Below are positions 1-64,000 of a DNA stretch of 64,000 bases, piece by piece; within the stretch, counting starts at the first letter, position 1, and each line of letters begins with the position of its first letter. This DNA is from an uncultured Gammaproteobacteria bacterium (GTDB taxonomy: Bacteria; Patescibacteriota; Patescibacteriia; UBA1558; UBA10009). Made by a program: the position numbers and the translations under genes. Below the pieces are notes generated by a model, which saw only the letters and a list, made by a program, of their open reading frames with translations, did no database searches and was not told the origin of the DNA. The stretch is taken from contig CAZPMS010000006.1 of the NCBI GenBank assembly GCA_964588165.1, forward strand, positions 3,425 through 67,424, in the 5' to 3' direction.

Positions 1-643
1 CCCTTAAATAACCTTCCGAAAGCCTGGCGATATTTTCTAAAACTTTGCTTTCTACTTTAATTTTTTCCTTCTTGGCAATATATTCCAAGTGGGTGGCGAT
101 ATCGCCTATTGGCACCTTTCTGAAATCAAACCGCTGGCACCTGGAAATAATGGTTTCGGGAATTTTATGAATTTCGGTGGTGGCTAAAATAAATAAAGCA
201 TGAGCCGGTGGCTCTTCTAAAGTTTTTAACAAGGCATTAAAGGCCTCGGTAGTTAGCATGTGGACTTCATCTATAATAAAAACTTTATATTTGCCTTTTA
301 CTGGAGTATATTTTGTCTGCTCCCTTAGTTCTCTAATTTCGTTAATGCCTCTATTGGAAGCAGCATCAATTTCCACTAAATCTAAAAAGTTGCCCTCTCT
401 TACTTCCTTGCAACTATCACACTCACAGCAAGGTTCATTGCCTTTCCTGTTAGTACAGTTTAAAGTCTTAGCCAAAATTCTGGCAATAGTTGTTTTACCA
501 ATGCCCCTAGGGCCGGAAAATAAAAAAGCATGAGCCAGCTTGCCAGACTCAATTTCGTTTTGCAGGGTAACCTTAATGTGGTTTTGGGCGATAACTTCAG
601 CAAACTTACCCGGCCTGTATTTTCTATATAAAGTGGTAGACAT
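1..643 (-). CDS. dnaX: DNA polymerase III subunit gamma/tau, N-terminal part; continues beyond window start
   Basis: Reverse-strand translation from the ATG at 643-641 gives MSTTLYRKYRPGKFAEVIAQNHI...GPRGIGKTTIARILAKTLNC (AAA+ Walker A) and a CxxC zinc module, the typical DnaX N-terminus. The ORF runs off the 5' edge. The two plus-strand ORFs listed for this region (258..533, 540..749) are shadow frames. Confidence 0.85.
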   Translation of the reverse strand, partial: MSTTLYRKYRPGKFAEVIAQNHIKVTLQNEIESGKLAHAFLFSGPRGIGKTTIARILAKTLNCTNRKGNEPCCECDSCKEVREGNFLDLVEIDAASNRGINEIRELREQTKYTPVKGKYKVFIIDEVHMLTTEAFNALLKTLEEPPAHALFILATTEIHKIPETIISRCQRFDFRKVPIGDIATHLEYIAKKEKIKVESKVLENIARLSEGYLR

Positions 644-785
644 AAGCTATAAAATTTTAACAGAACGGATGATAAAAATCAACCTACAAAATTTACCTAT
701 TTCCATATTAAATTTAGCAGAAAATAAAAAACCCCGCACGTTTTGTTAATATTACGTGCGGAGTCAAAGCTCTAGAAGCTGGACG

Positions 786-1319
786 TTACACTACAAAAGC
801 CGCGGGGTCGCCGTGGCTGAAGTCATAACCAAGCCAGTGTCCAAGCCAGCCCCACCTGTCGTCGTCCCAGTAGAGGAAACGAACGCTTAGGTCGCCATTT
901 GGGTAGCGATATATGGTACCCCAGAAGAAGATACGTTTACTTTTCCATTCCTCAGGAATAAGGTACGGATAAGCAAGTAGGTAGTCAAGGACATTGGCGT
1001 TGAAAACGGGCTTACCTTTCAGCTCCTTGTAAAGCTCATTGCCTTCAATTGCACTATCACCTTCTTGCTTCTTGGAAAGATAGAAAGAAACCCCGTTGGG
1101 ATCCCATTCCAGCTGTCCGCCATTGGTATGCTCTTCGACTTTCCAGTCTTTGGGCGCGAAAGGTTTGGCATCGCAATCAATAATACTGGTACCTCTTAGT
1201 AAAATCTGCAAGCCGGCCTTGGTAATTCTTCCGCTCTCAATTTGAGCGAAAAACTCTTTTAGCTGAGCGGGCGTTGGAGCTTTTGGACCCCAGTCAGCAG
1301 CATGTGATCTATGCATCAC
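786..1319 (-). CDS. hypothetical protein, GC-rich orphan (177 aa)
   Basis: Intact ORF with AGGAGG ribosome-binding site 6 nt upstream (aggaggtgtgtgATG). Composition is clearly GC-richer than its neighbours. No recognisable domain. Confidence 0.5.
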   Translation of the reverse strand: MMHRSHAADWGPKAPTPAQLKEFFAQIESGRITKAGLQILLRGTSIIDCDAKPFAPKDWKVEEHTNGGQLEWDPNGVSFYLSKKQEGDSAIEGNELYKELKGKPVFNANVLDYLLAYPYLIPEEWKSKRIFFWGTIYRYPNGDLSVRFLYWDDDRWGWLGHWLGYDFSHGDPAAFVV

Positions 1320-1458
1320 ACACCTCCTATTTTAAACACTTTGCTAGAGGACTACCCCTTGTAGTCATAGCCAGAAATTACCATCCTTCGACAAAATATA
1401 GGATAACAAGTAACTTTTGGCTATAACTACTAGATTAAATGAACTTAAAGAATATATT

Positions 1459-1487
1459 ATACTAGCATATTTTACTTATTTTGTCAA
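1459..1487 (-). promoter_or_regulatory. sigma70-like promoter (TTGACA-17-TAGTAT on minus strand) upstream of ORF 786..1319
   Basis: The reverse complement of 1482-1487 is TTGACA, a 17-nt spacer follows, and the reverse complement of 1459-1464 is TAGTAT. Confidence 0.35.
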
Positions 1488-1608
1488 GTTTTTATACCGT
1501 CTCTATTAATCATACTTATTATGGTCATGCTATGACTTTAGCTTTCACCTAACCAAACCCAAAGCCAATAAAAATCAACTAGTGGAATTAAAAAAAGCTT
1601 TTCCTCAA

Positions 1609-1695
1609 TTGTCATTTCGAGCTCCGTCGAGAAATCCCGTTATAAACAGTACGTTTTAATAACACGGGATCCCTCCGCTCCGGTCGGGATGATAA
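1609..1695. repeat. ~85-bp imperfect palindromic element (H1 family: tgtcatYYYgagc...gRRatcccgtta...taaYacgggatYcctc)
   Basis: Sequence tgtcatttcgagctccgtcgagaaatcccgttataaacagtacgttttaataacacgggatccctc; co-linear, about 80% identical with the 57421..57535 copy; internal inverted repeats. Confidence 0.6.
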
Positions 1696-1749
1696 AAATC
1701 AAATCAAAAAACGGGGAATAAAATCCCCGCTTTTTTAAATATCTTATAT

Positions 1750-2283
1750 CTATTTTTTATTGATAACGTTCTCTATGGCTGCCCATTGGCTATCGGCTCC
1801 TTTGGGCACCAAAATTACCACTTCATCGCCCTCGCCACCTTTAAAATAAGTAACCGAGGCCAAAATAACTTTAAAGGCTTTCTTTTCTGCTAAGGCACTA
1901 TATTCACCGGTGGCTTCATCCCTAATAAGCTTGCCTACTAAACGTTCTCTTTCTACCGGGCCGATTTGCTTGTAAATAAAATTACCGGCTTCATCTATAG
2001 TTAATTTTAAAATATCTCCCTCAACCAATTTTGATTTAGAAATATAGTTGGCAGGAACTGAATATTGCTTGCCATCCGGGCCGATCATTTTTTCACCATC
2101 AAACACGCCTTCTATTATTCTTTCATCGCCCTTTTTAGTTTCCTCGCCTACTACAGAAGCTTTTTTGGTAAAGTCAGTTTTATCTGTCGGGCCAATGCTG
2201 CCCCCTTCTAAAATAACTTTACATTTTTGCACTTGGATTTCAATATTATCCAAAATTTGTTTTAGTTCATTTACGTTTTTCAT
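1750..2283 (-). CDS. hypothetical protein (177 aa)
   Basis: ORF with typical local codon usage, lying downstream of the VirD4-like ATPase gene. No domain recognised. Confidence 0.5.
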   Translation of the reverse strand: MKNVNELKQILDNIEIQVQKCKVILEGGSIGPTDKTDFTKKASVVGEETKKGDERIIEGVFDGEKMIGPDGKQYSVPANYISKSKLVEGDILKLTIDEAGNFIYKQIGPVERERLVGKLIRDEATGEYSALAEKKAFKVILASVTYFKGGEGDEVVILVPKGADSQWAAIENVINKK

Positions 2284-2387
2284 ATTTATTTTTATTTAAT
2301 TTTATTTTGTTTTATATCTATTTTTGATAGTATTTTAAATATATCAGTAACAATAAAGCTGTCAATTAATATCTTGTTAATAAATTG

Positions 2388-2510
2388 TGAAAAAATAACA
2401 CCAATAACACACGATGCTCACGAATGGCTCACAGATAGCGCGAGGATATATGTGCGCTATTAGTGTAATATCAGTGAGCAACAGTATTATTAGTGATTAT
2501 TCTGTTACTT
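2388..2510. repeat. intergenic element R, copy 1 (second copy at 47975..48095)
   Basis: Shares aataacac(ac)gaatgctc.c plus a ~50-nt block gtgcgctattagtgtWWtatcMgtRagcaacagtRttattagtKatt with 47975..48095. Contains TTATTAGTG direct repeats. Confidence 0.55.
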
Positions 2511-5075
2511 ATTAGCAGTGTCCTGCGAAAGCTTCATCCTTTCCAAAATCTCCTGTTCTACAATATTCCTGTCTCGGCCGTACTTTAAGCGCGAAGCTTC
2601 TTTAACTTTAAAAACGATTGATTTATCACCAGGCTTTGGCGGATAAGTTTTAATGTTAAAAGCCGGCACGTTCTGGTTATCTATTAATAATTTTAGATAG
2701 GCGTTAAACTTAGGAATATTTATTAAATCATATTCATTAAAAACAGGGTTAAACTGTTTAGCCACTAGTTCGGCATCATCCGGGCCTATCCTAAAGGAAG
2801 CCATTGTACCTACATTGCCAAAAACAGAATCCCTGATAGAAGTATCGTTGCCTTTTACCAGCTGGCCCACATATTGGTGCGCCACAGTTAAACTTAATTT
2901 ATATTTTCTGGCTTCTGATAAAATTATAGAAATGCTTTCGGTAATGAAATTTTGGAACTCATCTATATATAAATAATAATCGTGCCGCTTTTCTTCTGGC
3001 AATTCTACTCTGGAGAGGGCGGATATTAGAATCTTGCCAACAACTACCATGCCCAATAAATTTGCGGACATATCACCAATGGTCCCTTTGGCCAGTTTAA
3101 TTAGCAAAATCTTTTTCTTGTCCATTACTTCTCTAAAATTAAAAGAACTTTTTTGCTGGGCAATAATCGGCCTTAATAAATCGCTGGAGACAAATGGAGT
3201 TAATTTACTGGTGATATAAGGAACCATATTAGCCAATGATGCTTCGCCGCCGGCTTTTTCTGCCTCTTTCTCCCAAAAATCCCTTACCACCGGATTTACA
3301 CATTTAGAAAGCTTGTATCTCCTAAAATTAGGGTCGGCTAAAACCTTGGGTACTTCCAATAAAGTTGAGCCGGACACAGGATCTTCCATCATTAGCAGCA
3401 TGGCATTACGCATATACTGTTCAAACATTGGGCCACCGGTGGCTTTAAGGTCGTAGAGCTTATCAAAAATATTTATCATTTCGTTTATCACGAAAGTTTT
3501 TTGTTCCGGCGTGCTAAACTCCAGCATATTAAGCCCGATAGGCCTCTTGGTATCAGCTGGATCAAACAAAATTACATCGTCTACTCTGCCTTCGGGGATA
3601 TGCTCCATTACTGTTTCTATTAAATCTCCGTGGGGATCTATAACGCAAACGCCTTGGTTATTTTTAATGTCTTGGATTATCATGTTGGACATAAAAACAG
3701 ATTTACCGGTACCGGACTTGCCAATTATATACATATGCCTTAAGCGGTCCGAACTTTTAATTCTTATTGGCGCTTTTATTCCCCGATATAAATTCTCTCC
3801 CAAAATAAGGCCCTCTTTGGGTAAATTAAGAGGCGGCGTGGCCTTCCTGGCTTCTAACCAATTTATATTAGGTGTTTCTGAAGAAGGCAAAGGCAAGTGC
3901 CATAGGCTGGCCATTTCTTCAGCATTTAAAATTAAACTTTTTTTTGGAATAAAACTTCTATGGATAAAATTGGAGATCAATTTGGGAACTTTAATAAATT
4001 TTGCTTTTTTAAATCCATTGCCATATTCATAAATATTAAACTGAGAAAAAGCATTAATAATATTTTCTAAATAAGCCTCGGCCTTTTGCCTGTTTGGAGC
4101 AGAAACCACTACCCTTATGTTTGCTTCCATGCCTGCCTTGCTGGTTTTTTCTTCAATACCTTTTACCACCTCTGCTTCCATGGGAGAAAGCATTCTTCTT
4201 TCATCTGCTTCTTCTATATTTTTAGAAGCATCCTTTTTAGTTTTAAAAAAGCTTAAAGTGCCAACCACAGCGTTGGTTAGCTTATCAAAAATATTGCCTA
4301 AGCCTGCTTTCCTTAAAGCTACACTTAATTTTTTACCCTGTTGCATTTCTCTTGCTACAATTACTCCTTTGCGATGCCAGCTTTTATAAGCAGACCTAGC
4401 CACCAGCTGAATGGCTGCTCCTGATTCTTCACCTATTTTTGAAAAAGCATTGGTTAAAGCATTTAACGGATCGCTATCAGACTTTTTGTAAGTTTTAATT
4501 GGAAAAATAAAATCTCTGCCAAACTTTAAATAACTGCCAACCACCACGCCCTGGGCAGAAAAAATATTATAGTCTTCTAACTCCTCTATCTGTGCAAAAG
4601 GGTAAGAAGCATGGATTTGCTGTTCTAGGGTATCTTTTAAATAATCAGGAATGGCTACATAAAAATTAATCTTGCCATTTTGGGTTACGATTTCTACAGA
4701 AAAATGGTCTGATCTGCCAAAGATCCAGCTCTTTGTCCCTCTCTGGGCTTTAAGGCCGCCTAAAACAGAAAAAATGTTTTCCGCTACACCTATTTGTTCT
4801 TGGATTGTTTGGGGGGAATCATCGGCACCTTCTTTTTTTAAATTTTCTTTAGGCACGGTAATGAGCAAAATTTTCATTTTTAAAGCAGAAGGAACCTTAT
4901 TGCTTTTGGCTAAAAAACTTCTAACAATTAAAAAGGCGGTTATTAAAACCACCAACAAGATAAATATTAAAATAAAAGCTAAAAACCAAGTATTTTCCAA
5001 AAGGGCATTAGCCTGGGCAGTAAAAGGCGAATTTGACTCTATAACTATTTGCAAGGCAAACAAAGTTAAATACAT
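2505..5075 (-). CDS. membrane-anchored VirD4/TraG/TraD-like coupling-protein ATPase (FtsK/HerA superfamily), 856 aa
   Basis: N-terminal transmembrane helices; Walker A IIGKSGTGKS; Walker B YLYIDEFQNF; a long C-terminal domain as in the type IV secretion coupling-protein / DUF87 family. Confidence 0.55.
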   Translation of the reverse strand: MYLTLFALQIVIESNSPFTAQANALLENTWFLAFILIFILLVVLITAFLIVRSFLAKSNKVPSALKMKILLITVPKENLKKEGADDSPQTIQEQIGVAENIFSVLGGLKAQRGTKSWIFGRSDHFSVEIVTQNGKINFYVAIPDYLKDTLEQQIHASYPFAQIEELEDYNIFSAQGVVVGSYLKFGRDFIFPIKTYKKSDSDPLNALTNAFSKIGEESGAAIQLVARSAYKSWHRKGVIVAREMQQGKKLSVALRKAGLGNIFDKLTNAVVGTLSFFKTKKDASKNIEEADERRMLSPMEAEVVKGIEEKTSKAGMEANIRVVVSAPNRQKAEAYLENIINAFSQFNIYEYGNGFKKAKFIKVPKLISNFIHRSFIPKKSLILNAEEMASLWHLPLPSSETPNINWLEARKATPPLNLPKEGLILGENLYRGIKAPIRIKSSDRLRHMYIIGKSGTGKSVFMSNMIIQDIKNNQGVCVIDPHGDLIETVMEHIPEGRVDDVILFDPADTKRPIGLNMLEFSTPEQKTFVINEMINIFDKLYDLKATGGPMFEQYMRNAMLLMMEDPVSGSTLLEVPKVLADPNFRRYKLSKCVNPVVRDFWEKEAEKAGGEASLANMVPYITSKLTPFVSSDLLRPIIAQQKSSFNFREVMDKKKILLIKLAKGTIGDMSANLLGMVVVGKILISALSRVELPEEKRHDYYLYIDEFQNFITESISIILSEARKYKLSLTVAHQYVGQLVKGNDTSIRDSVFGNVGTMASFRIGPDDAELVAKQFNPVFNEYDLINIPKFNAYLKLLIDNQNVPAFNIKTYPPKPGDKSIVFKVKEASRLKYGRDRNIVEQEILERMKLSQDTANK

Positions 5076-5083
5076 ATATAATT

Positions 5084-5611
5084 TTACTTTCTATTTTTTA
5101 AACCTAATATCCTATCAGCTTTTATTTTAGCTTCTTGTTCTAAAAAAAACCTGTTTACTCCAGGAATAATTTTAAGCCAGTTTATAATTAGTTCAAATAT
5201 TTTTTGTGTTTTAATTTTGGCAGCGCCTAAGAGTTGTGAAATTTTTGTAGCTGTTTCTTCGCCGGCCTTTCTAAATTCCTTCTGTTTTTCGGGCGGCATT
5301 TTGCTATAAACTTCAGCAAGGCCAGTTTCTAAAACACTCTCTATTTGCTTAAAATAGACTCCTTTAGCAACTACTGGCTGTGTTTTTATTGGTTTTGCCG
5401 GAACTGAGATTGGCGGTTCCTCTTTTTTGCCTTTTTTAAATTCCTGGTCAGCCGGCAAAGCCTCTGTTTTAACCTCCTGTTTTTGTTCAGGAACTAAATC
5501 TGGAATTTCTAAAATCTCGGGCTGTTTTTTTATAGCCTCTTTTTTAGGCAACTCTGAAGCAACTTCCAGCCCTGCCAGCGGATCTTCTATTTTATCTTGA
5601 TTTTTATCCAT
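5084..5611 (-). CDS. hypothetical protein with a Lys/Glu/Pro-rich low-complexity N-terminus (175 aa)
   Basis: ORF immediately upstream of, and probably co-transcribed with, the VirD4-like gene. Confidence 0.45.
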   Translation of the reverse strand: MDKNQDKIEDPLAGLEVASELPKKEAIKKQPEILEIPDLVPEQKQEVKTEALPADQEFKKGKKEEPPISVPAKPIKTQPVVAKGVYFKQIESVLETGLAEVYSKMPPEKQKEFRKAGEETATKISQLLGAAKIKTQKIFELIINWLKIIPGVNRFFLEQEAKIKADRILGLKNRK

Positions 5612-5678
5612 CTTAGCTTTTATTATACAATATTATTGGTTAATCTTCAATAAAATGATATAATTTAAATGTAAAATA

Positions 5679-5707
5679 CTACACACTACCAACTACAAAC
5701 TAATACC
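5679..5707. repeat. G-less CTAC(A/C)AACTAC / CTACTCACTA repeat (T family), copy 1
   Basis: ctacacactaccaactacaaactaatacc directly before the corA ATG. Related copies at 6644, 6742, 10946 and 59724. Confidence 0.5.
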
Positions 5708-6640
5708 ATGCCAAAATCAAAAAACATCAAAGAGATTAAAACCAATAAAATGAAATGGATTTACTTAACCAATAACTCAAAAAGGGAAATTGATTATTTA
5801 AGGAACCATTTTTCTTTCCACCCATTAGATCTAGAAGATTGCCTTTCTCCGGCTCAACGGCCAAAGCTGGATGAATACCAAAACTATATTTTTATGATAA
5901 TGTCTTTCCCCTATTTTAACCGTTCTACCAGAGAAATACTGGCATCGGAAGTGGATTTTTTTATTGGCCCAAATTATTTAGTAACCGTTTCTGACGGCAA
6001 GCTGGCACCTTTAGCCAATTTTTTTGAACAATGCCAAATTAATGATTCTTACCGAGAAAAGTTTTTAGTTGATAGCCCGGCTTTTTTACTTTCAGAAATC
6101 TTAAATAAGCTTCAGCTTTACCTCCACCCAATGCTGGACCATATTCATGTTGATATCGAAAATGTCCAAAAAGTTATATTTGCCGGCTATGAAAAAAAGA
6201 TGGTTAAAGAAATTTTAATGGTTAAACGAAATATTATCAGCTTTAGAAAAATTATGCAGGCCCATAAAAACGTTATCCGCAAGCTCATTTCTAAAAAAGA
6301 AAAATTCTTTATTCCCAACACGGCTAATGTTTATCTTTCCAATAATCTGGAACAATCTAAAGATGTTTGGGATAATCTAGAAAGCCTTAAAGAAAATGTA
6401 GAAGCTTTGCATACAACCAACGAATCTTTAATTTCATTCAGGTTAAACGACATCATGAAAATTTTAACCATGATTTCTGTGATACTCCTGCCGATTAACT
6501 TAATTGCTTCCATTTTTGGCATGAACACGCCAATTATGCCTTTTATAAATAATCCAAACGGCTTTTATATTATTTTAGGCCTAATGTGCTGTTTGATAGT
6601 GTCTTTCTTCTTTTTCTTTAAAAAGAAAACTTGGCTATAA
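5708..6640 (+). CDS. corA: CorA-family Mg2+/Co2+ transporter
   Basis: 310 aa; C-terminal two transmembrane helices with the GMN signature (IFGMNTPIMPF). Confidence 0.8.
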   Translation: MPKSKNIKEIKTNKMKWIYLTNNSKREIDYLRNHFSFHPLDLEDCLSPAQRPKLDEYQNYIFMIMSFPYFNRSTREILASEVDFFIGPNYLVTVSDGKLAPLANFFEQCQINDSYREKFLVDSPAFLLSEILNKLQLYLHPMLDHIHVDIENVQKVIFAGYEKKMVKEILMVKRNIISFRKIMQAHKNVIRKLISKKEKFFIPNTANVYLSNNLEQSKDVWDNLESLKENVEALHTTNESLISFRLNDIMKILTMISVILLPINLIASIFGMNTPIMPFINNPNGFYIILGLMCCLIVSFFFFFKKKTWL

Positions 6641-6643
6641 ACT

Positions 6644-6668
6644 AGGTGGTAGTTAGTAGTTAGTAGAT
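6644..6668. repeat. T-family repeat (G-rich strand on plus), copy 2
   Basis: aggtggtagttagtagttagtagat immediately after the corA stop. Confidence 0.45.
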
Positions 6669-6741
6669 TCTTGATTAATTAAATATTGTTATATTAAAAA
6701 AGCCGTCCCGGATAAAACCGAAGGGCGGTTTTTAATTTTAA

Positions 6742-6778
6742 TCTACTCACTACAACCTACTCACTAAATACAACTATC
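6742..6778. repeat. T-family repeat, copy 3, overlapping the 3' end of ORF 6757..7173
   Basis: tctactcactacaacctactcactaaatacaactatc. The last 7 codons of the minus-strand ORF (EIVVFSE) are encoded by it. Confidence 0.5.
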
Positions 6779-7173
6779 TCCTCATTAGTTTCTTCCAACA
6801 TATACCTTAAAGTATATACTTGGCCGTCGGACCAATAATAATAAGAAATATTTTCTGAAGCTGATGGATCTTGAGGAACTTCACCTAAAGCATTAACTAA
6901 AGCTTCATAACCATTGCTGGCTTCATCATTTTGGAAAGGAAAATTGTTATTTTGGCTATTATACTCTGTTAACTTGTTTTGAACAGCTTGAATATCTTCT
7001 TTTCTCTTAATATCTCTTTGTTTTACCAATTCTTTTTCATGATCTATGCCAGCCATAACTCCAGTACTAACCAAACCGATAATAGCTAAAGCTAACGGAA
7101 TAACTAAGATAACAGCACCTTTTTTATCTCGCCATGAGTAAATTTGAGAAGCGGATTTATTAGTTAAATTCAT
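6757..7173 (-). CDS. hypothetical membrane-anchored protein (138 aa)
   Basis: Single N-terminal transmembrane helix (VILVIPLALAIIGLVSTGVMAGI); no domain recognised. Confidence 0.45.
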   Translation of the reverse strand: MNLTNKSASQIYSWRDKKGAVILVIPLALAIIGLVSTGVMAGIDHEKELVKQRDIKRKEDIQAVQNKLTEYNSQNNNFPFQNDEASNGYEALVNALGEVPQDPSASENISYYYWSDGQVYTLRYMLEETNEEIVVFSE

Positions 7174-7269
7174 ATTTTATTAGCTATATTTATATAGGTA
7201 ACTGAGGCATTATACTCTTTCTAAGAAAATCGTCAAGTTATCCTTGAAGTTAATTAAAATACATCCACG

Positions 7270-7318
7270 AGCTATCTGCGGGTAATCTGGCGGGTAATCT
7301 GTGTTATCTGCGACAGCA
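7270..7318 (+). promoter_or_regulatory. phased array of four ATCTGYG heptamers
   Basis: tATCTGCGggtaATCTGGCgggtaATCTGTGttATCTGCGa with about 10-12 bp spacing, directly upstream of a TTGACA at 7319. Confidence 0.5.
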
Positions 7319-7396
7319 TTGACAAACCTGCTATTTTATGATAAGCTGATTTATTAAATTCTTTAACAACACCAACAAAACATAGAGAGGTCTACC

Positions 7397-8260
7397 ATGA
7401 GAAGAAGGTGGATAAAAATTGACGGTACTGATACCGTTATCCGCGGTAAAACGGTAACTTTGAATTTAGAGTTACCGAGTGAATTCCAAAACGTTCACAG
7501 TCGTGATTTGGTGATAAACTGTGATGAAGGAAATGTACTGATTTGTGAAAGGGATGGTATTCACATCGCACCGACCATTGAAGTTTTTCCTGATACTCCT
7601 GATGTTCTTACTTTGGAAGTTAAGGGTAAGCTCATTCATCAACCAACAACAAGGACTGATTCTGCAAAGGAAACCGGCAGAGGAGATCCTTACAAAGTTG
7701 GCGAGCCACAGGTGGAACCGATTTTCGCCGATCCTGATCCGGAAGCTGAAGAAGAAGCAGAACTGGAACAGATTGGTGAAAGAATTACTATCACCCAAGA
7801 AATGCCGGTATACGAAACCACTGAAATCCATCACTTTGAGGCTGAAGAAAATTATTCTGCACGCTTTACTTTCAGGGTGATTGATTCTCGGCCGCTGATC
7901 AAACGTAACGAACTCACTGAGCTTCGGTTTGAGCTACCTGATGGTTTCGGCAAAATCAATGAACATCATCTACCAAAGATTTTGGGAAAGGGCGCCTACG
8001 TTACCGAGTGGCAACAGATAGGCCAAGCCTTAACTGTTTCGGTGAAGACCAAAAAGTCTTCACCCGAGGAAATTACTCTGCGGGTTCGCGGCATGTGTGA
8101 AGGCGAACATACTGAGGAATTCTTCAAAATTGATGTAGAGCCGGAAACTGAAAAGGTTAAGAGAAAAACTCTTATAGCCTTGGCAATACTTCTGCTGATA
8201 GCTGCCAGCTTTGTTTCGGGCATATACATTTCTACTCTTTTCCCTCTGTTATTTCAGTAG
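7397..8260 (+). CDS. hypothetical tail-anchored protein, GC-rich orphan (287 aa)
   Basis: ORF with GAGAGG ribosome-binding site. Acidic soluble domain followed by a single C-terminal transmembrane helix (LIALAILLLIAASFVSGIYI). GC-richer than context. Confidence 0.55.
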   Translation: MRRRWIKIDGTDTVIRGKTVTLNLELPSEFQNVHSRDLVINCDEGNVLICERDGIHIAPTIEVFPDTPDVLTLEVKGKLIHQPTTRTDSAKETGRGDPYKVGEPQVEPIFADPDPEAEEEAELEQIGERITITQEMPVYETTEIHHFEAEENYSARFTFRVIDSRPLIKRNELTELRFELPDGFGKINEHHLPKILGKGAYVTEWQQIGQALTVSVKTKKSSPEEITLRVRGMCEGEHTEEFFKIDVEPETEKVKRKTLIALAILLLIAASFVSGIYISTLFPLLFQ

Positions 8261-8276
8261 ACCAAGTTAATTTCAT

Positions 8277-8312
8277 TCCGTCGGTTAACACTAATAACCG
8301 GCGGTTTTTTAT
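8277..8312 (+). terminator. intrinsic terminator after ORF 7397..8260
   Basis: ccgtcggttaacactaataaccggcgg stem-loop followed by ttttttat. Confidence 0.5.
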
Positions 8313-8343
8313 TTAAAAAAACTTAAAAATAAAAAATAGTAGA

Positions 8344-8408
8344 TAGATATCCGCGGACTATCAGTGATTAATCAGTGATCGTTCCGCGAATATCAGTGAA
8401 TTATCTAT
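8344..8408 (+). promoter_or_regulatory. phased array of ATCCGCG / ATCAGTG(A) heptamers (four to five units)
   Basis: atATCCGCGgactATCAGTGAttaATCAGTGAtcgttccgcgaatATCAGTGAattATCTATG upstream of the promoter at 8416. Confidence 0.5.
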
Positions 8409-8415
8409 GAAAAAC

Positions 8416-8444
8416 TTGACAAAATCAATAAATTATGCTAAATT
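8416..8444 (+). promoter_or_regulatory. sigma70-like promoter TTGACA-17-TAAATT
   Basis: ttgacaaaatcaataaattatgctaaatt; same architecture as 14238..14266. Confidence 0.5.
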
Positions 8445-8515
8445 ACAATGTTAAAAATGTTGTTGAACATTGACAAAAAAACGCTAAACATAGACAAAAC
8501 AAAGGAGTACTGAAA

Positions 8516-10882
8516 ATGGCTACCACCGCAAAAGAAGTAGCTGGCGCAGCCACTGCTACCTCAGCTGCCGCAGCCAGAGAACAATTCCGTTTGGAACTGT
8601 GGCAAGTTTTCCGCGACATTCTTATCGGCAAAGACAAGTGGGTTGATGAAGTTGCCAGAACCCATTACGAAAACCAATTCAAGGAACAGTTTTCGGAGAA
8701 ATACGACCTACTTCTGAAAATGCTTCATCCCGACAACCTAAGTACTACCGACCAGCATTGCCTGGATATGGTGGCCTTGGAACATGCCAAGTTGGCCGAT
8801 AAATCTTTGCACGAAAAGGATACGGCTAAGCTCATACCAGGGATGTTTAAAATCTTCTGCGACAAGTTGGAAGAAGTTATTGACTTGGCTACCGAAGGTG
8901 ATGAGTTTGACGTCATCAAAGCGCACACACTGCTCCGGGACAAACGCTGGATCGGTCAGGGCTTCTGGGCTCAAAGGCTAAAGGAAAACATGGGTGAAAT
9001 TCTCAAGCTGGGTTGGATTTCTGAAGGCCTGAGAAGATTTATCCAATCTCCTATCGTTCATGACTTCATGGAAGGAGCTGAACAGCCTTCCATCGATTTC
9101 TTTGAATGGGCCCAGCAGCATTACAACCTCGCAGCCAAAATACGCAGCGGAGCACCCAGTAATCGCCGTTACAGCAACAACCCCTTCAAAAACTTTTTTG
9201 TAGGGCTGCAGTTGATGATTGGTGTTGCTTGGAACTATCTGATGGTAGGCTTGGGCAAGGTGAACAAGTTAAGGCAACAGAATTGGCACAGGATTGGCAA
9301 AAGGACCTTCTGGACAACCATAATTGTTCTGGGTGTGGTCATTGCTTTCCTGATACTGCTGGGATTAGGAATCCACAACAGCTACTTCAAAAGTACCAAC
9401 TACCTTTGGCTTATTGCGACTGCTGGAATTCTACTGTTCATCATCTTTGCTACACTCAAGATTATTGAGGCTGCACTGGGATTGGCCATCTTCACGGTAC
9501 GCTTGGCTTTTGCTGTTATAGCTAGGCCGTCCCTCTGGACCGTTGAACAAGGCGGTAAGTTTATCTGGCAAGTTGGTACTTGGCCAATTGAATTTGGCTT
9601 TGACGCTATAACCGACACCTTTAAGGGGCTATTAATGTTCTTAGGGGTTGATATTGAGGACATTGAACGGTTAAGCGACAGAAAATTCGAACTGACTGAA
9701 GCTCAGAAATCTGCTTGGGGAGATTTAAGTAAACGAACAGAAGACTTGATGAAAGGCGCCCGCCAAACCAGTATTTTCATCACTGTCGGCTTCAAGTATT
9801 TTGCGGCGCTGATAACTTCCACTTCTTTCCTGATCTTGGCCAAATGGCAGTTTTCTGGCGTAGACTCCAGTGCGGTTTTGAACAATCCGGTTTTTGCTCT
9901 GCTGATTCTTTTCCTGCTGGGCTCGCTTTTCACCCATTTTGGAATCCGTGAATATCAGGCAAGAATTGCTAAAGCTACCGGCTTAGATGACAAAAAGCGC
10001 TCCTGGCGAACAGTTAACCGGATTGCTTTTGCTTGCCTTGTTCTGCTGATTCTGGCTGAATGGCGATTTGAAACCGTCACTAACGTCTGGTACTACAATG
10101 CCAGGCAATCAGCAGCCATAACCGAACACGCAAACCAAGAAAGGAGGCTTAAAACTGCGATTTGGGAAAAAAATCGCAGTGCAACAATTCATCGTGGAGC
10201 AACTGTATTTTTGGCAGAAACCGATACAGAAAACGATGATGAGTCTTACATCGTCATAACCGACTCAACTTTCAGCCGGCCAAATCCGAATGTGGTTTAT
10301 GTGGTAAAACCTGCCCTTGAGCAAAACGGCCAGGTATTTACTATCTACAACCCCATTGACCAAAATGGCATCAGGCAAGCAAGCCTGCAATACGCTGTTT
10401 TGGCTCAATATCTGGATCAGGTTACTCCAAACGAGGCAGCCCGCTTGCTGGCTACCAAAACTGAGGCAAAGCCATCATTAATGCCTAGCTCCATTACTTA
10501 CAATCCGAGCAAAGGCATGGCAGTGCTTGGGTATGTTAACACCGATGATGTTCTTTATCTGGATCCTGTCCAACTGTCACTACTTAGCTGTCCTGAAGAA
10601 AGCGATATTGGACTGAAAGGTACCCATGGTACACCGCGTAGCCGCCATGAAGATTGGCCTGAAGAATTCGTTGATCAGCGCATGCGGCTTGGCGCCCTGT
10701 TGGTGAAATTACCAGCTTATGGTTGGCAACCTTTGTACCAAGCCGAGTCATTCAACATCCGTGGCAGCGGAACAGCCATGGTCTGCGTTAATACGCGGCG
10801 TGGGCTTTTTGGCCTTAACGAAGGAGGAATGGTAGATATTGCTATCAGGCTGGAAACCTATGCCGAAATGGCACAACGTTAA
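8516..10882 (+). CDS. large polytopic membrane protein of unknown function, GC-rich orphan (788 aa)
   Basis: AAGGAG ribosome-binding site. An alpha-helical N-terminal domain of about 225 aa, then about 7 predicted transmembrane helices in two clusters, then a C-terminal soluble domain of about 270 aa. No recognisable family. Confidence 0.6.
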   Translation: MATTAKEVAGAATATSAAAAREQFRLELWQVFRDILIGKDKWVDEVARTHYENQFKEQFSEKYDLLLKMLHPDNLSTTDQHCLDMVALEHAKLADKSLHEKDTAKLIPGMFKIFCDKLEEVIDLATEGDEFDVIKAHTLLRDKRWIGQGFWAQRLKENMGEILKLGWISEGLRRFIQSPIVHDFMEGAEQPSIDFFEWAQQHYNLAAKIRSGAPSNRRYSNNPFKNFFVGLQLMIGVAWNYLMVGLGKVNKLRQQNWHRIGKRTFWTTIIVLGVVIAFLILLGLGIHNSYFKSTNYLWLIATAGILLFIIFATLKIIEAALGLAIFTVRLAFAVIARPSLWTVEQGGKFIWQVGTWPIEFGFDAITDTFKGLLMFLGVDIEDIERLSDRKFELTEAQKSAWGDLSKRTEDLMKGARQTSIFITVGFKYFAALITSTSFLILAKWQFSGVDSSAVLNNPVFALLILFLLGSLFTHFGIREYQARIAKATGLDDKKRSWRTVNRIAFACLVLLILAEWRFETVTNVWYYNARQSAAITEHANQERRLKTAIWEKNRSATIHRGATVFLAETDTENDDESYIVITDSTFSRPNPNVVYVVKPALEQNGQVFTIYNPIDQNGIRQASLQYAVLAQYLDQVTPNEAARLLATKTEAKPSLMPSSITYNPSKGMAVLGYVNTDDVLYLDPVQLSLLSCPEESDIGLKGTHGTPRSRHEDWPEEFVDQRMRLGALLVKLPAYGWQPLYQAESFNIRGSGTAMVCVNTRRGLFGLNEGGMVDIAIRLETYAEMAQR

Positions 10883-10891
10883 CAACAAACA

Positions 10892-10931
10892 ACCCCTTAT
10901 CATTTTTTCAAAATGATAAGGGGTTTTCTTT
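10892..10931. terminator. bidirectional intrinsic terminator between convergent ORF 8516..10882 and dnaJ
   Basis: Perfect 14-bp inverted repeat ccccttatcatttt/aaaatgataagggg with T-runs on both sides. Confidence 0.7.
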
Positions 10932-10945
10932 TAAATAAATTTATT

Positions 10946-10976
10946 CTACAAACTACCAACTACAACCTACTCACTA
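10946..10976. repeat. T-family repeat, copy 4, abutting the dnaJ stop
   Basis: ctacaaactaccaactacaacctactcacta. Confidence 0.5.
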
Positions 10977-10978
10977 TA

Positions 10979-12097
10979 TTATAATCCTTCTTTTTCTAAA
11001 TCTTCCAATAACTTCTTTTGCTTCCGGCTTAAATTATCAGGCACTTCTACCTTTACTTCTACAATTAAGTCTCCCCTGCCTCGGCCTCTTAATTTATGGG
11101 AGCCTTTATTTTTAATATTAAATTGGCGTCCAGTTGGCGTACCAGCCGGAATTTTTAAACTTACTTTGCCGTCTAAGGTTTCTATCTGGACTTTATCGCC
11201 CAAACTGGCTTGAGAAAATTTAATGGTTTTAGTTGTATGCAAATTATCGCCTTCTCTGTTAAATATTTTATGGGGCAAAACCCTAACTGTTATATATAAA
11301 TCTCCGGCTGTGGAACCTTTTAAGCCAGCTTCGCCTTTACTGGTTAGCCTTACAGTTTCCCCGGTAGAAATTCCGGCCGGAATACCAACTTTAACCCTTT
11401 CTTTGCCTCTTACTATACCATTACCGTGGCACTTAGCACATTCTTTTTCCGGTTTTTTACCTTCACCCATGCAGGCTTCGCAAACAGCTGCTGTCCTAAA
11501 AGTGCCAAAAAAAGTATTTTGAGTTTTATTTACCTGCCCGGAACCGCCACAGGTTTTGCATCCGCTGATTTTAGTGCCTGGCTCTGCCCCATTTCCCTTG
11601 CATTTTTCACACAAAATATTTTTAGAAATATCCAAAGTTTTTTCTATACCAAAAATTGCTTCCTCTAAAGTAATATTTATGCCAGCTTCAATGTCTCTGC
11701 CTTTATAATTCCTTCTGGTTGCTTGTTGGCGTTGGCCACCGCCAAAAAAATCGCCAAAGATATCGCCCAAATCATCAATATTAATATTATAACTACCTTG
11801 TCTAAAACCACCTCCACCTGCTCCACCTTGCCTAAAGGCATCAGACCAGTTAAAACCGGCATCATAAGCTGCCTGGCCGCCCATGCCCTCAAAACTGGTT
11901 CCAAACTGATCATACTGCTTTCTTTTTTTATCATTGCCAAGAACCTGATAAGCTTCGTTTACTTCTTTAAACTTATCAGCATTGCCGTTGCCTTTATCCG
12001 GATGATGCTCATGTGCCTTTTTCCTAAAGGCTTTTTTTACTTCATCGGCAGTGGCGCTTTTCTCTACGCCCAATGTTTTATAGTAATCTTTTCCCAT
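10979..12097 (-). CDS. dnaJ: chaperone DnaJ
   Basis: J-domain with HPD (HEHHPDKG), Gly/Phe-rich region, four CxxCxGxG zinc-finger repeats. Confidence 0.92.
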   Translation of the reverse strand: MGKDYYKTLGVEKSATADEVKKAFRKKAHEHHPDKGNGNADKFKEVNEAYQVLGNDKKRKQYDQFGTSFEGMGGQAAYDAGFNWSDAFRQGGAGGGGFRQGSYNINIDDLGDIFGDFFGGGQRQQATRRNYKGRDIEAGINITLEEAIFGIEKTLDISKNILCEKCKGNGAEPGTKISGCKTCGGSGQVNKTQNTFFGTFRTAAVCEACMGEGKKPEKECAKCHGNGIVRGKERVKVGIPAGISTGETVRLTSKGEAGLKGSTAGDLYITVRVLPHKIFNREGDNLHTTKTIKFSQASLGDKVQIETLDGKVSLKIPAGTPTGRQFNIKNKGSHKLRGRGRGDLIVEVKVEVPDNLSRKQKKLLEDLEKEGL

Positions 12098-12149
12098 TAT
12101 AATATGTTAAGCCGACGGTTTTTAAACCGCCGGCCTGAACGTTTATTTA

Positions 12150-14084
12150 TTATTTATCTTCCTTGTCATCCGAAGAGGATGATTCCTTTACTTCTTCAAC
12201 TTCTGCTTCCACAGGTTCGTCTTTCTTTTCTTCTGATTGGTTTTCTTGACCTTCCTGACCTTCAGTTGGCTGTGCCTGCTCTTGCTGTTGTTTATACATG
12301 CTTTCACCAATTTTCTGGACAGTCTGGTTCATATCTTCCAAAGCCTTGTTAATAACTTCAGCATCTTCGCCATCTTTAACCTTTTTTAAGGCATCCATTT
12401 TTTCGGTTACTTCGGTTTTTACATCTTCCGGAACCTTATCAGCTGATTCCTTAAGTAGTTTTTCTGTTTGGAAGATTACTGAATCGGCATTGTTTTTAGC
12501 ATCAATTAAATCCTTTTTCTTTTTATCATCATCAGCATGAAGTTCAGCATCCTTTTTCATCTTTTCTACTTCATCTTTAGAAAGTCCGGATGAAGCGGTA
12601 ATGGTAATTGACTGTTCTTTACCTGTGGCTTTATCTTGCGCCTTAACGCTTAAAATGCCGTTGGCATCTATATCAAAGGTAACTTCCACTTGAGGAACGC
12701 CCCTTGGTGCCGGCGGAATTCCGGAAAGGATAAATCTGCCTAAAGTTTTATTATCTTGGGCCATTTCTCTTTCGCCCTGTAAAACATTAATTTCTACTGA
12801 TGACTGGTTATCGGCCGCAGTAGAAAAAATTTGTGTTTTAGAAGTTGGGATGGTGGTATTCTTTTCTATTAACGGAGTCCTTACGCCACCTAAGGTTTCT
12901 AAGCCTAGAGTTAAAGGAGTTACATCCAATAACAGCACATCTTTAACATCGCCTTGCAAAACACCAGCCTGGACTGCAGCTCCAAGTGCTACTACCTCGT
13001 CTGGATTAACTGAAATATTTGGCTTTTTGCCAAAATATTCCTCTACCTTCTTTAATACTAAAGGCATTCTGGTCATGCCGCCAACTAAAATTATTTCGTC
13101 TATATCTTCTTTTTTAAAGCCGGAATCTTTTATTGCTAATTCAACCGCTTTAAACGATTGTTCAACTAACTCTGTAGTTAACTCATCAAGTTTAGCTCTG
13201 GTTAATTTCATTACCAAATGTTTTGGCCCTGCCTGATCGGTTGTTATAAACGGCTGATTAATTTCAGTTTCAGTGGAAGTAGAAAGTTCTACCTTGGCTT
13301 TTTCTGCGGCTTCTTTAACTCTTTGCATGGCCATGGCGTCACCGGTTAAATCTATACCCTGGTCTTTTTTGAATTCAGCAATAATCCAGTTAATAACCTT
13401 CTGGTCAAAGTCATCACCACCTAAATGAGTATCGCCATTGGTGGATTTAACTTCTACAGTATCTTCAGAAACATCTAAAATAGAAATATCAAAAGTTCCG
13501 CCGCCAAGGTCATAAACTGCCAGCTGCTGATTTTTCTTTTTATCAAAACCATAAGCCAAAGCAGCGGCTGTTGGTTCATTAACAATACGCTTTACTTTAA
13601 AACCGGCAATTTCTCCTGCATCCTTTGTGGCTTGACGCTGTGAATCGCTAAAATAAGCCGGTACGGTAATAATGGCTTCTTCAATTTTTTCACCCAGTTT
13701 CTCTTCAGCATCAGCTTTTAGCTTCTGCAAAATCATGGCCGAAATTTCTTGGGGCGTATATTCCTTATCTCCCATTTTAACTTTAACGCCAGCACCTGAT
13801 TTGACGATTTTATAAGGCATGGTTTTAATGTCGTCTTGGACTTCTTTATCTTCAAACTTTCGTCCAATTAAACGTTTTATGGAAAACAAAGTACTTTCCG
13901 GATTGGTGACGGCTTGCCTTTTAGCCAGTTGGCCGGCTAACCTTTCGTTGGTTTTGGAAACAGCCACCATAGATGGGGTGGTTCTGTTGCCTTCTTTGTT
14001 TTCTAATATTTTTGGCTGTCCGCCTTCCATAACAGCCATGGCTGAATTTGTTGTTCCTAGATCAATACCTAATATTTTTGGCAT
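12150..14084 (-). CDS. dnaK: chaperone DnaK (Hsp70)
   Basis: [16 protein letters not shown] and Hsp70 signatures over the full length (644 aa). Confidence 0.95.
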
Positions 14085-14180
14085 ATTTTTATTATTAATT
14101 ATTAATAATTGATGATTAATGACTTATGATCATACTTATAATTAATTGATCATAAATCATAGTCCATAAATTAATTTCAA

Positions 14181-14224
14181 TATCTGCGAATAATCTGCGC
14201 GTCATCTGTGACCAATCTGCGTAT
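14181..14224 (+). promoter_or_regulatory. phased array of four ATCTGYG heptamers
   Basis: atATCTGCGaataATCTGCGcgtcATCTGTGaccaATCTGCGt upstream of the promoter at 14238. Confidence 0.5.
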
Positions 14225-14237
14225 CTCTTATTAACTA

Positions 14238-14266
14238 TTGACAAATCCTGTAACTGTTGTTAAATT
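14238..14266 (+). promoter_or_regulatory. sigma70-like promoter TTGACA-17-TAAATT
   Basis: ttgacaaatcctgtaactgttgttaaatt. Confidence 0.5.
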
Positions 14267-14306
14267 AACTTGAAATGTTCAACAAAACTTAACAAGGAGA
14301 TATCTG

Positions 14307-14762
14307 ATGGACCAGCATGTATTTACTTTGAAAGGACGCTTCTGGTGCCTTGGAGGCCTTAGCGTTCATAGGGCTTTATTAAGGCCAGCTGACTACCTGC
14401 AAGATCCTAGGCCGACTCTGGGCGAAATGACCAAGGCATTCTTTAACCTGATGCATCTGAAACTTGGCAGGCTCGAACTTCCTATCCAAAAGGGTGGCCA
14501 TGGAGAAATCTGGATTTTTTATCCTAATGGATCTGGATTTAAAATTGAATTCAGGGAAGGGAAATTATGCCTCATCCGTTTTGGCAAATTCAGTGATGAT
14601 AGTCTGGATGTAAAATATCATGAAAATATTCTCGCCAAAATACCAATAGGCTCCCTGCCTCCAGAAGCAATAAAACAAGATTTTGTGCTTGACAATGGAA
14701 TGATACTGAATCACGATTCAATATCTCAACTAGGAACTGTCTTTACTGGCCTAGCCGCCTAA
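14307..14762 (+). CDS. hypothetical protein, GC-rich orphan (151 aa), inserted antisense within the hrcA-grpE-dnaK-dnaJ cluster
   Basis: ORF with AGGAG ribosome-binding site and its own consensus promoter plus ATCTGCG array. Confidence 0.5.
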   Translation: MDQHVFTLKGRFWCLGGLSVHRALLRPADYLQDPRPTLGEMTKAFFNLMHLKLGRLELPIQKGGHGEIWIFYPNGSGFKIEFREGKLCLIRFGKFSDDSLDVKYHENILAKIPIGSLPPEAIKQDFVLDNGMILNHDSISQLGTVFTGLAA

Positions 14763-14812
14763 AGTACATTTTCATCCCAATGAAGAGTTTAACCGCTCTT
14801 CATTTTTTTTCC

Positions 14813-15148
14813 TTAAAATCCTTTCAATTTTTCTATAAAAGAACTATCTTTATTAATTAACTGATGAATCTCTAAAACATTATCAGAAATAATTTCTGGC
14901 TCCAATGTATAATCCATAACTTCTATTGCTGAAAGATCTGTTAAAATTGCATTGCCGATTAAACCGTGCGGCATGGTCATAACCCTTACAATAATACTGG
15001 AAGAACAGTGGCCACAGGTTAAATATGCCAAAAAGCCTTGTTCGTTTTCATCCAATATTTCAATCTTGCCTTCGGTATAATCATGGTTGCAAACCGGGCA
15101 TTTTTGAACCAATTTCAAACTAAATTGTCCTTTTTGACTGTTATTCAT
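14813..15148 (-). CDS. hypothetical zinc-ribbon protein (111 aa)
   Basis: CPVCNH...CGHC cysteine pairs; lies in the heat-shock gene cluster. Confidence 0.45.
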   Translation of the reverse strand: MNNSQKGQFSLKLVQKCPVCNHDYTEGKIEILDENEQGFLAYLTCGHCSSSIIVRVMTMPHGLIGNAILTDLSAIEVMDYTLEPEIISDNVLEIHQLINKDSSFIEKLKGF

Positions 15149-15152
15149 TTAT

Positions 15153-15584
15153 TTATTTCTTATTTTTCTTTTTAATTTCCACTTTAACGCTTTTTGGTTT
15201 TAATTTCTCTTGTTTTGGAATACTTATCTTTAAAATACCGTCTTCATATTCTGCCTTGGCCTTATCACCGCTAACTGAAACAGGCAAAGCCACGCTCCTA
15301 TGGAATGAACCGGTTCTGACTTCTTTTCTATAATAACTTTTATCATCAATTTCAGTCTTTTTTTCAATTTTACCATCCATGGTCAAAATATCATTTTCTA
15401 CCGTGATATTTACATCCTCTGGCTTAACTCCTACAAGTGGCGCTTCTACTATTAAATTTTTTTCATCTTGATAAATATCCAAAGATGGTGCAAAACCACT
15501 CTGTCTGTTACCAGGAAAATTGGTTATAAATTTGTCCATTTCATCAAATGGTTCAAAGAATGGACTCCATCTTATTAATGTCAT
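15153..15584 (-). CDS. Hsp20/alpha-crystallin family small heat-shock protein
   Basis: 143 aa; alpha-crystallin domain ending ...GILKISIPK. Confidence 0.8.
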   Translation of the reverse strand: MTLIRWSPFFEPFDEMDKFITNFPGNRQSGFAPSLDIYQDEKNLIVEAPLVGVKPEDVNITVENDILTMDGKIEKKTEIDDKSYYRKEVRTGSFHRSVALPVSVSGDKAKAEYEDGILKISIPKQEKLKPKSVKVEIKKKNKK

Positions 15585-15602
15585 AGGATTATTAACTATT
15601 AA

Positions 15603-16106
15603 TTATTTTTTTGAAACGATAACTTGGGCTGGCTGTAAAACACTATCCTTTATTTTGTAGCCAGACTTTATCTCTTTAATTATGATATTATCAGTTTGAT
15701 CTGACTCTTCCTGGCCAACTGCCTCATGAAATTCGGGATTAAATTCTTCTCCCACTGTTTTTATCTCTTCAATAGCAAACCTTTTTAAAAATTGATCAAA
15801 TTCAGCTCTAATATGTCCAAGACCCTCTAACCATTCTTGGTCTGACTTTTCTTTAGGTTGATGGTTTAAGGCTAATTTAAAATGGTCATAAATTGTTAAA
15901 ACTTCCAATATAATTCCGGCGGTAGAATATTCAACCAGATCTTTTACTTTTTTATCTGATTCTTTTTTTAGATTTTCATAATCTGCCTGAGCTCTTTTCC
16001 AGCCATTTAAATATTCTTCACATTTAGACTGAAGCTCCTCAACTTTATCCTGATCCTTGTTTATGGATCCTTGTTTATGAATTTTATTTTTTTTTGTCTT
16101 TTCCAT
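15603..16106 (-). CDS. grpE: nucleotide exchange factor GrpE
   Basis: Coiled N-terminus and a C-terminal GYKIKDSVLQPAQVIV motif. Confidence 0.8.
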   Translation of the reverse strand: MEKTKKNKIHKQGSINKDQDKVEELQSKCEEYLNGWKRAQADYENLKKESDKKVKDLVEYSTAGIILEVLTIYDHFKLALNHQPKEKSDQEWLEGLGHIRAEFDQFLKRFAIEEIKTVGEEFNPEFHEAVGQEESDQTDNIIIKEIKSGYKIKDSVLQPAQVIVSKK

Positions 16107-16114
16107 TTTACCAA

Positions 16115-16804
16115 TTACTTATTACTAGTCACTAAATTAATTAAACCTAAATTTTTCTCATAATCCATTCTTATGGGCCCCAGGATTCCTAAAAGGCCAG
16201 TTTGCTTATTTAATTGCCATCTGCCTATAACACTGCTGCAATCTTGCCCAAAAGGATTTTCGGAACCTATCAATACTTGGGTTTGGCTAATGTCTTCAAA
16301 AATATCGGAAACTACTTGTTCTAAATGGTCAATTATTAAACTAATATTATAAACCATCTCTGTTTGTTTAAATTCCGGCTGCGAAAATAAGTTAGAAATG
16401 CCGGTATAATATATATTACTGTCTGAGAAAGCCACAATCACGGCATTATTGGAAAACTCAGCCATTTTTTTAGCAATTGACTTTATTGACTGTTCAACTG
16501 ACTCTTTTTTAAAAATATTAATTATTTTTTGAATTTCTTTTTGCTCGGTTGAATTTATTTTGCCATCCTTAATATGATTTTCTAAAAAATACTTGTAGCC
16601 TTTTTCGGTAGGAATTCTGCCGGCCGAAGTATGTGGCTGGATAATATAACCCTCTTTTTCTAAATCAGCCATTTCGTTCCTAATGGTAGCTGAAGAAACT
16701 CCCAGTTTGGATTTATCTTCCAATAATTTTGAACCTACCGGGCTGGCTTGTTTAATATACTGTTTAATTATTTGGCTAAGTAAAGCCTTTTTTCTCTCTT
16801 CCAT
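16115..16804 (-). CDS. hrcA: heat-inducible transcription repressor HrcA (short form, 229 aa)
   Basis: N-terminal winged-helix region (LLSQIIKQYIKQASPVGSKLL...SSATIRNEMADLE); a CIRCE operator lies immediately upstream. Confidence 0.8.
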   Translation of the reverse strand: MEERKKALLSQIIKQYIKQASPVGSKLLEDKSKLGVSSATIRNEMADLEKEGYIIQPHTSAGRIPTEKGYKYFLENHIKDGKINSTEQKEIQKIINIFKKESVEQSIKSIAKKMAEFSNNAVIVAFSDSNIYYTGISNLFSQPEFKQTEMVYNISLIIDHLEQVVSDIFEDISQTQVLIGSENPFGQDCSSVIGRWQLNKQTGLLGILGPIRMDYEKNLGLINLVTSNK

Positions 16805-16819
16805 AGACTTGAGAATTAA

Positions 16820-16846
16820 CTAGCACTCAAGCCATATGAGTGCTAA
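16820..16846. promoter_or_regulatory. CIRCE operator (HrcA binding site)
   Basis: cTAGCACTC-aagccatat-GAGTGCTAa fits TTAGCACTC-N9-GAGTGCTAA. Confidence 0.85.
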
Positions 16847-16860
16847 ATTAGTATAACATT

Positions 16861-16884
16861 TTAAAAAAGAGTGTCAACACTCTG
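16861..16884 (-). terminator. intrinsic terminator after the ABC permease gene
   Basis: agagtgtcaacactct palindrome followed by UUUUUUAA on the minus strand. Confidence 0.65.
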
Positions 16885-16903
16885 TTCAAATAATCATAAA
16901 AGA

Positions 16904-18151
16904 TTACTCGTTCCTTAAAGCAGTAATAGGATCCATTTTAGCCGCCTTTCTGGCTGGCACAAGGCCGAAAATTAAACCAATGGCGATAGAAACACTGGCC
17001 GCTATTAAAAGTGATTCCGGTTTAATTATAAACTCCCAATCCATACCCTGGCTTTTGGCACCGATTGATGTTATAAAAGATATTAAAATTCCTAAAATAA
17101 TTCCCAAGACTCCCCCGCTAAAGGTTAACACTACCGACTCCCATAAAAATTGCGATAGGATGCTTTTATAACTCGCGCCAACGGCTTTTCTTAGGCCTAT
17201 TTCATAAGTTCTTTCCGAAACAGAAACAAACATAATATTCATAATGCCCACTCCGCCAACAATTAAGCTGATGGCTACAATAGACATTAATAATAAAGTT
17301 ATACCGGCAAAAATAGCATCCCAAATTTCCATCATTTCTTCCATGGTAATTACGCCAAAATCATCTTTATTAGGATCGGTTATGCCATGCCTATCTCGCA
17401 TTAATAAAGTTATCTCCTCTGAAGTGGCTTTGCTTAATTCTTGATCTATCAAATTTCCCATAATAAACATAACGTGGTCTATGCCCATTACCAATTTTTG
17501 CAAAGTCCTCAATGGAATCAAAATCATATCATCCATATCCATATACATTATGGCGCCCCTTTCTTCCATTACTCCGATAACTTTGTAATTATTCTTGCCT
17601 ATTTTAATAGTTTCACCAACTGCATCACTTTCACCAAAATAGTCCTCTTTTATTTTTTTACCGATCACAGCCACCTTAGCTAAACTTTTATCCTCTTGGT
17701 CTGTAAAAAATCTACCTTCAGCTATTTCTGAAGTGTCTATATCTAAATATGAAGACGTAACTCCCCAAATCTGCTTCATATCCGATTCATCGTATTTTGT
17801 TACCATAGCCTGCCCGATTATGGCCGAATAGACATCAGAAATATTTGGGTGCTTTTTTACTGCATCAGCATCAGACTCTTTTAAAGTGGTTATACTTACG
17901 CCCATAACCATACTGGTGGCGTTTTCTGATGAAGCATGCGAGGTGCTGGGAGTTTTAACTTCTATTTCAATAAAATCAGATCCCCAGGCTTCTATTTGTG
18001 AAAGCATTAATCCCTTTAGGCTTTCACCAGCCGAAAATACAAGTATCACAGAAGTTATACCTATAACGATTCCTAATATAGTTAAAAAACTTCTTAACTT
18101 ATTTACGGTTAAGGCATTATAGGCGATCTTGATTGAACTTAAAAATCTCAT
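16904..18151 (-). CDS. ABC transporter permease, FtsX/MacB-like
   Basis: 415 aa; N-terminal transmembrane helix, large periplasmic domain, three C-terminal transmembrane helices. Confidence 0.75.
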   Translation of the reverse strand: MRFLSSIKIAYNALTVNKLRSFLTILGIVIGITSVILVFSAGESLKGLMLSQIEAWGSDFIEIEVKTPSTSHASSENATSMVMGVSITTLKESDADAVKKHPNISDVYSAIIGQAMVTKYDESDMKQIWGVTSSYLDIDTSEIAEGRFFTDQEDKSLAKVAVIGKKIKEDYFGESDAVGETIKIGKNNYKVIGVMEERGAIMYMDMDDMILIPLRTLQKLVMGIDHVMFIMGNLIDQELSKATSEEITLLMRDRHGITDPNKDDFGVITMEEMMEIWDAIFAGITLLLMSIVAISLIVGGVGIMNIMFVSVSERTYEIGLRKAVGASYKSILSQFLWESVVLTFSGGVLGIILGILISFITSIGAKSQGMDWEFIIKPESLLIAASVSIAIGLIFGLVPARKAAKMDPITALRNE

Positions 18152-18261
18152 TTTTCAAAAATTCTAAGCGCTAAATCTTAAATACTAAACATTTAATTAA
18201 TTAGAATTTTGAACATTTGAATTTGTTTAGAATTTAGAATTTAGAAATTATGATTTAACAA

Positions 18262-19497
18262 TTATTCATGTCTCAAGGCTTCTATAGGATCTAATTTTGC
18301 CGCCTTTTTAGCAGGGAAATAACCGAATATTAAACCAATAGCGCAAGAAACAACAAAACCTACAATAACTGACGAAGGAGTTACAACATAATTCCAACTA
18401 TATCCTAAATAATTAGCCACCATGGCTACAGCTCCAGAAAATATAGAGCCAAATAAAATTCCTGTTATTCCGCCAAGGATTGTAATAATAATAGCCTCTA
18501 TTAAAAACTGGCTTAATAAATTTTGTTTTGTGGCTCCAACAGCTTTTCTTAAGCCTATTTCTTTGGTTCTTTCTGTGACTGAAACATACATTATATTCAT
18601 AATGCCTATCCCGCCAACTAATAACGATATGGCAGCAATAGCTGCTAAGAAAAATTTAAGCGCATCGGTTATCATAGTTAACATTTCCAAAGCTTCTGCC
18701 TGATTCCTGACTTCAAAATCATCCTCTTTAGGATTTTTAATGCTATGCCTGTCTCTTATTACCTGATTAATTGCTTCGGTGGCAATTTCCATATTTTGGC
18801 TGTTATCTATTTTAGCCCTGATTAAACTAACATGGTTTATGCCCAATAAAAGCTTTTGGGCCGTTTTAAGCGGAATAAAAACATGTTCGTCTACACTTTC
18901 AAAAGCTACAGTTCCTCTTTCCTTCATTACTCCAATTACTTCAAAACTTTCCCGCTTAATTTTTATTTTATGCCCTATGGGGTCTTCGTCCTCAAATAAT
19001 TCTTTAGCTGCTTGGAAACCCAAAACCGCCACCCTAGAAATTCCCTTTTCTTCTTGCTCAGAAAAAAAATGGCCGTTTATAACAGCCGTATCTTCTATAT
19101 CTAAATAGCTTGCAGTGGTGCCTACAAAAGTTGTATCTAATTTCTGATTCTGCCAAGAAAGAGTTTCTATTCCCCTAACAAATGAGGTGGCCGCTAAAAC
19201 TTCCGGTACTTGCCTGGCTATAGCCAAGCCATCTTCATATTTTAAAGTTGTAACTGTTATGCCAAAAGCAGCAGCCGGCGGCCCATCATCAGAGGCATTG
19301 CCCGGCATAACGCTTAATAAATTAGAGCCTACTTTTTCTATTTGAGATAATATTAAACTCTGGGCTCCGGCCCCAACAGACATAATAATAATTACCGCCG
19401 AAATGCCAATAATAATCCCTAACATAGTTAGGGCACTTCTGGTTTTATTCGTTTTTAAACCAATAAAAGAAATATTGATTATGCCTCTTAAATTCAT
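18262..19497 (-). CDS. ABC transporter permease, FtsX/MacB-like (paralogue)
   Basis: Same architecture as the neighbouring permease; 411 aa. Confidence 0.75.
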   Translation of the reverse strand: MNLRGIINISFIGLKTNKTRSALTMLGIIIGISAVIIIMSVGAGAQSLILSQIEKVGSNLLSVMPGNASDDGPPAAAFGITVTTLKYEDGLAIARQVPEVLAATSFVRGIETLSWQNQKLDTTFVGTTASYLDIEDTAVINGHFFSEQEEKGISRVAVLGFQAAKELFEDEDPIGHKIKIKRESFEVIGVMKERGTVAFESVDEHVFIPLKTAQKLLLGINHVSLIRAKIDNSQNMEIATEAINQVIRDRHSIKNPKEDDFEVRNQAEALEMLTMITDALKFFLAAIAAISLLVGGIGIMNIMYVSVTERTKEIGLRKAVGATKQNLLSQFLIEAIIITILGGITGILFGSIFSGAVAMVANYLGYSWNYVVTPSSVIVGFVVSCAIGLIFGYFPAKKAAKLDPIEALRHE

Positions 19498-19501
19498 AAT
19501 T

Positions 19502-20221
19502 CTATTTAACTAATTTTCCGTTGGAAGTTGACCTCCTACTGGTAACTTTAGAATCGCTGACAGCTCTGCCGTCTCTTAGTTTAATAATTCTTTCGGCATG
19601 GTTAGCTGTATCTTGCTCATGAGTAACCAAAATAATAGTTTTGCCGCTGGCATTTAACTTTTCTAAAATTTCCATTACCTGGTCACCTGATTTTGAATCT
19701 AAATTACCGGTAGGTTCATCCGCAAAAATAATATCCGGATCATTAACTAAAGCTCTGGCAATGGCCACTCTTTGTTTTTCTCCACCCGAAAGTTGGTTAG
19801 AAAAATGTTCTAACCTATGTTCCAAGCTAACAGCCTTTAAAGCTTTTTTGGCCTTTTCATCACTTACACCTTGGCTACTATAAACTAAAGGCAGTTTTAC
19901 ATTTTCTAAAACCGTAGTTTTAGGCAGTAAAAAAAATGACTGAAATACAAAGCCAACTTCTTTATTTCTAATTTCAGCCAATTTATCTTCATCAAAATCT
20001 TTTGTTTCTTTATCTTTATATAAAAAATTGCCCGAAGAAAGCCGGTCTAAAAAACCAAAAATATGCATTAAAGTGGATTTGCCAGAACCAGAAGGCCCCA
20101 TTATAGCCACAAACTCTCCCATACTAATTTCCAAATCTATGCCATGCAAAACTTTGGTGACCACTTCATCAGTTATAAATTCTTTCTTTAAATCTGTAAC
20201 TTTTATCAATGACTTGCCCAT
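19502..20221 (-). CDS. ABC transporter ATP-binding protein (MacB/LolD-type)
   Basis: Walker A GPSGSGKST, signature LSGGEKQRVAIARAL, Walker B IIFADEPTGNLD. Confidence 0.9.
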   Translation of the reverse strand: MGKSLIKVTDLKKEFITDEVVTKVLHGIDLEISMGEFVAIMGPSGSGKSTLMHIFGFLDRLSSGNFLYKDKETKDFDEDKLAEIRNKEVGFVFQSFFLLPKTTVLENVKLPLVYSSQGVSDEKAKKALKAVSLEHRLEHFSNQLSGGEKQRVAIARALVNDPDIIFADEPTGNLDSKSGDQVMEILEKLNASGKTIILVTHEQDTANHAERIIKLRDGRAVSDSKVTSRRSTSNGKLVK

Positions 20222-20227
20222 AAAATT

Positions 20228-21889
20228 CTATTTACTGCTCTTTATATAGGTAACAACTTCATCTCCCTTATTAAGTCCATTAATTATTTCAATTAAACCG
20301 TCGTCTCCTCTTAAGCCTGTGGCAACATCTTTCTCTATCATCTGGCCGTTTTCCATTGTTCTAACAAAACGCCTGCCATAAGCTTCTATTACTGCTCTGG
20401 CCGGAATATAAATAGCATCTTCACGCTCAGCTGTAGTAACTGATAAATTAGCTGTCATACCCGACTTAACCTCGTCACTAATCTCGTCAAAAATTACTTT
20501 TACCTTATAATATACAACATCGTTAATAATGGTTTCGGCCGGATCAACTAAAGTTATATGTCCAACGAATATTTTTTCTTCGCCAAAAGCATCCAAGGTT
20601 ATTTCTGCCGCGTCGCCTGCCTTTACCTTAGCAATATCTGATTCCGGCACATCAACTTCAATTTCAAAATTACTTTCACCGATTATGGTTAAAACAGGCT
20701 CATTAGAACTTATATATTCACCTATTTCATAATTTATCTTGGTTACAATGCCTTCTAAGGGGCTTTTAATAGTATAATCGACTAAATCAGCAACTGCCTT
20801 TTGCAAACTTGCCTGAGCTTGCCTTAATTTAGCTTCATACAAATCCACATTATAATCTGTTGGGCCGGCCTGTTTTAATTCCAGTTCCGCCTGGGCAACA
20901 GCTAAAGCAGCTTCGGCTTTTTGAATTTCCGCCTGGGCAATTTCTACATTATTATCATATTCCAAAACTCCTGTTTGTAGATCGGATTTAATGCTTTGAA
21001 CGGAAGAGATGTTAGCTGAAACACTGGTTTGGTCAGCTGCTATATTAGTTTTAAATGTATCAATATTTGCCTGGGTTAAACTGCCACTTGGTAAAATATT
21101 AGAAAGTAAATCAAAAGTATCAAAAAGAGCTATACTTGCTTTGGTTAATACTTCATCAGTTTCTGTTAACAAAAATACCAGTTCATCAACTGTGCTATCC
21201 ATTGAATAATTATCAATTATATCTTCTAAAATATTCAGTTCGGCTATTCCGCTGTTATAACTGGCTTTGGCTTTTGTATGAGTTACTGGATGATTGCTAA
21301 ATTGGATAGTATAGGAATTATCATTAATAAAATCATCTATATCTTCTAAAGATTCCTTTGCCACAAAGATTGACTCATTAGCCTCATTAACAGCCTGCTC
21401 TTTTAAGGAAATTATATTCTGGTCTCTTTCACTTATGGCATGGCTTAAGGTGTCCTGTTTAGCGGCTAAATCTGCTTGAGCCTGGCTTACTTTAGCACTA
21501 GCTACAGCTATCTCTTCTGCTGTAGAACCGGCTATAATAGTTGCTAAATCAGCTTCGGCTTGGCTAACCCCGGCCTGGGCATTAGCTACCTGGCTGGCAG
21601 CCTGGCCAGATTGCAGTTCGGCCAGTATTTGACCTTTTTTAACCTTATCTCCTACTTTTAAATAAAGCTTGGCTAAATTACCGCTATTGGTAAAATTAAG
21701 GTTTGTTTCGGTAGCAGATTCAACTTTGCCAGTGGCTGAAACAGTTTGCACTAATAAGCCTTTTTCAGCAAAAGAAGTAACTATTTCTTCTGTATCTGTT
21801 TTGTTTAAATTACTATATATAATGCCTCCTGCAACTATCACAATTATAAAAATTATCCAAAAAACCTTGCTCTTAAATATTTTTTTCAT
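20228..21889 (-). CDS. HlyD/MacA-family periplasmic adaptor subunit
   Basis: N-terminal transmembrane helix, long coiled-coil region, C-terminal beta-barrel; first gene of the efflux operon. Confidence 0.7.
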   Translation of the reverse strand: MKKIFKSKVFWIIFIIVIVAGGIIYSNLNKTDTEEIVTSFAEKGLLVQTVSATGKVESATETNLNFTNSGNLAKLYLKVGDKVKKGQILAELQSGQAASQVANAQAGVSQAEADLATIIAGSTAEEIAVASAKVSQAQADLAAKQDTLSHAISERDQNIISLKEQAVNEANESIFVAKESLEDIDDFINDNSYTIQFSNHPVTHTKAKASYNSGIAELNILEDIIDNYSMDSTVDELVFLLTETDEVLTKASIALFDTFDLLSNILPSGSLTQANIDTFKTNIAADQTSVSANISSVQSIKSDLQTGVLEYDNNVEIAQAEIQKAEAALAVAQAELELKQAGPTDYNVDLYEAKLRQAQASLQKAVADLVDYTIKSPLEGIVTKINYEIGEYISSNEPVLTIIGESNFEIEVDVPESDIAKVKAGDAAEITLDAFGEEKIFVGHITLVDPAETIINDVVYYKVKVIFDEISDEVKSGMTANLSVTTAEREDAIYIPARAVIEAYGRRFVRTMENGQMIEKDVATGLRGDDGLIEIINGLNKGDEVVTYIKSSK

Positions 21890-21924
21890 ATGTTTATTAT
21901 TTTATTATTTACGTTTTAAAAATC

Positions 21925-23049
21925 CTATAGAGTCCAAATGGTATAAATAATGCCTCCAACAAAAATAAGGGAAAGTAAAAAAACTATAAGAGGACTTTTA
22001 GAAAGTTGATACTCTGGTTGGCGCTCTTTTTTATCAGCAACTTTTAAATACATTAAACCAATTAAAATACCTTCTATGCCGCCTCCAATGGCTCCAACAG
22101 TTCCCATCACCTTAACAAAATTATTTAACCCTAGTAAAAAAACAATGAGCGGTATACTAATTGTTAAAAACCAAGCAAGATTCCTATTAAAGTTAAAATC
22201 AAACCGATAGGTATTTTTTAGAGCAAGGCCCAGAGTTAAAAAACTGGTAGCCATAGTAAAAAAAGCAAACAGATTGGCAAAAATTAACATAGGCCTGCCC
22301 ATAACATCGCCCAAACCAATGGTGGCCACTTCTGTTATCCTACTGCCAGCCACGCCCACCACAATAATTGTAAAAACCAAATAAACAATAAAGGGAATAC
22401 TGGTACCTATGATTATGCTTTTTTTCACCAAATTCTCACGACCTTTTAAAACCCGCCTTAGTTGTGGTACAGCTGAAGCACCGCCAATAGAAAAAAAGAT
22501 GACTCCGTAAGGTATTAATAGTTTAGACGCATCAAAAACTGCTAAGTTAGCCCAATTTAAATCTTTAATTCCCCAAAAGGAAATAACCACAACAATAAAA
22601 AGAATGGCTATAGTTAATAAAAATTCAGTTTCCTTAATTATAACTAATCCTAAATAAACCAATAGCGAAGCAAAAGCGAAAAAAATTAAACTGTAAATAA
22701 AAGGATTGCCGCCCGTTAAAGCTGCCAAAACTTTTCCTTCGCCAATTAGATAAGCAAGCATTGCTCCGTAAAAACCAAAAACCACAGAGCCAAACATTAA
22801 ATATTTCCCTATCTTGCCTAAATATTTTTCAGCGTAACCTGTAAGTTGGTGGTGCCTCTCGGTGCTTAAAACAATCTCGCCAAGATGTAAGTTAATCAAA
22901 AGTACAGCTAAAAATATTACCAACATTAAAATTCCCCCGGTAATAAAGCCAGACTGGTAAATTACATAAGGAATTCCTAAAACGCCGGCGCCGATAATAG
23001 TGCCGACCAGAATTGAAATAGCTTCAAAAAATGGTAGTTTCTTTTTCAT
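21925..23049 (-). CDS. amino-acid permease (hydroxy/aromatic amino acid permease (HAAAP) type)
   Basis: 374 aa, about 11 transmembrane helices, N-terminal SILVGTIIGAGVLGIPYV motif. Confidence 0.5.
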   Translation of the reverse strand: MKKKLPFFEAISILVGTIIGAGVLGIPYVIYQSGFITGGILMLVIFLAVLLINLHLGEIVLSTERHHQLTGYAEKYLGKIGKYLMFGSVVFGFYGAMLAYLIGEGKVLAALTGGNPFIYSLIFFAFASLLVYLGLVIIKETEFLLTIAILFIVVVISFWGIKDLNWANLAVFDASKLLIPYGVIFFSIGGASAVPQLRRVLKGRENLVKKSIIIGTSIPFIVYLVFTIIVVGVAGSRITEVATIGLGDVMGRPMLIFANLFAFFTMATSFLTLGLALKNTYRFDFNFNRNLAWFLTISIPLIVFLLGLNNFVKVMGTVGAIGGGIEGILIGLMYLKVADKKERQPEYQLSKSPLIVFLLSLIFVGGIIYTIWTL

Positions 23050-24156
23050 TTACTGTTGCTCCTTTGGTAAATTACCATTTATCTTAGGAAAGATGTCTCC
23101 ATTTATATCACCTTGTTTTTCTTCTGTGGTGATAACTTCTTTTTGATAAATCTGGCCTGCTTCTAATATTGGTATGATTGTCATTTTTAGATTAACGGAA
23201 CTACCCAGTTCCTCCGAAAGCTGGTTGGTTAAACTATCCATCTGTTTGGGGGTTAAATTATTTTTTGCCCTAACCACAATTTCAATAAATAAAACATCAT
23301 CTCTACCGGATAACTTAATATCAGAAATTTCACTTTGGCTGACTCTTAAGTTTATTACCCCTCTGACTATTTTAATTTGTTGGTTGTTTTTTAAAGTATC
23401 GCTGGTGATTATAATAAGCGGAATAATTATTATTATTAAAAATACTACGGACCAAACTACATTATTGCGCCTTCTTTCTAAACTTTCCTCTCCTGAAAGC
23501 GGCTTAAATTTAGCCAATACAAAAAACAAGGCTGCCGAAAGGATCATGGCGATCAAATTAGAAACAAAAAGTAGAAGCGAACCGGCCGCCTGGCCAAGAT
23601 TTTTTTCTGCTAAAGAGAGGCCTACAACGCATAGGGGCGGCACAACGGCAGAAGCAATAACCACACCGGCGATAAAACTGCCCAAACCGGGATAAGAAAT
23701 AACAAAAGCGGCTACAAAACCGGCAGCCAAAGCAATAAACAATTCTAAAATAGTAGGTTGGGTCCTAGAAATAACTTCCATGCCAAATTCATTAAAAGGC
23801 AAAATTAATCCCATTAAATAGGCTACTAAAAGTATGGAAGCTGTAGCCTTAAATAAAGTGAATAGCGACTGCTCGAATAATCTTAAGCTGCCTCTTATCA
23901 TACTAAGGGCCATAGCCAAAATTGGCCAAACCAAAGGTGCCATTAACATGCCGCCGATAATCACAGCGCTGCTATTTAAAATCAGCCCCAAGGTGATTAT
24001 TATTCCGGCAAAAATAGTTAAAGTAAAAAAATCCAAATCTCCTTTGGCACTTTCTTTTATCTGTTCTAATACTTTCACGTGCCTTTCATCAGAAAGCCGG
24101 AAAACATTAAAAATTTTTCTAAAATTTAATTGCATCTTACTTATATAATAACACAA
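23050..24156 (-). CDS. DUF389-like hydrophobic domain membrane protein
   Basis: Multiple transmembrane helices with GGMLMAPLVWPILA motif, then a soluble C-terminal domain. Confidence 0.45.
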   Translation of the reverse strand: MCYYISKMQLNFRKIFNVFRLSDERHVKVLEQIKESAKGDLDFFTLTIFAGIIITLGLILNSSAVIIGGMLMAPLVWPILAMALSMIRGSLRLFEQSLFTLFKATASILLVAYLMGLILPFNEFGMEVISRTQPTILELFIALAAGFVAAFVISYPGLGSFIAGVVIASAVVPPLCVVGLSLAEKNLGQAAGSLLLFVSNLIAMILSAALFFVLAKFKPLSGEESLERRRNNVVWSVVFLIIIIIPLIIITSDTLKNNQQIKIVRGVINLRVSQSEISDIKLSGRDDVLFIEIVVRAKNNLTPKQMDSLTNQLSEELGSSVNLKMTIIPILEAGQIYQKEVITTEEKQGDINGDIFPKINGNLPKEQQ

Positions 24157-24169
24157 TTTATAAGATTAT

Positions 24170-25168
24170 CTAATCTAACCAAATATTGGCCGCAGCCTGC
24201 CAAATATCCACATCTCCTTGCTGTTTAAGCCAATACCACCACTCAACTCCCCATAAATAGATAGGGCTTAAGCCTGTCCTTTTGGAGTAACTTAAATTCT
24301 TACTAAAAATAATAGGATCCATAGAATGTTTTTGTTCTTCCAAGGAAGTTAAAAGTATCTGCCTAGAAACCCAGGGTTCCATTTGCATCTCTGAAATGAA
24401 TATTGAATCTACATCAGTTACAGCCCTTGCTAGTAAGCTTTTTAAATAATAATGAGCAGGAGGCAAGGGATAATAAAAATAACCAAACCATTTATTCCAA
24501 GTTATTCTATAAATACTGGAGCCTACCATATCACCCAAAGAGGAGCCCCTAAGCCAAGTGGAAAGTTCTCCGCTCTCGGTAATTACCACCGGGCGATCAT
24601 CAAGTGATTTAACTAAAGCCACCTCATTTTTATAAAAATCCTTATCCAGCCTAGGACATTCACCAAAAACAGCCAAGTAAGGTTCGTTCTCTACCTGCCA
24701 GGCAATAATAGATTTATAATCTTTAAAATGATTAACTGTTTTTTTAAGCAAGTTTAAAATATGTTCTTGGCGTTCTTCTTCATTGGAGCCAAAAATCCAG
24801 GTTGGCCAATGGCATTCCGGCCACCTGGGAACCCTATTGCCGATAGTTAACAATATTTCGCCTCCCCTTTTTTCCACCTCTTTGATTTGCCATTCCAAAT
24901 TAGAAAAATCATACTTCCCTTTAGCTGATTCAATTTTATCCCAATAAGCAATTAACCTAAATTTTTTAACGCCTAGATCATCCAAGATACTGGTAAATGT
25001 TTTTTGCCAATCAAGCTCTAATTCTTCAGCATACTTTTGGCTAAAAGTAACACCATATTCTATTACCTTGCCTTTACTAAAATCAGCTAAGTAAAGCCAG
25101 ACTATTGAAAATATAATTGCCAAAATAATAAATAAGGAAAAAACTTTTTTATAATAATTTTTAATCAT
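24170..25168 (-). CDS. glycoside hydrolase, GH5-like TIM-barrel
   Basis: WQVENEP (catalytic acid NEP motif) and ITESG (nucleophile) spaced as in GH5; N-terminal transmembrane anchor. Confidence 0.6.
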   Translation of the reverse strand: MIKNYYKKVFSLFIILAIIFSIVWLYLADFSKGKVIEYGVTFSQKYAEELELDWQKTFTSILDDLGVKKFRLIAYWDKIESAKGKYDFSNLEWQIKEVEKRGGEILLTIGNRVPRWPECHWPTWIFGSNEEERQEHILNLLKKTVNHFKDYKSIIAWQVENEPYLAVFGECPRLDKDFYKNEVALVKSLDDRPVVITESGELSTWLRGSSLGDMVGSSIYRITWNKWFGYFYYPLPPAHYYLKSLLARAVTDVDSIFISEMQMEPWVSRQILLTSLEEQKHSMDPIIFSKNLSYSKRTGLSPIYLWGVEWWYWLKQQGDVDIWQAAANIWLD

Positions 25169-25228
25169 AAATTTTAGCTACTAGATACAACCCCAGCCAA
25201 AGGCTGGTGAGCCTACGGCTCATACTCG

Positions 25229-26137
25229 CTAGATTAGAATTAATACGATTCCTACAAACAAAACAGAGCTCCAAAGCAATTTTTGGAAAATAAATTTCTT
25301 TTTAATACTTTCTTTTAATACTTTGGGATAAAATTTTGACATCAAGTAAACCAAAAAGATTATAAAGAAAAACTGTATTCCATTTAAAGCCGATACTAAA
25401 ATTACATTGCCTAATTTAATAGCAACCTGCTGCAGAATTACTCCCAAGCTTCCAGCCAACTGGCCCAATAAAAAAGGCGCCCAAGGCTGCTTCTTTTTTT
25501 TAAACAGCTTTTTTTTCTTTCTTATTAAAACTTTAGACCATTTATTAAATAATGCCACAAACAAAACAGCGGCCATCACTGTAAACCATCTCATCCAAAC
25601 AAAAGCAGTAATAAAGGAGAGGTTATCATAGGCGATTTTACCAAAAACGTTAGAAGCACCCAACATTAAACTGGATACTATTACAAAAAGCCAGGTTTTT
25701 TTGTCCAGGTGGGTTTTTTTAAGCCCTACCTGTGAAAGCAAATAACTTCCGGCTACAATTAGCAGGGCACCAGCAACTCTTTTAACAGAAACAAGCTCTA
25801 TTTCTAAAAACCAAGAAAGAGCAAAAACTACAATTGGTATGAAACTTACTACAATAGGGTTGGATTTAGAAACTTCTGACCTGGCTATTGCTAAAAACAG
25901 ATAATAAAGTCCAAAAAATAATGAGCAGCCACCCGCCAATAGCACAGCTAACCAGCCGACGGGAAGATAAAAACCTTTTTCAAAAAAAATAAAAAAACTG
26001 CTGAGAACTCCTCCCAGCAATGATATGTAAAAAGCGAAAGAAACCGGCACTATCTTAGTTTTAGAAAGTAAATATTTATCAACCACAGCAGCTACCGCCA
26101 GAAGAAAAAAAGCAATTATGGATAAAATAAACCACAT
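25229..26137 (-). CDS. EamA/DMT-family membrane transporter-like protein
   Basis: 302 aa, about 10 transmembrane helices in two similar halves. Confidence 0.45.
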   Translation of the reverse strand: MWFILSIIAFFLLAVAAVVDKYLLSKTKIVPVSFAFYISLLGGVLSSFFIFFEKGFYLPVGWLAVLLAGGCSLFFGLYYLFLAIARSEVSKSNPIVVSFIPIVVFALSWFLEIELVSVKRVAGALLIVAGSYLLSQVGLKKTHLDKKTWLFVIVSSLMLGASNVFGKIAYDNLSFITAFVWMRWFTVMAAVLFVALFNKWSKVLIRKKKKLFKKKKQPWAPFLLGQLAGSLGVILQQVAIKLGNVILVSALNGIQFFFIIFLVYLMSKFYPKVLKESIKKKFIFQKLLWSSVLFVGIVLILI

Positions 26138-26139
26138 AT

Positions 26140-27492
26140 TTAATACTGTGAAATAGTTTCTAGTTTTTTAGCTTTGCCAATTTGCTTAGCCAATATTTTT
26201 TCTATATTATAGGTTCCCATTTTAGGGGCTTCTAAAAATCCTTGCGCGGCAGCCTCAGCCAGCCAGCCACTCCTAATGGCATCATCCAGCCATTCACTTG
26301 CATACCTTGGATCTTCTTGTTTTATGCCGGCGCCCAAATTAATCAGCCATCTTTGGTTAAATTCCTCTTGGGAGCCGATCGGCGGGGCAATTATAATTGG
26401 CAAACCAAGAGCGCAGTAAAAAGAAAGTTCCGAAGGCTTTGTCCATAAAATATCGGTTTTGGAAAGCAGGCTATTAAACTTTTTAAAATATTCTTCTTTT
26501 TCTCTTTCATAAAGGATGTTCACCCATTTGCCTAATTCATTAGATAATCCATTTTTTTTGATTGCCTGTTTAAAAAATTTATTTACCAAAGGGTGGATAC
26601 CGGCTATAAGATTCATTTTTAACTCATGATTTTTAATTTTACCAGCCAGCCGTTTAATTATTTCGGCTCCCAGTTCCCTTTGTGCCCCAGCTCCGCCAAC
26701 TGCAAAAGTTATAGTTAAAGGATGATTGCATTTTTTAGGAAAATTCTTTACCTTAAGTGTTTTTAATAAAGTATCTCGGTATTTATTGAGATAGTTTTTA
26801 TTGGGATCCAAATTTAATAATCGATGTTTTAGATCATCTCTAACCTTTTTAAAACTTGGCGCGCCAAGGTTAGCATCCGGCAAAGGAAAGCCGGTTAAAA
26901 AAATCCTTGATTTATCTACGCCATAAAGCTGCAGCCTATCGTAAACCCTAACATTTGGCACAAAATATTTTATCTTGCTCTTACTGGGCTCTGCCGAAAC
27001 CCAGGCCCGGCTGATATCTGCATCGCAGATTATGCAAAAAATGTCTCCAGGGTATTTGTGGACCTCCGCCATAATAGCTGTAGCAAAAAAAGAAGTTACA
27101 TATGGCAAATCAGATCTTTGGGAAACTTTTTCAATTAAATGCTTGCCCCATTTCTTATCTTTAATTACTCGAGTAGCCGAAAGTGTCTGGATTGAAGGCT
27201 TGGAAAGATCTCGCCTAGGATAAAAATTAGGAATTTCCTGAATTTTATTCATAATGCTAAAAAGTAGGTCCCCAAAAAAAGGTACTTTTTTAAAACGCGA
27301 GACAAATTCATAAAACTTTCTCTGGTTTAGCCAGATTTTCCTATCATATCTGGGAATGCCATTATAACTATTGGCATTAATAGTCCCCTGGTAAGCTTTT
27401 TTTCTTAACGGATGAGTAGCCCTTTGATGGCCATAGCCCATATCCACTGTAACCAGCCAATATTTTAATTTTTTTTTCTTTTTTAGAGGCAT
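26140..27492 (-). CDS. GT-B fold glycosyltransferase (MurG/MGDG-synthase-like)
   Basis: N-terminal VTVDMGYGHQRA Gly-rich loop and C-terminal GLPIIIAPPIGSQEEFNQ motif typical of the GT28 family. Confidence 0.5.
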   Translation of the reverse strand: MPLKKKKKLKYWLVTVDMGYGHQRATHPLRKKAYQGTINANSYNGIPRYDRKIWLNQRKFYEFVSRFKKVPFFGDLLFSIMNKIQEIPNFYPRRDLSKPSIQTLSATRVIKDKKWGKHLIEKVSQRSDLPYVTSFFATAIMAEVHKYPGDIFCIICDADISRAWVSAEPSKSKIKYFVPNVRVYDRLQLYGVDKSRIFLTGFPLPDANLGAPSFKKVRDDLKHRLLNLDPNKNYLNKYRDTLLKTLKVKNFPKKCNHPLTITFAVGGAGAQRELGAEIIKRLAGKIKNHELKMNLIAGIHPLVNKFFKQAIKKNGLSNELGKWVNILYEREKEEYFKKFNSLLSKTDILWTKPSELSFYCALGLPIIIAPPIGSQEEFNQRWLINLGAGIKQEDPRYASEWLDDAIRSGWLAEAAAQGFLEAPKMGTYNIEKILAKQIGKAKKLETISQY

Positions 27493-27563
27493 TTTTTAAA
27501 CAAAAATTATGAGAATATTTCTTCCCTTTGTTATCTTTAATTATAACATTTTTTTGCTATTCT

Positions 27564-28952
27564 TTAAAATAATTTATCCCACAAAGTTATGAAGGAAAAT
27601 AAGCCAAAAAATAGAAAGGCTATTAGAAGTATTATCTTACGATATAATTTTGGATGAAAAACTTTAGGCAGAGTTTTAAAATTCATGATATTTACTAAAG
27701 CAATGTGGATAAACATGGCGAAGGCATTAATAACTGCTCCCAAAACAATTAGCATTTTGGGTTCATAAATATTAAAAAGAAAAAGAATAATGCCAAAAGC
27801 AATTTGTGACCATAAAAAAAGATAATAGATCTTGGAAAGATTTATTTTTACCTGTTGAGTATGGTCTGATCTTTCTAAAGCGAAATTTTCAGCCATTACT
27901 CTAGAGGTTGAATCCATTATTCCTAATTGTGTTTGAAAAAGCATAACCGAAACCATTAGCAAAAATAAAACACCAACTATTGGAACTAAACTTTTACCGA
28001 TAGCTAAACCTTCATTTATAACAAAGTTAATTCCAGTAGCATTAGATTCCAGGCCAAAAGTGGTGGTATATGAGAGAATCATTAATAAACACATGGCCAC
28101 AAAACCAACTAGCCAAAATACTAACAGATGTTCGGTATTAATCCTTTTCCACCAAATTTTAAACCGGCTGATGTTTTCTTCATTCAATTCAAATTTTTCT
28201 CCGGTAAGTTTTATCTGATTTTCTTTCTTGCTCTTAAACAGGCCTGATATTTTTTGTGAATACTTGCCCATGCCATAGCCTTTTTCCTTAATATAAATTG
28301 ACTGGGTAAGGTTTAAATTGCCTCCGGCTCCAGAATAAGCAAAGGCGCCAAAAAATGTGCCGATAGCTATGCCCAAGGGCAAAAATTGATAACCCTGCCC
28401 TATGCCTATAATCCCCCGCCCCAGTTCTACCCAATCAGCATTTTTGCTAAGCATTACCGCTAAGACTAAAATAAAAGGCACGCCAATAAAGATTATAGTT
28501 TTGGTAACCCTTTCCATAACTCCATAAACTGTTTTTCCCAAACTTAGAATTAAGCCTACTACTATTAAAAGTAAGATGGCAATCCATTTAAAATTTTCTA
28601 TGCCAATAACAAAAGCAAAAACCTTGGCCGATGCCGCTACAATTCCTGGCAGGCCAAAACCAACAAAGGTTGAAAAAATAAACCAATAAGGCGCCAGTTT
28701 AAATATTTTATTTAATCCAACAAAAACGCTTTCTCCTTTTATTAAGGCGTAGCGCTCAATTTCCATATTAATAAAAAACTGGAAAGTAATTCCCAACAGC
28801 GCTCCCCAAACAAGCCCTAAGCCGTAATTTGAAGCCAAGTAAGGCCATAATATAACCTCTCCCGAGCCCAAACCAAGGGCTAAAATAATAAAGCTCGGTC
28901 CTATGAGCTTTCTTAATCTGACTGGTTTAGGAAATTCTTTTGTTTGCTTCAT
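27564..28952 (-). CDS. polytopic membrane transporter, family unclear
   Basis: About 11 transmembrane helices. Start assigned to the internal MKQTKEF to avoid overlap with the upstream AMMECR1 gene. Alternative start at 29045. Confidence 0.5.
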   Translation of the reverse strand: MKQTKEFPKPVRLRKLIGPSFIILALGLGSGEVILWPYLASNYGLGLVWGALLGITFQFFINMEIERYALIKGESVFVGLNKIFKLAPYWFIFSTFVGFGLPGIVAASAKVFAFVIGIENFKWIAILLLIVVGLILSLGKTVYGVMERVTKTIIFIGVPFILVLAVMLSKNADWVELGRGIIGIGQGYQFLPLGIAIGTFFGAFAYSGAGGNLNLTQSIYIKEKGYGMGKYSQKISGLFKSKKENQIKLTGEKFELNEENISRFKIWWKRINTEHLLVFWLVGFVAMCLLMILSYTTTFGLESNATGINFVINEGLAIGKSLVPIVGVLFLLMVSVMLFQTQLGIMDSTSRVMAENFALERSDHTQQVKINLSKIYYLFLWSQIAFGIILFLFNIYEPKMLIVLGAVINAFAMFIHIALVNIMNFKTLPKVFHPKLYRKIILLIAFLFFGLFSFITLWDKLF

Positions 28953-28965
28953 CGCTATTATTATA

Positions 28966-29526
28966 TCACTTTTTATGACTTTCCCTAAAGACTTCCGCTT
29001 GATAAGTATAAATTTTAATTTTATCCGACTGCCAGCAATCAGCATACCAGCCTCCTTTTAAACACAGGCTGGACAAAAATTCATCTGTTGAGGAAAATCC
29101 ATGCCAAACCTGGGGTAAATAGGTTGACCCCTTGTTTCCTTGTTTTAATATTACTCCATCAATACCCGGCCTAAGCTTACTGACATCTTTAAGCCCTTGC
29201 GGAGCAGATAAAATTGATATTTCAACAATAATATTACCAAGCTCATTTAAAGACAATGGCAAAAACCTATCATCATAAAATCCGGCAGCCACGGCATTTT
29301 CTATAACACCCTGATAAAGTGGCTTAATAGGTTCGATATAACCAACACAGCCCCTTAGCTTGCCTTCTTTTTCTAAAGTGACAAAAACGCCCCTTTTTTC
29401 TTTAAGAGGCTCTGTAACTTCTGATTCATTAACTGACAGTTGTTGGCCGGTTTTAAAATAATACTCAATGGACTTACGGGCCAGTTTAAAAAGTAAAGTT
29501 ATGTTATTTTTATCAATCAATTCCAT
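28966..29526 (-). CDS. AMMECR1-domain protein
   Basis: 186 aa with an LRGCVGY motif. Confidence 0.7.
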   Translation of the reverse strand: MELIDKNNITLLFKLARKSIEYYFKTGQQLSVNESEVTEPLKEKRGVFVTLEKEGKLRGCVGYIEPIKPLYQGVIENAVAAGFYDDRFLPLSLNELGNIIVEISILSAPQGLKDVSKLRPGIDGVILKQGNKGSTYLPQVWHGFSSTDEFLSSLCLKGGWYADCWQSDKIKIYTYQAEVFRESHKK

Positions 29527-29581
29527 AATTTAATTATATCAAAAAAAGACGCAAAGTCCTTAATTTGAAATTTATTTATAA

Positions 29582-30061
29582 TTATACTTTTAATTTTTCT
29601 TTCACTTTATTTACAACATCTTCTAATTTCCAGTCGCTTTTAATTAAATAATCATAGGCGCCACTTTCTAACATTTCAGCAATCTTTTCCCTATCATTTA
29701 AAACTGTTAATACTATTACCTGGACTTTACTACCCCATGTATCTTTTCTTAATTCCTTTAACATCTTTACTCCGTTCATCTTCGGCATAATAATATCTAA
29801 CAAGATAATATCAGGATGCTCTTTAAATGCAATTTCTAACCCTTCCTGGCCGTTTTTTGCCTGAAAAACCCCGAAGCCGTCAATCTTTGGCATAACCAGA
29901 TCTAAAAAAAGCAAATCAAACTTTTCACTTTTTAACAAATTTAATATTTCTTCACCATTATAAGCAACTTTTACATCAAAACCGGCACTTTTTAGTTTTA
30001 ATTCCAAAGCTTTAGCCATGGGCTTTTCATCTTCTCCTATTAAAATTTTCTTATTTGGCAT
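29582..30061 (-). CDS. stand-alone response-regulator receiver domain with internal duplication
   Basis: KILIGEDE acidic pocket; two tandem beta3-like segments (DLLFLDLVMPKIDG and DIILLDIIMPKMNG); VIVLT beta4; 159 aa versus a typical ~120. Confidence 0.7.
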   Translation of the reverse strand: MPNKKILIGEDEKPMAKALELKLKSAGFDVKVAYNGEEILNLLKSEKFDLLFLDLVMPKIDGFGVFQAKNGQEGLEIAFKEHPDIILLDIIMPKMNGVKMLKELRKDTWGSKVQVIVLTVLNDREKIAEMLESGAYDYLIKSDWKLEDVVNKVKEKLKV

Positions 30062-30129
30062 AAAAAATAAAATTATTGTTGATATTATACCATTTTATAT
30101 AATTTTTGTAACTAAAATAACTATTTCAG

Positions 30130-31371
30130 CTATTCTTCAAAAATAAAATCCGGATAATAATTTCTGGCGTTCCACAATAGCCAGCCAGCCGTACTAGTGG
30201 CTGCTTCTGTTACATTAATCTGACTTTTGATTTTCTGATAGTCATATGTTGCACCTAAACTGAAAGCTTGGAGCCAAGGCCTTAATTTGCCTCTTTTTTC
30301 TTCTAAGGCAGGTGAACTTATATTTAAGCCATAGCTGACTACTTGGCCTGGATAAGCAGCCGGATTATCAAAACCCAAATAATTTGGCGGATAATGCGAA
30401 GGATAAACCATTGGGCAAATAAAATCAAAACTTTCTGCTGCATCAACTAGAACCTGTCCTATGCCTAAATCATAGCCCGTTTCCACGTTGTCCAAAACTA
30501 GACCGAACAAATCAACGGATATTTTAGTTTTATCCGAAAGTTGGCTGGAGGCATAAATAAAAAAATCTTTTAAGGCATCTGATCTGGTTTTGCCTTCTGG
30601 TAAATTATAGCTTAAGTTCCCAATAGGGCCATCGCTGGGATAGCGGATATAATCAAAATTAATTTCATCAAAGCCTAATTCAATTGCCTCCTTACTGATA
30701 GATAAGTTATAATCCCAAACTTCTTGCTTTTGCGGGTCGGACCAAGGCCTGCCTGCATAATTATGCCAAGTGTTGCCATTATAAGTTTTTAAAGCTAAAT
30801 CAGGATTGCTACCAACCAGCTTAGGATCCTGGAAAATAACCTGCCGGGCAATAACGTAAATTCCTGCTTGATGAAAATCATCTAAAACTTTTTCTACATC
30901 AGGCATATGTAAAGTAACTGCTCCAAACTGTTTAACTTCTTCTATATCTGTATTATATAAAACCCGTCCATAAGCATCTTTAATATCAATAACTACTGAA
31001 TTAATATAGCCAGCTGACATTTTTTCAATCAACTGGCTGCGAAAGTCGTCACGGCTGGCTGAATATGCTGTTAAATATATTCCTCTAACATATTCGGGAA
31101 GCTCAACATGATTTTGTTCTTCTTCTATTGGTTTAATAGTTTCTAAAATATTCTGTATTGGAAACTGGCTGAAATTAATAATTTGTTCAAATTTTAACAA
31201 TTGACTTTGTTGTAAAATAAAAAAGCCACTGGCAATTACTGCCACAGCAAAAATTGAATAATAAATTATGGTTTTATGTTTGTTTTCCACCTCTTTATCA
31301 TATCTTATTTTTGCTGGTTTGAAAACTAAAAAACCAGCCGACAAGGCGGGTGAACTTTTTAAAAAATACAA
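30130..31371 (-). CDS. putative glycoside-hydrolase-like TIM-barrel protein (COG1306-like), membrane-anchored
   Basis: 413 aa; N-terminal transmembrane helix; RGIYLTAYSA...VIDIKD motif. Confidence 0.35.
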   Translation of the reverse strand: MYFLKSSPALSAGFLVFKPAKIRYDKEVENKHKTIIYYSIFAVAVIASGFFILQQSQLLKFEQIINFSQFPIQNILETIKPIEEEQNHVELPEYVRGIYLTAYSASRDDFRSQLIEKMSAGYINSVVIDIKDAYGRVLYNTDIEEVKQFGAVTLHMPDVEKVLDDFHQAGIYVIARQVIFQDPKLVGSNPDLALKTYNGNTWHNYAGRPWSDPQKQEVWDYNLSISKEAIELGFDEINFDYIRYPSDGPIGNLSYNLPEGKTRSDALKDFFIYASSQLSDKTKISVDLFGLVLDNVETGYDLGIGQVLVDAAESFDFICPMVYPSHYPPNYLGFDNPAAYPGQVVSYGLNISSPALEEKRGKLRPWLQAFSLGATYDYQKIKSQINVTEAATSTAGWLLWNARNYYPDFIFEE

Positions 31372-31374
31372 ACC

Positions 31375-31995
31375 TTATCCTTTAAAATCGTTTTTATATA
31401 TAAAATCTACAATATTTCGTATTTGACTCATGTACGGTAGATACATATCATGTAAAATGACTTTCTTTAATTGCCATTTTTCTATGTTTATATCCCGTTC
31501 AGATTTGTCACGATATTTAGCTTTCAACAATGCAATATTTTCAGGTGTATCAACCAAAATATTAAGATTGGATTGATTCTTAAAAATTATAGATGATAAT
31601 AACCCCTCAAAAAGAACTAATTTACATTTAGAAGCATCAATGTAAATTTCTTTATCTAACTCTCCGTTACTAATATTGTAACAATTTTTTTCTACAAATT
31701 TCTGTTTTTGTTTAATTTTTTCTAACACCTCCTGTGCCTTTTCTTTATTATACCAATCCATCAAAACACCTTTATCTTGCTCAAATTTATCTTTCCACTG
31801 TGTTCGAGGGATCTTGAAAAATAAATCCATCGTAAGTAAAATGGATTCTTTAAGGGAATATTTAATAATCTGATCTGCAAGATAACTTTTACCACTTCCT
31901 ACAATACCCTCAATAACTATAATAACTGGAAAATTTGTTTGCTCCTGTAAACTAATTATTTTTTGCTTAATTTTTTTAAATGTTACTGAGTCCAT
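31375..31995 (-). CDS. P-loop kinase (uridine kinase / phosphoribulokinase-like)
   Basis: Walker A GIVGSGKS at the N-terminus; 206 aa. Confidence 0.4.
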   Translation of the reverse strand: MDSVTFKKIKQKIISLQEQTNFPVIIVIEGIVGSGKSYLADQIIKYSLKESILLTMDLFFKIPRTQWKDKFEQDKGVLMDWYNKEKAQEVLEKIKQKQKFVEKNCYNISNGELDKEIYIDASKCKLVLFEGLLSSIIFKNQSNLNILVDTPENIALLKAKYRDKSERDINIEKWQLKKVILHDMYLPYMSQIRNIVDFIYKNDFKG

Positions 31996-32034
31996 AAAAT
32001 TCCCTTTTCAGTAATTAATATCTTATCATGCAAA

Positions 32035-32130
32035 TGGCAGGGATTTGCCCCGCTTTTCGTGAAAGGCGGGATAAAAACCCAGACCAACGGTTTTGGACCC
32101 AGCCCTTCGCGAAGGGCTGGGTGGAGACCC
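32035..32130 (-). pseudogene. partial copy of the tRNA-Trp 3' half interrupted by two GC-rich hairpins
   Basis: Minus strand reads GGTCTCCA[cccagcccttcgcgaagggctgggtcc]AAAACCGTTGGTCTGGGTT[tttatcccgcctttcacgaaaagcgggg]CAAATCCCTGCCA. It matches positions ~29-76 of the adjacent tRNA-Trp and has no 5' half. Confidence 0.6.
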
Positions 32131-32148
32131 TCAAAAATCATATTATTT

Positions 32149-32223
32149 TGGCAGGAGCGCTAGGATTTGAACCCAGACCAACGGTTTTGGAGACCGTCAT
32201 GCTACCATTGACACCACGCTCCC
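32149..32223 (-). tRNA. tRNA-Trp (anticodon CCA)
   Basis: GGGAGCGTGGTGTCAATGGTAGCATGACGGTCTCCAAAACCGTTGGTCTGGGTTCAAATCCTAGCGCTCCTGCCA; cloverleaf with anticodon loop CTCCAAA; CCA encoded. Confidence 0.85.
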
Positions 32224-32258
32224 ATCAAAAAAATATGATTATCTTAAATTTAATCTCT

Positions 32259-32483
32259 TTAAAAGACCATGATAAGCGATCCATATTGTTTTAGTTTTCT
32301 TTCCCTCACTTTGGCATCTATTTCTTTCTGATACGCTTCATAATAAAACAATTTGGGATTTTTCATCCGTTTAGTAGTATACACTTTTCCACTTTTATGT
32401 TCAGACAATCGTCTATTTAGGTTATTAGTATACCCTATGTATATTTTCCCATGATCATCAAGTTGTAAATAAACATAATACAT
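32259..32483 (-). CDS. small GIY-YIG nuclease family protein (74 aa)
   Basis: YYVYLQLDDHGKIYIGYTNNLNRRLSEHK matches the GIY-(10)-YIG...R...E core; ends 35 nt upstream of tRNA-Trp. Confidence 0.65.
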   Translation of the reverse strand: MYYVYLQLDDHGKIYIGYTNNLNRRLSEHKSGKVYTTKRMKNPKLFYYEAYQKEIDAKVRERKLKQYGSLIMVF

Positions 32484-32552
32484 AATCGCTTTTCTTAATT
32501 CTTAAAAATAGATATCAAAAAACACTACTTACCGATTACTGTTTACTAATAA

Positions 32553-32963
32553 CTAATTTCTCAGATACTGTTCAAGATTTAAATCATCAATAAGTTCTGG
32601 AAATTTCTTTAGCAAATAAACATGGCGATCTGTTCTTTCACCGGTAGCCTCATTAAACAGTGGGTTGCTGCCGGTATATACTGTATCTTTACTGTTACCG
32701 TATTTATTCAGGTTTTTTTCTTCCAGCCATTGGTCTATTTTTTCTTTGCCTTGTGAAGTGAGTTGAGCCACGAAATCATCAGCCCATCCTTCACCCTGTT
32801 CTTCCCACCAGTTTTGAGCTTCATCCAAACCTTGGTTGATTAGTAAAGGAGTTTTTTCTTCAACTTTAGTTTGCCAAGAAGCCAGCCAGGCAGAAATATC
32901 TTCATGCCAGATAAGGCCGACTAAAGCACCCATTATTATTATGAATAAAAGCGTCTTTATCAT
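32553..32963 (-). CDS. hypothetical secreted or membrane-anchored protein, Trp/acidic-rich (136 aa)
   Basis: N-terminal hydrophobic helix followed by an acidic, W-rich soluble region. Confidence 0.45.
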   Translation of the reverse strand: MIKTLLFIIIMGALVGLIWHEDISAWLASWQTKVEEKTPLLINQGLDEAQNWWEEQGEGWADDFVAQLTSQGKEKIDQWLEEKNLNKYGNSKDTVYTGSNPLFNEATGERTDRHVYLLKKFPELIDDLNLEQYLRN

Positions 32964-32981
32964 ACTTTTGATAAATTTAGC

Positions 32982-33137
32982 TTATTTAGTTTCTTTGTGG
33001 AGGGTATGTTTTTTACAATGTTTACAGAATTTCTTAAGTTCCAATCTTTCCTTTAAAGTTTTTTTGTTCTTTCTGGAATATTGGTTGACTCTTTTGCACT
33101 CTGTACATTCTAACTTTATCAAGTTATCTTGCGACAT
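32982..33137 (-). CDS. rpmG: 50S ribosomal protein L33
   Basis: 51-aa [54 protein letters not shown] with the C-x2-C...C-x2-C L33 pattern; missed by the ORF track (<60 aa). Confidence 0.85.
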
Positions 33138-33211
33138 AGTATTTTTAGTTAAATTACAAATTATTTAATGGCCGCGCCATGAAGTTTATGAGCGCAGCGA
33201 ATAATACTTCA

Positions 33212-33286
33212 TGGAGCCGAGAAGAGGAATCGAACCCCCAACCTACAGTTTACAAAACTGTTGCTCTACCATTGAGCTATCTCGGC
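33212..33286 (-). tRNA. tRNA-Thr (anticodon TGT)
   Basis: GCCGAGATAGCTCAATGGTAGAGCAACAGTTTTGTAAACTGTAGGTTGGGGGTTCGATTCCTCTTCTCGGCTCCA. Confidence 0.85.
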
Positions 33287-33308
33287 GTGTATCTATTTTT
33301 AAAATGTT

Positions 33309-33415
33309 CCTACAGTTTATGCCGCCTTTAGGAGGTGGCAAAACTGTTGCTCCCTGCCCCGTTTACTCCAAACAAATGTGAGGAGTTATGCGGGGTACCA
33401 TTGAGCTACAACGGC
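33309..33415 (-). pseudogene. partial tRNA-Thr(TGT)-like 5' copy with hairpin insertions in the D-loop and anticodon loop
   Basis: GCCGTTGTAGCTCAATGGTA[ccccgcataactcctcacatttgtttggagtaaacggggcagg]GAGCAACAGTTTTG[ccacctcctaaaggcggcataa]ACTGTAGG. Acceptor GCCGTTG differs from the intact gene (GCCGAGA). No T-arm or 3' end. Confidence 0.6.
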
Positions 33416-33553
33416 TCGTTAGACTCACGATGCCTCTCAACTTCGTTCGAGACACTCGACTTCTTCTTAATATATCTCATTATATATCTCATTAATAAAT
33501 TATGGTCGTAGGCCACGAGCGTAGTATCGAACAAAGTGAGATACGAAGTCGAG

Positions 33554-33638
33554 TGGTGGGCCGGGCAGGATTCGAACCTGCGAAGGCAGAGCCAACAGAT
33601 TTACAGTCTGTCCCGTTTGACCGCTTCGGTACCGACCC
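33554..33638 (-). tRNA. tRNA-Tyr (anticodon GTA), long variable arm
   Basis: GGGTCGGTACCGAAGCGGTCAAACGGGACAGACTGTAAATCTGTTGGCTCTGCCTTCGCAGGTTCGAATCCTGCCCGGCCCACCA. Confidence 0.85.
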
Positions 33639-33885
33639 ACAAATTTTTAACTAGCTCCTTAAAGGCTCTTCCTCCTTTATAAGATTTTATCAGAAGCTCT
33701 CTTTTATATGCATCTTGTTTAGAAAAATATCTTTCCGAATAAACCAACTTCCAAGGGACACCTGATTTTGTTGATTTTACAAAACCTTTATTATGTCTAG
33801 CTAAACGATTAAATAAATTCTTACAATGACCTGTATAGTATCTATCTAAAGATTTACTATGCAATATATAAACTATAAACATCAC
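33601..33885 (-). CDS. small GIY-YIG nuclease family protein (94 aa) whose last 13 codons and stop lie inside tRNA-Tyr
   Basis: FIVYILHSKSLDRYYTGHCKNLFNRLARHN GIY-YIG core. The C-terminus WVGTEAVKRDRL* is encoded by the tRNA-Tyr 5' half (tgggtcggtaccgaagcggtcaaacgggacagaCTGTAA), with TAA sitting in the anticodon loop. Confidence 0.6.
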   Translation of the reverse strand: MMFIVYILHSKSLDRYYTGHCKNLFNRLARHNKGFVKSTKSGVPWKLVYSERYFSKQDAYKRELLIKSYKGGRAFKELVKNLWVGTEAVKRDRL

Positions 33886-33938
33886 TTTTCATTTAAGATT
33901 TATGCCCGCCTATGGCGGCACCCCGCCGTAGGCGGTGG

Positions 33939-33995
33939 CAGTCTGTCCCGTTTATCCCGCCAAAGGCGGCGATTTGACCGCTTCGGTACCGACCC
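33939..33995 (-). pseudogene. partial copy of the tRNA-Tyr 5' half ending after anticodon-loop ...CTG, with a D-loop hairpin insertion
   Basis: GGGTCGGTACCGAAGCGGTCAAA[tcgccgcctttggcgggata]AACGGGACAGACTG then unrelated hairpin sequence; lies immediately upstream of the GIY-YIG ORF. Confidence 0.65.
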
Positions 33996-33997
33996 GA

Positions 33998-34085
33998 TGG
34001 AGCCGTTGTGCGGACTCGAACCACAAACCCCTTCCTTACCCCCGCAAGATTTCGTTTCACTCAATCTGCGGGGCAAGCATGGAAG
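33998..34085 (-). pseudogene. partial tRNA-Thr(GGT)-like 3' half with a 39-nt hairpin in the anticodon loop
   Basis: CTTCCATG[cttgccccgcagattgagtgaaacgaaatcttgcggggg]TAAGGAAGGGGTTTGTGGTTCGAGTCCGCACAACGGCTCCA; 3' acceptor strand CAACGGC complements the GCCGTTG of the 5' fragments. Confidence 0.6.
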
Positions 34086-34103
34086 TATATCCTGCCAATA
34101 GCC

Positions 34104-34179
<76 letters not shown>

Positions 34180-34202
34180 GCCTGGCTATTGGCAAAAAAT
34201 AA

Positions 34203-34273
34203 AAGTGCTCCCTGCCCCGCTTACTCCGAACAAAAGTAGGAGTTATGCGGGGTACCAACTGAGCTACAACGGC
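34203..34273 (-). pseudogene. partial tRNA-Thr(GGT)-like 5' fragment with a D-loop hairpin
   Basis: GCCGTTGTAGCTCAGTTGGTA[ccccgcataactcctacttttgttcggagtaagcggggcagg]GAGCACTT. It stops in the anticodon stem, where the 3' fragment at 33998..34085 begins (CTT overlap). Confidence 0.6.
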
Positions 34274-34318
34274 AATAATGTTTTTTTAAAAAAACATATT
34301 CTTATGGCATAACTTCTT

Positions 34319-34371
34319 TCTACCCCAGCCAAAGGCTGGTCCGCCTCTGACGGAAACTGAGCTATGTCGGC
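34319..34371 (-). pseudogene. third truncated tRNA 5' fragment with a D-loop hairpin
   Basis: GCCGACATAGCTCAGTT[tccgtcagaggcggaccagcctttggctgg]GGTAGA. Confidence 0.45.
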
Positions 34372-34394
34372 ACGTTAGGCATTACTTTATTTAA

Positions 34395-35279
34395 CTATAA
34401 CTTCTCAATCACTTCCTTAAATTCTGATAATTTTTGATTTTCAGGATTAACTTCCTTTAACTGGCTAAAAGCCTTTAAAGCAGCACCTTTATCTCGGACT
34501 ATTATACTGACTTCTATCAAAAAGTCAAGAACTTTGGGGTTATTAGGCTCAATACTGGCAGCACGGCTAATTATTTCAAAGGCCTGTTCCGGCTCATCTA
34601 AATTTAAATATACTTCGGAAAGGTCCAAATAGCTGGAAATATCGGTTGAATCTAATTCTAAAGATCTCTGTAACTCCTGCTGGGCCTTTTTTAAATCACC
34701 TTTATCTGAAGCAATTTCACCCAAGCTCCGATAAACAGAAGAATCCTGATCGTTTAAATTTAATAGGAATTCAAAGGTTTCTTTAGCGTGTTCGTAATCT
34801 TTCTGTTCTAAATAAAGTTTGCCTAAGCCTTTATAGGCAATAGTGTTTTTATTATCAACCTGCAGGATTTCAATATACTTTTTTTCCGCTTCAGCATATT
34901 TGCCAAGTTTAGCTAAAGTTTCTGCTTCAGTTAAAAGCTGGTTAGTAAACTGCTGTTTATCAACTTTATCTTTAAAGCTTGATTTGAGCGTCTTGTGCCT
35001 GTATTTTTCCTCCAACTCTATCAAGCGCTGATACCAATTTTTAGATTTACTTATAATTAGTCTGCCCAAGGGTTTTAAAAATAATAATGATTTATCCAGA
35101 GTTCCTTTAAATCTTCTATCTAACCTTTCTTCTAAAATTTTTCTTTTTACCTGAAGCTGCTTTACCATGGGGGTTGCCTTAGAATTTACAGCTACTGCCT
35201 TGGGTACCTTCTTTAAAAAAATGTAAGCAATAACTCCCAAGCTAACTATAATGATTACTATTAAAACGTAAAAAAACAT
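34395..35279 (-). CDS. TPR-repeat protein with N-terminal transmembrane anchor
   Basis: 294 aa; N-terminal helix, then several 34-aa TPR-like units (AEAEKKYIEILQVD..., AKETFEFLLNLN...). Confidence 0.6.
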   Translation of the reverse strand: MFFYVLIVIIIVSLGVIAYIFLKKVPKAVAVNSKATPMVKQLQVKRKILEERLDRRFKGTLDKSLLFLKPLGRLIISKSKNWYQRLIELEEKYRHKTLKSSFKDKVDKQQFTNQLLTEAETLAKLGKYAEAEKKYIEILQVDNKNTIAYKGLGKLYLEQKDYEHAKETFEFLLNLNDQDSSVYRSLGEIASDKGDLKKAQQELQRSLELDSTDISSYLDLSEVYLNLDEPEQAFEIISRAASIEPNNPKVLDFLIEVSIIVRDKGAALKAFSQLKEVNPENQKLSEFKEVIEKL

Positions 35280-35284
35280 ATTTC

Positions 35285-36139
35285 TTAAATATTAAATAAA
35301 TTGGCTTTTTTTTCAACTACTTGGCTTACTGCTTCTATAGAAGGTTTTATAACTTCACGGGGGTCAACTAAATTCCCTTCCATTTTTATAGTTTGTTTTA
35401 AACTATTGGTAAAGGCAATTCTTAAATCGGTATCCACATTAATTACCCTAACGCCGCCGCCGATTGCCTTTTTAACTTGTTTATCTTCTACGCCAGAACC
35501 GCCATGCAGAACAATGGGAATATCAATTTCCTTAGTTATTTTTTTTAATCTGGCAAAATCAATATTTTCTTCTCCTACAAAATTACCATGCATGCTGCCA
35601 ATAGAAACAGCTACAGTATTAACCCCTGTTCTTTCTATAAATTCCTTAATCTGTTCTGGATTTGTCATTAACTTTTTTAAATCTTCTCCTTGCTGCATCT
35701 TTATAAGCCCTTCTTTGCCGTAAATGTTGCCCAATTCTCCTTGAACCCAAACTCCTTTTTCTTTAGCTATTTCCACTGCTTCTTTGGTTAGCTTTATATT
35801 TTCTTCAAAAGAATACTCTGAAGCGTCCATGTGGACAGAAGAAAAACCCAGTTCAACACAAGCCCTTAGAACTTCCAAATTTTTACCGTGATCTAAATGA
35901 ATGGCTATAGGCACATCTCCACTTTCTTTTTCTATGGTCTTCTTAATTAAACAGTACAAAGCCTCTAAACCGGCATACTTTATGGATTTTTCAGTAACTT
36001 GAATAATAGCGGGTAAATTTGACTTCTTTATTCCACTGACAATACCTTGGGTAACTTCTAAATTAAAAGTATTAAAAGCGCCTGCTGCTGTTTGGTTTTT
36101 TACTTTTTCTTCAACTATTTCTTTAATATGAGTTAACAT
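35285..36139 (-). CDS. fba: class II fructose-bisphosphate aldolase
   Basis: 284 aa; IAIHLDHG zinc-binding motif, HGGSG motif. Confidence 0.85.
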   Translation of the reverse strand: MLTHIKEIVEEKVKNQTAAGAFNTFNLEVTQGIVSGIKKSNLPAIIQVTEKSIKYAGLEALYCLIKKTIEKESGDVPIAIHLDHGKNLEVLRACVELGFSSVHMDASEYSFEENIKLTKEAVEIAKEKGVWVQGELGNIYGKEGLIKMQQGEDLKKLMTNPEQIKEFIERTGVNTVAVSIGSMHGNFVGEENIDFARLKKITKEIDIPIVLHGGSGVEDKQVKKAIGGGVRVINVDTDLRIAFTNSLKQTIKMEGNLVDPREVIKPSIEAVSQVVEKKANLFNI

Positions 36140-36162
36140 AATATGATGATTGAAAACTGTTG

Positions 36163-36186
36163 ATTGATGATTGATGAATAATGATT
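36163..36186. repeat. leader motif TTGATGAATAATGATT, one of three exact copies
   Basis: Identical 16-mer at 36166, 42101 and 47829, each within about 30 nt upstream of a minus-strand start codon (fba, HD hydrolase, rluB). Confidence 0.5.
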
Positions 36187-36223
36187 AAAAACTAATCAAT
36201 CATTAATTTTTAATTATTAGTTA

Positions 36224-36988
36224 TTAGCTCTGTTTAACTAATTCAATAAATGTATCCGGCTTTAATGAAGCTCCACCAACTAAAATACCGTCCACCGTTG
36301 GCTGAGAAGTAAAACTGTTAACATTTTCCGGGTTAACACTGCCGCCATAAGTGATGCTGGTTTTCTTATCGGCAATCTCTAAAGATAATTTATCCAATAA
36401 AACCTGCCGTATTACCCTGTTAGTATGTTCTGCTTCTTCTGCCTGAACAGCCTGGCCAGAACCAATTACCCAAACAGGTTCGTAAGCAATTACCAAATAA
36501 TCATCCGATAAAATTTTAACATCTGCCAATGCCTTATTAATCTGCTCCATAATCACAAAATCTTTTCTGCCTTCTTTCCTTTGTTCAAAAGTTTCACCCA
36601 CGCAGATAATGGGAATTAAATTATTTTTAAGGGCAGACAAAACCTTTTTATTAACCATTTCATCTGTTTCTTTTAAATACTGCCTCCTTTCGGAATGGCC
36701 AACAATAACATATTTACAACCCAGCTCCTTTAAAACTTTAGGTGAAACTTCGCCGGTAAAAGCGCCTTCATCGTCCCAAAAGCAATTTTGGGCGCCTAAA
36801 GATACTTTATTTGAATTTTTTACAACCTCGCCAATGGAAGCGATTGAATCAAAAGTTGGACACAGTATAACTTCCACTTTTCCTTCTGACCATTCATTTT
36901 CTTTTTCTACAATTTCTTCTGCCAGCTTAAGGCTTTCGGAAGGTTTAAGATTCATTTTCCAATTAGCAATTATAATTGTTTTTTTCAT
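36224..36988 (-). CDS. tpiA: triose-phosphate isomerase
   Basis: IIANWKMN start, GHSERR, ILCVGE-like motifs; 254 aa. Confidence 0.9.
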   Translation of the reverse strand: MKKTIIIANWKMNLKPSESLKLAEEIVEKENEWSEGKVEVILCPTFDSIASIGEVVKNSNKVSLGAQNCFWDDEGAFTGEVSPKVLKELGCKYVIVGHSERRQYLKETDEMVNKKVLSALKNNLIPIICVGETFEQRKEGRKDFVIMEQINKALADVKILSDDYLVIAYEPVWVIGSGQAVQAEEAEHTNRVIRQVLLDKLSLEIADKKTSITYGGSVNPENVNSFTSQPTVDGILVGGASLKPDTFIELVKQS

Positions 36989-37007
36989 AATATTAAAATT
37001 TAAATTT

Positions 37008-37472
37008 TTAGAAAAAACTAAATATTCCCAAAGTTGCCAAAACCACCAAAACTGCGGAAAGGATAAGGCCGGTTATAATCAATAATAAAGCTCTATTTTT
37101 TGGAATGTCAAACAAATATGCGATTATAGCACCGGTCCAAAAGCCGGATCCTGGCAAAGGCACGGCCACAAATAAAATTAACGCCCACTGGCCATACTTC
37201 GTATATTTCTTTACCGCCCTATCTCTGGTTTTTTCAAAAATCCAGTTAAAAAATCTTTCTAAAAAACCAATATGCTTAGATAATAACTTAACCGCCGGAT
37301 CAATAAACTTAAGCAACAAATAACTGCCGATAAAACTGCCCAAAAGCGACCAAAGAACAGCTTGAAAAACAGACATTTTATAAACAACTATAGCCACAGG
37401 AATAGAAGCCCTAATTTCCCCTATAGGCAAAGCTGAAAGTAAAATTGTTAGTATTTCTGGTGGTAAATTCAT
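37008..37472 (-). CDS. small multi-pass membrane protein (COG2426-like)
   Basis: 154 aa, 4 transmembrane helices. Confidence 0.4.
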   Translation of the reverse strand: MNLPPEILTILLSALPIGEIRASIPVAIVVYKMSVFQAVLWSLLGSFIGSYLLLKFIDPAVKLLSKHIGFLERFFNWIFEKTRDRAVKKYTKYGQWALILFVAVPLPGSGFWTGAIIAYLFDIPKNRALLLIITGLILSAVLVVLATLGIFSFF

Positions 37473-37558
37473 CTTTAAAATAGCTTAAATTGCTAAATAT
37501 GTAAACATTTTAGGAGGTAAGGATGTTAGAAGGTTAGTTAAACCGACATCTTAGCATT

Positions 37559-38485
37559 CTAACTTTCTGACATACTAGTTTCTGGCCAATAATAGTTATC
37601 AAACGACCATTGTGATAAGGCTTTCACCTCTTGGAAACGGCTATCTTCTGTTTCGCTGCCTAAAACAACCACTAAAACCTCATGGCCATTATTATCAATA
37701 TTGCTTACTAAGCAGTAACCGGCTTCATCCAAAAAACCTGTTTTTCCGGAAACCACATTAAGGTAACTATTTAATAACCGGTCGGTATTTTTTAAGGTGT
37801 AGTTTCTGGGGGCATTTATGATGCTAAACTTATATTCTTTCTGTTTAGTGGCTGCCGCAATATCCGGTTGGCTTAAAGCCGTTTGGGCAAGTTTGATTAT
37901 ATCAAAGGCAGTAGAAACATTAGCGGGATCCAACCCAGTTGGTTCAAAAAAAATTGAATCAGACATGCCCAATTCTTGAGCCTTCTGGTTCATGGCTTCT
38001 ACAAACCCTTCTTCTGTAAGGCCAGTGGACCTTGCCAAAGCCATAGTTGAATTATTGGATGAAGCAACCAGCGAAGCATTAAACAAATCCTTTACATACA
38101 TTTTTTCTCCATTATAAACTCTTACTCGGCCACCTTCTCTGGAATCTGATTCTTGAATTGTAACTTCCGTTTGCCAGCCGGGATTATTATCCAAAAAAAC
38201 CAAAGCTGTCATTAATTTAGTAATACTGGCAATTGGACGGGCTTCTTCCGGGTTCTTCTGCCACAAAATAGAGTTGGTTCTTTTATCCACTACCATAGCC
38301 GAGGCAGCAGATATTTTTATACCCAAGGAACTACTATTTAATCTGTAAGGAGCATCTTTTTTATAAACAGCGCTGATTAAATTAATATTGCCTTCAACAT
38401 TGCTATCAATCGTTTGGGTAACAATGGCCGGTAAGGTAACCAGGCTATATAAACCTATTAAATTAGCTAAGATAGATAGTAACAT
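37559..38485 (-). CDS. serine-type D-Ala-D-Ala carboxypeptidase (PBP5/6 family)
   Basis: ASITKLMTALVFLD (SxxK), SSN triad motif (LVASSNNS), N-terminal signal/anchor. Confidence 0.75.
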   Translation of the reverse strand: MLLSILANLIGLYSLVTLPAIVTQTIDSNVEGNINLISAVYKKDAPYRLNSSSLGIKISAASAMVVDKRTNSILWQKNPEEARPIASITKLMTALVFLDNNPGWQTEVTIQESDSREGGRVRVYNGEKMYVKDLFNASLVASSNNSTMALARSTGLTEEGFVEAMNQKAQELGMSDSIFFEPTGLDPANVSTAFDIIKLAQTALSQPDIAAATKQKEYKFSIINAPRNYTLKNTDRLLNSYLNVVSGKTGFLDEAGYCLVSNIDNNGHEVLVVVLGSETEDSRFQEVKALSQWSFDNYYWPETSMSES

Positions 38486-38855
38486 TAAAAGGTCCTTTAA
38501 TTAAATAAAAAATACTTTTAAAATCAGTAAAGATTAAAGAGAGCCATAACAGAATAATTCCAATTATTGATAAGTTTATAATCATAAAAATAAACATCCA
38601 AACAGCTGCCACATAATTGGTTTTTAACAAAGTCTTGGCAATTGGACGTGCCGTTAATATAATCAACACAACAACTAAAATTATATAAAAAAACTTTAAA
38701 GCAATCTGCAAATTATTCATCCCTATATTGTTAAGCAGACGTGATAGGACAAATAAAACAATCCAGCCAATAATAGCTACTACATAAACTTTAACGCTTT
38801 CAGCTAAAGAAATCTGCCATAGTCTTTTTAATTTATTTTGATACTTTTTACTCAT
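38463..38855 (-). CDS. hypothetical small membrane protein (130 aa)
   Basis: Four predicted transmembrane helices; overlaps the downstream gene by 23 nt. Confidence 0.4.
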   Translation of the reverse strand: MSKKYQNKLKRLWQISLAESVKVYVVAIIGWIVLFVLSRLLNNIGMNNLQIALKFFYIILVVVLIILTARPIAKTLLKTNYVAAVWMFIFMIINLSIIGIILLWLSLIFTDFKSIFYLIKGPFNVTIYLS

Positions 38856-38976
38856 ATGATTTTTCGTCAGCGGTTAGCGAAAAGTCTGCGAAAGTTCGTG
38901 CGATATGTGATGTTAGCGAATTACGCATACCGCGCTGACACAACTGACCAATCGCAAACCGCGAACAATAATTTAT

Positions 38977-39579
38977 TTATTGATCACTACTTACCTCCAC
39001 CTTAACAACCTTATCTTCTTTTGCTTCTTGCTGGCTGACTTTACTATCCAGCAATTTATGTAAATTCTCATCACTATTTAGTTTTTCAAAATCGGGCAAA
39101 TCTACCACTGAATTTATGCCTAAGTGTTTAAGGAAGTCCATAGTGACTGAATAAACGGTTACGCCTTTTTGCTTGCTGTATTCCGCTTCTACCAAACCTC
39201 TAATCATTAAGTTCCTTAAGATTAGGCTGCAGTTAACGCCCCTTATCTGTTCCATTTCGGCTTTGGATACCGGCTGACGGTAAGCAACTATAGTCAAAGT
39301 TTCCAATGAAGGTTCTGTTAGTTCACCGGTTATATCATCTTTTAAATAAGTTTTAACCAAATCGGCATTGGCTGGATTAGAAGCCAGCTGGACTGAATTA
39401 TTATTTTTAATCAGCCTGATTCCCCCGCCATTTTGGTTGTATTCCTGATTTAACTGGACTAAAACTTCTTCTATCTTTTTTGGTTTAACTTTTAATATTT
39501 CTGCCAGTTTTTTTACGGAAATTGGTTTTGAAGTTACCAGTAATATACTTTCCAGTTGTGACTTTAATTGGTCTGACAT
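38977..39579 (-). CDS. scpB: segregation and condensation protein B
   Basis: Two winged-helix repeats (ISVKKLAEIL..., QPVSKAEMEQIRGV...) typical of ScpB; adjacent to scpA. Confidence 0.8.
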   Translation of the reverse strand: MSDQLKSQLESILLVTSKPISVKKLAEILKVKPKKIEEVLVQLNQEYNQNGGGIRLIKNNNSVQLASNPANADLVKTYLKDDITGELTEPSLETLTIVAYRQPVSKAEMEQIRGVNCSLILRNLMIRGLVEAEYSKQKGVTVYSVTMDFLKHLGINSVVDLPDFEKLNSDENLHKLLDSKVSQQEAKEDKVVKVEVSSDQ

Positions 39580-39600
39580 TTTAATTATTGATTATTTATT

Positions 39601-40314
39601 TTAATTATCATCTTGATGGCCATTTTTTTGAACAGTAATATCAGTAAATAAACCGCTCTGATCTACACTGATGGTTCGCTGTTTAACCAACTCCAGCATA
39701 GCTAAAAATGAAACTATCACTTCTGTTTTATCACCATTATTTAAAATATTCTTAAAGTTAAAAGAAAACTTTTCCATAATCATATTTTTTATATGTTTGA
39801 TCTTCTCGCCGATGGAAATAGTTTTTTTAATAACATCTTTAGGCAAATTTACAATTGGCTCTAATCTTTTTACAATTCTTTCAAATATTAATCCTAAATC
39901 CTTGGACCTTAGCTTTTCCGGTGGACTAAACCTAGGTGTAAATACCCTAATTGGCTTAGCTCTAGTAAACATAAAGCTCTCTTGCTTAAGCATCTGTTTT
40001 ATTTTTTTTGAAGCATCAAAATATTCTTTATAAATTTTTAGCTGGCGTTCCAAGGAACCCTCGTCTTCATCTTCAAAATCCAAACTTGGCATTAAAACTT
40101 TTGACTTTAATAGTAGAAGTTTTGAGGCAACAACTAAAAAGTCTGCCACCTCGCCCGGATTCATTTCTTCTGCTTCATTTACATAAGTAATAAACTGGTC
40201 AGCTACTTTAGCCAAAGAAACTTCCGTAATATCCATTTCCTGGTCTTCTATCAATTTCAATAAAAGGTCCAGAGGACCCTCAAATTGTTCCAGTTGTATT
40301 TTATATGTTGACAT
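39601..40314 (-). CDS. scpA: segregation and condensation protein A
   Basis: Starts at the ATG (40314) giving MSTYKIQLEQFEGPLDLLLKLIEDQEMDITEVSLAKVADQF; the ORF track's TTG start at 40329 is less likely. Confidence 0.8.
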   Translation of the reverse strand: MSTYKIQLEQFEGPLDLLLKLIEDQEMDITEVSLAKVADQFITYVNEAEEMNPGEVADFLVVASKLLLLKSKVLMPSLDFEDEDEGSLERQLKIYKEYFDASKKIKQMLKQESFMFTRAKPIRVFTPRFSPPEKLRSKDLGLIFERIVKRLEPIVNLPKDVIKKTISIGEKIKHIKNMIMEKFSFNFKNILNNGDKTEVIVSFLAMLELVKQRTISVDQSGLFTDITVQKNGHQDDN

Positions 40315-40484
40315 ATCGCAAAAACGCAAAAAATTGAAAACGCAAAATTTTTCTACTATATTTTTGCGTCAAAAGTTGTTTACAACTCTTTTAATCTCCA
40401 ATGTTGGTTTGGAAAAATTTAATAATAATCCTAATTTCAATCCAGTTGTTTTTAAATATGATAATAACTGCGCTTTATGTACAG

Positions 40485-41048
40485 TTATCTTTTCTTTTTC
40501 ACTTTAGTATTTTTTCTCTTTGGCTTTTTTGTGGTTCTGCGTTTTTGCGCTTTTGCGGTCTTCGCGCCTTTGCGTTTAATCTTCTTTATTTCTGAAAATA
40601 GATGGACTATTGGCTCTTCCAACTTTTTATAATCATTAACTGTCATTTTGATGCTTTCCACCAATGAACCTCCGGAAAAAATTACTTTCTTTACTTTGTC
40701 AAAACCCTTATCTAGAATAACTTCAACTTTATGGATAGAACCAAATCCGGTTAATGAACCGGGCTTAATTTTAAAAGCTTTAATAAGTTCCGCTTCTTTT
40801 GGAATAACCACTTTTTTGGCCTTAAGGGCTTTTTTTAATTTAGATAAATTTACGTTCTTGTCTGAAGCCAAAATTAACAAATAATAGTTCTTATCAGCTT
40901 TAACAACTAATGACTTGGCGATTTCATCTAATTTGACTTTAAGAGTTGCCGCAGCATCAAAGGCAGTATAAACTTTTTTATGCGGTACAATTTCGTATTT
41001 TACTTTTTTATCATCTAAATGTTTTAGCACTTTCTTTGAAGTTGACAT
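40485..41048 (-). CDS. YbaK/ProX-type aminoacyl-tRNA deacylase domain protein with Lys-rich C-terminal tail
   Basis: YbaK-like fold motifs (YLLILASDKNVNLSKL, GSLTGFGSI) followed by a K/R/A-rich tail. Confidence 0.55.
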   Translation of the reverse strand: MSTSKKVLKHLDDKKVKYEIVPHKKVYTAFDAAATLKVKLDEIAKSLVVKADKNYYLLILASDKNVNLSKLKKALKAKKVVIPKEAELIKAFKIKPGSLTGFGSIHKVEVILDKGFDKVKKVIFSGGSLVESIKMTVNDYKKLEEPIVHLFSEIKKIKRKGAKTAKAQKRRTTKKPKRKNTKVKKKR

Positions 41049-41063
41049 ATATTTTAATTTAAT

Positions 41064-41125
41064 TATCTGCGGAATATCTGCGTGTCATCTGCGCCTGCCC
41101 GCCTATTGCGGGGTCAATCTGCGTT
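41064..41125 (-). promoter_or_regulatory. array of four ATCTGCG heptamers (reads CGCAGAT in the direction of the downstream gene)
   Basis: ttATCTGCGgaatATCTGCGtgtcATCTGCGcctgcccgcctattgcggggtcaATCTGCGtt, ending 15 nt upstream of the ybaK-like start. Confidence 0.5.
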
Positions 41126-41429
41126 ATCTTTTTCCCTTTTTAAATTGAAAACTTTTTTGTTCGCCTAATAACTTTTTAGCAATTAAACGACCTTTAGGTG
41201 TTAGGCTTACTTCTTTAATAAACCACTTATGCTGAGTTCTTTGGCCATAACCGACCATTAAACCCTTATCAATTAATCTATCTATGCTTTTTGAAATTAT
41301 TTTAACCTGTTCTAATTTTGATGGAGTTTTTTTGCCGTTGTAATATTTATGGTAACGGCTGCGTAAAATCTTATTCCTTTGCCCAAAACTTTCTTTAAGT
41401 ATAAATTTTTGTAGGGCTGAAAGCTTCAT
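41124..41429 (-). CDS. hypothetical basic protein (101 aa)
   Basis: ORF overlapping the upstream HD-domain gene by 4 nt (operon). Confidence 0.45.
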   Translation of the reverse strand: MKLSALQKFILKESFGQRNKILRSRYHKYYNGKKTPSKLEQVKIISKSIDRLIDKGLMVGYGQRTQHKWFIKEVSLTPKGRLIAKKLLGEQKSFQFKKGKR

Positions 41430-42088
41430 GCTAATTTAAATTTATTTATTTCTAAGCTGAATTTATAACCTAAATATTCTGCCGAATGCCGACAATAAAC
41501 CATCCTGGCGGTAAATATTTCAAAATAATTCATTGGCTGGGTAAACTTGGTATCAATTGTTAAATCAAGAGTGATGGTTTTTTTGCCATTATTTATTTTA
41601 AGTTGGTTGTCCTTAACAGCATAATTAACTCGGTCATGGATATCCGCTTTTATTTTATCCATCTTTTTAGTTAAAACCCGGCTACGATGAACATCGGACT
41701 TATCGGCAATTATGGCAGCTGCAGAAACTTTACTCATTATATTTATATCTTCTTTATCATGGGCCACAATGGCTTCCATAATGTCAGAAACCTGTTTAAC
41801 ATCTTTGTTATTGCCAAAAACCTGATGGAATAAAAGCCCAGCCCAATAATGATGGTAAGTCCTGCCTAAAAAATTACCCATATCATGGCAATAGCCGGCT
41901 ATCTTGGAATTTTCCGTATCAACTTTGCTAAACTTTAAATTCCTGGCAATTTTTCCTGCCCTATCGGCCACAATGCCCACGTGCCTAAAACCATGGTCAG
42001 TATAACCAATATCTTTTAAATATCCAGCTGACTGTTTTATAAACTGCTGGATTTGCGGATTAGCTTTTACTTGTTCAAAGGTTATCAT
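41426..42088 (-). CDS. HD-domain phosphohydrolase
   Basis: HxxGxxH...HD (GFRHVGIVADRAG ... CHDMGN) metal-binding motifs. Confidence 0.7.
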   Translation of the reverse strand: MITFEQVKANPQIQQFIKQSAGYLKDIGYTDHGFRHVGIVADRAGKIARNLKFSKVDTENSKIAGYCHDMGNFLGRTYHHYWAGLLFHQVFGNNKDVKQVSDIMEAIVAHDKEDINIMSKVSAAAIIADKSDVHRSRVLTKKMDKIKADIHDRVNYAVKDNQLKINNGKKTITLDLTIDTKFTQPMNYFEIFTARMVYCRHSAEYLGYKFSLEINKFKLA

Positions 42089-42123
42089 GATTTAATAATT
42101 GATGAATAATGATTCATGACTGA

Positions 42124-43506
42124 TTATTTAATCTTTATCCCTAATTCTTTAAGTTGGTCTTTATCCACTTCCGATGGTGAATCCATCAATGGATCTCTAT
42201 TATCAGAAGTTTTTGGAAAAGCCATTACTTCTCTTATGCTGGTTTCGCCCGCTAAAATTGCGATTAATCTATCTAGGCCAAAAGCAATACCTCCATGAGG
42301 CGGAACACCATATTTGAAAGCCTCTAAAAGATGTCCAAACTTATCTTTAATTTCCTTATCTTTATGGCCTAAAACTTCAAAAATTTTATAAAGAATTTTA
42401 GGATCAGAAGTTCTAATAGAGCCGCCGGCAATTTCTTGGCCGTTTAAGGCTAAATCATATTGTAGGGCCCTAACATCTTTTAAGTCACCTTTTTCTACTT
42501 TATCTAAATCTTCGGAATTAATAGCGGTAAAAGGATGATGAGCTGCACCCCAACGCTTATCGCCTTCTTTATATTCAAACATCGGAAAATCAGTTACCCA
42601 AACAAAGGCTAATTCATTATCATCTTCTTTGTTTTTTCTAACATCTGGCTTGTCAGACTTATACTTTTCTATAGCTTCTTTATGTGTCATTCTAGAAATA
42701 CTCATTTTGGCTTCTGGCTTAACTTTGGCAACAACTGACTTTATCAATTTTTCTATCAAAGAAATAATTTCTTTTTGATTTACAAAGCTCATTTCCATAT
42801 CCAGTTGAGTAAATTCCGCTTGCCTATCGCCTCTTTGGTCTTCATCTCTAAAACATCTAACTATTTGAAAATATTTTTCCATCCCGGCAATCATTAACAT
42901 CTGTTTGTACTGTTGTGGGCTTTGAGGCAAAGCATAAAAATTTCCTTTAAAATTTCTTGAAGGAACTAAAAAATCTCTTGCGCCTTCGGGTGTAGACTTA
43001 GAAAGAAATGGGGTTTCTATTTCTAAAAAATCTTCTTTATAAAAGAATTCTCTAATAGTTTTAATAACTTCGTGCCTTAATTTAATATTTTTCTGCATTC
43101 TTTCATGCTTTAAGTCTAAATATCTGTATTTAAGCCTAAGTTCTTCGTTAGCTTGCCTATCTTCATTATCAATCTCAAATGGCGGAGTTACTGCTTCTGA
43201 TAAGATTTTGACTTGCTTAGCCAATACCTCAACTGTACCGGTTGGTATATCTTTATTAACCTGCTTATCACCTCTTTTATTGACGGTGCCGTTTATTTCT
43301 AAAACATATTCAGGTTTTATGTTCTTGATAATTTCGGCTGAATCTTTATCCAGTTCTGATGGCACCAGGACAACCTGAACAATGGCAGATTTATCTCTAA
43401 GGTCTACAAACATTATCTTGCCCATTTTCCGGACGCTATGCGCCCAGCCGGCCAGCAAAACTTCTTTATTAATTTGTTTAGTTGTTTCTATATTATTTAT
43501 TTTCAT
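42124..43506 (-). CDS. aspS: aspartyl-tRNA synthetase, short (archaeal/eukaryotic-type) form
   Basis: 460 aa; N-terminal OB fold; class II motifs FRDE, QLD.E and GGIAFGLDRL. Confidence 0.85.
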   Translation of the reverse strand: MKINNIETTKQINKEVLLAGWAHSVRKMGKIMFVDLRDKSAIVQVVLVPSELDKDSAEIIKNIKPEYVLEINGTVNKRGDKQVNKDIPTGTVEVLAKQVKILSEAVTPPFEIDNEDRQANEELRLKYRYLDLKHERMQKNIKLRHEVIKTIREFFYKEDFLEIETPFLSKSTPEGARDFLVPSRNFKGNFYALPQSPQQYKQMLMIAGMEKYFQIVRCFRDEDQRGDRQAEFTQLDMEMSFVNQKEIISLIEKLIKSVVAKVKPEAKMSISRMTHKEAIEKYKSDKPDVRKNKEDDNELAFVWVTDFPMFEYKEGDKRWGAAHHPFTAINSEDLDKVEKGDLKDVRALQYDLALNGQEIAGGSIRTSDPKILYKIFEVLGHKDKEIKDKFGHLLEAFKYGVPPHGGIAFGLDRLIAILAGETSIREVMAFPKTSDNRDPLMDSPSEVDKDQLKELGIKIK

Positions 43507-43518
43507 ATTTTACCTCTA

Positions 43519-43548
43519 CGTCATTCCGAGCGAGGCTAAACCCTCGCC
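43519..43548. repeat. H1-family short element (gtcattccgagc + gcgaggctaaaccctcgcc hairpin)
   Basis: cgtcattccgagcgaggctaaaccctcgcc; the hairpin module is identical to one in the 52379..52560 composite element. Confidence 0.55.
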
Positions 43549-43632
43549 TTAACGTTTAAATTATTAAAAAATTGTTTAACGAAGAATTCAGCTTATCATT
43601 CTAGTTTTTATATTTTTAGTTTTCATAAATTA

Positions 43633-43875
43633 TTACTCAACTGATTGACGTTCAATATCTTCCTCATGACTGGTAACAGTATCGCCCCAATCTCCATCTG
43701 TTTGATCAAGAGTTGGCTTGGTTCCGGTAGCCCTGTCTTTTTTAGGGGGTTGTTGAGTATCTTCCAAAAAAGCAGCGGCAACCTCCGGATCATTTGGTAC
43801 ACCAGATTGATCTAATAAATCTTTAGCCTCTGGTGGTATCTCCCCTCCGTTTTCAAATGATTTTCCGTCAAACAT
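43633..43875 (-). CDS. hypothetical small acidic protein (80 aa)
   Basis: ORF only; low complexity. Confidence 0.3.
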   Translation of the reverse strand: MFDGKSFENGGEIPPEAKDLLDQSGVPNDPEVAAAFLEDTQQPPKKDRATGTKPTLDQTDGDWGDTVTSHEEDIERQSVE

Positions 43876-43921
43876 ATTTTTATTGGTTAATTAATTATTA
43901 TTTTTTTTGTATTCTACTACT

Positions 43922-43965
43922 ACGCCATTCCGAGCTTGTCGAGGAATCCCGTTATTCCGGAAAGA
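43922..43965. repeat. H1-family truncated element
   Basis: ccattccgagcttgtcgaggaatcccgttattccgg directly 3' of the GIY-YIG gene. Confidence 0.5.
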
Positions 43966-44236
43966 CGATTTTTAAATTCTTATTAACTCGCTTTATTAAA
44001 TCCAATTTTTTAAAACGACTCCATTTTTTTAACTGTTTTTCTCTATCAATCGCTTCAATAATACTTTCATAACTTTCAAAATAAACTAATTCATCAACAT
44101 TATATTTTTTAGTAAATCCTTTTAATTTTAATTGATGTTCATCTAATCTTCTAGCTAAATCATTGGTAACTCCTATATAAATCACTGTTCTCCTATGATT
44201 CATTAAAAAATAGACGTAAAATTCTTTTTGTAACAC
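43952..44236 (-). CDS. GIY-YIG nuclease family protein (94 aa)
   Basis: FYVYFLMNHRRTVIYIGVTNDLARRLDEH canonical GIY-YIG core. Confidence 0.75.
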   Translation of the reverse strand: MLQKEFYVYFLMNHRRTVIYIGVTNDLARRLDEHQLKLKGFTKKYNVDELVYFESYESIIEAIDREKQLKKWSRFKKLDLIKRVNKNLKIVFPE

Positions 44237-44309
44237 ATTTTAAACTTTCCTACCCTGATACATTTATTAACGGGATCTCTCCACCTTGGTCGAGATGACG
44301 TCTGAGAAA

Positions 44310-45599
44310 CTACGGTTTTAATCTGGTAATCATTCTAGGAAATGGAATTGTTTCCCTAACATGTTTAGTACCGCAGATCCAGCCAACCAGCCTTTCTAAG
44401 CCAACGCCGAATCCGGAATGAGGCACACTACCGTATTTTCTTAAATCCAAATACCATTGGAAATCTTTTATAGGCAATTTGTGTTCTTTAACTCTTTTGA
44501 GTAAAGTGTCATAATCATCCTCACGTTGACTGCCGCCGATAATTTCACCAAAACCTTCTGGGGCTATCATATCATCACAAAGTGCCAACTTGCCGGACTT
44601 ATCGCGCTTCATATAAAAAGCTTTAATGGCTGCCGGCCACTTATCTACAAACACCGGCACATCTGAATCTTTGGTTAATAAAGTCTCATCATCGCCGCCT
44701 AAATCCTCGTTATCTTTAATATCTGATCCAAGTTTTTGAAGTTTTTTTACAGCCTCTTTGTGTGTCATTCTTACAAATGGAGCTTTGATTTTTTTAAGCT
44801 TAGCAGTATCCCGTTCTAAAATCTCTAATTCCTTTTTATTTTCTGAAAGTACCTTTTTAACAATATATGAGACTAACTCTTCCTGGATCTTCATATTTTC
44901 TTCATGTTCAACAAAGGCTGCTTCTGCGTCCATCATCCAAAATTCTGTAAGATGCCTGCGGGTTTTGGATTTCTCGGCTCTAAACACTGGGCCAAAGTCA
45001 AAAACCTTGCCTAACGAAAATATGGCCGCTTCTATATATAACTGTCCTGATTGCGAAAGGTAAGCTTTGCCTAGGTCAAAATAATCCAGTTCAAATAAAG
45101 TTGTGGTGCCCTCACAGGCGTTGGGAGTTAAAATCGGCGAATCAATCTTAATATAGCCCTGGTTATTTAAAAATTCGTAAATTGAGTTTATGATGGTGTT
45201 CCTAACTTTTTGGATGGCCCACTGTTTGTTTGAACGTAGCCATAAATGACGATTATCCAATAAAAAATCCGGTCCATGCTCTTTTTTGGAAATCGGATAT
45301 TCTTCAGCCACCTGGACTAATTCAATATCGCTGACTTGGAGTTCATATTCTTCCTTTTTTGGATGTTTACTTATTTTTCCAGATAATATAGCTGACGATT
45401 CTTGAGTGATTTTCTCAACTTCCTTCCATACCTTGCCAGATACTTCCTTTTTATTAACAATGGCCTGAATAAAACCAGAACCGTCTCTAACCTGTAAAAA
45501 ATAAAGGCTTCCGGAAGATCGGAAGTTATAAATCCAGCCCTGAATTTTTGCTTCTTTACCCTCAAATTCAGAAGCTTTCGTAATTGTAATTTTTTCCAT
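44310..45599 (-). CDS. asnS: asparaginyl-tRNA synthetase
   Basis: 429 aa; N-terminal OB fold; class IIb motifs FRAEKSKTRRHLTEFWMMDAE and GFGVGLERL. Confidence 0.85.
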   Translation of the reverse strand: MEKITITKASEFEGKEAKIQGWIYNFRSSGSLYFLQVRDGSGFIQAIVNKKEVSGKVWKEVEKITQESSAILSGKISKHPKKEEYELQVSDIELVQVAEEYPISKKEHGPDFLLDNRHLWLRSNKQWAIQKVRNTIINSIYEFLNNQGYIKIDSPILTPNACEGTTTLFELDYFDLGKAYLSQSGQLYIEAAIFSLGKVFDFGPVFRAEKSKTRRHLTEFWMMDAEAAFVEHEENMKIQEELVSYIVKKVLSENKKELEILERDTAKLKKIKAPFVRMTHKEAVKKLQKLGSDIKDNEDLGGDDETLLTKDSDVPVFVDKWPAAIKAFYMKRDKSGKLALCDDMIAPEGFGEIIGGSQREDDYDTLLKRVKEHKLPIKDFQWYLDLRKYGSVPHSGFGVGLERLVGWICGTKHVRETIPFPRMITRLKP

Positions 45600-45736
45600 A
45601 AGTTGTAGATATTATACTATTTTTTGACTATTTTGTGAAGTTAATGATTGTATTGACTAAACTAAGTTAACGTGTAAAAATATCCCTATTGTACATTACA
45701 AAACATACATCGTTTAACTAGCTGGAGATTAGAACC

Positions 45737-46354
45737 ATGAAGAAAGTTTTTGGAGTCTTAGCCGTTCTTTTATGCTTTCTGCTGTTGGTAGCTACCTTTG
45801 CCTTCCCATTCTGGAACGATAATCGGTTGGCCGTCAAAGAGCGCAGCGAAGCCATTGTAGCTGCTCAGGAATTCACCGTTGAAGGCCAATTGCTGGCTAC
45901 CGTTCACTATTCACTGGAAGGTATTGAAACCAAGGGAGAATTTAACCAGACTTTCATTGAACTGGTAAACCAACAAATTCCCTCCTACAACGACGCCGGC
46001 CAACGGCTGATAACCTATTGCTATATAGCCGGCCAAGAATCGTCTTCACAGCAAGAAATCTTATTGGCCAAACAGAACCTTAAGCCTTGCCAGAATTCGA
46101 TTATGATATTTTTGGCAAATTCCGAAGGGAAAACAAATTGCTACTTGATTATTGATAATTATTGGTCGAGCAACATGCCTGCAATTATGGGAATGTTTAT
46201 GAAGCCGAATACTGGACCGCTAACAGAGACTTTTACAGCTTTGATGATTGGCGCAACAATAAAAATTCCTTCAACTGTTTTATTGACCGGTGGCTGGATT
46301 CCCAATAACCTGGTGTATTTCTCCGATGAACAAATCCCTTATTTAACCAGTTAA
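45737..46354 (+). CDS. hypothetical secreted protein, GC-rich orphan (205 aa)
   Basis: Signal-peptide-like N-terminus, GGAGA ribosome-binding site, GC-richer composition. Confidence 0.5.
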   Translation: MKKVFGVLAVLLCFLLLVATFAFPFWNDNRLAVKERSEAIVAAQEFTVEGQLLATVHYSLEGIETKGEFNQTFIELVNQQIPSYNDAGQRLITYCYIAGQESSSQQEILLAKQNLKPCQNSIMIFLANSEGKTNCYLIIDNYWSSNMPAIMGMFMKPNTGPLTETFTALMIGATIKIPSTVLLTGGWIPNNLVYFSDEQIPYLTS

Positions 46355-46371
46355 TTATTTGACCACCTCTA

Positions 46372-46410
46372 TCCGCCAAGCTACTTATGCCTGGCGGTTT
46401 TTATTTTTTT
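46372..46410 (+). terminator. intrinsic terminator after ORF 45737..46354
   Basis: ccgccaagctacttatgcctggcgg followed by tttttattttttt. Confidence 0.55.
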
Positions 46411-46427
46411 ATAAAACTTTTAATTTC

Positions 46428-46558
46428 TTCTGAAGTTAATTCCCGCCAATTTCCAGGCGGTAAATCTTCCATTTTAATGCTACCAACTCTGATTCTTTTC
46501 AAACTGACCACTTCATAGCCTATATTTTCTACCATCCGCCTTATTTGCCTATTCCAGC
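46428..46558 (-). pseudogene. duplicated 3'-terminal fragment of rluB (~130 bp, ~95% identical to 47178..47308)
   Basis: ttaattcccgccaatttccaggcggtaaatcttccattttaatgctaccaactctgattcttttcaaactga.cac.tcatagcctatattttctaccatccgccttatttgcctattccagcc, then unrelated sequence. Confidence 0.75.
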
Positions 46559-46572
46559 CCTATTGACAATAT

Positions 46573-46601
46573 TTTTAATATATGATATTATTTATTATTC
46601 G
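46573..46601 (+). promoter_or_regulatory. sigma70-like promoter TTGACA-17-TATTAT
   Basis: ttgacaatatttttaatatatgatattat upstream of ORF 46683..47096. Confidence 0.45.
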
Positions 46602-46682
46602 ATCTTTCTTTATTGACCATTTAGTACTAATAGTACTAAACTTCAAAAGAGTGAAAAGTGCCAAACCACAGTGAGGGAAATT

Positions 46683-47096
46683 ATGAGGTATCCGAACTCT
46701 TTTCTGAAGAATGGTCCGCTTTATGTGGTCATTCTAGCTGCTCTCGTTTTCGTAACGGGGTTTGTTCAGTACAACAGCGACAGCCATCACTTCAGCATTC
46801 AGCACGAAACTTTCGTCGCAGGCGACAACCAGGCCTCATTGATCGGCTACACAGTTGCTGATCTGGAAAATTATGGGCAACGTTACCTTGAAGCCAAGTA
46901 TCCTGGGACATCCCAACTGCCACGCTTCGTAAACGTGGCATTAGGAATGATACCTGTACTACTTCTTCCACCAAACATTTTTTGGTCGCCAGCAATCATT
47001 CTTACATTTATGCTATGCGGAATCTGCGGAATATTGCTTACCGGAATAATTTCTAACCGCAATATGAATTGCCTCAAACCAACTTTATCACAATAA
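46683..47096 (+). CDS. hypothetical membrane protein, GC-rich orphan (137 aa from ATG 46683; GTG 46671 possible)
   Basis: GAGGGA ribosome-binding site; two to three transmembrane helices; GC-richer; sits between the rluB fragment and intact rluB. Confidence 0.5.
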   Translation: MRYPNSFLKNGPLYVVILAALVFVTGFVQYNSDSHHFSIQHETFVAGDNQASLIGYTVADLENYGQRYLEAKYPGTSQLPRFVNVALGMIPVLLLPPNIFWSPAIILTFMLCGICGILLTGIISNRNMNCLKPTLSQ

Positions 47097-47125
47097 ACAA
47101 TGAGAGGTACAAATTTTCTAAACGA

Positions 47126-47821
47126 TCATCCTCTGAAAGCCTCGGCAAATGCTGAGGCTTTTTCTTTTTCTGTAAGATTACGCCACTTACCGGGCGGTAA
47201 ATCTTCCATTTTAATGCTACCAACTCTGATTCTTTTCAAACTAAGCACCTCATAGCCTATATTTTCTACCATCCGCCTTATTTGCCTATTCCAGCCTTGG
47301 TGGACTACAATTCGTAATTTATTATCCGAAACTCTTAAAATCTTATCGGCCTTGGCAATTCCCTCCCTCAACTTGATGCCCTGTCTCAATTTTTTAATTG
47401 ACTGTTCATTAATTACTTGTTCAGTTTCTACTAAATATTCTTTTTCATGTTTGAACTTGGGATGCATTATTTTATTGGCAAAGTCGCCGTCATTAGTAAG
47501 GATAATCAAACCGGATGATTCTACATCTAACCTGCCAACCGGATAAATTCTTTCTTTAATATCAATCTTTTCTATAATATTATCTCTTTTTGTCTCATCA
47601 GTTGTGCAAATAACACCAACCGGTTTATGGTAAGCAATGTAAATTGATGACTGATGATTAATGATTAATTTTTTTCCGACCTTAACTTCATCAGTCTCAT
47701 CAACCTGGCTACCAAGTTCGGCTATCTCATCATTAATAAAAACCTTGTTTTGTTTTATTAGTTCATCAGCTTGCCTGCGTGAACAGTGTCCGCTTTCGGC
47801 TAAATATTTGTTTATTCTCAT
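47126..47821 (-). CDS. rluB: S4-domain pseudouridine synthase (RluB/RsuA family)
   Basis: N-terminal S4 domain (MRINKYLAESGHCSRRQADELIK) and the catalytic GRLD motif (YPVGRLDVESSGL). Confidence 0.8.
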   Translation of the reverse strand: MRINKYLAESGHCSRRQADELIKQNKVFINDEIAELGSQVDETDEVKVGKKLIINHQSSIYIAYHKPVGVICTTDETKRDNIIEKIDIKERIYPVGRLDVESSGLIILTNDGDFANKIMHPKFKHEKEYLVETEQVINEQSIKKLRQGIKLREGIAKADKILRVSDNKLRIVVHQGWNRQIRRMVENIGYEVLSLKRIRVGSIKMEDLPPGKWRNLTEKEKASAFAEAFRG

Positions 47822-47840
47822 ATTTAATGATTGATGAATA

Positions 47841-47928
47841 ATGATTAATGAATTATCTGTGAGTAATCCCTACCTTCCGGCAGGCAGGCGTGGGTCATCT
47901 GGTGGGTAATCAGTAAATATCTGTGACT
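47841..47928. promoter_or_regulatory. degenerate ATCTGTG / ATCAGTA array
   Basis: attATCTGTGag...tcATCTGGTgggtaATCAGTAaatATCTGTGacttATCCGTGttgaccc. Confidence 0.4.
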
Positions 47929-47974
47929 TATCCGTGTTGACCCTATTTTAACAGATTTAACTATATAAAACTAA

Positions 47975-48095
47975 TTTTTTCACATATAACACGAATGCTC
48001 GCTATTCTTTTACAGATTACACACTAATCCGTGCGCTATTAGTGTTTTATCCGTAAGCAACAGTGTTATTAGTTATTTACGCATAAATGAAAAAG
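47975..48095. repeat. intergenic element R, copy 2
   Basis: See copy 1 at 2388..2510. Confidence 0.55.
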
Positions 48096-48150
48096 CCACC
48101 CATTATAGAGATATGAGCGGCTTATTATGTTCTTCTTTTGAGTTGACGTT

Positions 48151-48645
48151 TTACTTTTTCAGCTTCTTGCCGAAGCCTTCATTGTCAAGAAATGTGAGCG
48201 CTTCAATCCAGAGAATGGCCTTAGCCATTTCTTGTGCGACACACTTCACGTTTCGACCACCAGGACCGTAAGTGAATTTACTGACACCCAGCGGGTATTG
48301 AGTACTGAAAGAGGCAATAATACCCTCAGTCATTTTCTGTTTTCCGCTGGTCTCGATAATTTGAGTTACGATTGGCCACTTAAAGTCATCACGGGTATGG
48401 TTGGATACCACTGCCCCGACTACCATCCCAAGGTTCCAGTTGACATCGCGTAGATGATCAAGCCCTTTGCCCTCAGCAAGCCACTCGTTGACCACCGTTT
48501 TTACTATTGGCCAGCTCCATTGCCAGCAACCAACTCCCACCAGAAGCAAATCACGATTGTCATGTACTCGAATGCCAGCCTTAGAAAACTTTATAAAGTT
48601 TTCTTTTAAAGCCCTTTCCTCTCGATTCTTCTCTTTGAAAGTCAT
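48151..48645 (-). CDS. hypothetical protein, GC-rich orphan (164 aa)
   Basis: AGGAGGAGAAG ribosome-binding site; strongly GC-richer; no recognised domain. Confidence 0.5.
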   Translation of the reverse strand: MTFKEKNREERALKENFIKFSKAGIRVHDNRDLLLVGVGCWQWSWPIVKTVVNEWLAEGKGLDHLRDVNWNLGMVVGAVVSNHTRDDFKWPIVTQIIETSGKQKMTEGIIASFSTQYPLGVSKFTYGPGGRNVKCVAQEMAKAILWIEALTFLDNEGFGKKLKK

Positions 48646-48703
48646 CTTCTCCTCCTAACAATAAGGGGATTATGCTGCGCCACCATTAGCACAGTCTGTT
48701 TAT

Positions 48704-48732
48704 AATGTAACATATTTTTATATTTATGTCAA
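48704..48732 (-). promoter_or_regulatory. sigma70-like promoter TTGACA-17-TACATT (minus strand)
   Basis: The reverse complement of 48727-48732 is TTGACA, the spacer is 17 nt, and the reverse complement of 48704-48709 is TACATT. Confidence 0.4.
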
Positions 48733-48811
48733 GTTTTACTGGATATCAAAAAACTCAATAAAATTGAGCCTTTTTTATGGCTGCCGGGGCTGGATTTTCA
48801 CCCCGCCGTAT

Positions 48812-48886
48812 TGGCTGTGGAGACAGGACTCGAACCTGTAACATTCGCATTAACAGTGCGACGTTCTACCATTGAACTACTCCACA
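48812..48886 (-). tRNA. tRNA-Asn (anticodon GTT)
   Basis: TGTGGAGTAGTTCAATGGTAGAACGTCGCACTGTTAATGCGAATGTTACAGGTTCGAGTCCTGTCTCCACAGCCA. Confidence 0.85.
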
Positions 48887-48975
48887 ACTAATGTAGATAG
48901 ACGAAAATACTGCCCGCCAAAGGCGGGTCCGCCCTTGGCGGAAACTACCCGGCAAACTTGTTCGCCGAAGAGGCG

Positions 48976-49004
48976 AAATAAAAAACCCGCCGAACTTGGC
49001 GGGA
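48976..49004 (-). terminator. intrinsic terminator after the lipoprotein gene 49157..50077
   Basis: Minus strand cccgccaagttcggcggg followed by ttttttat. Confidence 0.6.
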
Positions 49005-49156
49005 TTATTACTTTTTACTAAATAACAACTCACCAAGTTCTAAACCGGTTATTATTGTTTAAATTGTTGTCTTTTCTTAACATATTAATAATTTATCAGA
49101 TTTAATCTATTTGTCAACTCTTCCTAGTTACTAATTACCAGTTACTAATTACCAAC

Positions 49157-50077
49157 TTATGGCTGCAAAGCAGACTGGCTATCCCCTTCTACCTGGATTT
49201 CCACCTCTTTAATTTCTAAATCAGTAACTTCATTTAAAGACATTAAAGTTTTGGCTATCTGGCTCCTGCGCATTTCCATTAAACAACTGCCTCCGCCTTC
49301 ATTTAAATCAGCATTAAAATTAACAATGGCCTTATTATCTTCATAACCAAATGACCTGATCCTGGTATTAATTGGGATAGCAGTTAATAAATTTTCCTGT
49401 TCCAGATCTTCCGGAACCGAAAGCTGAATTAACAACTTTATAATTTCCGGGATTAAACCTAAATCTTCACTAGGCCTTCTAATTGTGGCCGTTTTTACGG
49501 CTGTAGCCTCACAGTTAAAATTTTCTAAACTGGCACTATCAAAATAAAGTTTAACTGTAATATTTTGGCCTTTTTTAGTTGAATCAAACTTAGCAAACGA
49601 GAAGTCGCTTATAAACTTGGCAAATTCAGCTGAGCCCGGTTTGCTATTAGTAACTAAAATTATAAATTCTCCGGTTTCAATTATTGCACCTTCAAACCTG
49701 TTATTATCATTTGTAGTACCAAATAAACTTGTGGCCAAACTGGCAAAAACTTCTGTTTGGCTTTGGCTTTCTATATTATAATCTTTTAAGACTTCGTCTG
49801 CCGTTGTTTGATAAAAAATCTCTACCTTGGTAGTTTCTTCTAGATTTGAAAAACTGACTTTATCGTTAAAACCCTCTAAATTTCCAGTGGAAGTTTCTTC
49901 AACTAAATTATTATTCAAATACCTGGCAGTAAAAGAAAACTTTTCAAAAAGCTCACTTCGATAAATCTCGTAGCTAATTTCAGTCTCTTTTAACTGATCA
50001 TCTTCTTGTTTATTTAAAAAACAACCACTTATTATCAGTGGCACTATTAATAATAGCAATAAATAATATTTCTTCAT
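49157..50077 (-). CDS. hypothetical lipoprotein (306 aa)
   Basis: Signal peptide with lipobox LIISGC; no confident domain (GerMN-like C-terminus is possible). Confidence 0.5.
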   Translation of the reverse strand: MKKYYLLLLLIVPLIISGCFLNKQEDDQLKETEISYEIYRSELFEKFSFTARYLNNNLVEETSTGNLEGFNDKVSFSNLEETTKVEIFYQTTADEVLKDYNIESQSQTEVFASLATSLFGTTNDNNRFEGAIIETGEFIILVTNSKPGSAEFAKFISDFSFAKFDSTKKGQNITVKLYFDSASLENFNCEATAVKTATIRRPSEDLGLIPEIIKLLIQLSVPEDLEQENLLTAIPINTRIRSFGYEDNKAIVNFNADLNEGGGSCLMEMRRSQIAKTLMSLNEVTDLEIKEVEIQVEGDSQSALQP

Positions 50078-50079
50078 AT

Positions 50080-51591
50080 TTAGTGTTTAAAAGCTCTAAT
50101 TTTTGTAAAGACCATAGCCATTTTAAGTTCATCTGCTGCGGCAATTACTTCTTCATCTTTTATTGATCCTCCAGGCTGTACAATAGATTTTATCTCATTT
50201 TGGGCTAACTTGTCAATACTATCTCTAAATGGAAAAAATGCATCAGAAGCTACTGCACAGCCCTTAATATTTTCAGCTGCTTTTTTAATAGCCATATCCA
50301 CAGCGTCTACCCTGGACATTTGTCCGGCACCTATTCCTACTGTGGCTCCTCCTTTTACCAAAACAATAGCGTTGGACTTTACATGCTTAACAACTTTCCA
50401 GGCAAATAATAAATCTTTTAATTGATTTTCTGACGGTTTTTCTTTAGTAACGATTTTTAAATCTTTTTGACTAAGTTGATGGTTGTTATAATCCTGCTCT
50501 AAAATCCCACCAACCACTTTTTTATAATCTTTTTGATTCTTGATTATGGATAATGGGTTATTGATTTTCAAAATCCTAATATTCTTCTTTTGCTTTAAAA
50601 TATTGAGTGCCTCAGCTTCATAATCCGATGCTATAACAATTTCTGCAAAAACTTTGTTGATTTCTTCAGCAATCTCTTTGGTGCATTCTCTATTTAAAAT
50701 TATAATTCCGCCAAAAGCTGAAAGAGAATCAGCAGCATAAGCTTTTTTAAAAGCTTGGGTGATGTTATCAGCTACCGCACAACCGCAAGGGTTAGTATGT
50801 TTAATTACTGCGGCTGCCGGTTCATCAAACTCTCTGATTAGATTTAAAGCACCATCAGCATCTAAAATATTGTTATACGAAAGTTCTTTTCCATGAAGTA
50901 CCTCCGCATTAATAATGCCTTGCCCCTTGTTACCTGCCCCTTGTTCCTCAAAAAGAGCAGCTTTTTGATGTGGATTTTCACCATACCTTAAATTATATAG
51001 TTTTTTAAAGTTAAGTGACAAATTCTTTCCTCCTGAAAAATAATCGGCAATCATAGCATCATAATCAGCCGTATGACAAAATGCTTTATAAGCCAATTCC
51101 TTTCTTAAATCTTTCAGTCTTTCAATCTTTTTATCTTCAACTTCAGACAAAGCTTCCAAAATCATATTATAGTCCTCAACATCACTGACAACTGTAACGT
51201 CTTGATAATTTTTAGCTGCCGCTCTTAATAAAGTAACACCGCCAATATCAATATTTTCTATGCCTGGCTCTTTGTCAAATTGATATAAATTACAGACTAC
51301 TAAATCAATAATAGGTATCTTATTGTCTTCGGCCTGATTAAGATGATCTTCTTTTGATCTATCAGCCAGAATCCCGCCAAATATCTTGGGATGTAAAGTT
51401 TTAACCCGGCCATCCATAATTTCCGGAAAGCCGGTAATTTCTTCCACCTTTTTTAGATTTTTGATGCCTTCCCCCTTTAATAATTTATACGTACCGCCGG
51501 TAGAAATTATTTCATAATCCAAAGAAACCAAACTCTTGGCAAATTCAGCTAAACCTTCTTTATTGCAAACGCTGATTAAAGCTTTTTTCAT
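50080..51591 (-). CDS. purH: bifunctional AICAR transformylase / IMP cyclohydrolase
   Basis: 503 aa; N-terminal MGS-like domain MKKALISVCNKEGL; AICARFT domain. Confidence 0.9.
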   Translation of the reverse strand: MKKALISVCNKEGLAEFAKSLVSLDYEIISTGGTYKLLKGEGIKNLKKVEEITGFPEIMDGRVKTLHPKIFGGILADRSKEDHLNQAEDNKIPIIDLVVCNLYQFDKEPGIENIDIGGVTLLRAAAKNYQDVTVVSDVEDYNMILEALSEVEDKKIERLKDLRKELAYKAFCHTADYDAMIADYFSGGKNLSLNFKKLYNLRYGENPHQKAALFEEQGAGNKGQGIINAEVLHGKELSYNNILDADGALNLIREFDEPAAAVIKHTNPCGCAVADNITQAFKKAYAADSLSAFGGIIILNRECTKEIAEEINKVFAEIVIASDYEAEALNILKQKKNIRILKINNPLSIIKNQKDYKKVVGGILEQDYNNHQLSQKDLKIVTKEKPSENQLKDLLFAWKVVKHVKSNAIVLVKGGATVGIGAGQMSRVDAVDMAIKKAAENIKGCAVASDAFFPFRDSIDKLAQNEIKSIVQPGGSIKDEEVIAAADELKMAMVFTKIRAFKH

Positions 51592-51785
51592 ATTTGACTG
51601 ATTTACTTATTTTTGATAATTTTTAATTATACTGTTCTTTACTAGGAGTTTAAGATGAGCGATGAAAAACCAGATACCGAACAAGATGAGCCCACCCCAG
51701 CAGAATTAAGTGGAATGGGACTAGCACATGATTTGTGCGGCAAATAACATCTACCCAGGACCGCCTCTTTACTAAGTTGCGGTTT

Positions 51786-52370
51786 TTATTTCGCCTCTTC
51801 AGCGAACATTTTAATGCCTTCTAAAATAACTTGCTGTTCTAATTTTTGAACCTTATTTCTTAATGACTCTACGGTTTCATTTTCAACAATTTTAACTTTT
51901 TTTTGAATAATGGTTGGGCCCCCGTCCAAATCTTCATTTACAAAATGCAAAGTGCAACCGCTTTCTTTTTCTTTATTAAATAAAACTTCTTTATGAACAT
52001 CCAAATCCATACCCGGATATTTAGGCAACAGCGAAGGATGAATGTTCATTATTCTATTTTTATACGGATTGATAATAACTGATGTCATTATCCGCATATA
52101 ACCAATTAGTACTATCAAATCAATTTTATGCTCCTGGCAAACCTTTAAGCATTCTGCATCAAATTTTTCTCTGTTTTTATTTTTTTGATTAATGTAGATG
52201 GTATTAATACCGGCTTTACGGGCACGTTCCAAAGCATAACAATCTTTTTTATTGGATAAAACAAACTTTAAATCAGCAAACTCAAGATTACCAGATTCCT
52301 TAGCGTCAATTATAGCTTGTAAATCTGTTCCTTTGGTTGAAGCAAATACTGCTAAATTGATTTTATTCAT
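51786..52370 (-). CDS. purN: phosphoribosylglycinamide formyltransferase
   Basis: 194 aa with a NIHPSLLPKYPG motif. Confidence 0.85.
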   Translation of the reverse strand: MNKINLAVFASTKGTDLQAIIDAKESGNLEFADLKFVLSNKKDCYALERARKAGINTIYINQKNKNREKFDAECLKVCQEHKIDLIVLIGYMRIMTSVIINPYKNRIMNIHPSLLPKYPGMDLDVHKEVLFNKEKESGCTLHFVNEDLDGGPTIIQKKVKIVENETVESLRNKVQKLEQQVILEGIKMFAEEAK

Positions 52371-52378
52371 AATTTTAT

Positions 52379-52560
52379 CGACGAGGATAAATTCCTCGCC
52401 TGCGGAATATTATATTTATTAGCGAGGCTAAACCCTCGCCTGAACGATCTACTATCCCCAAAGTTGAGCAGAGGGTTTAGCCTCTGCATAAAATCCGTAG
52501 ACTATAAATGTAATAAATTACTTAACAAAATACCGTAACAGAGGAATTTATCCTCTGCAA
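52379..52560. repeat. ~180-bp composite nested palindrome in the purN-purD spacer
   Basis: gaggataaattcctcgcc...gcgaggctaaaccctcgcc...gcagagggtttagcctctgc...cagaggaatttatcctctgc; the outer and inner arms are mutually reverse-complementary. Confidence 0.7.
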
Positions 52561-52562
52561 AT

Positions 52563-53933
52563 TTAAGACTTTAATTCTTCCATCATCTTAATTCTTTTTT
52601 CTATCAATTCCTTAGTTCCAATATCCGGCCTATAGAAAACCGGACCGGTTATCTTTTTTATTTCTGCTTCTACCATTTTTTCTGCTTCATATAAATCTTC
52701 ATGAATACCCACTAATGCCACGGCCCTGGAACCGGCTAGATACAGGCCGTCTTCTCTTTGATCGACTGAGGCATAAAAAACTTTAACTTTAGACTGGTCT
52801 ACTTTAGAAACATCAATCTTTTTATCTTTGGTAGGATTTTCCGGATAACCTTCTGGCACTACATATTTACAGACTGTAGATTTTTTTTGAAGCTCTGGCT
52901 TTAATTGATCTAAATTACCGTTAATAATGGCTGAACATATTTCTAAAAAATCTGCTGATTTGTTGGCGGGAAAAGTTTTAGGCGGGAAAAGTGGCAACAC
53001 ATTCATGGCCTCTGGATCGCCTAACCTGGCATTATACTCAATCAGTTTGACTCCATTCTTAGTTAGCATAAAACCGCCATACAAAAATCCCTTATAGCTT
53101 TTACCAAACTTCTTTTTTAAAGCAACAGCCGTAGCTTCATTTACCCGACGGGCTTCTTTAATATCTTCTTCATCTAAAAATGGTAAAGAAAAATCTGCCA
53201 TAGAATAAGAACCCATGCCACCGGTATTAGGTCCTTTATCATCTACTAGAGCTCTTTTATTATCTTGAACCGCTGGCAGATGTAATAAATGTTCGCCATC
53301 ACAAAAACTCATCAAACTAAATTCCTGGCCAACCAATTTTTCTTCTATAACAACCTTATGACCTGATTCAAAATGTTTTTTTATAATCTCCAGGCCTTCG
53401 TTCATATTTTTAAAATGGTCGCCAGCCACAGTTACTCCTTTACCGCCAGCTAAACCGTCTTGTTTAATTACAAAATTTTCTTCCAAATGTTGAATCCAGT
53501 CTTCTACCCCTTCCATATCTTCACCCAGTCCTTCGCGAAGAGCTGGGTCAAAAACCATAAACTCGGGACTGCCATTTATTTTATAATCCTTAAATAATTC
53601 ACGAGTGAAGGCTTTACTGGTTTCTATCTGGGCTAAATCCTTGTCCGGGCCTACTGATGGAATGCCAACTTGGGATAAAACATCTACTACTCCTTGGCCT
53701 AAAGGAGCTTCTGGACCGATAAGGCAAAAATCAATAGATTTTTCGGTGGCATAACTAACTATAGAAGTATTATTTTTAAGCTCGCCAACTTTATAATCAG
53801 TTGCCAGCTCTTTAGTGCCTGGATTTGTGGATGAGGCAAATACATAAAGCTCTATTTCTTCTTTAGAAGATTTTAAAACAGAAGCCATGGCATGCTCTCT
53901 GGCACCAGAGCCAACTAACAAAACTTTTTTCAT
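52563..53933 (-). CDS. purD: phosphoribosylamine-glycine ligase
   Basis: 456 aa; ATP-grasp motifs; LIEYNARLGDPE. Confidence 0.9.
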   Translation of the reverse strand: MKKVLLVGSGAREHAMASVLKSSKEEIELYVFASSTNPGTKELATDYKVGELKNNTSIVSYATEKSIDFCLIGPEAPLGQGVVDVLSQVGIPSVGPDKDLAQIETSKAFTRELFKDYKINGSPEFMVFDPALREGLGEDMEGVEDWIQHLEENFVIKQDGLAGGKGVTVAGDHFKNMNEGLEIIKKHFESGHKVVIEEKLVGQEFSLMSFCDGEHLLHLPAVQDNKRALVDDKGPNTGGMGSYSMADFSLPFLDEEDIKEARRVNEATAVALKKKFGKSYKGFLYGGFMLTKNGVKLIEYNARLGDPEAMNVLPLFPPKTFPANKSADFLEICSAIINGNLDQLKPELQKKSTVCKYVVPEGYPENPTKDKKIDVSKVDQSKVKVFYASVDQREDGLYLAGSRAVALVGIHEDLYEAEKMVEAEIKKITGPVFYRPDIGTKELIEKRIKMMEELKS

Positions 53934-55456
53934 AATAATGAAGATTTACCGTGGTTATTATTAATATTTGATCTTTCTTGCTTTCTTCGTTTTTCTATTT
54001 CAACTAAAACTTCTTCGTTTATCTCTTCGGTTGGATATTTGCCATCAAAATAAGCGCAGTGCGGCCGGCTGAATTTTAGTTTTCCTTTCCTGGTTACTGC
54101 CTCTATTAAATCATCTAAATCTTGATAAATTAAAACATCTGCTCCAATACTTTGCTGTATTTCTTCTACACTGCGGTCGTAGGCAATATATTCTTCTCTG
54201 GTAGGCAAATCTATGCCATAAATATCCGGCCATCTAAGAGGCGGGCTGGCTGAGCCAAAATAAACTTTTTTAGCTCCATTCTCCCTCATTAACTTAACTA
54301 TATGCCTGGATACATTACCTCTAACAATACTATCATCTACTACCAATACGTTTTTATTTTTGATTTCTTGCTTAATGGCTGATAATTTATATTTGTTGGC
54401 TTTTTGCCTGGCTTCTTGGCCCGGCATTATAAATGTCCTGCCAATAAAAGGATTTTTGTAAATACCCTCTGTATATCTAACTCCTAATTCATTAGCGCAA
54501 GATAGGGCTGCTGTAGTAGCACTTTGCGGTGCCGGAATTACCACATCAATATCTAAACCGGGATGTTCTCTTTTAATTTTTTTAGCTAAGTTTTGGCCCA
54601 TTCTTAATCTGGATCTATATATGCTAACTCCGTTTAAGAATGAATCTACTCTGGCAAAATAAACATATTCAAAAATACAAGGCTTAAATTCTTTCTCTGT
54701 AACTCTTTTAGTTTTAACTTCTCCGTTTAAATCAATAAAAACAACCTCTCCTGGTTCTATGTCCCTATAAAAATCGTAGCCTAAAATTTGCAACATGGTA
54801 TTTTCGGAAGCAAAAATATGTTCAGTTTTAAAACTGGTTTTCCTCTGGCCCCAAATTAGCGGCCTGATTCCATGAGGATCTCTAAAAACAACCATTCCCT
54901 TATCGGCAATCATAGAAACTACAGAGTAAGCCCCTTTTACTCTTTTATGAACACTGCTCACTGCCTGGCAAACTGAATCAAAAAAATCACGATGGCAAAA
55001 CCGCGAAAGTTCATAAGCAAAAACATTTAAAATTACCTCCATATCACTGCTGGAATTTGTATGCCTTAGATCATTTTTAAACAACTCTTCCTTAAGCTGC
55101 CAATAGTTATAAACATTGCCATTATAGGCCATAGAAATTCCATAGGGAGAATTAACGTAAAATGGCTGGACTTCTTCTTTAGTAATAGCACCTACTGTAG
55201 GATACCTAACCTGTCCAATACCCATATTGCCTTTGAGATCAAAAATATCTTCTTGAGAGAAAACCTCTCTTACCAAGCCTAGCCCCCTTTTTTGATGAAA
55301 ACACTTATTATAGGTGGAAATGCCAGCACAATCCTGGCCCCGATGCTGCAAGGCCAATAAACTTTCATATAATTCTGTAGAAACTTGACCATTGCCAATT
55401 ATTCCGGCTATTCCGCACATAAATTTTATAATTAATGAACCATGATCAATAATCAA
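53930..55456 (-). CDS. purF: amidophosphoribosyltransferase
   Basis: Propeptide then CGIAGIIG N-terminal nucleophile; PRTase domain. Confidence 0.9.
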   Translation of the reverse strand: MIIDHGSLIIKFMCGIAGIIGNGQVSTELYESLLALQHRGQDCAGISTYNKCFHQKRGLGLVREVFSQEDIFDLKGNMGIGQVRYPTVGAITKEEVQPFYVNSPYGISMAYNGNVYNYWQLKEELFKNDLRHTNSSSDMEVILNVFAYELSRFCHRDFFDSVCQAVSSVHKRVKGAYSVVSMIADKGMVVFRDPHGIRPLIWGQRKTSFKTEHIFASENTMLQILGYDFYRDIEPGEVVFIDLNGEVKTKRVTEKEFKPCIFEYVYFARVDSFLNGVSIYRSRLRMGQNLAKKIKREHPGLDIDVVIPAPQSATTAALSCANELGVRYTEGIYKNPFIGRTFIMPGQEARQKANKYKLSAIKQEIKNKNVLVVDDSIVRGNVSRHIVKLMRENGAKKVYFGSASPPLRWPDIYGIDLPTREEYIAYDRSVEEIQQSIGADVLIYQDLDDLIEAVTRKGKLKFSRPHCAYFDGKYPTEEINEEVLVEIEKRRKQERSNINNNHGKSSLL

Positions 55457-55483
55457 TTATTATCATGGTTTATGGTTTATAGA

Positions 55484-56839
55484 TTATTTAATATACTTAT
55501 CTACCAGCTTACTGGCTAAACCGATATAATTTTCCGGGGTAAGCTTTAGCAGCTGATCCTTTGCCTGTTTGCTTATCTTTAAACTTCTAATGAATTTATG
55601 AAGCTCAATTTTATTTATAGTTTTTCCTCTGGTTAATTTTTTTAAAGCCTCATACGGTTTAGGATAGCCTTCTTTTCTTAAAACCACCTGGATTGGTTCG
55701 GCTAAAAGCTGCCATTGGTCTGATAATTCCTCTGCTACTTTTTGTTTATTTACTTCTAAACGTGATAAGCCTTTTAAAGTTGATTTTAAGGCCAATAAAC
55801 TATAGCCAATGGCCACGCCTTGGTTTCTCAATACTGTACTATCAGAAAGATCACGTTGCATCCTGGAAACTGCTAATTTTTCTGCTAAATGATTTAGAAT
55901 TGAGTTGGACAGCCCAAGATTACCTTCACTATTTTCAAAGTAAATTGGATTTACCTTATGGGGCATGGTTGATGAACCGACTTCTCCCTTAACTTTTTTC
56001 TGTTTGAATATGCCACGACTGATATAAAGCCAGATATCTTGATCTAAATCTTTGATAATATTATTAACTCTTATTAAATGATGGTAAGCTTCAGCTGATC
56101 CGTCATGAGGCTCTATTTGAGTTGTTAAAGGATTAAATTCAAGGCCGAATGATTCAATAAAATTTTTGCTAAAGCCAAGCCAGTCTACTTTTGGATAAGC
56201 AACCAAATGGGCACTCCAATTACCAACTGCTCCGGAAAATTTTCCTTTTAACGGCAACTGATTAATTTGATCATTGATTCTCTTATAAAAAACTGCTAAC
56301 TCCTTGCCAATGGTAGTTGGGCTGGCTGGCTGGCCATGGGTTAAAGCCAGTAGTGGAGTCCTGCGATGCTTGACTGCTGTTGACCTTAGTTCTTTCAATA
56401 ATTTATTTAAAGATTTTTTATAAGTAGCTAAGCCATCTTTTAACATTAAGGTGTAAGCCAGATTATTTATATCTTCTGAAGTTAAGCCGAAATGAATAAA
56501 TTCCTGATAGTCTTCCAATCTTTTAATCTTCTTAATCTTCTCCTTCAAATAATATTCAACCGACTTAACATCATGATTAGTTGTTTTTTCTATCTTCTTA
56601 ACTTTCTCAGCCTCCTTTATATCAAACTTTTCATAAATAGTTCTAAGTAGCACTCTTTCTTCGTCTGTGAATTCCCGCACTTCCGGAATTTTTGATTCGT
56701 TGGATAAGGCGATTAAATATTCCACTTCAACCTTAAGCCTGTACTTCATTAAAGCACTTTCAGAAAAAATTGAGTTTAGTTCTTTAACCTCATTATAATA
56801 ACGACCATCCAATGGAGAGATTGATGTTAAATTTGACAT
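55484..56839 (-). CDS. purB: adenylosuccinate lyase
   Basis: 451 aa; GSSTMPHKVNPIYFENSEGNLGLSN signature. Confidence 0.9.
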   Translation of the reverse strand: MSNLTSISPLDGRYYNEVKELNSIFSESALMKYRLKVEVEYLIALSNESKIPEVREFTDEERVLLRTIYEKFDIKEAEKVKKIEKTTNHDVKSVEYYLKEKIKKIKRLEDYQEFIHFGLTSEDINNLAYTLMLKDGLATYKKSLNKLLKELRSTAVKHRRTPLLALTHGQPASPTTIGKELAVFYKRINDQINQLPLKGKFSGAVGNWSAHLVAYPKVDWLGFSKNFIESFGLEFNPLTTQIEPHDGSAEAYHHLIRVNNIIKDLDQDIWLYISRGIFKQKKVKGEVGSSTMPHKVNPIYFENSEGNLGLSNSILNHLAEKLAVSRMQRDLSDSTVLRNQGVAIGYSLLALKSTLKGLSRLEVNKQKVAEELSDQWQLLAEPIQVVLRKEGYPKPYEALKKLTRGKTINKIELHKFIRSLKISKQAKDQLLKLTPENYIGLASKLVDKYIK

Positions 56840-56946
56840 AAATGATTAAATTACCAATTAACAATTTCCAATAACCAATAAAATTCCAATTCTAAATTTA
56901 ATAATTTTTAATTTATTGGATATTGGTTATTGTAAATTAGATATTA

Positions 56947-57393
56947 TTAAAAGCTTTCTTTTATTTCCTTGATCTTATTTTTAACTTTATTTTGGATTGA
57001 CTCATCGGCCAAACCAAATATCCTAGCACAGGCAGCAGCCACATTTTTAGGATCCAAAACTGTAAGTACCGGCGTATCAGAAGGCATTTGCAAAGTTGAA
57101 TTAATGTTTACCATCATGTCTGATTTATCTTTAAAAGGCGGACAGGCAATAACCGGATGGACGGAATTGGCAGCCACTACTCCGGAAAGGCCGTTTGACC
57201 TACCGGCAATAGTTACGTAGACCAAATCTTTTTCCTTATTATTATTTTTTACAATTTCAAAAACCTTTTCCGGCACTTTATGGGCCGAAGCTATAATGGT
57301 TTCTGATTCTAAATCCCATTTCTTTAATTCCGATGATATTTTGTCAGCCCAATCTTTATCGGACGGACTGCCCATTATTAGAATGACTTTCAT
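56947..57393 (-). CDS. purE: 5-(carboxyamino)imidazole ribonucleotide mutase / PurE family
   Basis: 148 aa with a MGSPSD motif. Confidence 0.8.
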   Translation of the reverse strand: MKVILIMGSPSDKDWADKISSELKKWDLESETIIASAHKVPEKVFEIVKNNNKEKDLVYVTIAGRSNGLSGVVAANSVHPVIACPPFKDKSDMMVNINSTLQMPSDTPVLTVLDPKNVAAACARIFGLADESIQNKVKNKIKEIKESF

Positions 57394-57420
57394 AAATTTA
57401 TGAATAAAAAATGTTATGGA

Positions 57421-57535
57421 AAACTTTACTTCTATCTGTCATCCTGAGCTTGCCGAAGGATCCCGTTACTTTTAGTACGTGCTATATAATACGGGATTCC
57501 TCAATGTAACTCAGAATGACAAAAAGTAAAGTTTT
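57421..57535. repeat. H1-family ~110-bp palindromic element in the purE-purC spacer
   Basis: aaactttactt...tgtcatcctgagcttgccgaaggatcccgttacttttagtacgtgctatataatacgggattcctcaatgtaactcagaatgaca...aagtaaagttt. Confidence 0.7.
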
Positions 57536-57544
57536 ACCTGATTA

Positions 57545-58546
57545 TTATACAAGATAACCGCTTTTTTTCAAATTTTCTTCTATTCTATCCTTAATACTAC
57601 CCTCTTTGGCCTTAAACTGTTGGCCAGTTATCATTTCATACAGTTTTATATATCTGGATGAAAGTTCCACGACAAGCTCTTTAGGGGCTTCTGGCAGTTT
57701 TTCGTCATTATACGGATCACAGTGATCTTTAAACCACAATCTTAAAAATTCCTTATCAATATTATCAGGTTCTTTGCCATCTGATATTCTTTGTTGATAA
57801 GACTCTGCCAGCCAATACCTGGATGAATCCGGCGTATGGATTTCATCTATAAGCATAATATTACCTTCTTCATCCTTTCCGAATTCATATTTGGTATCAA
57901 CTAAAATTAAGCTGTTTTTGCTGGCTACTTCTTGGCCGAATTTAAAAAGTTCCATAGCTTTTTGGGAAATATAATCCCACTCTTGGGCAGTAGCAAAATG
58001 TTCCAACAAAATATCATTTTTGGAAATATTCCTGTCATGTTTTTCAAATTTAGTGCTGGGCGTAATTATTGGTTCCGTAAACTTTTGATTCTTCATCATA
58101 CCTTCTGGAAGTTTATTGCCGCAGAATTCCCTAACGCCTTTTTGATAATTAGTCCAAACTGCTGTATCAGTAGAACCAGTCATGTATCCCCTAACAATTA
58201 CTTCAAACGGAAACACTTTACATTTTTTACCAACTACTACGTTAGGATCAGGAATATCTAAAACAAAGTTGGGAATAATATTTTTAGTTTGCTTAAACCA
58301 CCAGGCGCTTGTTTGGTTTAGAACTTGGCCTTTAAACGGAATTGAGGCTAGCACTCTATCAAAAGCTGACTGCCTATCAGTTGTAATTAAAATTATTTTA
58401 TCTTCTGCTTGTCCTGAACCAGCTTTAGCTTGGTGCTGGATAAAATAGGTATCCCTTACTTTACCTGTCTTTTTTTCACCAAGGCCTTTAAAGTCAATCT
58501 CGGTTAAAACGTTATGAATGTTTTTTTCAATAATTTTTTTATCCAT
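57545..58546 (-). CDS. purC: SAICAR synthetase, long form
   Basis: 333 aa; SAICAR_synt motifs (GKVRDTY..., LILVDTKYEFG). Confidence 0.8.
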   Translation of the reverse strand: MDKKIIEKNIHNVLTEIDFKGLGEKKTGKVRDTYFIQHQAKAGSGQAEDKIILITTDRQSAFDRVLASIPFKGQVLNQTSAWWFKQTKNIIPNFVLDIPDPNVVVGKKCKVFPFEVIVRGYMTGSTDTAVWTNYQKGVREFCGNKLPEGMMKNQKFTEPIITPSTKFEKHDRNISKNDILLEHFATAQEWDYISQKAMELFKFGQEVASKNSLILVDTKYEFGKDEEGNIMLIDEIHTPDSSRYWLAESYQQRISDGKEPDNIDKEFLRLWFKDHCDPYNDEKLPEAPKELVVELSSRYIKLYEMITGQQFKAKEGSIKDRIEENLKKSGYLV

Positions 58547-58559
58547 ATTATTATTTTAA

Positions 58560-59123
58560 TTATTTTCTAGCTTGTTTAAGGGCTCCTGCATACCATTCCA
58601 GTTCATCTAAAAAATTAACTACCCGCTTATTATATTTTTCATCCAAGGCTTTGCCATTTTCATCAAAAGCATCATTAATCCCGGAAACCATAAAGGAAGT
58701 TGGAATACTAGATGCGCCAAGTTCACCCATTACCGCCCTCAAAGGATTTAAAACTCTAACCCCAGCAAACGGACCTGCAGAATAAGTTACAATTCCACTG
58801 GGCTTGTAATGATATTCAGCTTGAAAATGGTCTAAAATATTTTTTAAAACCGGCGGCACACCATGATTGTATTCACCGGAAACCAATACAAAACCATCGG
58901 CCTGCTCTAAAACCTGATGGACTTTTTCTATGGGCTCTGGAGCTTTGCCAGCATCATATTCCTTATACATTTTATCTAGCATAGGCAAATTAAATTCCAG
59001 TTGATCAACTAGTGTAACTTCGTGTCCGCGCTCTTTTAACTGGTTGGTAATAAATTTTGCCAGTTTAGTGCCCTGGCGTTCGGTCCTTACGGAACCGTAA
59101 ATTACTGCAATATTTAAAGACAT
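58560..59123 (-). CDS. NAD(P)H-dependent FMN reductase-like flavoprotein
   Basis: MSLNIAVIYGSVRTERQGTKLAKF flavodoxin-like N-terminus. Confidence 0.55.
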   Translation of the reverse strand: MSLNIAVIYGSVRTERQGTKLAKFITNQLKERGHEVTLVDQLEFNLPMLDKMYKEYDAGKAPEPIEKVHQVLEQADGFVLVSGEYNHGVPPVLKNILDHFQAEYHYKPSGIVTYSAGPFAGVRVLNPLRAVMGELGASSIPTSFMVSGINDAFDENGKALDEKYNKRVVNFLDELEWYAGALKQARK

Positions 59124-59134
59124 AATTTTATTGG

Positions 59135-59533
59135 TTAATTTTTTTTTTCACTGAGAACTTCTTCTATAGTTCTCTTTTTTATAATTAAAGGATGATAATA
59201 AAAAACTGATTGATTATTAAATTCACCTACAAGATATATTTTCAACTTCTTATCTTTAGCCTGAAGCGCTAAAGCCATTCCCAGTTCCACATACTTTCCC
59301 CTGCCTTCAGCAGGATCGGTAAATAAAATAAATACATCTGCTTCCAATAATCCATCTAAATCCCTCACTGCTCTAAAGCTGGCTTCTTCTGATTTGGCTT
59401 CCCTTTCTTTAGTAGAAATCGGCACGTCATTGAACCACTCAACAACGATTTCATGTCCTGATTTTTTAACCAGATCTGCTGCCTTAACAACTTCTTCTTT
59501 GCTTTCTAAAGTTCCGGCCAAATAAACTTTCAT
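59135..59533 (-). CDS. nucleoside 2-deoxyribosyltransferase-like protein
   Basis: MKVYLAGTL N-terminal motif, 132 aa. Confidence 0.45.
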   Translation of the reverse strand: MKVYLAGTLESKEEVVKAADLVKKSGHEIVVEWFNDVPISTKEREAKSEEASFRAVRDLDGLLEADVFILFTDPAEGRGKYVELGMALALQAKDKKLKIYLVGEFNNQSVFYYHPLIIKKRTIEEVLSEKKN

Positions 59534-59535
59534 AA

Positions 59536-60771
59536 TTAATAATTTTCAATTGATTGAGAAAAAGGATTTGCTAAAATATTTGATTCTAAAATTTTCTGCC
59601 AGTCATCTGCTGAACATTCAACTTCCCACAAAACTCCATTTTTTATTGAACTGATCTCGGACATATTTAATCTATTATTTAATGTATCAAGTTTTGCCTG
59701 CCCCGTAAAATCGTCTTTGTATCTAGTGAGTAGTTTGTAGGTGGTAGTGAGTAGTTTTGATTTGTCATTAATATAAGGAATCTCCTTATTGGTATTTAAC
59801 AGTTCGTTTGATTTTATTAATTGGTCCACAAACTGTTCTGACTGATCAATAGATTGAATTTCCCAATGAGTATAACGTTTAACTTTGACGCCACTAAAAC
59901 CAAGGTTATTTAAAGCAGTTTGAAGGGTTTCTGCTTCATTGTCGGTAATTATAAGTTCAACCAACATTTCCATAGCCTCTTCCGGTTTTTTATATTCCCC
60001 ATTTTGAATTTGATTATTAAAATTTTGTATCTTGTCTGTTTCTTGCTTCTTGTTTCTTGCTTCTTGTTTATCTAAATAAGCTTTCATTGATTCAAATATA
60101 ATCTGTCCATCATCCGTTCTTTCCGGATGAGGCATTAAAGCTAAAACATTACCAGCCGGATTGCTAACTCCGGCTAAATTATAAACAGCACCATTGGGAT
60201 TAATAGGAAATTGATCTTTTACTTCCCCATTTTTGTCACAATACCTAAAAACTGTCTGGCCATTTTCTTTTAATTGATTTAAGACATCCTCATTAATAAC
60301 AAACCTGCCTTCACCATGGGCAATGGGTAATCCAAAATGATGGCCTTGTTTATAATTATTAAAAGCTGATCTTCCTGACTGAACATCATTTTTAATTCTA
60401 ACCCAAATATTTAAATAACCATGGTTATTCCAAGCCAAGGATGATCCTAAATGGTGGTTTTCTAATCCAGGAATCAATCCAGATTCAACCAAAATCTGAG
60501 CGCCATTACATATACCAATAACCGGCTTGCCTTTGGCTGACTCTTGTTTAACAATATCCATCAAAGGATCCCGGCCGGCAATAGCGCCTGACCTTACTCT
60601 ATCTTCGTAACTAAAACCACCGGCAATAAAATAACCGTCAAATTCCTTTAATTTATTATAATCATCGTTCCATCTAAAAAATTCCGCGTCCATACCGGCT
60701 TTTTTTATAGCCCGAGCTGACTCGTACTCACAATTAGTGCCGGGAAATTGAATAATAGCTATTTTATGCAT
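59536..60771 (-). CDS. purQ: FGAM synthase glutamine amidotransferase subunit fused to PurS-like domain(s)
   Basis: N-terminal ~230 aa PurQ (class I GATase: IIQFPGTNCE, GICNGAQ, HPER); C-terminal ~180 aa with two PurS-like segments (MLVELIITDNEAETLQTALNNLGFSGV..., ...LANPFSQSIENY). Confidence 0.75.
   Translation of the reverse strand: MHKIAIIQFPGTNCEYESARAIKKAGMDAEFFRWNDDYNKLKEFDGYFIAGGFSYEDRVRSGAIAGRDPLMDIVKQESAKGKPVIGICNGAQILVESGLIPGLENHHLGSSLAWNNHGYLNIWVRIKNDVQSGRSAFNNYKQGHHFGLPIAHGEGRFVINEDVLNQLKENGQTVFRYCDKNGEVKDQFPINPNGAVYNLAGVSNPAGNVLALMPHPERTDDGQIIFESMKAYLDKQEARNKKQETDKIQNFNNQIQNGEYKKPEEAMEMLVELIITDNEAETLQTALNNLGFSGVKVKRYTHWEIQSIDQSEQFVDQLIKSNELLNTNKEIPYINDKSKLLTTTYKLLTRYKDDFTGQAKLDTLNNRLNMSEISSIKNGVLWEVECSADDWQKILESNILANPFSQSIENY
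59724..59754. repeat. T-family repeat, copy 5, in frame inside the purQ-purS fusion
   Basis: tagtgagtagtttgtaggtggtagtgagtag on plus; encodes LLTTTYKLLT in the inter-PurS linker on the minus strand. Confidence 0.55.
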
Positions 60772-60773
60772 AA

Positions 60774-61607
60774 TTAATTTGTATCAATATTATTTTGTAG
60801 TTCTTCATTGGAAATAAATTTTGGCCAATTCGGAAGTTGTTGATTACTGTATCTGATAACCTCTGCTTGTGGGGTTTTCTTTTTCCTAATTTCTTCTCTA
60901 TCTTTTATTTCATCTAAAATACCGAATAACATTCTAAAGCTTCCATTATGCCCGGAAACTAAAATTTTTATTGGTCGGTTATTTTGTTCTTGAAACTTTT
61001 GGGCTAATTTATATACATCATTTAAAAACCAAATAAGTTTCCCCAGCACCATTGAATAATTTTCACCGCCTGGAAAAAATCTGCCATAAGAGAATCCCTT
61101 AGCTTTTTCTTCGGCTGCCAATGAATCTTTTTTCTGGCCACCATATTCACCGTAACACCTCTCATTTATTCTTTGATCGATAACAAACCTTTCTTCAGGA
61201 ATTTCTATACCAGCTGACTTTAAAGTTTCTCTGACAGTAACATCAGTTCTGCTCAAACCAGATCTAACTACCAAATCAAATTCTTCTCCTTCTAAATTTT
61301 TACCCATAGCCTGAGCCTGTTCATAACCTTTCTCGGTTAATTCAGCATCAACTGTTCCGGTAAATTTTTTTGCCTCATTATGGGTTGTTTGGGTATGCCT
61401 GATAAATGAAAAATCTATTGCTGTTTTACCAATCTCTTCTTTTAACTTTAAATATTGCTGATATAAATATTCTATTTTGGGTAAAATTTCTCTTAAAATA
61501 TCCGGAGTGGGAATATCTTCTAAATTTTTAGACAAGGTTGAAGCACTTTCCCATAGTTCTCTAATAGAAATTCTCTCTTGCTCAAATTGTGGACCCTCTT
61601 CGTTCAT
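60774..61607 (-). CDS. histidine phosphatase superfamily protein (phosphoglycerate-mutase-like)
   Basis: RHTQT (RHG-type) and SGHNGSFR motifs; 277 aa. Confidence 0.55.
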   Translation of the reverse strand: MNEEGPQFEQERISIRELWESASTLSKNLEDIPTPDILREILPKIEYLYQQYLKLKEEIGKTAIDFSFIRHTQTTHNEAKKFTGTVDAELTEKGYEQAQAMGKNLEGEEFDLVVRSGLSRTDVTVRETLKSAGIEIPEERFVIDQRINERCYGEYGGQKKDSLAAEEKAKGFSYGRFFPGGENYSMVLGKLIWFLNDVYKLAQKFQEQNNRPIKILVSGHNGSFRMLFGILDEIKDREEIRKKKTPQAEVIRYSNQQLPNWPKFISNEELQNNIDTN

Positions 61608-61627
61608 GTTTAAATTAATTTATTGCT

Positions 61628-61766
61628 GACAGATTTTAAATCTTTTTTATATGATGCGGACAGATTTTAAATCTGCCCCTTTCTTACCGCTAACCACTTT
61701 ACCTATTTCGAAAACTTTCTCACCTGATTTTTCCAATTCTGAACGAACAGATTTTAAATCTGCCCC
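61628..61766. repeat. three copies of a 16-21-nt near-palindromic repeat (g/a)acagattttaaatct(gcccc) at the purM 3' end
   Basis: Copies at 61628-61643 (just past the stop), 61659-61679 (last 9 codons) and 61747-61766 (in CDS); encodes ADLKSVR twice in the PurM C-terminus. Confidence 0.6.
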
Positions 61767-62684
61767 GACGATTAATACCATGCCAATGCCCATATTAAAA
61801 ACTCTATACATTTCTTCTTCTGCCACTTCTCCAACTTTTTGGATTAATTTAAAAATTGGCAGTATGTCCCAGGAATGTTTTTTTATCTCAACAGATAAAC
61901 GTTTTGGCAAAACTCTGGGAATATTATCTATAAATCCACCGCCAGTTATATGAGCAATACCGTTTATTTTTTCAACTAAAGGCAAAACTGACTTTACATA
62001 AGATTTATGTGGCATAGCCAACTCTTTGCCTAAACTAAAATTCAGTTCATCAAAATGGCTATCGGCCGTGTAATTATTTGCTTCAAAAAATATCTTTCTA
62101 ATTAAAGATGCGCCGTTAGTATGCATGCCGGATGATGCTAATCCCAGTAAAACATCACCTTCTTTAATTTTTTCACCGGTGATTATTTTATCTTTTTCTA
62201 CAATACCCGTAATACAGCCGGCTACATCATGTTCGCCTTTAACGTAGACTCCCGGCATTTCTGCAGTTTCTCCGCCAATTAAACTGACTCCGTTTTCCAT
62301 GCAGGCTTTGGCCATGCCTGTAACTATTTCTTCTATTTCTTTAGGATCAAGCTTATCGGCAGCTATGTAGTCTAAAAATGTTAAAGGTTTAGCTCCTTGG
62401 CACAAAATGTCATCACAGCAATGGTTAACAATATCCTCACCAACAGTTTCTAGGTTACCAACCATTTTGGCAACTTTAAGCTTAGTGCCTACGCCGTCTA
62501 TGCTTTGGACTAAAATTGGTTGGTTATAATCTTTTAATTGGCTGGCATCATACATGGCTCCAAAGGAACCTAAACCGGTAACCACATTGGCATCAAAAGT
62601 GGCCTTTACTTTATCTTTTATTTTATTTACTGCTTCATTACCGGCATCTATGTTAACACCAGAAGATTTATAACTAATTGACAT
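61647..62684 (-). CDS. purM: phosphoribosylformylglycinamidine cyclo-ligase (AIR synthetase)
   Basis: 345 aa; AIRS and AIRS_C domain motifs. Confidence 0.9.
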   Translation of the reverse strand: MSISYKSSGVNIDAGNEAVNKIKDKVKATFDANVVTGLGSFGAMYDASQLKDYNQPILVQSIDGVGTKLKVAKMVGNLETVGEDIVNHCCDDILCQGAKPLTFLDYIAADKLDPKEIEEIVTGMAKACMENGVSLIGGETAEMPGVYVKGEHDVAGCITGIVEKDKIITGEKIKEGDVLLGLASSGMHTNGASLIRKIFFEANNYTADSHFDELNFSLGKELAMPHKSYVKSVLPLVEKINGIAHITGGGFIDNIPRVLPKRLSVEIKKHSWDILPIFKLIQKVGEVAEEEMYRVFNMGIGMVLIVGADLKSVRSELEKSGEKVFEIGKVVSGKKGADLKSVRII

Positions 62685-62738
62685 ATTTTTTACTTATTAA
62701 AAATATTTTAACACCGGCTTGTCCGCCGAAGCCTTGGC

Positions 62739-62790
62739 GTAGGTGGGCATCAATATTAACGCCTGATGATTTATAATCTATTGACATATT
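62739..62790 (-). pseudogene. duplicated purM start region (~50 bp, ~80% identical to 62641..62692)
   Basis: atgtcaatagattataaatcatcaggcgttaatattgatgcc encodes MSIDYKSSGVNIDA versus the real PurM MSISYKSSGVNIDA; opens a 37-aa ORF ending before the true start. Confidence 0.6.
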
Positions 62791-62847
62791 TTATTTATTA
62801 TATAATATATATTAATTCGTACCTTTAAACCAACGAGGATTAAAAAA

Positions 62848-63345
62848 ATGCGTTTACGCAGCAGTGTTTTTCTAGCTTTATTACTGTTTTTGCTGTTTGG
62901 TTGTGGATTTATGTTTGAAGAACCGGAACAACCGACCTTTGAAGAAACCCTGAATCTAGTCCAACAATATACCTTTGAAGGGACGGTAGAAAAAACAGAA
63001 ATGCCCATATTTGATACCATTATCATATCTGCAAAGTCTGGAGGAAGAATATACACAATAGGGGTAATGAATCCCAACTGGATCTACTATAACCAAATGG
63101 ATCCTATTGCCCAGTTTGAAAACCCCTTTGATTATGAAAATGTTCATAATCTAAAAAATCAGTTAACAACTGGCTCCCGAATCCGTATTGCTATTAATCA
63201 AGCTCTACCAATTGAATGCAGTGTCCCTTTCAGACTAGTTTACGCAAATAATGATAGTATTCCTTATATCGACTATTTCCTCGAAGGTTTTACTATTCCA
63301 GCATATTTTTCTCCAACTGGTATTACTGAAATACCAATTCCTTGA
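62848..63345 (+). CDS. hypothetical lipoprotein (165 aa)
   Basis: Signal peptide with lipobox LLFGC; the only plus-strand ORF in the purine operon region. Confidence 0.5.
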   Translation: MRLRSSVFLALLLFLLFGCGFMFEEPEQPTFEETLNLVQQYTFEGTVEKTEMPIFDTIIISAKSGGRIYTIGVMNPNWIYYNQMDPIAQFENPFDYENVHNLKNQLTTGSRIRIAINQALPIECSVPFRLVYANNDSIPYIDYFLEGFTIPAYFSPTGITEIPIP

Positions 63346-63400
63346 ATAACTCATTTTCCAAACAGATAGCTTAGGCTGTCTGTTTTTCTTATTTAAAAAA

Positions 63401-64000
63401 CTAATTATTCATTTTATCCCTTAAACCGTTCAACCATTTATCTGCCATTTCTTGAACTGATAAATTGATAATTTCTTGTACCGACGCAATGTCATCCTGA
63501 GCGGAGCCAAAGGATTGCGTCGCTACCTTTAGCGACTGACCACCAGTCTTACCTATTTCAATAGCTTCAATATTATATTTCTCACAAATCTTCTGTACCG
63601 ACGCAACATCCTTAGTTTCTAAAACAAAGCCGCCTGTTTCGGAAAATAATTTCCCTGACGGATAAATTCCGTCAGCTGCGGTTTGGGTGAATTCTATTTC
63701 GCAGCCAATTTTATTTTTCCCATTCCCGCCAAAACACATTTCAGCAAGAGCAACTGCCAATCCACCGTCTGATATATCATGGCAAGCCAACAGTAATTCA
63801 TTATCAATCATATCTGTTACTGCATATATTTGATTTTCTGCCTCTTTAAAATCAGGCTTTGGCACATTGGCACCTAACTCGTTATGGATTTGATAGTAGA
63901 CCGAACCGCCCAGTTCATCTTTACGTTGGCCAATTAATAAAATTGACGAACCGGTTTTTTTAAATTCCATAGTAATGGCCTTATTATAATCCTGAATTCT
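63401..64000 (-). CDS. purL: phosphoribosylformylglycinamidine synthase subunit PurL, C-terminal part; continues beyond the window end
   Basis: The open frame continues upstream of the M at 63970 to the window edge. PurL C-terminal AIRS_C-like region. Contains an in-frame hairpin element (see repeat 63482..63536). Confidence 0.75.
   Translation of the reverse strand, partial: RIQDYNKAITMEFKKTGSSILLIGQRKDELGGSVYYQIHNELGANVPKPDFKEAENQIYAVTDMIDNELLLACHDISDGGLAVALAEMCFGGNGKNKIGCEIEFTQTAADGIYPSGKLFSETGGFVLETKDVASVQKICEKYNIEAIEIGKTGGQSLKVATQSFGSAQDDIASVQEIINLSVQEMADKWLNGLRDKMNN
63482..63536. repeat. H1-related palindromic element in frame within purL
   Basis: cgacgcaatGTCATCCTGAGCggagccaaaggattgcgtcg plus gtcgctacctttagcgac hairpins; encodes ...SFGSAQDDIASV... 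Confidence 0.55.

Follow-up and report, generated by a model that had tools for sequence, protein, structure and literature searches.

A hairpin-interrupted 5′ copy of tRNA-Thr(TGT), probably displaced by a nuclease-linked replacement tRNA in a Patescibacteria genome

A truncated copy of tRNA-Thr(TGT), interrupted by two GC-rich hairpins, lies directly upstream of the intact gene at positions 33309-33415 of the 64,000-nt stretch of DNA analysed here (the window). We consider it probable, at roughly 60%, that this copy represents the 5′ portion of an earlier tRNA-Thr(TGT), displaced, no longer functional and left behind by a homing-endonuclease-like cassette that carried a replacement tRNA.

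Anatomy of the tRNA-Thr(TGT) fragment

The fragment is a tRNA pseudogene, a truncated tRNA copy. Read on the minus strand, it alternates between tRNA sequence and hairpins in segments of 20, 43, 14, 19 and 11 nt (Table 1). The first tRNA segment is identical to intact tRNA-Thr(TGT) at 17 of 20 positions, with mismatches at positions 5-7 only, and the other two are exact repeats of 33253-33266 (14 nt) and 33242-33252. With both inserts removed, the remaining 45 nt agree with positions 1-45 of the intact gene in 42 cases, the mismatches being confined to acceptor positions 5-7 (GTTG versus GAGA). Positions 8-45 are the same as in the neighbouring gene (38/38), and the D-loop and anticodon arm are TGT-type, not GGT-type. 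By its sequence, the fragment is a mosaic of a TGT-type body with an acceptor and a hairpin as in the Thr(GGT) remnant.

The initial annotation had described a 5′ pseudo-copy of about 45 nt with a GCCGTTG acceptor, a TGT-type anticodon stem and a 43-nt D-loop hairpin nearly identical to that of a Thr(GGT) fragment, all of which segment-by-segment comparison bears out. It had also allowed that the copy, once its hairpins were masked, might align no better than random sequence; the insert-free 45-mer gives a local alignment score of 76, against a mean of 12 and a maximum of 27 for shuffles and a maximum of 23 for random 45-mers from the window. Two of its lengths need correcting, as the anticodon-loop insert measures 19 nt rather than 22, and the spacer to the intact gene 22 nt rather than 23.

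The fragment is unable to form a complete cloverleaf, since it ends at position 45 and its anticodon is split by 19 nt. Neither ARAGORN nor Rfam calls a tRNA at 33309-33415, and Rfam at permissive thresholds finds five tRNAs in the window and nothing more. Promoter and terminator motifs in 31900-34600 were no more numerous than in shuffles. One good -35/-10 match is located at 34528-34501, which is not significant alone. An assembly artefact is ruled out because three independent assemblies agree at 100% identity over the 2.6-kb region, and a fourth, shorter contig matches at 100% over the 357 nt that it covers (ENA x2, JGI and Logan).

Table 1. Positions of tRNA genes, older tRNA copies, inserts and nuclease ORFs in the window.
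Feature	Position	Strand	Remarks
Older Thr(TGT) copy, positions 1-20, GCCGTTGTAGCTCAATGGTA	33396..33415	-	acceptor GCCGTTG, D-stem 5′ strand, D-loop
GC-closed 43-nt hairpin h1, CCCCGCATAACTCC...GGAGTAAACGGGGCAGG	33353..33395	-	inserted at D-loop 3′ edge, between GGTA and GAGC
Older Thr(TGT) copy, positions 21-34 of 45, GAGCAACAGTTTTG	33339..33352	-	D-stem 3′ strand, anticodon stem 5′ strand, first part of loop
19-nt hairpin insert, CCACCTCCTAAAGGCGGCA	33320..33338	-	in anticodon, between TTTTG and TAAAC
Older Thr(TGT) copy, positions 35-45 of 45, TAAACTGTAGG	33309..33319	-	end of copy; no T-arm or 3′ acceptor strand
AT-rich 22-nt spacer	33287..33308	-	between fragment and intact Thr(TGT)
Current intact tRNA-Thr(TGT), acceptor GCCGAGA	33212..33286	-	ARAGORN, Rfam (73 bits)
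Oldest Thr(GGT) remnant: GCCGACATAGCTCAGTT, two 15-nt mini-hairpins, GGTAGA	34319..34371	-
Putative stump of deleted GIY-YIG ORF start, ATGTTTTTTT...	34278..34297	-	compare ATGTTTTTTGTTTATG in L142, same relative place
Middle-generation Thr(GGT) 5′ part, acceptor GCCGTTG	34203..34273	-	second h1 copy (34211-34252) in D-loop
Current tRNA-Thr(GGT) with flanking inverted repeats GCCAATAGCC/GGCTATTGGC	34086..34201	-	nested in anticodon stem of GCCGTTG copy
Middle-generation Thr(GGT) 3′ part (..CAACGGCTCCA)	33998..34086	-	38-nt hairpin (34040-34077) in anticodon loop
tRNA-Tyr 5′ remnant, positions 1-42	33896..33995	-	D-loop hairpin (33951-33972); hairpin pair A+B (33903-33938) between G34 and T35
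GIY-YIG nuclease ORF, 93 aa	33601..33882	-	between Tyr remnant and intact tRNA-Tyr; PF01541, E 8e-12
Intact tRNA-Tyr	33554..33638	-	ARAGORN, Rfam
Second GIY-YIG ORF, 74 aa	32259..32483	-	35 nt upstream of tRNA-Trp
Intact tRNA-Trp (32149-32223), then tRNA-Trp 3′ remnant (32035-32132)	32035..32223	-
Intact tRNA-Asn (48812-48886) nested between older-copy remnants	48778..48954	-

Older copies at all five tRNA genes

All tRNA genes called in the window by ARAGORN and Rfam are on the minus strand, and each of the five (Trp, Thr(TGT), Tyr, Thr(GGT), Asn) is accompanied by partial or split older copies bearing GC-rich hairpins. The pattern thus extends beyond the Thr genes on which the initial annotation had focused, and its link to GIY-YIG nuclease genes had been missed.

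The Thr(GGT) locus holds three generations, one nested in another. The oldest remnant is homologous to positions 991-1048 of L142 (91% over 58 nt; L-numbers are labels of fetched relative loci or contigs), which lie directly upstream of an intact 81-aa GIY-YIG ORF. Position and a 9-nt match suggest that 34278-34297 is the stump of such an ORF, since deleted. When the 5′ and 3′ parts of the middle generation are joined without their three inserts, ARAGORN calls a tRNA-Thr(GGT). The current gene (34104-34179, acceptor GCCGAGA) is enclosed by inverted repeats with 27-nt arms that are 81% complementary, and the right-hand junction of the nested gene is also present in L160. GCCGTTG is the acceptor of intact tRNA-Thr(GGT) in clean or less-invaded relatives (L135, L137, L008, L142), which makes the GCCGTTG copy the older resident and the nested GCCGAGA gene the newcomer. 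Across the three generations the acceptor changes from GCCGACA to GCCGTTG to GCCGAGA. The outer Thr(GGT) copy is itself a mosaic, with acceptor and T-arm like L142 and an anticodon arm like the inner gene; the outer copy in L160 has the same anticodon-arm type as that of the window.

For the Tyr remnant, the match is 42/42 after removal of the inserts, and the hairpin pair A+B occupies the same Tyr site in L136, L142, L145 and L007. The Trp remnant has a perfect 24-nt palindrome in its anticodon loop, a 28-nt hairpin in its T-loop and an 8-nt deletion. The Asn remnants comprise TGCCGGGTAGTT with two mini-hairpins (48908-48954) and a piece ending in CCCCGGCAGCCA (48778-48807), and their outer acceptor strands are complementary (TGCCGGG/CCCGGCA). 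An intact copy stands beside nearly every interrupted one, both in the window and in L007, L008, L136, L138, L142, L148, L151, L152, L155 and L160; only near the start of contig L136 does a degenerate Thr(GGT) remnant stand without one.

GC-rich hairpins

The two copies of h1 are identical at 39 of 43 positions with one 1-nt gap, share the same D-loop site in the Thr(TGT) and Thr(GGT) fragments, and fold stably at -16.2 kcal/mol (33353-33395) and -19.3 kcal/mol (34211-34252). No further copy of h1 was found in the window or in the other fetched loci, apart from copies of the same genome. The 19-nt hairpin resembles hairpin B of the Tyr remnants (TGCCGCCnnnGGCGGCA followed by TAAA), placing B-like sequences in Tyr and Thr(TGT) remnants alike, and its 3′ half plus TAAAC reappears in L160, where it precedes the intact Thr(TGT). 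As in dispersed mini-elements, there are several near-identical copies: h1 occurs twice, and CCAGCCTTTGGCTGG is identical at 25193 and 34325. Mini-hairpins are also seen in ordinary intergenic DNA, with CCAGCCTTTGGCTGG at 25193 and CCCGCCTATTGCGGG at 41098.

The inserts fold as plain stem-loops and are positioned at the tips of D, anticodon and T loops or within other hairpins; by our own count, 10 of the 11 inserts in the window's remnants are in a loop or at its edge. The Trp anticodon palindromes of the window and L138 are bordered by TCCA, and inspection by eye revealed no target-site duplication at the other inserts. A metagenome scan with the 15-mer CCATGCTTGCCCCGC, common to the Thr(GGT) anticodon inserts of the window and L007, returned chance matches only, on GC-rich contigs. 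The hairpins may be the end of an element or a nuclease binding site, may stabilise the 5′ UTR of the nuclease mRNA, or may act as homology breakers, in which case they would interrupt direct repeats that otherwise delete the cassette.

GIY-YIG nuclease genes abut tRNA genes

Both GIY-YIG ORFs of the window match PF01541, the second at E 8e-13. Loss of its own stop codon lets the ORF at the Tyr locus continue for 38 nt into tRNA-Tyr. Its counterpart near tRNA-Trp probably has a damaged C-terminus, and has kin upstream of tRNA-Trp in L008 and as a stump in L138. Across 28 relatives, catalytic residues Y5, Y16, G18, R26, H30 and E62 are invariant or nearly so, and the nuclease genes carry an intact predicted catalytic domain. 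The closest solved structure is 1ZG2, a UPF0213 protein. Family members of 79-83 aa correspond to the catalytic domain alone, longer predicted products being read-through into tRNA or hairpin DNA, and a DNA-binding domain that gives a long recognition site, as in I-TevI and Seg proteins, was not found in family members.

The UPF0213-type nuclease subfamily habitually abuts tRNA genes. In every context fetched, the nuclease ORF runs to within 0-7 nt of a tRNA gene, extends over the tRNA start or lies beside such a gene, the tRNAs concerned being Tyr, Thr-GGT, Trp, Ser-GGA, Ser-CGA and Ala-GGC; the ORF is accompanied there by a tRNA fragment that contains a hairpin. Carriers of the nuclease are not confined to Patescibacteria, the lineage of L152 being one outside the group. 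A profile search for the family recovered 4,615 clusters (50% identity) at E<=1e-10. Among the best 150 of these clusters, 30 C-terminal tails translate tRNA 5′ ends (2 in a reversed-sequence control) and 14 N-terminal extensions translate T-arms (1 in the control), as counted with peptide motifs chosen post hoc, after the data had been seen. A search of viral contigs yielded no relatives of the nuclease.

Alleles of the tRNA loci in related genomes

Related genomes carry clean, invaded and decayed alleles of these loci. The syntenic relatives L135, L137 and L140 are clean, and the Tyr composite of the window is present in L136 and L142 and absent from L135 and L137. At tRNA-Trp, L138 and L139 differ from L140 and L141 by a 162-nt block in flanks that are ~98% identical, the block consisting of a remnant with two palindromes and a nuclease-ORF stump. 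Close relatives are thus polymorphic for presence and absence at the same site, for the Trp block and the Tyr composite alike. The replacement portion lies beside the nuclease ORF, with the displaced native portion opposite, at Tyr in the window, in L136, L142 (Tyr, Thr-GGT), L008 (Trp), L148 and L151 (Ser). One and the same hairpin pair stands between G34 and T35 in differing resident Tyr 5′ halves (window/L142, L145, L007), and the remnant and working tRNA-Ser of L151 are clearly different sequences. L145 and L146 appear to hold the same cassette in different left-hand contexts, with junctions at hairpin starts, and could be chimeras created in assembly; rightwards of its junction, L145 matches L142 at 100% for 1,156 nt.

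Few point mutations have accumulated in the remnants, and remnant junctions are kept between genomes in which the neighbouring protein is only ~60% identical. Truncation differs from genome to genome, and the Tyr remnant of L142 lacks the D-loop hairpin present in the window. Thr(TGT) remnants are interrupted at the same site, directly after TTTTG, in L155, L007 and L160. GCCGAGA-type Thr(TGT) is found in L136 and L142 with no remnant there, and GCCGTTG-type Thr(TGT) is absent from all sampled relatives. In silico removal of the inserts restores ARAGORN-valid tRNAs for the outer Thr(GGT) of the window and for the outer Thr(TGT) and Trp of L007. The outer Tyr of L007 is not called as a tRNA after the same treatment, its outer Thr(TGT) ends in TCA in place of CCA, and the D-stem of its outer Thr(GGT) is damaged.

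Possible origins of the fragments

There are several possible explanations for these remnants. The one that we favour holds that free-standing GIY-YIG genes of the UPF0213 type (~80 aa) beside tRNA genes behave like homing endonuclease genes. The endonuclease would cleave the cognate tRNA gene of a naive genome, and break repair would copy in the nuclease gene along with a complete or 5′-partial replacement tRNA. Host viability would be preserved by the replacement, and the interrupted resident gene would persist merely as fragments flanking the newcomer, marked by GC-rich palindromic hairpins. Over time the nuclease gene would be deleted, leaving a remnant, a short spacer and an intact tRNA, as at Thr(TGT); repeated rounds would produce nested copies, as at Thr(GGT). 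By analogy with L138, where a GIY-YIG ORF stump separates the remnant from the intact Trp gene, and with 34278-34297 of the window, the 22-nt spacer at 33287-33308 may be the former site of a nuclease gene.

Several features weigh against such a cassette. The bare ~80-aa nuclease lacks the kind of DNA-binding domain that gives canonical GIY-YIG homing enzymes their specificity, and working tRNA and remnant often do not differ at all in the part they share, which leaves the escape of the working tRNA from cleavage unexplained. The Thr(TGT) locus, its 22-nt spacer included, contains no nuclease gene and no recognisable stump, and viral contigs held no nuclease kin. The identity of positions 8-45 to the neighbouring gene is what a simple local duplication would be expected to give, and the remnant-free GCCGAGA genes of L136 and L142, together with the lack of any GCCGTTG-type Thr(TGT) in relatives, also count against displacement.

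These last observations are shared by an unlikely alternative, in which no nuclease cassette was ever present: slippage or unequal exchange would have produced a 45-nt tandem duplication, GC mini-elements would have colonised the dead copy, and the Thr(GGT) remnant would have converted its acceptor and hairpin. Mini-hairpins in ordinary intergenic DNA and a spacer free of any nuclease stump agree with it, as does the absence of the window's D-loop hairpin from the L142 Tyr remnant, which points to hairpins accumulating with time. However, it leaves unexplained why five tRNAs are affected and why composites with nuclease genes recur in relatives. The Thr(TGT) remnants of L155, L007 and L160, all interrupted at one common site, count against it too. 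Conversion by the Thr(GGT) remnant in one tract would have changed the D-loop as well, yet this stays TGT-type. The initial annotation had proposed that one process displaced both Thr isoacceptors. Both were indeed superseded, with GCCGTTG and h1 on the old copies and GCCGAGA on the working genes, but for Thr(TGT) a local partial duplication plus exchange with the Thr(GGT) remnant is also possible. The initial annotation had suggested testing whether the GCCGTTG fragments are closer to one another than to the intact genes. The Thr(TGT) fragment is not; outside acceptor and hairpin it matches its own neighbour throughout.

The fragments could also have been kept for a role in RNA or DNA, as a structured 5′ leader for a nuclease or tRNA transcript, a processing scaffold or the recognition end of a mobile unit; this overlaps with displacement by a cassette, and we regard it as improbable. 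Beside many distant members of the nuclease family, the hairpin pair A+B (GGCGGGGTGCCGCCnnnGGCGGCA) has kept its nucleotide sequence; in the window, L136 and L142 it precedes the nuclease start codon by 20-30 nt, and it is translated in ORF extensions of 14 of the 150 best representatives (1 in the control). Conserved junctions and the scarcity of point mutations would also fit retention. Nevertheless, no ORF that the Thr(TGT) remnant could serve lies downstream of it, and truncations vary between genomes. Stem mismatches, compared between strands as a gauge of RNA-level against DNA-level constraint, comprise 15 G-U and 9 A-C and give no clear asymmetry, in a count for which the automatic hairpin caller merged neighbouring hairpins; independent copies are too few for covariation analysis.

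It is very improbable that the interrupted copies still function and shed their hairpins at the RNA stage, in the manner of archaeal introns or split tRNAs. The inserts do sit in loops, their removal can yield valid tRNAs, and Patescibacteria rRNA genes have many stem-loop-tip insertions (PMC11270868). Against this, no full tRNA can be built from the Thr(TGT), Tyr, Trp (5′ part missing, 8-nt deletion) or Asn remnants, the restored outer copies of L007 include the uncalled or damaged ones described above, and interrupted copies nearly always have an intact one beside them. Inserts in the anticodon would moreover require exact rejoining, for which we know of no bacterial machinery. For the Thr(TGT) fragment, an archaeal-type intron is rejected because the 3′ half is absent. 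Finally, islands classically integrate at tRNA genes and have partial tRNA duplications on their flanks, but att-site scars of integrase-mediated islands or prophages are hardly credible here and are rejected on size and gene content, as the duplicated parts are mostly 5′ portions, the ‘island’ would span just 22-300 nt (162 nt between clean and invaded alleles) and no integrase lies nearby.

If nuclease cassettes have displaced these tRNA genes, a very large family of tiny GIY-YIG proteins (>4,600 clusters at 50% identity) that lacks an assigned function would gain a biological role, and bacterial tRNA genes would be repeatedly replaceable by selfish cassettes that bring their own substitute. 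This would account for tRNA-like debris that will confuse tRNA annotation in Patescibacteria, would offer a mechanism for horizontal turnover of tRNA acceptor stems, and would make a compact nuclease that possibly recognises DNA structure over sequence interesting in its own right. More tentatively, UPF0213-type proteins might be the nucleases of undescribed selfish elements targeting tRNA genes. Such elements would insert at loop tips, possibly through structure-specific cleavage, carry their own replacement tRNA and use the GC-hairpin pair as an end mark, with short hairpins as non-autonomous derivatives or scars; repeated invasion would then drive tRNA turnover and horizontal exchange, especially of acceptor stems, in Patescibacteria and beyond. 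We hold this wider proposal to be possible rather than likely.

Comparison with known systems

We found no description of nested or interrupted tRNA genes of this kind, or of GIY-YIG genes (UPF0213/YhbQ/COG2827) beside tRNA genes, in the searchable literature outside subscription journals, where absence is not proof. Multi-intron, split and permuted tRNA genes of archaea are functional and depend on a bulge-helix-bulge splicing endonuclease. They resemble the remnants in their D-, anticodon- and T-loop interruptions and in having similar inserts at the same position in different tRNAs. Unlike them, most of the interrupted copies here are truncated, nearly all have an intact copy, and the host is bacterial.

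Mobile GC palindromes are known from AT-rich genomes, for example the GC clusters of yeast mitochondria, the Rickettsia palindromic elements and REP elements. The hairpins described here are likewise short and GC-rich, are scattered through an AT-rich genome (36% GC), and recur nearly unchanged at several sites, some of them inside RNA genes. In contrast to GC clusters, they show no consistent target-site duplication (TCCA at the Trp palindromes only) and no transposase was seen; they strongly prefer loop tips of dead tRNA copies, and one hairpin pair is tied to a nuclease family.

In CPR/Patescibacteria rRNA genes, insertions occur mostly at the tips or bases of stem-loops and many are short and ORF-less; some encode homing endonucleases, and GIY-YIG proteins are found in non-intron insertions (PMC11270868). 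The main text of that study contains no mention of tRNA (PMC11270868). Bacterial group, structural RNA genes and stem-loop sites are all shared with the present case. The rRNA insertions, however, sit in a working gene that is presumed to tolerate them or to have them removed, whereas here the interrupted tRNA copy is dead and its replacement lies beside it.

The SegB gene of phage T4 encodes a GIY-YIG homing endonuclease, is located among tRNA genes and is preferentially inherited with its tRNA neighbours, the recognition site including the tRNA T-psi-C motif (PMC2330249). In both systems a GIY-YIG nuclease gene is embedded among tRNA genes. Cleavage by SegB has been demonstrated, whereas for the window nucleases we infer it. 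SegB has ~220 aa with DNA-binding modules and acts in phage co-infections and, to our knowledge, leaves no partial tRNA duplicates or hairpins.

Mobile endonuclease ORFs of fungal mitochondria, one of them GIY-YIG, carry a foreign gene end that displaces the native end (Allomyces atp6; Glomus atp6, atp9, cox2 and nad3), native and inserted portions having different phylogenetic affinity (PMC3630166). There, the 3′ end of a protein-coding gene is replaced in an organelle; here it would be the 5′ part or the whole of bacterial tRNA genes, with a bare 80-aa nuclease, GC-hairpin-filled remnants and nested events that the fungal case lacks. The two share an endonuclease ORF that comes with a replacement portion of the gene, a gene that stays functional and a native portion that is left as a dead duplicate.

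A hairpin-bearing tRNA-Thr(TGT) remnant upstream of the intact gene

With its two hairpins removed, the feature at 33309-33415 leaves 45 nt that correspond to positions 1-45 of the intact tRNA-Thr(TGT), acceptor positions 5-7 excepted. This 45-nt sequence aligns to the intact gene with a score of 76; the best of 2,000 shuffles reached 27, and random 45-mers drawn from the window reached at most 23. The match confirms that the 5′ copy with two hairpins proposed in the initial annotation is real. The length given there for the D-loop hairpin (43 nt) holds, while the second insert is 19 nt instead of 22 nt and the spacer to the intact gene 22 nt instead of 23 nt. The reported near-identity of the D-loop hairpin to the one in the Thr(GGT) fragment at 34203-34273 is also borne out, with 39/43 identical nucleotides at the same D-loop position. 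The remnant ends after the anticodon arm, and therefore no tRNA can be made from it. Three independent assemblies are 100% identical over the region, and the 357 nt covered by a fourth, shorter contig match as well.

Intact tRNA genes of the window and segments of the Thr(TGT) remnant
Feature	Position	Strand
tRNA-Trp	32149-32223	minus
tRNA-Thr(TGT)	33212-33286	minus
tRNA-Tyr	33554-33638	minus
tRNA-Thr(GGT)	34104-34179	minus
tRNA-Asn	48812-48886	minus
tRNA piece GCCGTTGTAGCTCAATGGTA, 20 nt	segment 1 of 33309-33415	minus
Hairpin, 43 nt	segment 2 of 33309-33415	minus
tRNA piece GAGCAACAGTTTTG, 14 nt	segment 3 of 33309-33415	minus
Hairpin, 19 nt	segment 4 of 33309-33415	minus
tRNA piece TAAACTGTAGG, 11 nt	segment 5 of 33309-33415	minus

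Remnants at all tRNA genes of the window

All five tRNA genes have fragments of an older copy beside them. The working Thr(GGT) (acceptor GCCGAGA), with a 10-nt core inverted repeat on its flanks, lies within a complete older gene (GCCGTTG/CAACGGC), nested in its anticodon stem. The older gene also holds a 42-nt hairpin in the D-loop and a 38-nt hairpin in the anticodon loop; once these three inserts are removed in silico, ARAGORN calls the older gene as tRNA-Thr(GGT). Upstream lies a still older Thr(GGT) 5′ stump, made of GCCGACATAGCTCAGTT, two 15-nt mini-hairpins and GGTAGA. About 130 nt upstream of this oldest Thr remnant, inside the 3′ end of a TPR gene, a near-consensus sigma-70-type promoter match (TTGACT-16-TATAAT, 11/12; 34501-34528, minus strand) could drive the whole tRNA/nuclease array.

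At tRNA-Tyr the order is 5′ remnant, GIY-YIG ORF and intact gene, with the ORF reading into the gene. The remnant covers positions 1-42 (42/42 once inserts are removed) and carries a D-loop hairpin plus two neighbouring hairpins, A and B, between G34 and T35. The ORF itself lacks a stop codon and runs 38 nt into the tRNA gene (33601-33638), where anticodon-loop nucleotides make its TAA stop; its tail is shared by the related protein P0022 (..VDTEAVKRDRL). At tRNA-Trp a GIY-YIG ORF is followed by the intact gene and a 3′ remnant, whose anticodon loop holds a perfect 24-nt palindrome and whose T-loop holds a hairpin. The intact Asn gene is bracketed by a 5′ and a 3′ stump whose acceptor strands are complementary to each other, and the 5′ stump bears two mini-hairpins. 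This composite (48778-48954) is 15 kb away from the main cluster and has no nuclease ORF nearby; its mini-hairpins are in the D-loop, and the remnant acceptor stem (TGCCGGG/CCCGGCA) differs from that of the intact gene (TGTGGAG/CTCCACA).

Clean and invaded loci in relatives

The source organism is a Patescibacteria bacterium near Komeilibacteria and Kerfeldbacteria, and syntenic tRNA loci fetched from relatives (L-numbers) form a series from clean to invaded. L135, L137 and L140, with neither tRNA fragments nor nuclease, contain Tyr, Thr(GGT) with acceptor GCCGTTG, Thr(TGT), rpmG, a 136-aa gene and Trp. L138/L139 and L140/L141 share the same 135-aa neighbouring protein and flanks that are ~98% identical. 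What distinguishes the two pairs is a block of 162 nt at tRNA-Trp, comprising a 5′ remnant with two perfect palindromes and the opening codons of a GIY-YIG ORF. Two GIY-YIG genes are present in L142, against Thr(GGT) and Tyr, each preceded by hairpin-bearing 5′ remnants; the L142 Thr(GGT) remnant is homologous to the oldest Thr(GGT) stump of the window, and where the L142 ORF starts the window retains only ATGTTTTTTT. The Tyr composite of L136 is the same as that of the window. In L007 (Kerfeldbacteria), 5/5 visible tRNAs are nested in older copies, with flanking inverted repeats of 13-25 nt. Thr(TGT) remnants in L155, L007 and L160 break at TTTTG|, the same position as in the window, and L160 keeps exactly AAAGGCGGCATAAAC, which corresponds to the 3′ half of the 19-nt hairpin seen in the window together with the remainder of the loop. 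At the nested Thr(GGT), L160 and the window likewise agree in the right-hand junction.

Cluster gene order varies, being Tyr-Thr(GGT)-Thr(TGT) in L135/L137 and Thr(GGT)-Tyr-Thr(TGT) in the window, L006, L007, L008 and L142. At L145:1290-1460 and L146:800-850, similarity to L142 starts exactly at the hairpin start, with unrelated genes leftward. These two apparent cases of the same cassette with a different left flank may reflect chimeric assembly, or else real transfer or rearrangement; as possible chimeras, both were left out of the supporting evidence.

A tRNA-associated GIY-YIG nuclease family

Both window ORFs are GIY-YIG domains, with the UPF0213 protein 1ZG2 as closest solved relative, and their relatives are 79-83 aa long with conserved catalytic residues. 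In every context fetched, the nuclease ORF abuts, overlaps or sits beside a tRNA gene (Tyr, Thr-GGT, Trp, Ser-GGA, Ser-CGA, Ala-GGC). Alongside it is a fragment of the same tRNA that carries hairpins, and this holds for a Saccharibacteria genome and for L152 too. A profile search of 1.84 billion representatives returned 4,615 nuclease clusters at E<=1e-10. Among the 150 best clusters, C-terminal tails translating tRNA 5′ ends (such as ..ERWQSG, ..GEVAEWPKA, ..VDTQAVN) occur in 30 (2 in a reversed-sequence control), N-terminal extensions translating T-arms in 14 (control 1), and 'GGVPP.AGK'-type peptides, the translated hairpin pair A+B, also in 14 (control 1); these motifs were picked after the data were seen, making the counts indicative. 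Even so, the family is clearly associated with tRNA genes.

Two predicted proteins, P0053 and P0054 (205-214 aa), are tandem duplications of a translated tRNA 3′ end plus GIY-YIG domain, an arrangement suggesting that tRNA-nuclease units form tandem arrays in some genomes. In L152:1-400, whose host is probably non-Patescibacteria judged from neighbouring genes, tandem tRNA-Ala(GGC) fragments adjoin a GIY-YIG ORF and the stump of a second; here a 15-nt hairpin, TCCCGCAAGGCGGGA, does not simply interrupt the anticodon arm but stands in place of the entire arm.

Hairpin inserts favour loops

Within the 36% GC window, perfect GC-rich hairpins are heavily enriched in the few hundred bases of the tRNA loci, and a small number lie in ordinary spacers between genes. 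By our count, 10/11 insert sites are in a loop or at a loop edge (rough binomial p ~0.002 under uniform junctions, with events not all independent). Loop tips are favoured even within other hairpins, as in L145, where a hairpin is nested in the loop of hairpin A; this preference hints at structure-directed cutting or insertion. No consistent target-site duplication was found at the insert sites. One particular GC hairpin pair accompanies the nuclease gene among distant family members. The hairpins may serve as element end, nuclease binding site, mRNA-leader stabiliser, or breaker of direct repeats that would otherwise delete the cassette; the direct repeat that is unbroken over 45 nt in L142 is split into blocks of <=24 nt in the window.

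GC mini-hairpins of the tRNA-remnant type also lie in plain intergenic spacers at 25193-25221 and 41098-41112, the 15-mer CCAGCCAAAGGCTGG at 25193 having an identical copy at 34325-34339. The spacers after tRNA-Tyr (33416-33553) and tRNA-Thr(TGT) (33170-33211) contain further inverted repeats (CTCGACTTC...GAAGTCGAG; CCATGAAGT...ACTTCATGG) and a direct repeat, AATGAGATATAT, present twice; L142 and L160 have similar CATGAAGT hairpins after tRNAs. A second dispersed family, with AT-rich loops (43529-43548, 52382-52400, 52421-52440, 52468-52487, 63655-63675), includes two identical copies of GCGAGGCTAAACCCTCGCCT and the related forms CGAGGATAAATTCCTCG and GACGGATAAATTCCGTC, and appears unconnected with tRNA genes.

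Origin of the composite loci

Taken together, the loci are most simply explained by homing-endonuclease-like cassettes. A nuclease gene, together with a replacement tRNA or its 5′ part, would enter the cognate tRNA gene and leave the interrupted resident gene as debris. The nuclease gene would later decay, as in L138 and at 34278-34297 in the window, and further invasion rounds would produce nested copies. For the Thr(TGT) fragment, the cassette model implies that a nuclease gene has been lost from the 22-nt spacer. A purely local duplication, for which the identity of remnant positions 8-45 to the neighbouring gene and the lack of a GCCGTTG-type Thr(TGT) in relatives both speak, is a real alternative for this fragment, albeit an improbable one. 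Within the cassette account, the fragment, correctly observed in the initial annotation, would be one small scar of the proposed displacement process. How a nuclease of bare 80 aa would recognise sequence is not obvious, and the frequent identity of the working tRNA to the remnant makes its immunity from cleavage difficult to explain.

Comparison with known systems

In our literature search, the coverage of which was incomplete, we found no paper describing the nesting of tRNA genes in older copies, or UPF0213-type GIY-YIG genes as tRNA-gene-associated elements. We class the finding with a known process, endonuclease-driven gene-fragment displacement. T4 SegB is a GIY-YIG homing enzyme able to recognise a tRNA gene sequence (PMC2330249), and Patescibacteria rRNA genes have abundant insertions at stem-loop tips, some with GIY-YIG ORFs (PMC11270868). 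The closest documented parallel to the proposed tRNA cassettes is a fungal mitochondrial mobile endonuclease ORF that brings a foreign end of a gene with it, displacing the native end (PMC3630166).

Follow-up and report, generated by a model that had tools for sequence, protein, structure and literature searches.

A minimal GIY-YIG nuclease gene and hairpin-interrupted tRNA gene copies form a recurrent unit, a candidate selfish cassette, at bacterial tRNA genes

The GIY-YIG nuclease domain has a beta-beta-alpha-alpha-beta-alpha fold with conserved catalytic positions filled by Tyr, Tyr, Arg, His, and Glu. In homing endonucleases of the I-TevI/Seg type, a linker connects this catalytic domain to a DNA-binding domain at the C terminus, which confers specificity for a long site. 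Among other mobile elements, integrase-driven islands, phages, and ICEs use tRNA genes as integration sites and bring along a segment that replaces part of the gene, and the REP/RAYT and IS200/IS605 elements depend on HUH-type tyrosine transposases and occupy extragenic or specific tetranucleotide targets. SegB, one of the free-standing GIY-YIG homing genes of T-even phages, secures its preferential inheritance by break-induced gene conversion of flanking DNA and drives tandem amplification of the T4 tRNA region (PMC2330249, PMC13096335). Prokaryotic Slx1-like/UPF0213 proteins are described as vertically inherited, repair-related, and of unknown function (PMC1564403, PMC7017083). In the literature that we searched, no report of GIY-YIG genes in association with tRNA genes of bacteria, or of hairpins inserted in tRNA genes, was found. 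The author of an earlier, sequence-only reading of the DNA studied here had likewise not recognized a described type of mobile element.

The locus lies in the window, the whole 64,000-nt stretch of DNA that was analyzed, and its features are listed in Table 1. The sequence-only reading had described a 5' copy of tRNA-Tyr, hairpins, a GIY-YIG ORF, and an intact tRNA-Tyr, and all of these elements are present; the intact tRNA was recovered with ARAGORN and Rfam, and the GIY-YIG domain of the ORF with Pfam. It had also noted correctly that the last 13 codons of the ORF are the 5' part of the intact tRNA (nt 1-38), with the TAA of the anticodon loop as the stop codon. The database version of the protein starts at the ATG at 33882 and has 93 aa. 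The displaced copy, or relic, begins 2 nt past the 3' end of an old tRNA-Thr. Its D-loop insert of ~22 nt (33972-33951) consists of 19 nt plus a repeated AAA, and tRNA-Tyr nt 21-35 are repeated with 100% identity at 33953-33939. The statement that this copy stops at the CTG of the anticodon loop had to be revised. It goes on with TAAATCT (nt 36-42) after both hairpins, which thus interrupt the relic within its anticodon loop, and the real break is ~7 nt later. The match between break point and stop codon, to which significance had been attached, follows from the CTG|TAA sequence of the tRNA-Tyr anticodon loop and from the loss by the window ORF of its own stop. The whole unit is ~0.35 kb long, and the non-ORF share of the tRNA-Tyr insert is below 60 nt.

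Table 1. Features of the tRNA gene cluster in the window
Feature	Position	Strand	Remarks
Still older tRNA-Thr 5' fragment GCCGACATAGCTCAGTT, then two hairpins	34325..34371	(-)	
Old tRNA-Thr(GGT), acceptor GCCGTTG...CAACGGC, three insertions	33998..34273	(-)	perfect cloverleaf once three inserts removed
D-loop hairpin of old tRNA-Thr(GGT)	34212-34252	(-)	
Nested intact tRNA-Thr(GGT) in old copy	34104-34179	(-)	paired flanks 34184-34194 and 34093-34103
Anticodon-loop hairpin of old tRNA-Thr(GGT)	34040-34077	(-)	
Relic tRNA-Tyr nt 1-23	33973..33995	(-)	100% identity to intact tRNA-Tyr
GC hairpin TCGCCGCCTTTGGCGGGAT plus repeated AAA, in relic D-loop	33951..33972	(-)	
Relic tRNA-Tyr nt 24-35, end ...ACAGACTG after anticodon nt G34	33939..33950	(-)	100% identical to intact tRNA
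Two-hairpin module M, CCACCGCCtacGGCGGGG-T-GCCGCCataGGCGGGC-A, in relic anticodon loop	33903..33938	(-)	
Relic continuation TAAATCT, tRNA-Tyr nt 36-42	33896..33902	(-)	closes anticodon stem around M
GIY-YIG nuclease ORF (minimal, Slx1/UPF0213-type)	33601..33885	(-)	Pfam PF01541 E=7.6e-12
Intact tRNA-Tyr(GTA), functional copy	33554..33638	(-)	ARAGORN; Rfam tRNA 60.1 bits
Relic tRNA-Thr(TGT) 5' part	33309..33415	(-)	
Intact tRNA-Thr(TGT), after relic Thr(TGT)	33212-33286	(-)	
Second GIY-YIG ORF, 74 aa, T5orf172-like subfamily	32259..32483	(-)	Pfam PF01541 E=7.8e-13
Intact tRNA-Trp	32149-32223	(-)	35 nt downstream of second GIY-YIG ORF
Displaced tRNA-Trp 3' fragment	32035..32129	(-)	
Perfect 26-nt palindrome, anticodon loop of tRNA-Trp fragment	32097-32122	(-)	
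Hairpin, T-loop of tRNA-Trp fragment	32048-32075	(-)	

The arrangement in the window was confirmed to be real and far beyond chance. Matches to CCGCC-N3-GGCGG number 7 across the window, against 0.1 expected. Single-strand folding of the relic region is only modestly better than that of shuffled sequences (z = -3.2 for DNA and -2.1 for RNA). A promoter and terminator scan of the region gave counts at chance level.

The two-hairpin module, designated M, is a conserved, two-fold symmetric sequence of ~35 bp, in which hairpin 2 is approximately the reverse complement of hairpin 1; in single-strand folding it can also form a single long hairpin. Compensatory changes were seen in the stems, qualitatively only, among instances of M gathered by a regular expression that fixes most stem bases. 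Dozens of loci carry the same module at the same position as in the window. In 61 cases, M could be assigned to the anticodon loop (36), the D loop (19), or the T loop (6), and the tRNA sequence picks up again within 0-2 nt of M in 38 of them. M also nests inside its own hairpin loops, and its variants follow the clades of the nuclease. The hairpins, which the sequence-only reading had listed as part of a cassette, are not plain cargo and form a conserved module that interrupts tRNA loops cleanly. Excision of 122 M-like instances yielded a complete tRNA in none of them, and M as an intron of functional tRNAs was rejected.

A scan of 185,579 species-representative genomes revealed 313 relatives, and 80 related loci drawn from such genomes were used for comparison. 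An intact tRNA adjoins the ORF in 71 of the 80, either directly after it (63 loci, with an intact same-strand tRNA at most 60 nt past the ORF) or directly before it (8 loci). Nearly all of these tRNAs are for Tyr or Ser, and the architecture occurs at genes for Tyr, four Ser isoacceptors, Pro, Glu, and Thr in many phyla. The unit, which consists of an M-interrupted partial tRNA copy, a nuclease gene of ~80 codons, and an intact tRNA 0-16 nt past the ORF, is present at tRNA genes across dozens of bacterial species. In nearly all loci the ORF runs up to the tRNA 5' end, with stop codons between 16 nt upstream of the tRNA and +63 inside it, nearly all at or before +38. A stop at +37 or +38 occurs in only 6 of the 80 loci and most homologs stop before the tRNA, so the borrowing of TAA proposed in the sequence-only reading is incidental, and the extension of the window ORF into the tRNA would simply result from the loss of a stop codon. 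Derivatives of the unit include a permuted order of tRNA, ORF, and M-interrupted fragment (L070, L072, and L022), tandem identical units (L018, L061, and L079), and ORF-deleted units (L066).

In most related loci, the upstream copy comprises tRNA nt 1-35, in the usual case with 100% identity to the intact gene, and goes on with M and then with nt 36 to ~42-51; a continuation of the relic past M, of 5-16 nt, is seen at other loci too. This identity does not agree with the suggestion that the original 5' half was left to decay. In particular, the upstream copies of L011, L015, and L019 follow 7 substitutions of their own tRNA, yet keep a common old insertion: relic and tRNA evolve in concert. 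D-loop hairpins of a kind similar to that in the window occupy the same place in L006, L008, L011, L015, L019, L033, and L040. A different situation is observed in L066, L073, and L022, where the intact tRNA differs from the displaced one; here the cassette evidently brought a whole foreign tRNA, beyond the 5' half. The idea of a cassette carrying a tRNA 5' half thus holds as to the recurrent architecture and has to be widened for these loci. Similarly, the apparent insertion into tRNA-Tyr, with a working tRNA regenerated and the original 5' part left upstream, is retained with its details corrected as above.

The absence of an empty site in all relatives had been named as an observation that would speak against insertion. 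This objection fails, because the syntenic Thr-Tyr-Thr clusters of L102 and L104 are empty: they have the same tRNA-Tyr 5' sequence without ORF, hairpins, or fragments. The Thr-to-Tyr spacing at these sites is 4 nt and 1 nt, respectively, with which the 2-nt gap between the relic and the old tRNA-Thr agrees. Occupied syntenic sites are found in the window, L005, L088, and L093, and scarred sites in L089 and L100; L089 and L104 share 90% identity over 3 kb, and the former has a 155-nt scar that lacks the ORF. The orthologous sites are polymorphic for presence and absence of the unit, as would be expected for a mobile element. Among the nine contigs that encode the identical protein, no empty allele of the window species was found.

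The window ORF matches the Pfam GIY-YIG domain (PF01541) with 45.8 bits (cut-off 22.6), and residues Y5, Y16, G18, R26, H30, N31, and E62 are invariant or nearly so in 35 homologs. The AlphaFold2 model of the protein (pLDDT 86.6) shows the secondary-structure elements expected of the GIY-YIG domain. The family core is 79-83 aa long, and the sole extension in the window protein is the 13 tRNA-encoded residues, a tail that is predicted to be disordered (pLDDT below 50 for residues 82-93). In profile searches against PDB, the best matches were 1zg2 (E=2.4e-10) and 1ywl (E=5.8e-9), followed by SLX1 (E=1e-4), with I-TevI at only 0.048, and Foldseek ranks the solved relatives in the same order. No Asn is invariant past E62 in our sequence alignment (A2); the absence of a conserved C-terminal Asn is described as a mark of Slx1-like domains as opposed to the UvrC/homing endonuclease lineage (PMC1564403). 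The protein is a minimal single-domain nuclease of the Slx1/UPF0213 type without an auxiliary or DNA-binding domain. An assignment to the I-TevI/Seg-type homing endonucleases was rejected on the length of the core, the low pLDDT of the tail, and the lack of a match of the window ORF to any NCBIfam family, including TIGR01453. The enzyme of the candidate tRNA-homing element proposed in the sequence-only reading is thus not a classical I-TevI-like endonuclease. Values of dN/dS between 0.04 and 0.20 across homolog pairs show that the nuclease ORF is under strong purifying selection. The neighbor-joining tree of the 80-aa protein is poorly resolved and too weak to demonstrate horizontal transfer.

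Comparison with the known systems reveals partial similarities. As in the T4 tRNA cluster with SegB, a nuclease gene lies between tRNA genes (PMC2330249, PMC13096335); however, Seg proteins carry a DNA-binding domain at the C terminus and fall in the homing endonuclease cluster, whereas the protein found here is an 80-aa domain of the Slx1/UPF0213 type. Moreover, Seg loci lack both the hairpin module and the partial tRNA duplication that are present here, and Seg genes are phage-borne, whereas no relatives of our nuclease were found in viral contigs, so that a phage origin is unsupported. Group I introns of bacterial tRNA anticodon loops, which may or may not contain a homing endonuclease gene, also insert at or near position 35/36, keep the tRNA functional, and have hosts that include CPR bacteria (PMC13011429, PMC3984707), but they have a ribozyme and rescue the gene by RNA splicing, whereas here a second copy of the gene restores function in the DNA itself, no ribozyme was detected, and M is only ~35 nt long. 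Integrase-borne elements resemble the unit in that the tRNA sequence they carry regenerates the gene and the displaced partial copy forms a direct repeat; they differ in using tyrosine or serine recombinases, in replacing the 3' end, and in their kilobase size, as against a small unit with no recombinase and mostly the 5' part of the tRNA. In the REP/RAYT and IS200/IS605 systems, short GC-rich hairpins likewise multiply, nest, and pair with one small nuclease gene, and targeting likewise seems structure-dependent, but the enzymes are of the HUH type instead of GIY-YIG and the targets are not tRNA loops. A nuclease gene that splits an essential gene with a built-in rescue is also known from 'fractured genes', where a homing endonuclease gene is located between split-intein halves and protein trans-splicing takes the place of the tRNA-segment duplication seen here (PMC2677866). 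The best sequence and fold matches, the UPF0213 proteins (E. coli YhbQ, B. subtilis YazA, BH0048 with structure 1zg2, and EF2693 with structure 1ywl), are minimal single-domain proteins as well; linkage to tRNA genes or hairpin modules, both observed here, is not reported for them (PMC1564403, PMC7017083).

The reading that we favor, as somewhat more probable than not, is that of a selfish cassette, which would spread by nuclease-triggered recombination at tRNA genes while supplying a working tRNA copy. M insertion into tRNA loops is clean, the architecture recurs, and tandem and internally deleted derivatives exist; from these comparative data we infer mobility, with cleavage, transfer, and excision as putative steps. 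The nuclease would break the structured DNA of tRNA genes, or M, and repair by recombination with a cassette-bearing copy would duplicate the unit into the target in a homing-like gene conversion, the tRNA-derived segments possibly serving as homology arms. The intact tRNA copy would keep the host viable. Since the unit carries the missing part of the tRNA, and sometimes a whole tRNA, each insertion would regenerate a working gene and a fresh target, which would account for the tandem arrays, for dead copies nested in layers, and for the two circularly permuted orders of the unit. The nuclease most probably binds or cuts at M itself. Sequence-specific homing is not, however, expected from the fold, given the lack of a DNA-binding domain and the view of the family as vertically inherited repair enzymes (PMC1564403), and the regenerated tRNA would still be an intact target, so that a simple homing model lacks an immunity step. 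Strong purifying selection, the conserved position in the Thr-Tyr-Thr cluster, and the concerted evolution of relic and tRNA would be compatible also with a unit that has long been resident and benefits the host.

It is possible, if doubtful, that the unit represents a structure-targeted class of elements: an Slx1-like enzyme would read cloverleaf or hairpin structures that extrude from the DNA of highly transcribed tRNA genes and would insert or propagate M in the loops, killing the resident gene, and the linked replacement tRNA would addict the host. With such a class, a concrete biological role would be assigned for the first time to the large UPF0213/YhbQ family. Alternatively, M may be the real mobile parasite, a 35-bp MITE-like sequence inserting in tRNA-gene loops, with the GIY-YIG protein as a trans-acting nuclease or 'transposase' or as a resolver of the damage; the tRNA duplications would then be survivors, as only cells with a spare copy live. 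The clean insertion of M into three loops of many tRNAs and into its own hairpins accords with this possibility, as do its resemblance to two abutted inverted terminal repeats, its higher conservation across phyla compared with the protein, and its occurrence apart from any neighboring ORF in L080 (T-loop copies), in L066 (repeated units), and in the Thr(TGT) and Thr(GGT) relics of the window. We nevertheless regard a parasitic M as unlikely: an otherwise complete tRNA with M is absent among the 122 instances, M is confined to tRNA loci in the sequence examined, the ORF lies outside M and not between its arms as in an autonomous transposon, and we know of no GIY-YIG transposase.

A host-beneficial operon, in which the nuclease maintains or processes tRNA genes or their transcripts and the relic with M forms a structured mRNA leader for control or stability, freed by RNase P at the tRNA 5' end, would account for the strong selection on the ORF, its meeting the tRNA 5' end in nearly all loci, the concerted evolution of relic and tRNA, and the position of M with its closing stem, always 15-30 nt upstream of the start codon. 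Fusions of prokaryotic Slx1-like domains to tRNA methyltransferases, which have been reported (PMC1564403), point in the same direction. We find such an operon rather improbable in view of the clean empty sites that relatives with the same tRNA have in their syntenic clusters, the patchy occupancy of Tyr, Ser isoacceptor, Pro, Glu, and Thr genes, the tandem, permuted, internally deleted, and decayed copies, the replacement of resident tRNAs by different alleles, and the number of relatives, 313, among the 185,579 species-representative genomes scanned. Finally, an ORF in a group I-like or protein-spliced tRNA-Tyr intron, att-type duplications of an integrase-driven island, and an assembly artifact are all very improbable. 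Integrating elements do duplicate part of a tRNA, but the repeats here enclose no gene for an integrase or transposase; besides the GIY-YIG ORF, only short overlapping frames lie between them. In Patescibacteria, tRNAs are enriched for group I introns at position 35/36 (PMC13011429); however, an Rfam scan of 31500-35000 (E<=1) detected no ribozyme, returning four intact tRNA genes and two sub-threshold chance matches (E ~0.9-1) that overlap them, the non-ORF part of the insert is below 60 nt, and the intact tRNA is contiguous DNA that needs no splicing. As to an artifact, M can produce chimeric joins in metagenome assemblies, as in L092, but the arrangement is identical in all nine contigs with this exact protein, which come from at least four different samples, and it is present in the complete genomes CP064992 and CP181398.

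If confirmed, the selfish-cassette reading would describe a nuclease gene that colonizes an essential conserved gene without an intron or intein, by means of a carried replacement piece, and would account for the dense clusters of tRNA fragments and GC hairpins seen in small genomes, those of CPR bacteria among them. It would link the uncharacterized bacterial Slx1/UPF0213 family, of which 21,169 clusters (50% identity) matched the nuclease profile, to tRNA genes. The units also mislead annotation: read-through of M gives gene callers N-terminal extensions, a false tRNA-Ser is called in L022, and the chimera of L092 is joined at M. The carrier of L061, Melioribacter sp. OK-6-Me, is apparently a cultured isolate, so experiments would be feasible, and two matched nuclease-hairpin pairs make specificity directly testable.

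The tRNA-Thr(GGT), tRNA-Thr(TGT), and tRNA-Trp genes of the window show damage of the same kind as tRNA-Tyr. The acceptor type of the old Thr(GGT) copy matches the intact Thr of the empty-site relatives L102 and L098. The relic Thr(TGT) shares its 41-nt D-loop insert with the old Thr(GGT), and its anticodon loop is interrupted by a hairpin at TTTG|TAAA. At tRNA-Trp and tRNA-Val, a second GIY-YIG family shows a parallel organization and has a palindrome of its own: a homolog of the second window ORF with 67% identity adjoins tRNA-Trp in L008, and the tRNA-Trp relic of that locus carries the identical palindrome.

All of the elements listed by the sequence-only reading are present on the minus strand, as seen with ARAGORN, Rfam, Pfam and sequence identity. 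The upstream tRNA-Tyr copy, described there as ending at the anticodon loop, is indeed interrupted at this point by the two hairpins (referred to as module M), but it resumes beyond them and breaks about 7 nt later. Since the sequence past the hairpins is nt 36-42 of the tRNA, M has been inserted within the anticodon loop of this displaced, or relic, copy. The CCGCC-N3-GGCGG hairpin motif occurs seven times in the AT-rich window (36% GC), versus 0.1 expected. Without any difference, the window matches a 167-kb ENA metagenome scaffold from a Patescibacteria-type bacterium.

Features of the tRNA cluster and of a related unit (L008 is a database locus compared with the window)
Feature	Position	Strand	Remarks
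Still older tRNA-Thr 5' fragment	34371-34325	minus	
Old tRNA-Thr(GGT)	34273-33998	minus	complete but split by three inserts
Intact tRNA-Thr(GGT)	34179-34104	minus	nested within old tRNA-Thr(GGT)
41-nt structured D-loop insert	33354-33395 and 34212-34252	minus	
Relic tRNA-Tyr, nt 1-23	33995-33973	minus	100% identical to intact tRNA-Tyr
Hairpin insert in tRNA-Tyr relic	33972-33951	minus	about 22 nt
Relic tRNA-Tyr, nt 24-35	33950-33939	minus	100% identical to intact gene
Two CCGCC-N3-GGCGG hairpins	33938-33903	minus	
Relic tRNA-Tyr resumed, nt 36-42	33902-33896	minus	TAAATCT
GIY-YIG ORF	33885-33601	minus	Pfam PF01541, E=7.6e-12
Complete tRNA-Tyr(GTA)	33638-33554	minus	ARAGORN; Rfam 60.1 bits
tRNA-Thr(TGT) 5' relic	33415-33309	minus	upstream of intact tRNA-Thr(TGT)
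Second GIY-YIG ORF	32483-32259	minus	upstream of intact tRNA-Trp
Second-subfamily unit at tRNA-Trp	window 32035-32483; L008 5400-5800	minus	

Comparison with relatives supports the proposed insertion into tRNA-Tyr. A search of metagenomes with nt 1-48 of the window tRNA-Tyr yielded 23 loci, six of which contain the ORF, and two syntenic loci have a clean single tRNA-Tyr without it: L102 (TPR gene, Thr(GGT), 4 nt, Tyr, 7 nt, Thr(TGT), L33 gene) and L104 (Thr, 1 nt, Tyr, 1 nt, Thr). A third locus, L089, with 90% identity to L104 across 3 kb, has no ORF but a scar of 155 nt at the tRNA-Tyr start. By its acceptor GCCGTTG, the intact Thr(GGT) of L102 is of the same type as the old, split tRNA-Thr(GGT) of the window, 2 nt past which the tRNA-Tyr relic occupies the ancestral position.

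The neighboring tRNA genes are similarly layered. The old tRNA-Thr(GGT) contains a D-loop hairpin, a new tRNA-Thr(GGT) with paired flanks and an anticodon-loop hairpin; removal of these inserts leaves a perfect cloverleaf. The leader and trailer of the nested gene form a 27-nt inverted repeat, and in locus L053 an old tRNA-Tyr likewise contains an inserted hairpin with an intact tRNA-Tyr nested inside it. The D-loop of the tRNA-Thr(TGT) relic holds the same insert, and a hairpin interrupts this relic at TTTG|TAAA; the 41-nt D-loop inserts (CCCCGCATAACTCC...GGAGTAAGCGGGGCAG) of these two dead copies are 91-100% identical. Elsewhere in the window, three GC hairpins (48887-49010, minus strand; adjacent pair TCCGCCaaggGCGGA, CCCGCCtttGGCGGG) lie directly upstream of an intact tRNA-Asn, without a clear tRNA fragment or GIY-YIG ORF.

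The cassette recurs with the same architecture in other genomes, present at some loci and absent from others. A database search revealed five homologs (56-65% identity) that share the C-terminus ...TEAVKR(D/G)RL with the window ORF, so that their ORFs also run into tRNA-Tyr. Among 313 relatives found in one genome per species, the best 80 were examined. In these, an intact same-strand tRNA begins within 60 nt past the ORF end in 63 loci and ends directly upstream of the ORF in eight, while in three the contig stops after the ORF. About 30 loci adjoin a Tyr(GTA) gene and about 37 one of four Ser isoacceptors; in the remaining four the tRNA is Thr, Glu or Pro. Among the hosts are many Candidate Phyla Radiation lineages, along with Saccharibacteria, Melioribacter/Ignavibacteria, Chlorobiota, Bacteroidota and Omnitrophota. 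The usual order is tRNA nt 1-35 (mostly 100% identical to the intact gene of the same locus), M, tRNA nt 36 to about 42-51, ORF, a gap of 0-16 nt, and the intact tRNA.

In the window, tRNA nt 1-38 encode the last 13 codons of the ORF, with the anticodon-loop TAA as stop. The suggestion that the insertion borrows this TAA from its target as a stop did not hold: stops range from 16 nt upstream of the tRNA to 63 nt inside it, falling at +37 or +38 in only six of the 80 loci, and the tRNA-encoded tail is predicted to be disordered (pLDDT <50). The run into tRNA-Tyr is thus apparently incidental, the ORF having lost its own stop.

The consensus of M is CCACCGCC-N3-4-GGCGGGG-T-NCCGCC-N4-GGCGGN-A. 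Compensatory changes are seen in the stems (e.g. CCATCGCC/GGCGAGG and CCACTGCC/GGCAGGG), and the outer pair of hairpin 2 may be G..C, C..G or T..A. Hairpin 2 approximates the reverse complement of hairpin 1, making M two-fold symmetric, with two hairpins or a single long hairpin as predicted alternative folds. In 61 instances whose left flank matches the intact tRNA of the same locus, M lies in the anticodon loop (36), the D arm or loop (19) or the T-loop region (6), and in 38 of them the tRNA picks up again within 0-2 nt, i.e. the insertion is clean.

The AlphaFold2 model of the window protein is confident for residues 1-81. Among solved structures it comes closest to the UPF0213 proteins BH0048 and EF2693 and next to SLX1, a structure-specific nuclease, with I-TevI a weak match; a DNA-binding domain is absent, and NCBIfam has no family for it. 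In close homolog pairs dN/dS is 0.04-0.20, with synonymous sites often saturated. At 50% identity, 21,169 clusters match the nuclease profile. A 2006 survey of the GIY-YIG superfamily considered the family vertically inherited and repair-related, leaving tRNA-gene linkage unmentioned (PMC1564403).

We somewhat favor a selfish cassette that would spread and persist via nuclease-triggered recombination at tRNA genes, each insertion regenerating a working tRNA and M serving as the cognate site of the nuclease. M variants match the nuclease clades, which points to such a protein-site pair. It is doubtful that M itself is the primary parasite, although some M copies do have M-like hairpins nested in their own loops (L033, L037, L047, L048). 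Less probable still is a host-beneficial operon with a structured leader. Excision of M-like instances gave a complete tRNA in none of 122 cases, so M is found only in partial copies and was rejected as an intron of working tRNA genes; an intron, an integrase footprint or an artefact is largely excluded as the origin of the unit. We found no published description of such a tRNA-gene nuclease cassette.

The second GIY-YIG ORF of the window (74 aa, T5orf172-like) has relatives 44-68 nt upstream of tRNA Trp, Val, Glu, Arg or Thr. Downstream of the intact tRNA-Trp, a tRNA-Trp 3' fragment carries a hairpin in the T-loop and, in the anticodon loop, a perfect 26-nt palindrome, ACCCAGCCCTTCGCGAAGGGCTGGGT, the putative cognate of this subfamily. 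An unrelated MAG (L008) has exactly this palindrome in its tRNA-Trp relic, followed by the ORF (67% identity), 4 nt and the intact tRNA-Trp, an order which differs from that in the window; in L084 a tRNA-Val relic has a two-hairpin module in its D-loop. Two GIY-YIG subfamilies thus share one plan but differ in their hairpins. The window has yet another small GIY-YIG ORF (44018-44237, minus strand), 42% identical to the second; it lies downstream of an aminoacyl-tRNA synthetase gene with no adjoining tRNA, flanked by CTCGAC-containing repeats similar to the spacer 33416-33553 downstream of tRNA-Tyr.

M also affects annotation and assembly. ARAGORN calls a tRNA-Ser(TGA) on an M-interrupted tRNA-Tyr fragment (L022, 3252-3348), and many database homologs have N-terminal extensions of 20-50 aa (P0004), a result of gene callers reading through the stop-free M. 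In L092 (1940-2030), a Levybacteria-like segment (cf. L026) is joined to a Parcubacteria-like one (cf. L005) exactly at M, and the locus is thus probably a chimera that arose when contigs were assembled across this repeat; L002 (1-231), where the tRNA cluster of the window stands behind a different upstream gene, may be a similar case.

A permuted form (intact tRNA, 6 nt, ORF, nt 24/29-35, M, nt 36 to end) is found in L070, L072 and L022. It and the common form are circular permutations of one unit, a pattern to be expected from recombination that is able to resolve in either tRNA arm. Tandem arrays of identical units (L018, L061, L079), units with the ORF deleted except for 12 nt of its start (L066) and relics from pristine to decayed (L012, L058, L021) were also observed. 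In L066, L073 and L022 the displaced piece and the intact gene are different tRNA alleles, so the cassette evidently brought a whole tRNA. An old D-loop insert is common to the relics of L011, L015 and L019, yet each relic agrees with its own tRNA at all seven sites differing between the tRNAs, a case of concerted evolution. Downstream of the intact tRNA-Tyr of L064 (3451-4161) a sequence that includes tRNA-Tyr nt 64-86 is repeated in tandem nine times at a period of 86 nt, and in L038 (2814-2923 and 3269-3392) both tRNA-Tyr copies contain masked N runs straight after GAGCGGTC in the D-loop.

Follow-up and report, generated by a model that had tools for sequence, protein, structure and literature searches.

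The locus lies in a window of 64,000 nt (the whole stretch of DNA that was analysed) from the genome of an uncultured member of the Patescibacteria and comprises a conserved synthase gene whose 3' end is present twice, together with two orphan genes on the opposite strand and the asparaginyl-tRNA synthetase gene. The features, numbered from the first letter of the window, are listed below.

44310..45599, minus strand: gene for asparaginyl-tRNA synthetase (AsnRS), the ancestral downstream neighbour of the synthase gene (Pfam; synteny with L008, L009 and L088)
45611..45639, minus strand: promoter of AsnRS, TTCACA-17-TATAAT, conserved in relatives (promoter scan)
45737..46354, plus strand: orphan ORF205, a second cassette in reverse orientation, between tail A and AsnRS (ORF list, family searches)
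46366..46403, plus strand: hairpin CCGCCA...TGGCGG followed by TTTTTATTTTTTT, likely the terminator of ORF205, abutting the stop codon of tail A (sequence inspection)
46401..46455, minus strand: tail A, the displaced C-terminus, GNWRELTSEEIKSFIKK and stop (ORF list, alignment with 21 homologues)
46456..46559, minus strand: copy A of the core repeat, without the gene body (BLAST, codon table)
46563-46591, plus strand: promoter P1 of ORF137, TTGACA-17-TG-TATTAT (promoter scan)
46613-46642, plus strand: promoter P2 of ORF137, TTGACC-18-TAAACT (promoter scan)
46621-46639: perfect 9+1+9 palindrome, TTAGTACTA-A-TAGTACTAA, operator-like, in the promoter region of ORF137
46683..47096, plus strand: orphan ORF137, 137 aa, a small membrane protein with three hydrophobic segments (ORF list, hydropathy)
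47126..47192, minus strand: tail B, the C-terminus now in use, GKWRNLTEKEKASAFAEAFRG and stop (codon table)
47135..47172, plus strand: intrinsic terminator of ORF137, a 12-bp stem with a T-run, overlapping the synthase 3' end, which is encoded on the opposite strand (terminator scan)
47193..47296, minus strand: copy B of the core repeat, joined to the synthase gene and encoding GWNRQIRRMVENIGYEVLSLKRIRVGSIKMEDLPP (BLAST, codon table)
47126..47821, minus strand: gene for an rRNA pseudouridine synthase of the RsuA family, 231 aa, closest to RluF, conserved, with the 3' end duplicated (Pfam, NCBIfam)

The synthase contains the Pfam domains S4 and PseudoU_synth_2 and passes the NCBIfam model of the RsuA family, TIGR00093, with 163 bits (cut-off 109). 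Its scores against the equivalog models were below the cut-offs for both RluF (230 bits, cut-off 318) and RluB (124 bits, cut-off 290). An earlier note on this DNA had assigned the repeat to the C-terminal codons of a minus-strand rluB gene; the codons were correctly recognised, but the name is only approximate, since RluF scores higher than RluB. A total of 4778 homologues were found, the closest of which are 66-69% identical and belong to Patescibacteria/Komeilibacteria. The reading frame of the gene is open through copy B to the stop codon at 47126-47128.

The repeat search revealed two direct copies, at 46424-46559 and 47161-47296, with a spacing of 737 and an identity of 89% over 136 nt. 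Within them, BLAST detected a core of 104 nt (46456-46559 and 47193-47296) with 97.1% identity (E about 1e-48). The two-copy direct repeat that the earlier note had claimed is therefore real, as is the first of its two intervals, 46428-46558; the second, 47178-47308, was 13 nt out of register because the offset is 737 and not 750. The claimed identity of about 95% did not hold, as only 27/131 positions agree at offset 750, which is random, and 116/131 (88.5%) at offset 737 for the first interval. A third copy was not found in the window by BLAST. A weak 23-nt match at 45623-45645 was rejected as a third copy, since it is at chance level in BLAST and coincides with the conserved AsnRS promoter; the in-frame SQKIV and stop at the same positions, which equals the end of the relative P0003, was not taken as a remnant of an ancestral tail because L008, another relative, shows the same degree of conservation in DNA that does not code there. 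The repeat search found no terminal inverted repeats at the ends of the insert, and the repeat region folded no better than shuffled sequences (z = +0.69 and -0.60), with no attC-like structure. At least 14 separate metagenome assemblies (JGI, ENA, Logan) contain the repeat-flanked layout, on about twenty contigs in all, with sequences that were 100% identical or within 1 nt, and one Logan unitig stops inside the repeat, as a true repeat would predict. Among the source metagenomes are JGI 3300009375, 3300009374, 3300008627 and 3300009405 and ENA ERZ23499059, ERZ23499079 and ERZ23499057.

The similarity of the two copies is not uniform. When they were aligned in frame and codon by codon, the identity switched from 97% to 64% at about 47193/47192; the 33 nt adjoining the core are identical at only 21/33 positions, and the counts of differences, 3 in the 102-104-nt core versus 12 in the next 33 nt, differ significantly (Fisher p = 2e-6). 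According to the codon table, the differences in the distal 33 nt are mostly synonymous and lie in third codon positions. On the other side, beyond 46559/46560, the identity of the copies is at background (16/42). The alignment of homologues showed that the highly conserved motif GWNRQIRRM starts exactly at the repeat boundary.

The first part of tail B is a genuine family-type tail, in which KWRNLTEKE resembles the tails of other lineages (P0100 matches at 9/10 positions and P0003 has KWRNLSENE), while its last 10 or so codons and the stop codon are the reverse complement of the hairpin of the cassette terminator (47135-47162). Tail A is intact as well and ends in ...EEIKSF, which is typical of the family as judged from 21 aligned homologues; the T-run of the likely ORF205 terminator, read as its reverse complement, supplies the final codons of this tail. 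Each tail abuts the terminator of its own reverse-strand cassette, B that of ORF137 and A that of ORF205. An in-frame TAG lies directly upstream of the copy A core, the -35 box of P1 begins 4 nt past the end of this core, and copy A can be read as an ORF of 44 aa (46401..46535), a detached fragment. The nucleotide identities between tails were 26/33 for B and L088, 21/33 for A and B, 23/33 for A and L009, and 20/33 for A and L088, whereas the cores of A and B are identical at 99/102 positions and either one agrees with any relative at only 56-71/102. Judging from these comparisons, the divergence between tails A and B is old and of the level seen between orthologues. The idea that copy A is the native tail, based on its match to the family consensus, was dropped, since tail B is also genuine and is closest to the tail of the nearest relative. 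The synthase gene has two alternative tail ends, of which copy B is the working one and copy A has been pushed aside.

The DNA between the two copies is a compact and autonomous unit of foreign composition, consisting of a promoter, an operator-like palindrome, ORF137 and a terminator. Both elements that had been noticed earlier between the copies, a consensus promoter and a GC-rich ORF for a membrane protein, were borne out: the former at 46563-46591, with 11 of 12 consensus matches, and the latter at 46683..47096, with a GC content of 0.44 and a GC3 of 0.46, compared with a GC3 of 0.26-0.35 in the host genes. A GAGG motif lies 8 nt upstream of the ATG of ORF137. The palindrome in its promoter region is unique in the window even when 3 mismatches are allowed (chance expectation 0.01) and looks like an operator; its four matches in viral contigs were discarded as chance, because they fall in two unrelated coding sequences. 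The DNA of the ORF137 terminator folds with -15.4 kcal/mol (z = -2.9). Among 5.8 billion proteins ORF137 found only itself, a full HMMER search against 1.84 billion representatives gave only one match, which is repetitive and hydrophobic, and no family was detected in Pfam, PHROG, PADLOC or NCBIfam. Its single-sequence AF2 model was of low confidence (pLDDT 57). The insert DNA had no match in the phage and plasmid collections.

The second cassette lies between tail A and AsnRS. Its ORF205 has an N-terminal signal or transmembrane segment and a GC3 of 0.47, with a promoter-like site at 45653-45681. Its terminator hairpin was missing from the terminator scan because the loop exceeds 8 nt. tRNA-Asn was the only Rfam family detected at 43-50 kb.

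In the relatives L008, L088 and L089, AsnRS follows within 13-87 bp of the synthase gene and no ORF lies between them; in L088 and L089 the synthase stop codon is located inside the -10 box of the AsnRS promoter. The direct adjacency in three relatives indicates that the about 1.5 kb found here is lineage-specific. With the cassette absent from all three, the comparison with relatives suggested in the earlier note supports an insertion at the synthase 3' end. At this position L009 carries another orphan, which is also GC-rich and reverse-oriented but different from those found here, and it lacks the duplication; this points to an insertion hot spot rather than to one specific element. A second synthase 3' end was present in 0/80 other genomes carrying the gene. 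No empty-site allele was found among the protein clusters of the locus, all of which are singletons at 90% identity, and the exact 41-mer from the core had no match in the JGI metagenome or IMG/VR contig collections. The species representatives of GTDB r232 include no genome with more than 90% ANI to this population, the best match being at 59% aa.

Similar scars occur elsewhere in the window. A 5' fragment of purM is identical at 39/47 nt, with 6/8 of the changes synonymous (p = 0.004), and adjoins an orphan reverse-strand ORF for a lipoprotein. The resident tRNA-Thr(GGT) gene is split around an intact xenologous tRNA-Thr(GGT), and tRNA-Trp has a partial copy in the window. Since these scars lie at different genes and have other geometries, they point, together with the synthase locus, to a general recombination process rather than to one site-specific enzyme.

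Taken together, we consider it somewhat probable (about 0.55) that two alternative 3' ends of one housekeeping gene were stacked in tandem by homology-anchored, partly illegitimate recombination. The incoming DNA would have come from a close relative and would have carried a homologous anchor, part of either the synthase gene or AsnRS, together with a different allele of the tail and cassette. One side would have been joined in register, which would explain why the identity falls from 97% to 64% at about 47193/47192, and the other would have been joined illegitimately at 46559/46560, as in homology-facilitated illegitimate recombination (HFIR). Copy B would then have been kept as the working C-terminus, and copy A would have become a leftover piece that lacks a promoter. 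The same topology would result if a circularised fragment entered by a Campbell-type crossover. The occurrence of one in-register and one non-homologous junction fits a homology-anchored recombination that displaces a 3' end, and the evidence likewise favours the alternative raised in the earlier note, that of a cassette with a gene-derived recombination arm. Against this reading, recipient DNA is usually lost in classical HFIR. For the 104-nt core to be retained, the illegitimate joint would have to lie downstream of the homologous crossover and the donor would have to be about 97% identical in the core, two assumptions that are plausible. The component processes have been described: experiments have demonstrated that Patescibacteria, at least the Saccharibacteria, are naturally competent and recombine homologously (PMC10633639), accounts of HFIR as a concept and of displacement arrays have been published (PMC3240628, PMC5361080), and duplications made by transformation have been reported (PMC3784515). 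The sequence itself shows the repeat, the two kinds of junction, the old divergence of the tails, the foreign and autonomous character of the cassette and its absence from relatives. Because the searches found no donor, empty site or closely related strain, we infer the recombination pathway and the donor from one fixed arrangement, in which either cassette may have been the last to arrive.

Among the other explanations, site-specific integration at an att site in the synthase 3' end is conceivable but unlikely. In this case a tyrosine or serine integrase would be encoded elsewhere or lost, and the 0.7-kb insert would be a remnant or satellite between attL and attR, like the CIMEs, a described class of integrase-less derivatives of integrative elements (PMC5704250). 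Direct repeats of a gene 3' end do flank the insert, the insert-side copy keeps the reading frame, the conserved motif begins exactly at the repeat boundary, and the unique promoter palindrome would imply a trans-acting DNA-binding protein that is not encoded by the cassette. In addition, the contig L104 (ERZ23498708) shares copy A and 27 nt on the cassette side, beyond which it continues in different, AT-rich and truly coding DNA, giving the look of two elements with a common att arm; the 27-nt arm could mark a conserved one. However, L104 is a single contig of 568 bp and may be a chimera. Its specific ORF had no homologues, no significant family and no match to the window or the compared loci, and no match was found to its specific 35-mer. 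In L105, the foreign ends look like chimeric joins to a high-GC organism. Further against integration, neither the cassette nor the annotated part of the window, roughly 46 kb (about 1-21 and 39-64 kb), yielded a transposase, integrase or other recombinase domain, and a near-identical, unstructured block of 104 nt joined to an anciently diverged tail is a mosaic that has no natural place in an att model. A duplicated end is also lacking in all 80 other genomes, the phage, plasmid, viral and protein collections contain no further instance of the cassette DNA or its ORF, and the other footprints in the window are at different genes with different geometry. No paper tying pseudouridine synthase genes to attB sites was found in the library that was searched.

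A self-propagating mini-circle of 737 bp (core, tail B, terminator, ORF137 and promoter), which pops out between the repeats and re-enters the synthase gene of any cell when RecA makes one crossover within the core, is less likely still. The layout matches a Campbell insertion exactly, there is no spare DNA (the promoter is 4 nt from the end of one arm and the terminator overlaps the other), and such a cycle would keep the cores alike, as recombination needs them, and let the passenger tails diverge. Under this model the duplication would be regenerated each time, which corresponds to a natural knock-in cassette with one homology arm. Against it, neither a circular form of the 737-bp unit nor a second genomic context was found in the protein, metagenome-contig and viral-contig searches, the uptake of linear single-stranded DNA in transformation disfavours small circles, and the layout is fixed and clonal in all samples. 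It is quite improbable that the unit is a living, integrase-less mobile cassette that spreads among competent Patescibacteria with the replacement 3' end as its sole homing arm.

A fresh local duplication, by a long target-site duplication or slippage at insertion with subsequent divergence in place, is very unlikely, despite the short distance of 737 bp between the copies and the 97% identity of their cores. New copies would start identical, but the divergence is uneven along the repeat (p = 2e-6), and the changes in the tail are mostly synonymous even though one copy is non-functional and would be expected to decay randomly. Copy A still has an intact family-type tail, tail B is nearer to the tail of L088 than to tail A, and terminal inverted repeats are absent. 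Tails as different as those of orthologues are not the product of a fresh target duplication, and the duplication of about 130 bp of target proposed in the earlier note is not supported. Target-site duplications of transposons and insertion sequences are about 2-15 bp long and initially identical; here the repeat is 104-136 nt long with a diverged distal part, and neither inverted repeats nor a transposase accompany it. To our knowledge, this length far exceeds that of any target duplication made by a transposase.

An assembly artefact can practically be set aside: short-read metagenome assemblies can collapse or mis-join repeats, and some contigs end near or inside the region, but both copies are spanned with identical sequence in the many separate assemblies from different pipelines, and the 3 core mismatches and the different tail mean that neither copy can have arisen by mis-placement of the other.

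The genomes of Patescibacteria (CPR) are tiny. They contain few mobile elements that can be recognised as such, yet they encode many orphan envelope proteins that are specific to a strain, and the entry of the genes for these proteins is poorly documented. The present locus is a clean scar of one acquisition at base resolution, in which a conserved housekeeping gene served as the landing pad and the function of the synthase was preserved through a second, anciently diverged tail. The presence of several similar scars in 64 kb suggests that accessory genes routinely enter this lineage through recombination that is anchored by homology and partly illegitimate, which would fit the natural competence of its cultivated relatives. 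If the mobile-cassette reading were true, it would, together with the purM and tRNA footprints, mean a general trafficking of accessory genes by homology arms in reduced genomes. Displaced fragments are also of practical concern, as they are called as tiny ORFs (here a "gene" of 44 aa) and can break assemblies.

Several known systems resemble the locus in part. Like an integron cassette, the insert is a single-ORF unit of about 0.7 kb beside a fixed site, with older units pushed downstream; unlike one, it has its own promoter with 11/12 consensus matches and no attC-like fold, and no IntI or attI was found. Prophage morons are promoter-ORF-terminator units of deviant composition, and the cassette is similarly self-contained, higher in GC than the host and coding for a small membrane protein, but its neighbours are housekeeping genes rather than a prophage, with no phage gene, PHROG or phage DNA match nearby. 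Phage 21 and e14 at icd, ICESt1/3 at fda and SCCmec at rlmH are elements that reside in gene 3' ends and supply a replacement end. The direct repeats of a gene 3' end, the function-preserving copy on the insert side and the displaced end on the far side are shared with such integrative elements and with CIMEs. In contrast to these, the insert measures only about 0.6 kb, has one ORF and no detectable integrase, the repeat combines a long near-identical block with an anciently diverged tail, and neither an excision product nor a second occurrence was found.

The locus corresponds to HFIR in that one homologous, in-register junction and one non-homologous junction enclose foreign DNA (ORF137, an orphan with a GC3 of 0.46); the difference is that the product here, which is known from sequence alone, keeps both copies of the core next to the anchor. 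Arrays produced by C-terminal displacement have been described for rhs, CDI and T6SS effector loci (Jackson et al. 2009, PMC2935791, as reported through PMC5361080; Kirchberger et al. 2017, PMC5361080). There a gene's conserved part is the anchor, a new 3' end is brought in with its downstream gene, and the previous 3' end comes to lie further downstream, as an orphan with a piece of the conserved region; repeated events stack such units, and HFIR is the proposed mechanism. Copy A, with its 104-nt core and intact tail, is an orphan of this kind downstream of the active synthase. In these arrays the variable tips are toxin domains, each of which precedes a cognate immunity gene in the same orientation. 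The locus differs in that the gene encodes a housekeeping rRNA pseudouridine synthase rather than a polymorphic toxin, both tails are of the kind usual for such synthases, and the cassette ORFs are encoded on the opposite strand and have no PADLOC or Pfam match. ORF137 runs against the synthase gene and is controlled by a promoter and a terminator of its own, which leaves no effector-immunity logic. By analogy, the event would probably be a 3'-end displacement as in rhs, CDI and T6SS loci, occurring here in a housekeeping gene. In summary, the locus is the scar left when a gene was acquired by recombination. Events of this kind are known, no new kind of machinery is revealed, and the value of the locus therefore lies in being a well-resolved example rather than a surprise.

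A two-copy direct repeat was detected in the window by a repeat search (46424-46559 and 47161-47296; spacing 737; 89% identity over 136 nt). BLAST of each copy against the window delimited a 104-nt core of 97.1% identity (46456-46559 and 47193-47296; E ~1e-48), and the partner was the sole real match, the rest being at chance level, so that no further copies of the repeat are present in the window. The repeat described in the earlier note is real and far beyond chance, but its second interval, 47178-47308, was 13 nt out of register, and the 95% identity given for it did not hold (27/131 at that note's offset of 750; 116/131, or 88.5%, at offset 737). As had been proposed, the repeat spans the 3' end of a minus-strand gene (47126..47821), the product of which contains S4 and PseudoU_synth_2 domains. 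The gene encodes a pseudouridine synthase, an RsuA-family member scoring nearer to RluF than to RluB, the name first applied. The consensus promoter (11/12 match at 46563-46591) and the GC-rich membrane-protein ORF (46683..47096) reported between the copies were also confirmed. The source organism is an uncultured member of the Patescibacteria, whose best genome-level relatives are Komeilibacteria-like MAGs (57-59% amino-acid identity).

Features of the locus, in order along the synthase gene (minus strand); copies A and B each comprise a core and a tail
47296-47193, minus strand: core B, directly after the gene body
47192-47126, minus strand: tail B, GKWRNLTEKEKASAFAEAFRG and stop
46683..47096, strand opposite to the synthase gene: ORF137, with GAGG 8 nt before the ATG
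46621-46639: perfect 9+1+9 palindrome, TTAGTACTA-A-TAGTACTAA, unique in the window
46613-46642: second promoter-like site of the ORF137 promoter region
46563-46591: ORF137 promoter with extended -10
46559-46456, minus strand: core A, 3 nt beyond the ORF137 promoter region
46455-46401, minus strand: tail A, GNWRELTSEEIKSFIKK and stop
45737..46354, strand opposite to the synthase gene: ORF205, with its own promoter-like site
45639-45611, minus strand: AsnRS promoter
44310..45599, minus strand: AsnRS gene

A strong terminator hairpin (47135-47162), read as its reverse complement, supplies the last ~10 codons of tail B, and the T-run of another hairpin terminator (46366-46403) likewise supplies the last codons of tail A; thus, each tail adjoins the terminator of a reverse-strand cassette of its own. 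The copy A fragment 46401-46535, annotated as a 44-aa protein-coding gene in the public annotations of at least 16 contigs, is a pseudogene fragment and not a gene. ORF137 contains three hydrophobic segments and has a GC3 of 0.46 (0.26-0.35 in host genes), a bias common to ORF205 (0.47) and to the orphan ORF164 (0.48). ORF137 matched only itself among 5.8 billion proteins and in an exhaustive HMMER search and no family in Pfam, PHROG, PADLOC, or NCBIfam, the cassette DNA had no match in phage or plasmid collections, and the structure model was too poor for use. Its architecture suggests an independently transcribed, repressor-controlled small membrane protein, the transcript of which would converge on and overlap the last synthase codons.

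The comparison with relatives recommended in the earlier note showed no second synthase 3' end in any of 80 other genomes carrying the gene. The AsnRS gene follows the synthase gene after 87 bp in the relative L008 and after 13 bp in L088, with L089 alike, and in the latter two the -10 box of the AsnRS promoter contains the synthase stop codon; hence, approximately 1.5 kb (roughly 45650-47125) is specific to this lineage. In the relative L009, the synthase-AsnRS spacer lacks the duplication and is occupied by a different orphan ORF of 174 aa, GC-rich (47-49%) and on the reverse strand (L009:6733-7257), whose C-terminus carries a perfect 28-nt tandem repeat (PPQESMAEE twice), indicating that the spacer is a recurrent insertion spot. 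On the other side, a Germane-domain gene touches the synthase gene in L008 and L009, whereas in the window the two are separated by a tRNA-Asn gene and ORF164 (164 aa), together at 48151-48886. The synthase gene is thus a conserved island, flanked on either side by variable, lineage-specific DNA. The distance between the genes for tRNA-Asn and AsnRS is only about 3 kb. A tandem 14-nt motif, TAATGATTGATGAA / TAATGATTAATGAA (plus strand; 47824-47867, 42092-42135, 36143-36207, and 14088-14129), stands directly before the starts of several genes on the minus strand, the synthase gene and dnaK among them, and could represent a promoter or regulator-binding element common to these genes.

The two copies diverge unevenly. 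Over 34 codons, the cores differ synonymously in one codon and by Leu/Val in another, whereas 12/33 nt differ in the next 11 codons, including five synonymous codon pairs (CCC/CCT, GGT/GGA, CGT/CGG, CTT/TTA, and ACA/ACT; Fisher p = 2e-6 for the contrast). Tail A has the ...EEIKSF ending common in the family, and KWRNLTEKE of tail B resembles other lineages (9/10 in the homologous protein P0100; KWRNLSENE in P0003); both are genuine family tails.

DNA identities of cores and tails
Tail A and tail B: 21/33 nt
Tail B and L088, the closest relative: 26/33 nt
Tail A and L009: 23/33 nt
Core A and core B: 99/102 nt
Either core and any relative: 56-71/102 nt

These values indicate that the cores have a very recent common ancestor and that the tails are as old as the lineage split. 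An in-register recombination junction lies at about 47193/47192; the other repeat end, 46559/46560, beyond which identity between the copies falls to 16/42, is a non-homologous junction.

At least 14 metagenome assemblies (JGI, ENA, and Logan) contain the arrangement, identical or with 1 nt different, on about twenty contigs in all, and one unitig ends within the repeat. Clustering at 90% identity leaves every protein of the locus as a singleton, so no allele with an empty site has been recorded. The contig L104 (568 bp, ENA ERZ23498708) agrees with the locus over copy A, the flank downstream of this copy, and 27 nt on the promoter side of the cassette. At 46585/46586 it switches to unrelated, AT-rich DNA (25.6% GC) containing an open frame of 118 codons, for which no matches or homologues were found anywhere; the contig may represent another variant of the hot spot or a chimera. 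Contigs L005 and L007 begin exactly at 48028, and L002, L003, and L005 stop exactly at 45267, a possible sign that the assembly graph branches at strain level in this region.

An in-register homologous junction and a non-homologous junction with foreign DNA between them form the signature of homology-anchored one-sided recombination. The population would have held alternative tail-and-cassette alleles behind a shared gene core, about 97% identical. DNA with one allele would have undergone homologous recombination within the synthase gene or, in mirror image, within AsnRS, and an illegitimate joint would have linked its other end to the start of the resident core, with two stacked alleles as the result; a Campbell-type crossover of a circularised fragment would give the same product. 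This simplest history poses no topological or mosaic problem. That the incoming DNA carried its own synthase gene end, which the earlier note had offered as its alternative, is supported. Integrase-mediated integration leaving a CIME-like remnant (PMC5704250) is possible and gains some support from L104 and the cassette palindrome, but the annotated parts of the window contain no integrase, the repeat is long and unstructured, and the unit occurs nowhere else. Target duplication by insertion, the earlier note's preferred reading, was rejected, as the divergence is uneven along the repeat and the lineage-old tails preclude a fresh duplicate.

Protein-level self-comparison of the window revealed a single further gene-end fragment. 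A second copy of the purM start (14 codons and the 5 nt before them) lies 103 bp ahead of the true one (62746-62792 and 62643-62689; MSIDYKSSGVNIDA against MSISYKSSGVNIDA; 39/47 nt; 6/8 changes synonymous, p = 0.004). The extra copy is called as a 37-aa ORF and is located between purM and the orphan reverse-strand lipoprotein ORF 62848..63345 (165 aa). It is a second fragment of foreign-lineage type, with a geometry differing from that of the synthase case. A resident tRNA-Thr(GGT) is split into a 21-nt 5' piece (34273-34253) and a 43-nt 3' piece (34040-33998) by a 212-nt insert containing an intact tRNA-Thr(GGT) with different stems (34104-34179). With the missing 12 nt, the halves fold as a proper tRNA-Thr that ARAGORN recognises; inner and outer genes show compensatory stem changes, and Rfam and ARAGORN detect the inner gene only. 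A partial tRNA-Trp copy running from the anticodon arm to the T arm (32069-32140) follows tRNA-Trp (32149-32223) at a distance of 52 nt; a GC-rich palindrome of 24 nt, CCCAGCCCTTCGCGAAGGGCTGGG, with TCCA on either side, interrupts this copy. The varied sites and geometries speak for recombination as a general habit rather than for one site-specific enzyme.

A 47-nt intergenic repeat (87% identical; internal inverted repeat 48010-48056) has one copy (48031-48077) upstream of the synthase gene, behind ORF164, and the other (2452-2498) behind the gene for a DUF87 ATPase of 856 aa (2505-5075) that shows weak signatures of TrwB / T4SS coupling proteins. GC-richer orphan ORFs follow the ATPase gene (7397-10882), and a P63C-domain gene lies just beyond the left end of the window (L091:1-49). 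The ATPase and P63C genes may belong to the conjugation-like type IV system that has been reported from Patescibacteria (PMC12102498).

The pathway of homology-anchored recombination is inferred from a single fixed arrangement, for which no donor, empty site, or circle was found. One-sided recombination of this type is known as homology-facilitated illegitimate recombination (PMC3240628). The outcome resembles the 3'-end displacement known at rhs, CDI, and T6SS loci (PMC5361080, which cites PMC2935791). The event is of a known kind, homology-facilitated insertion with 3'-end displacement, and in this case affects a Patescibacterium housekeeping gene.
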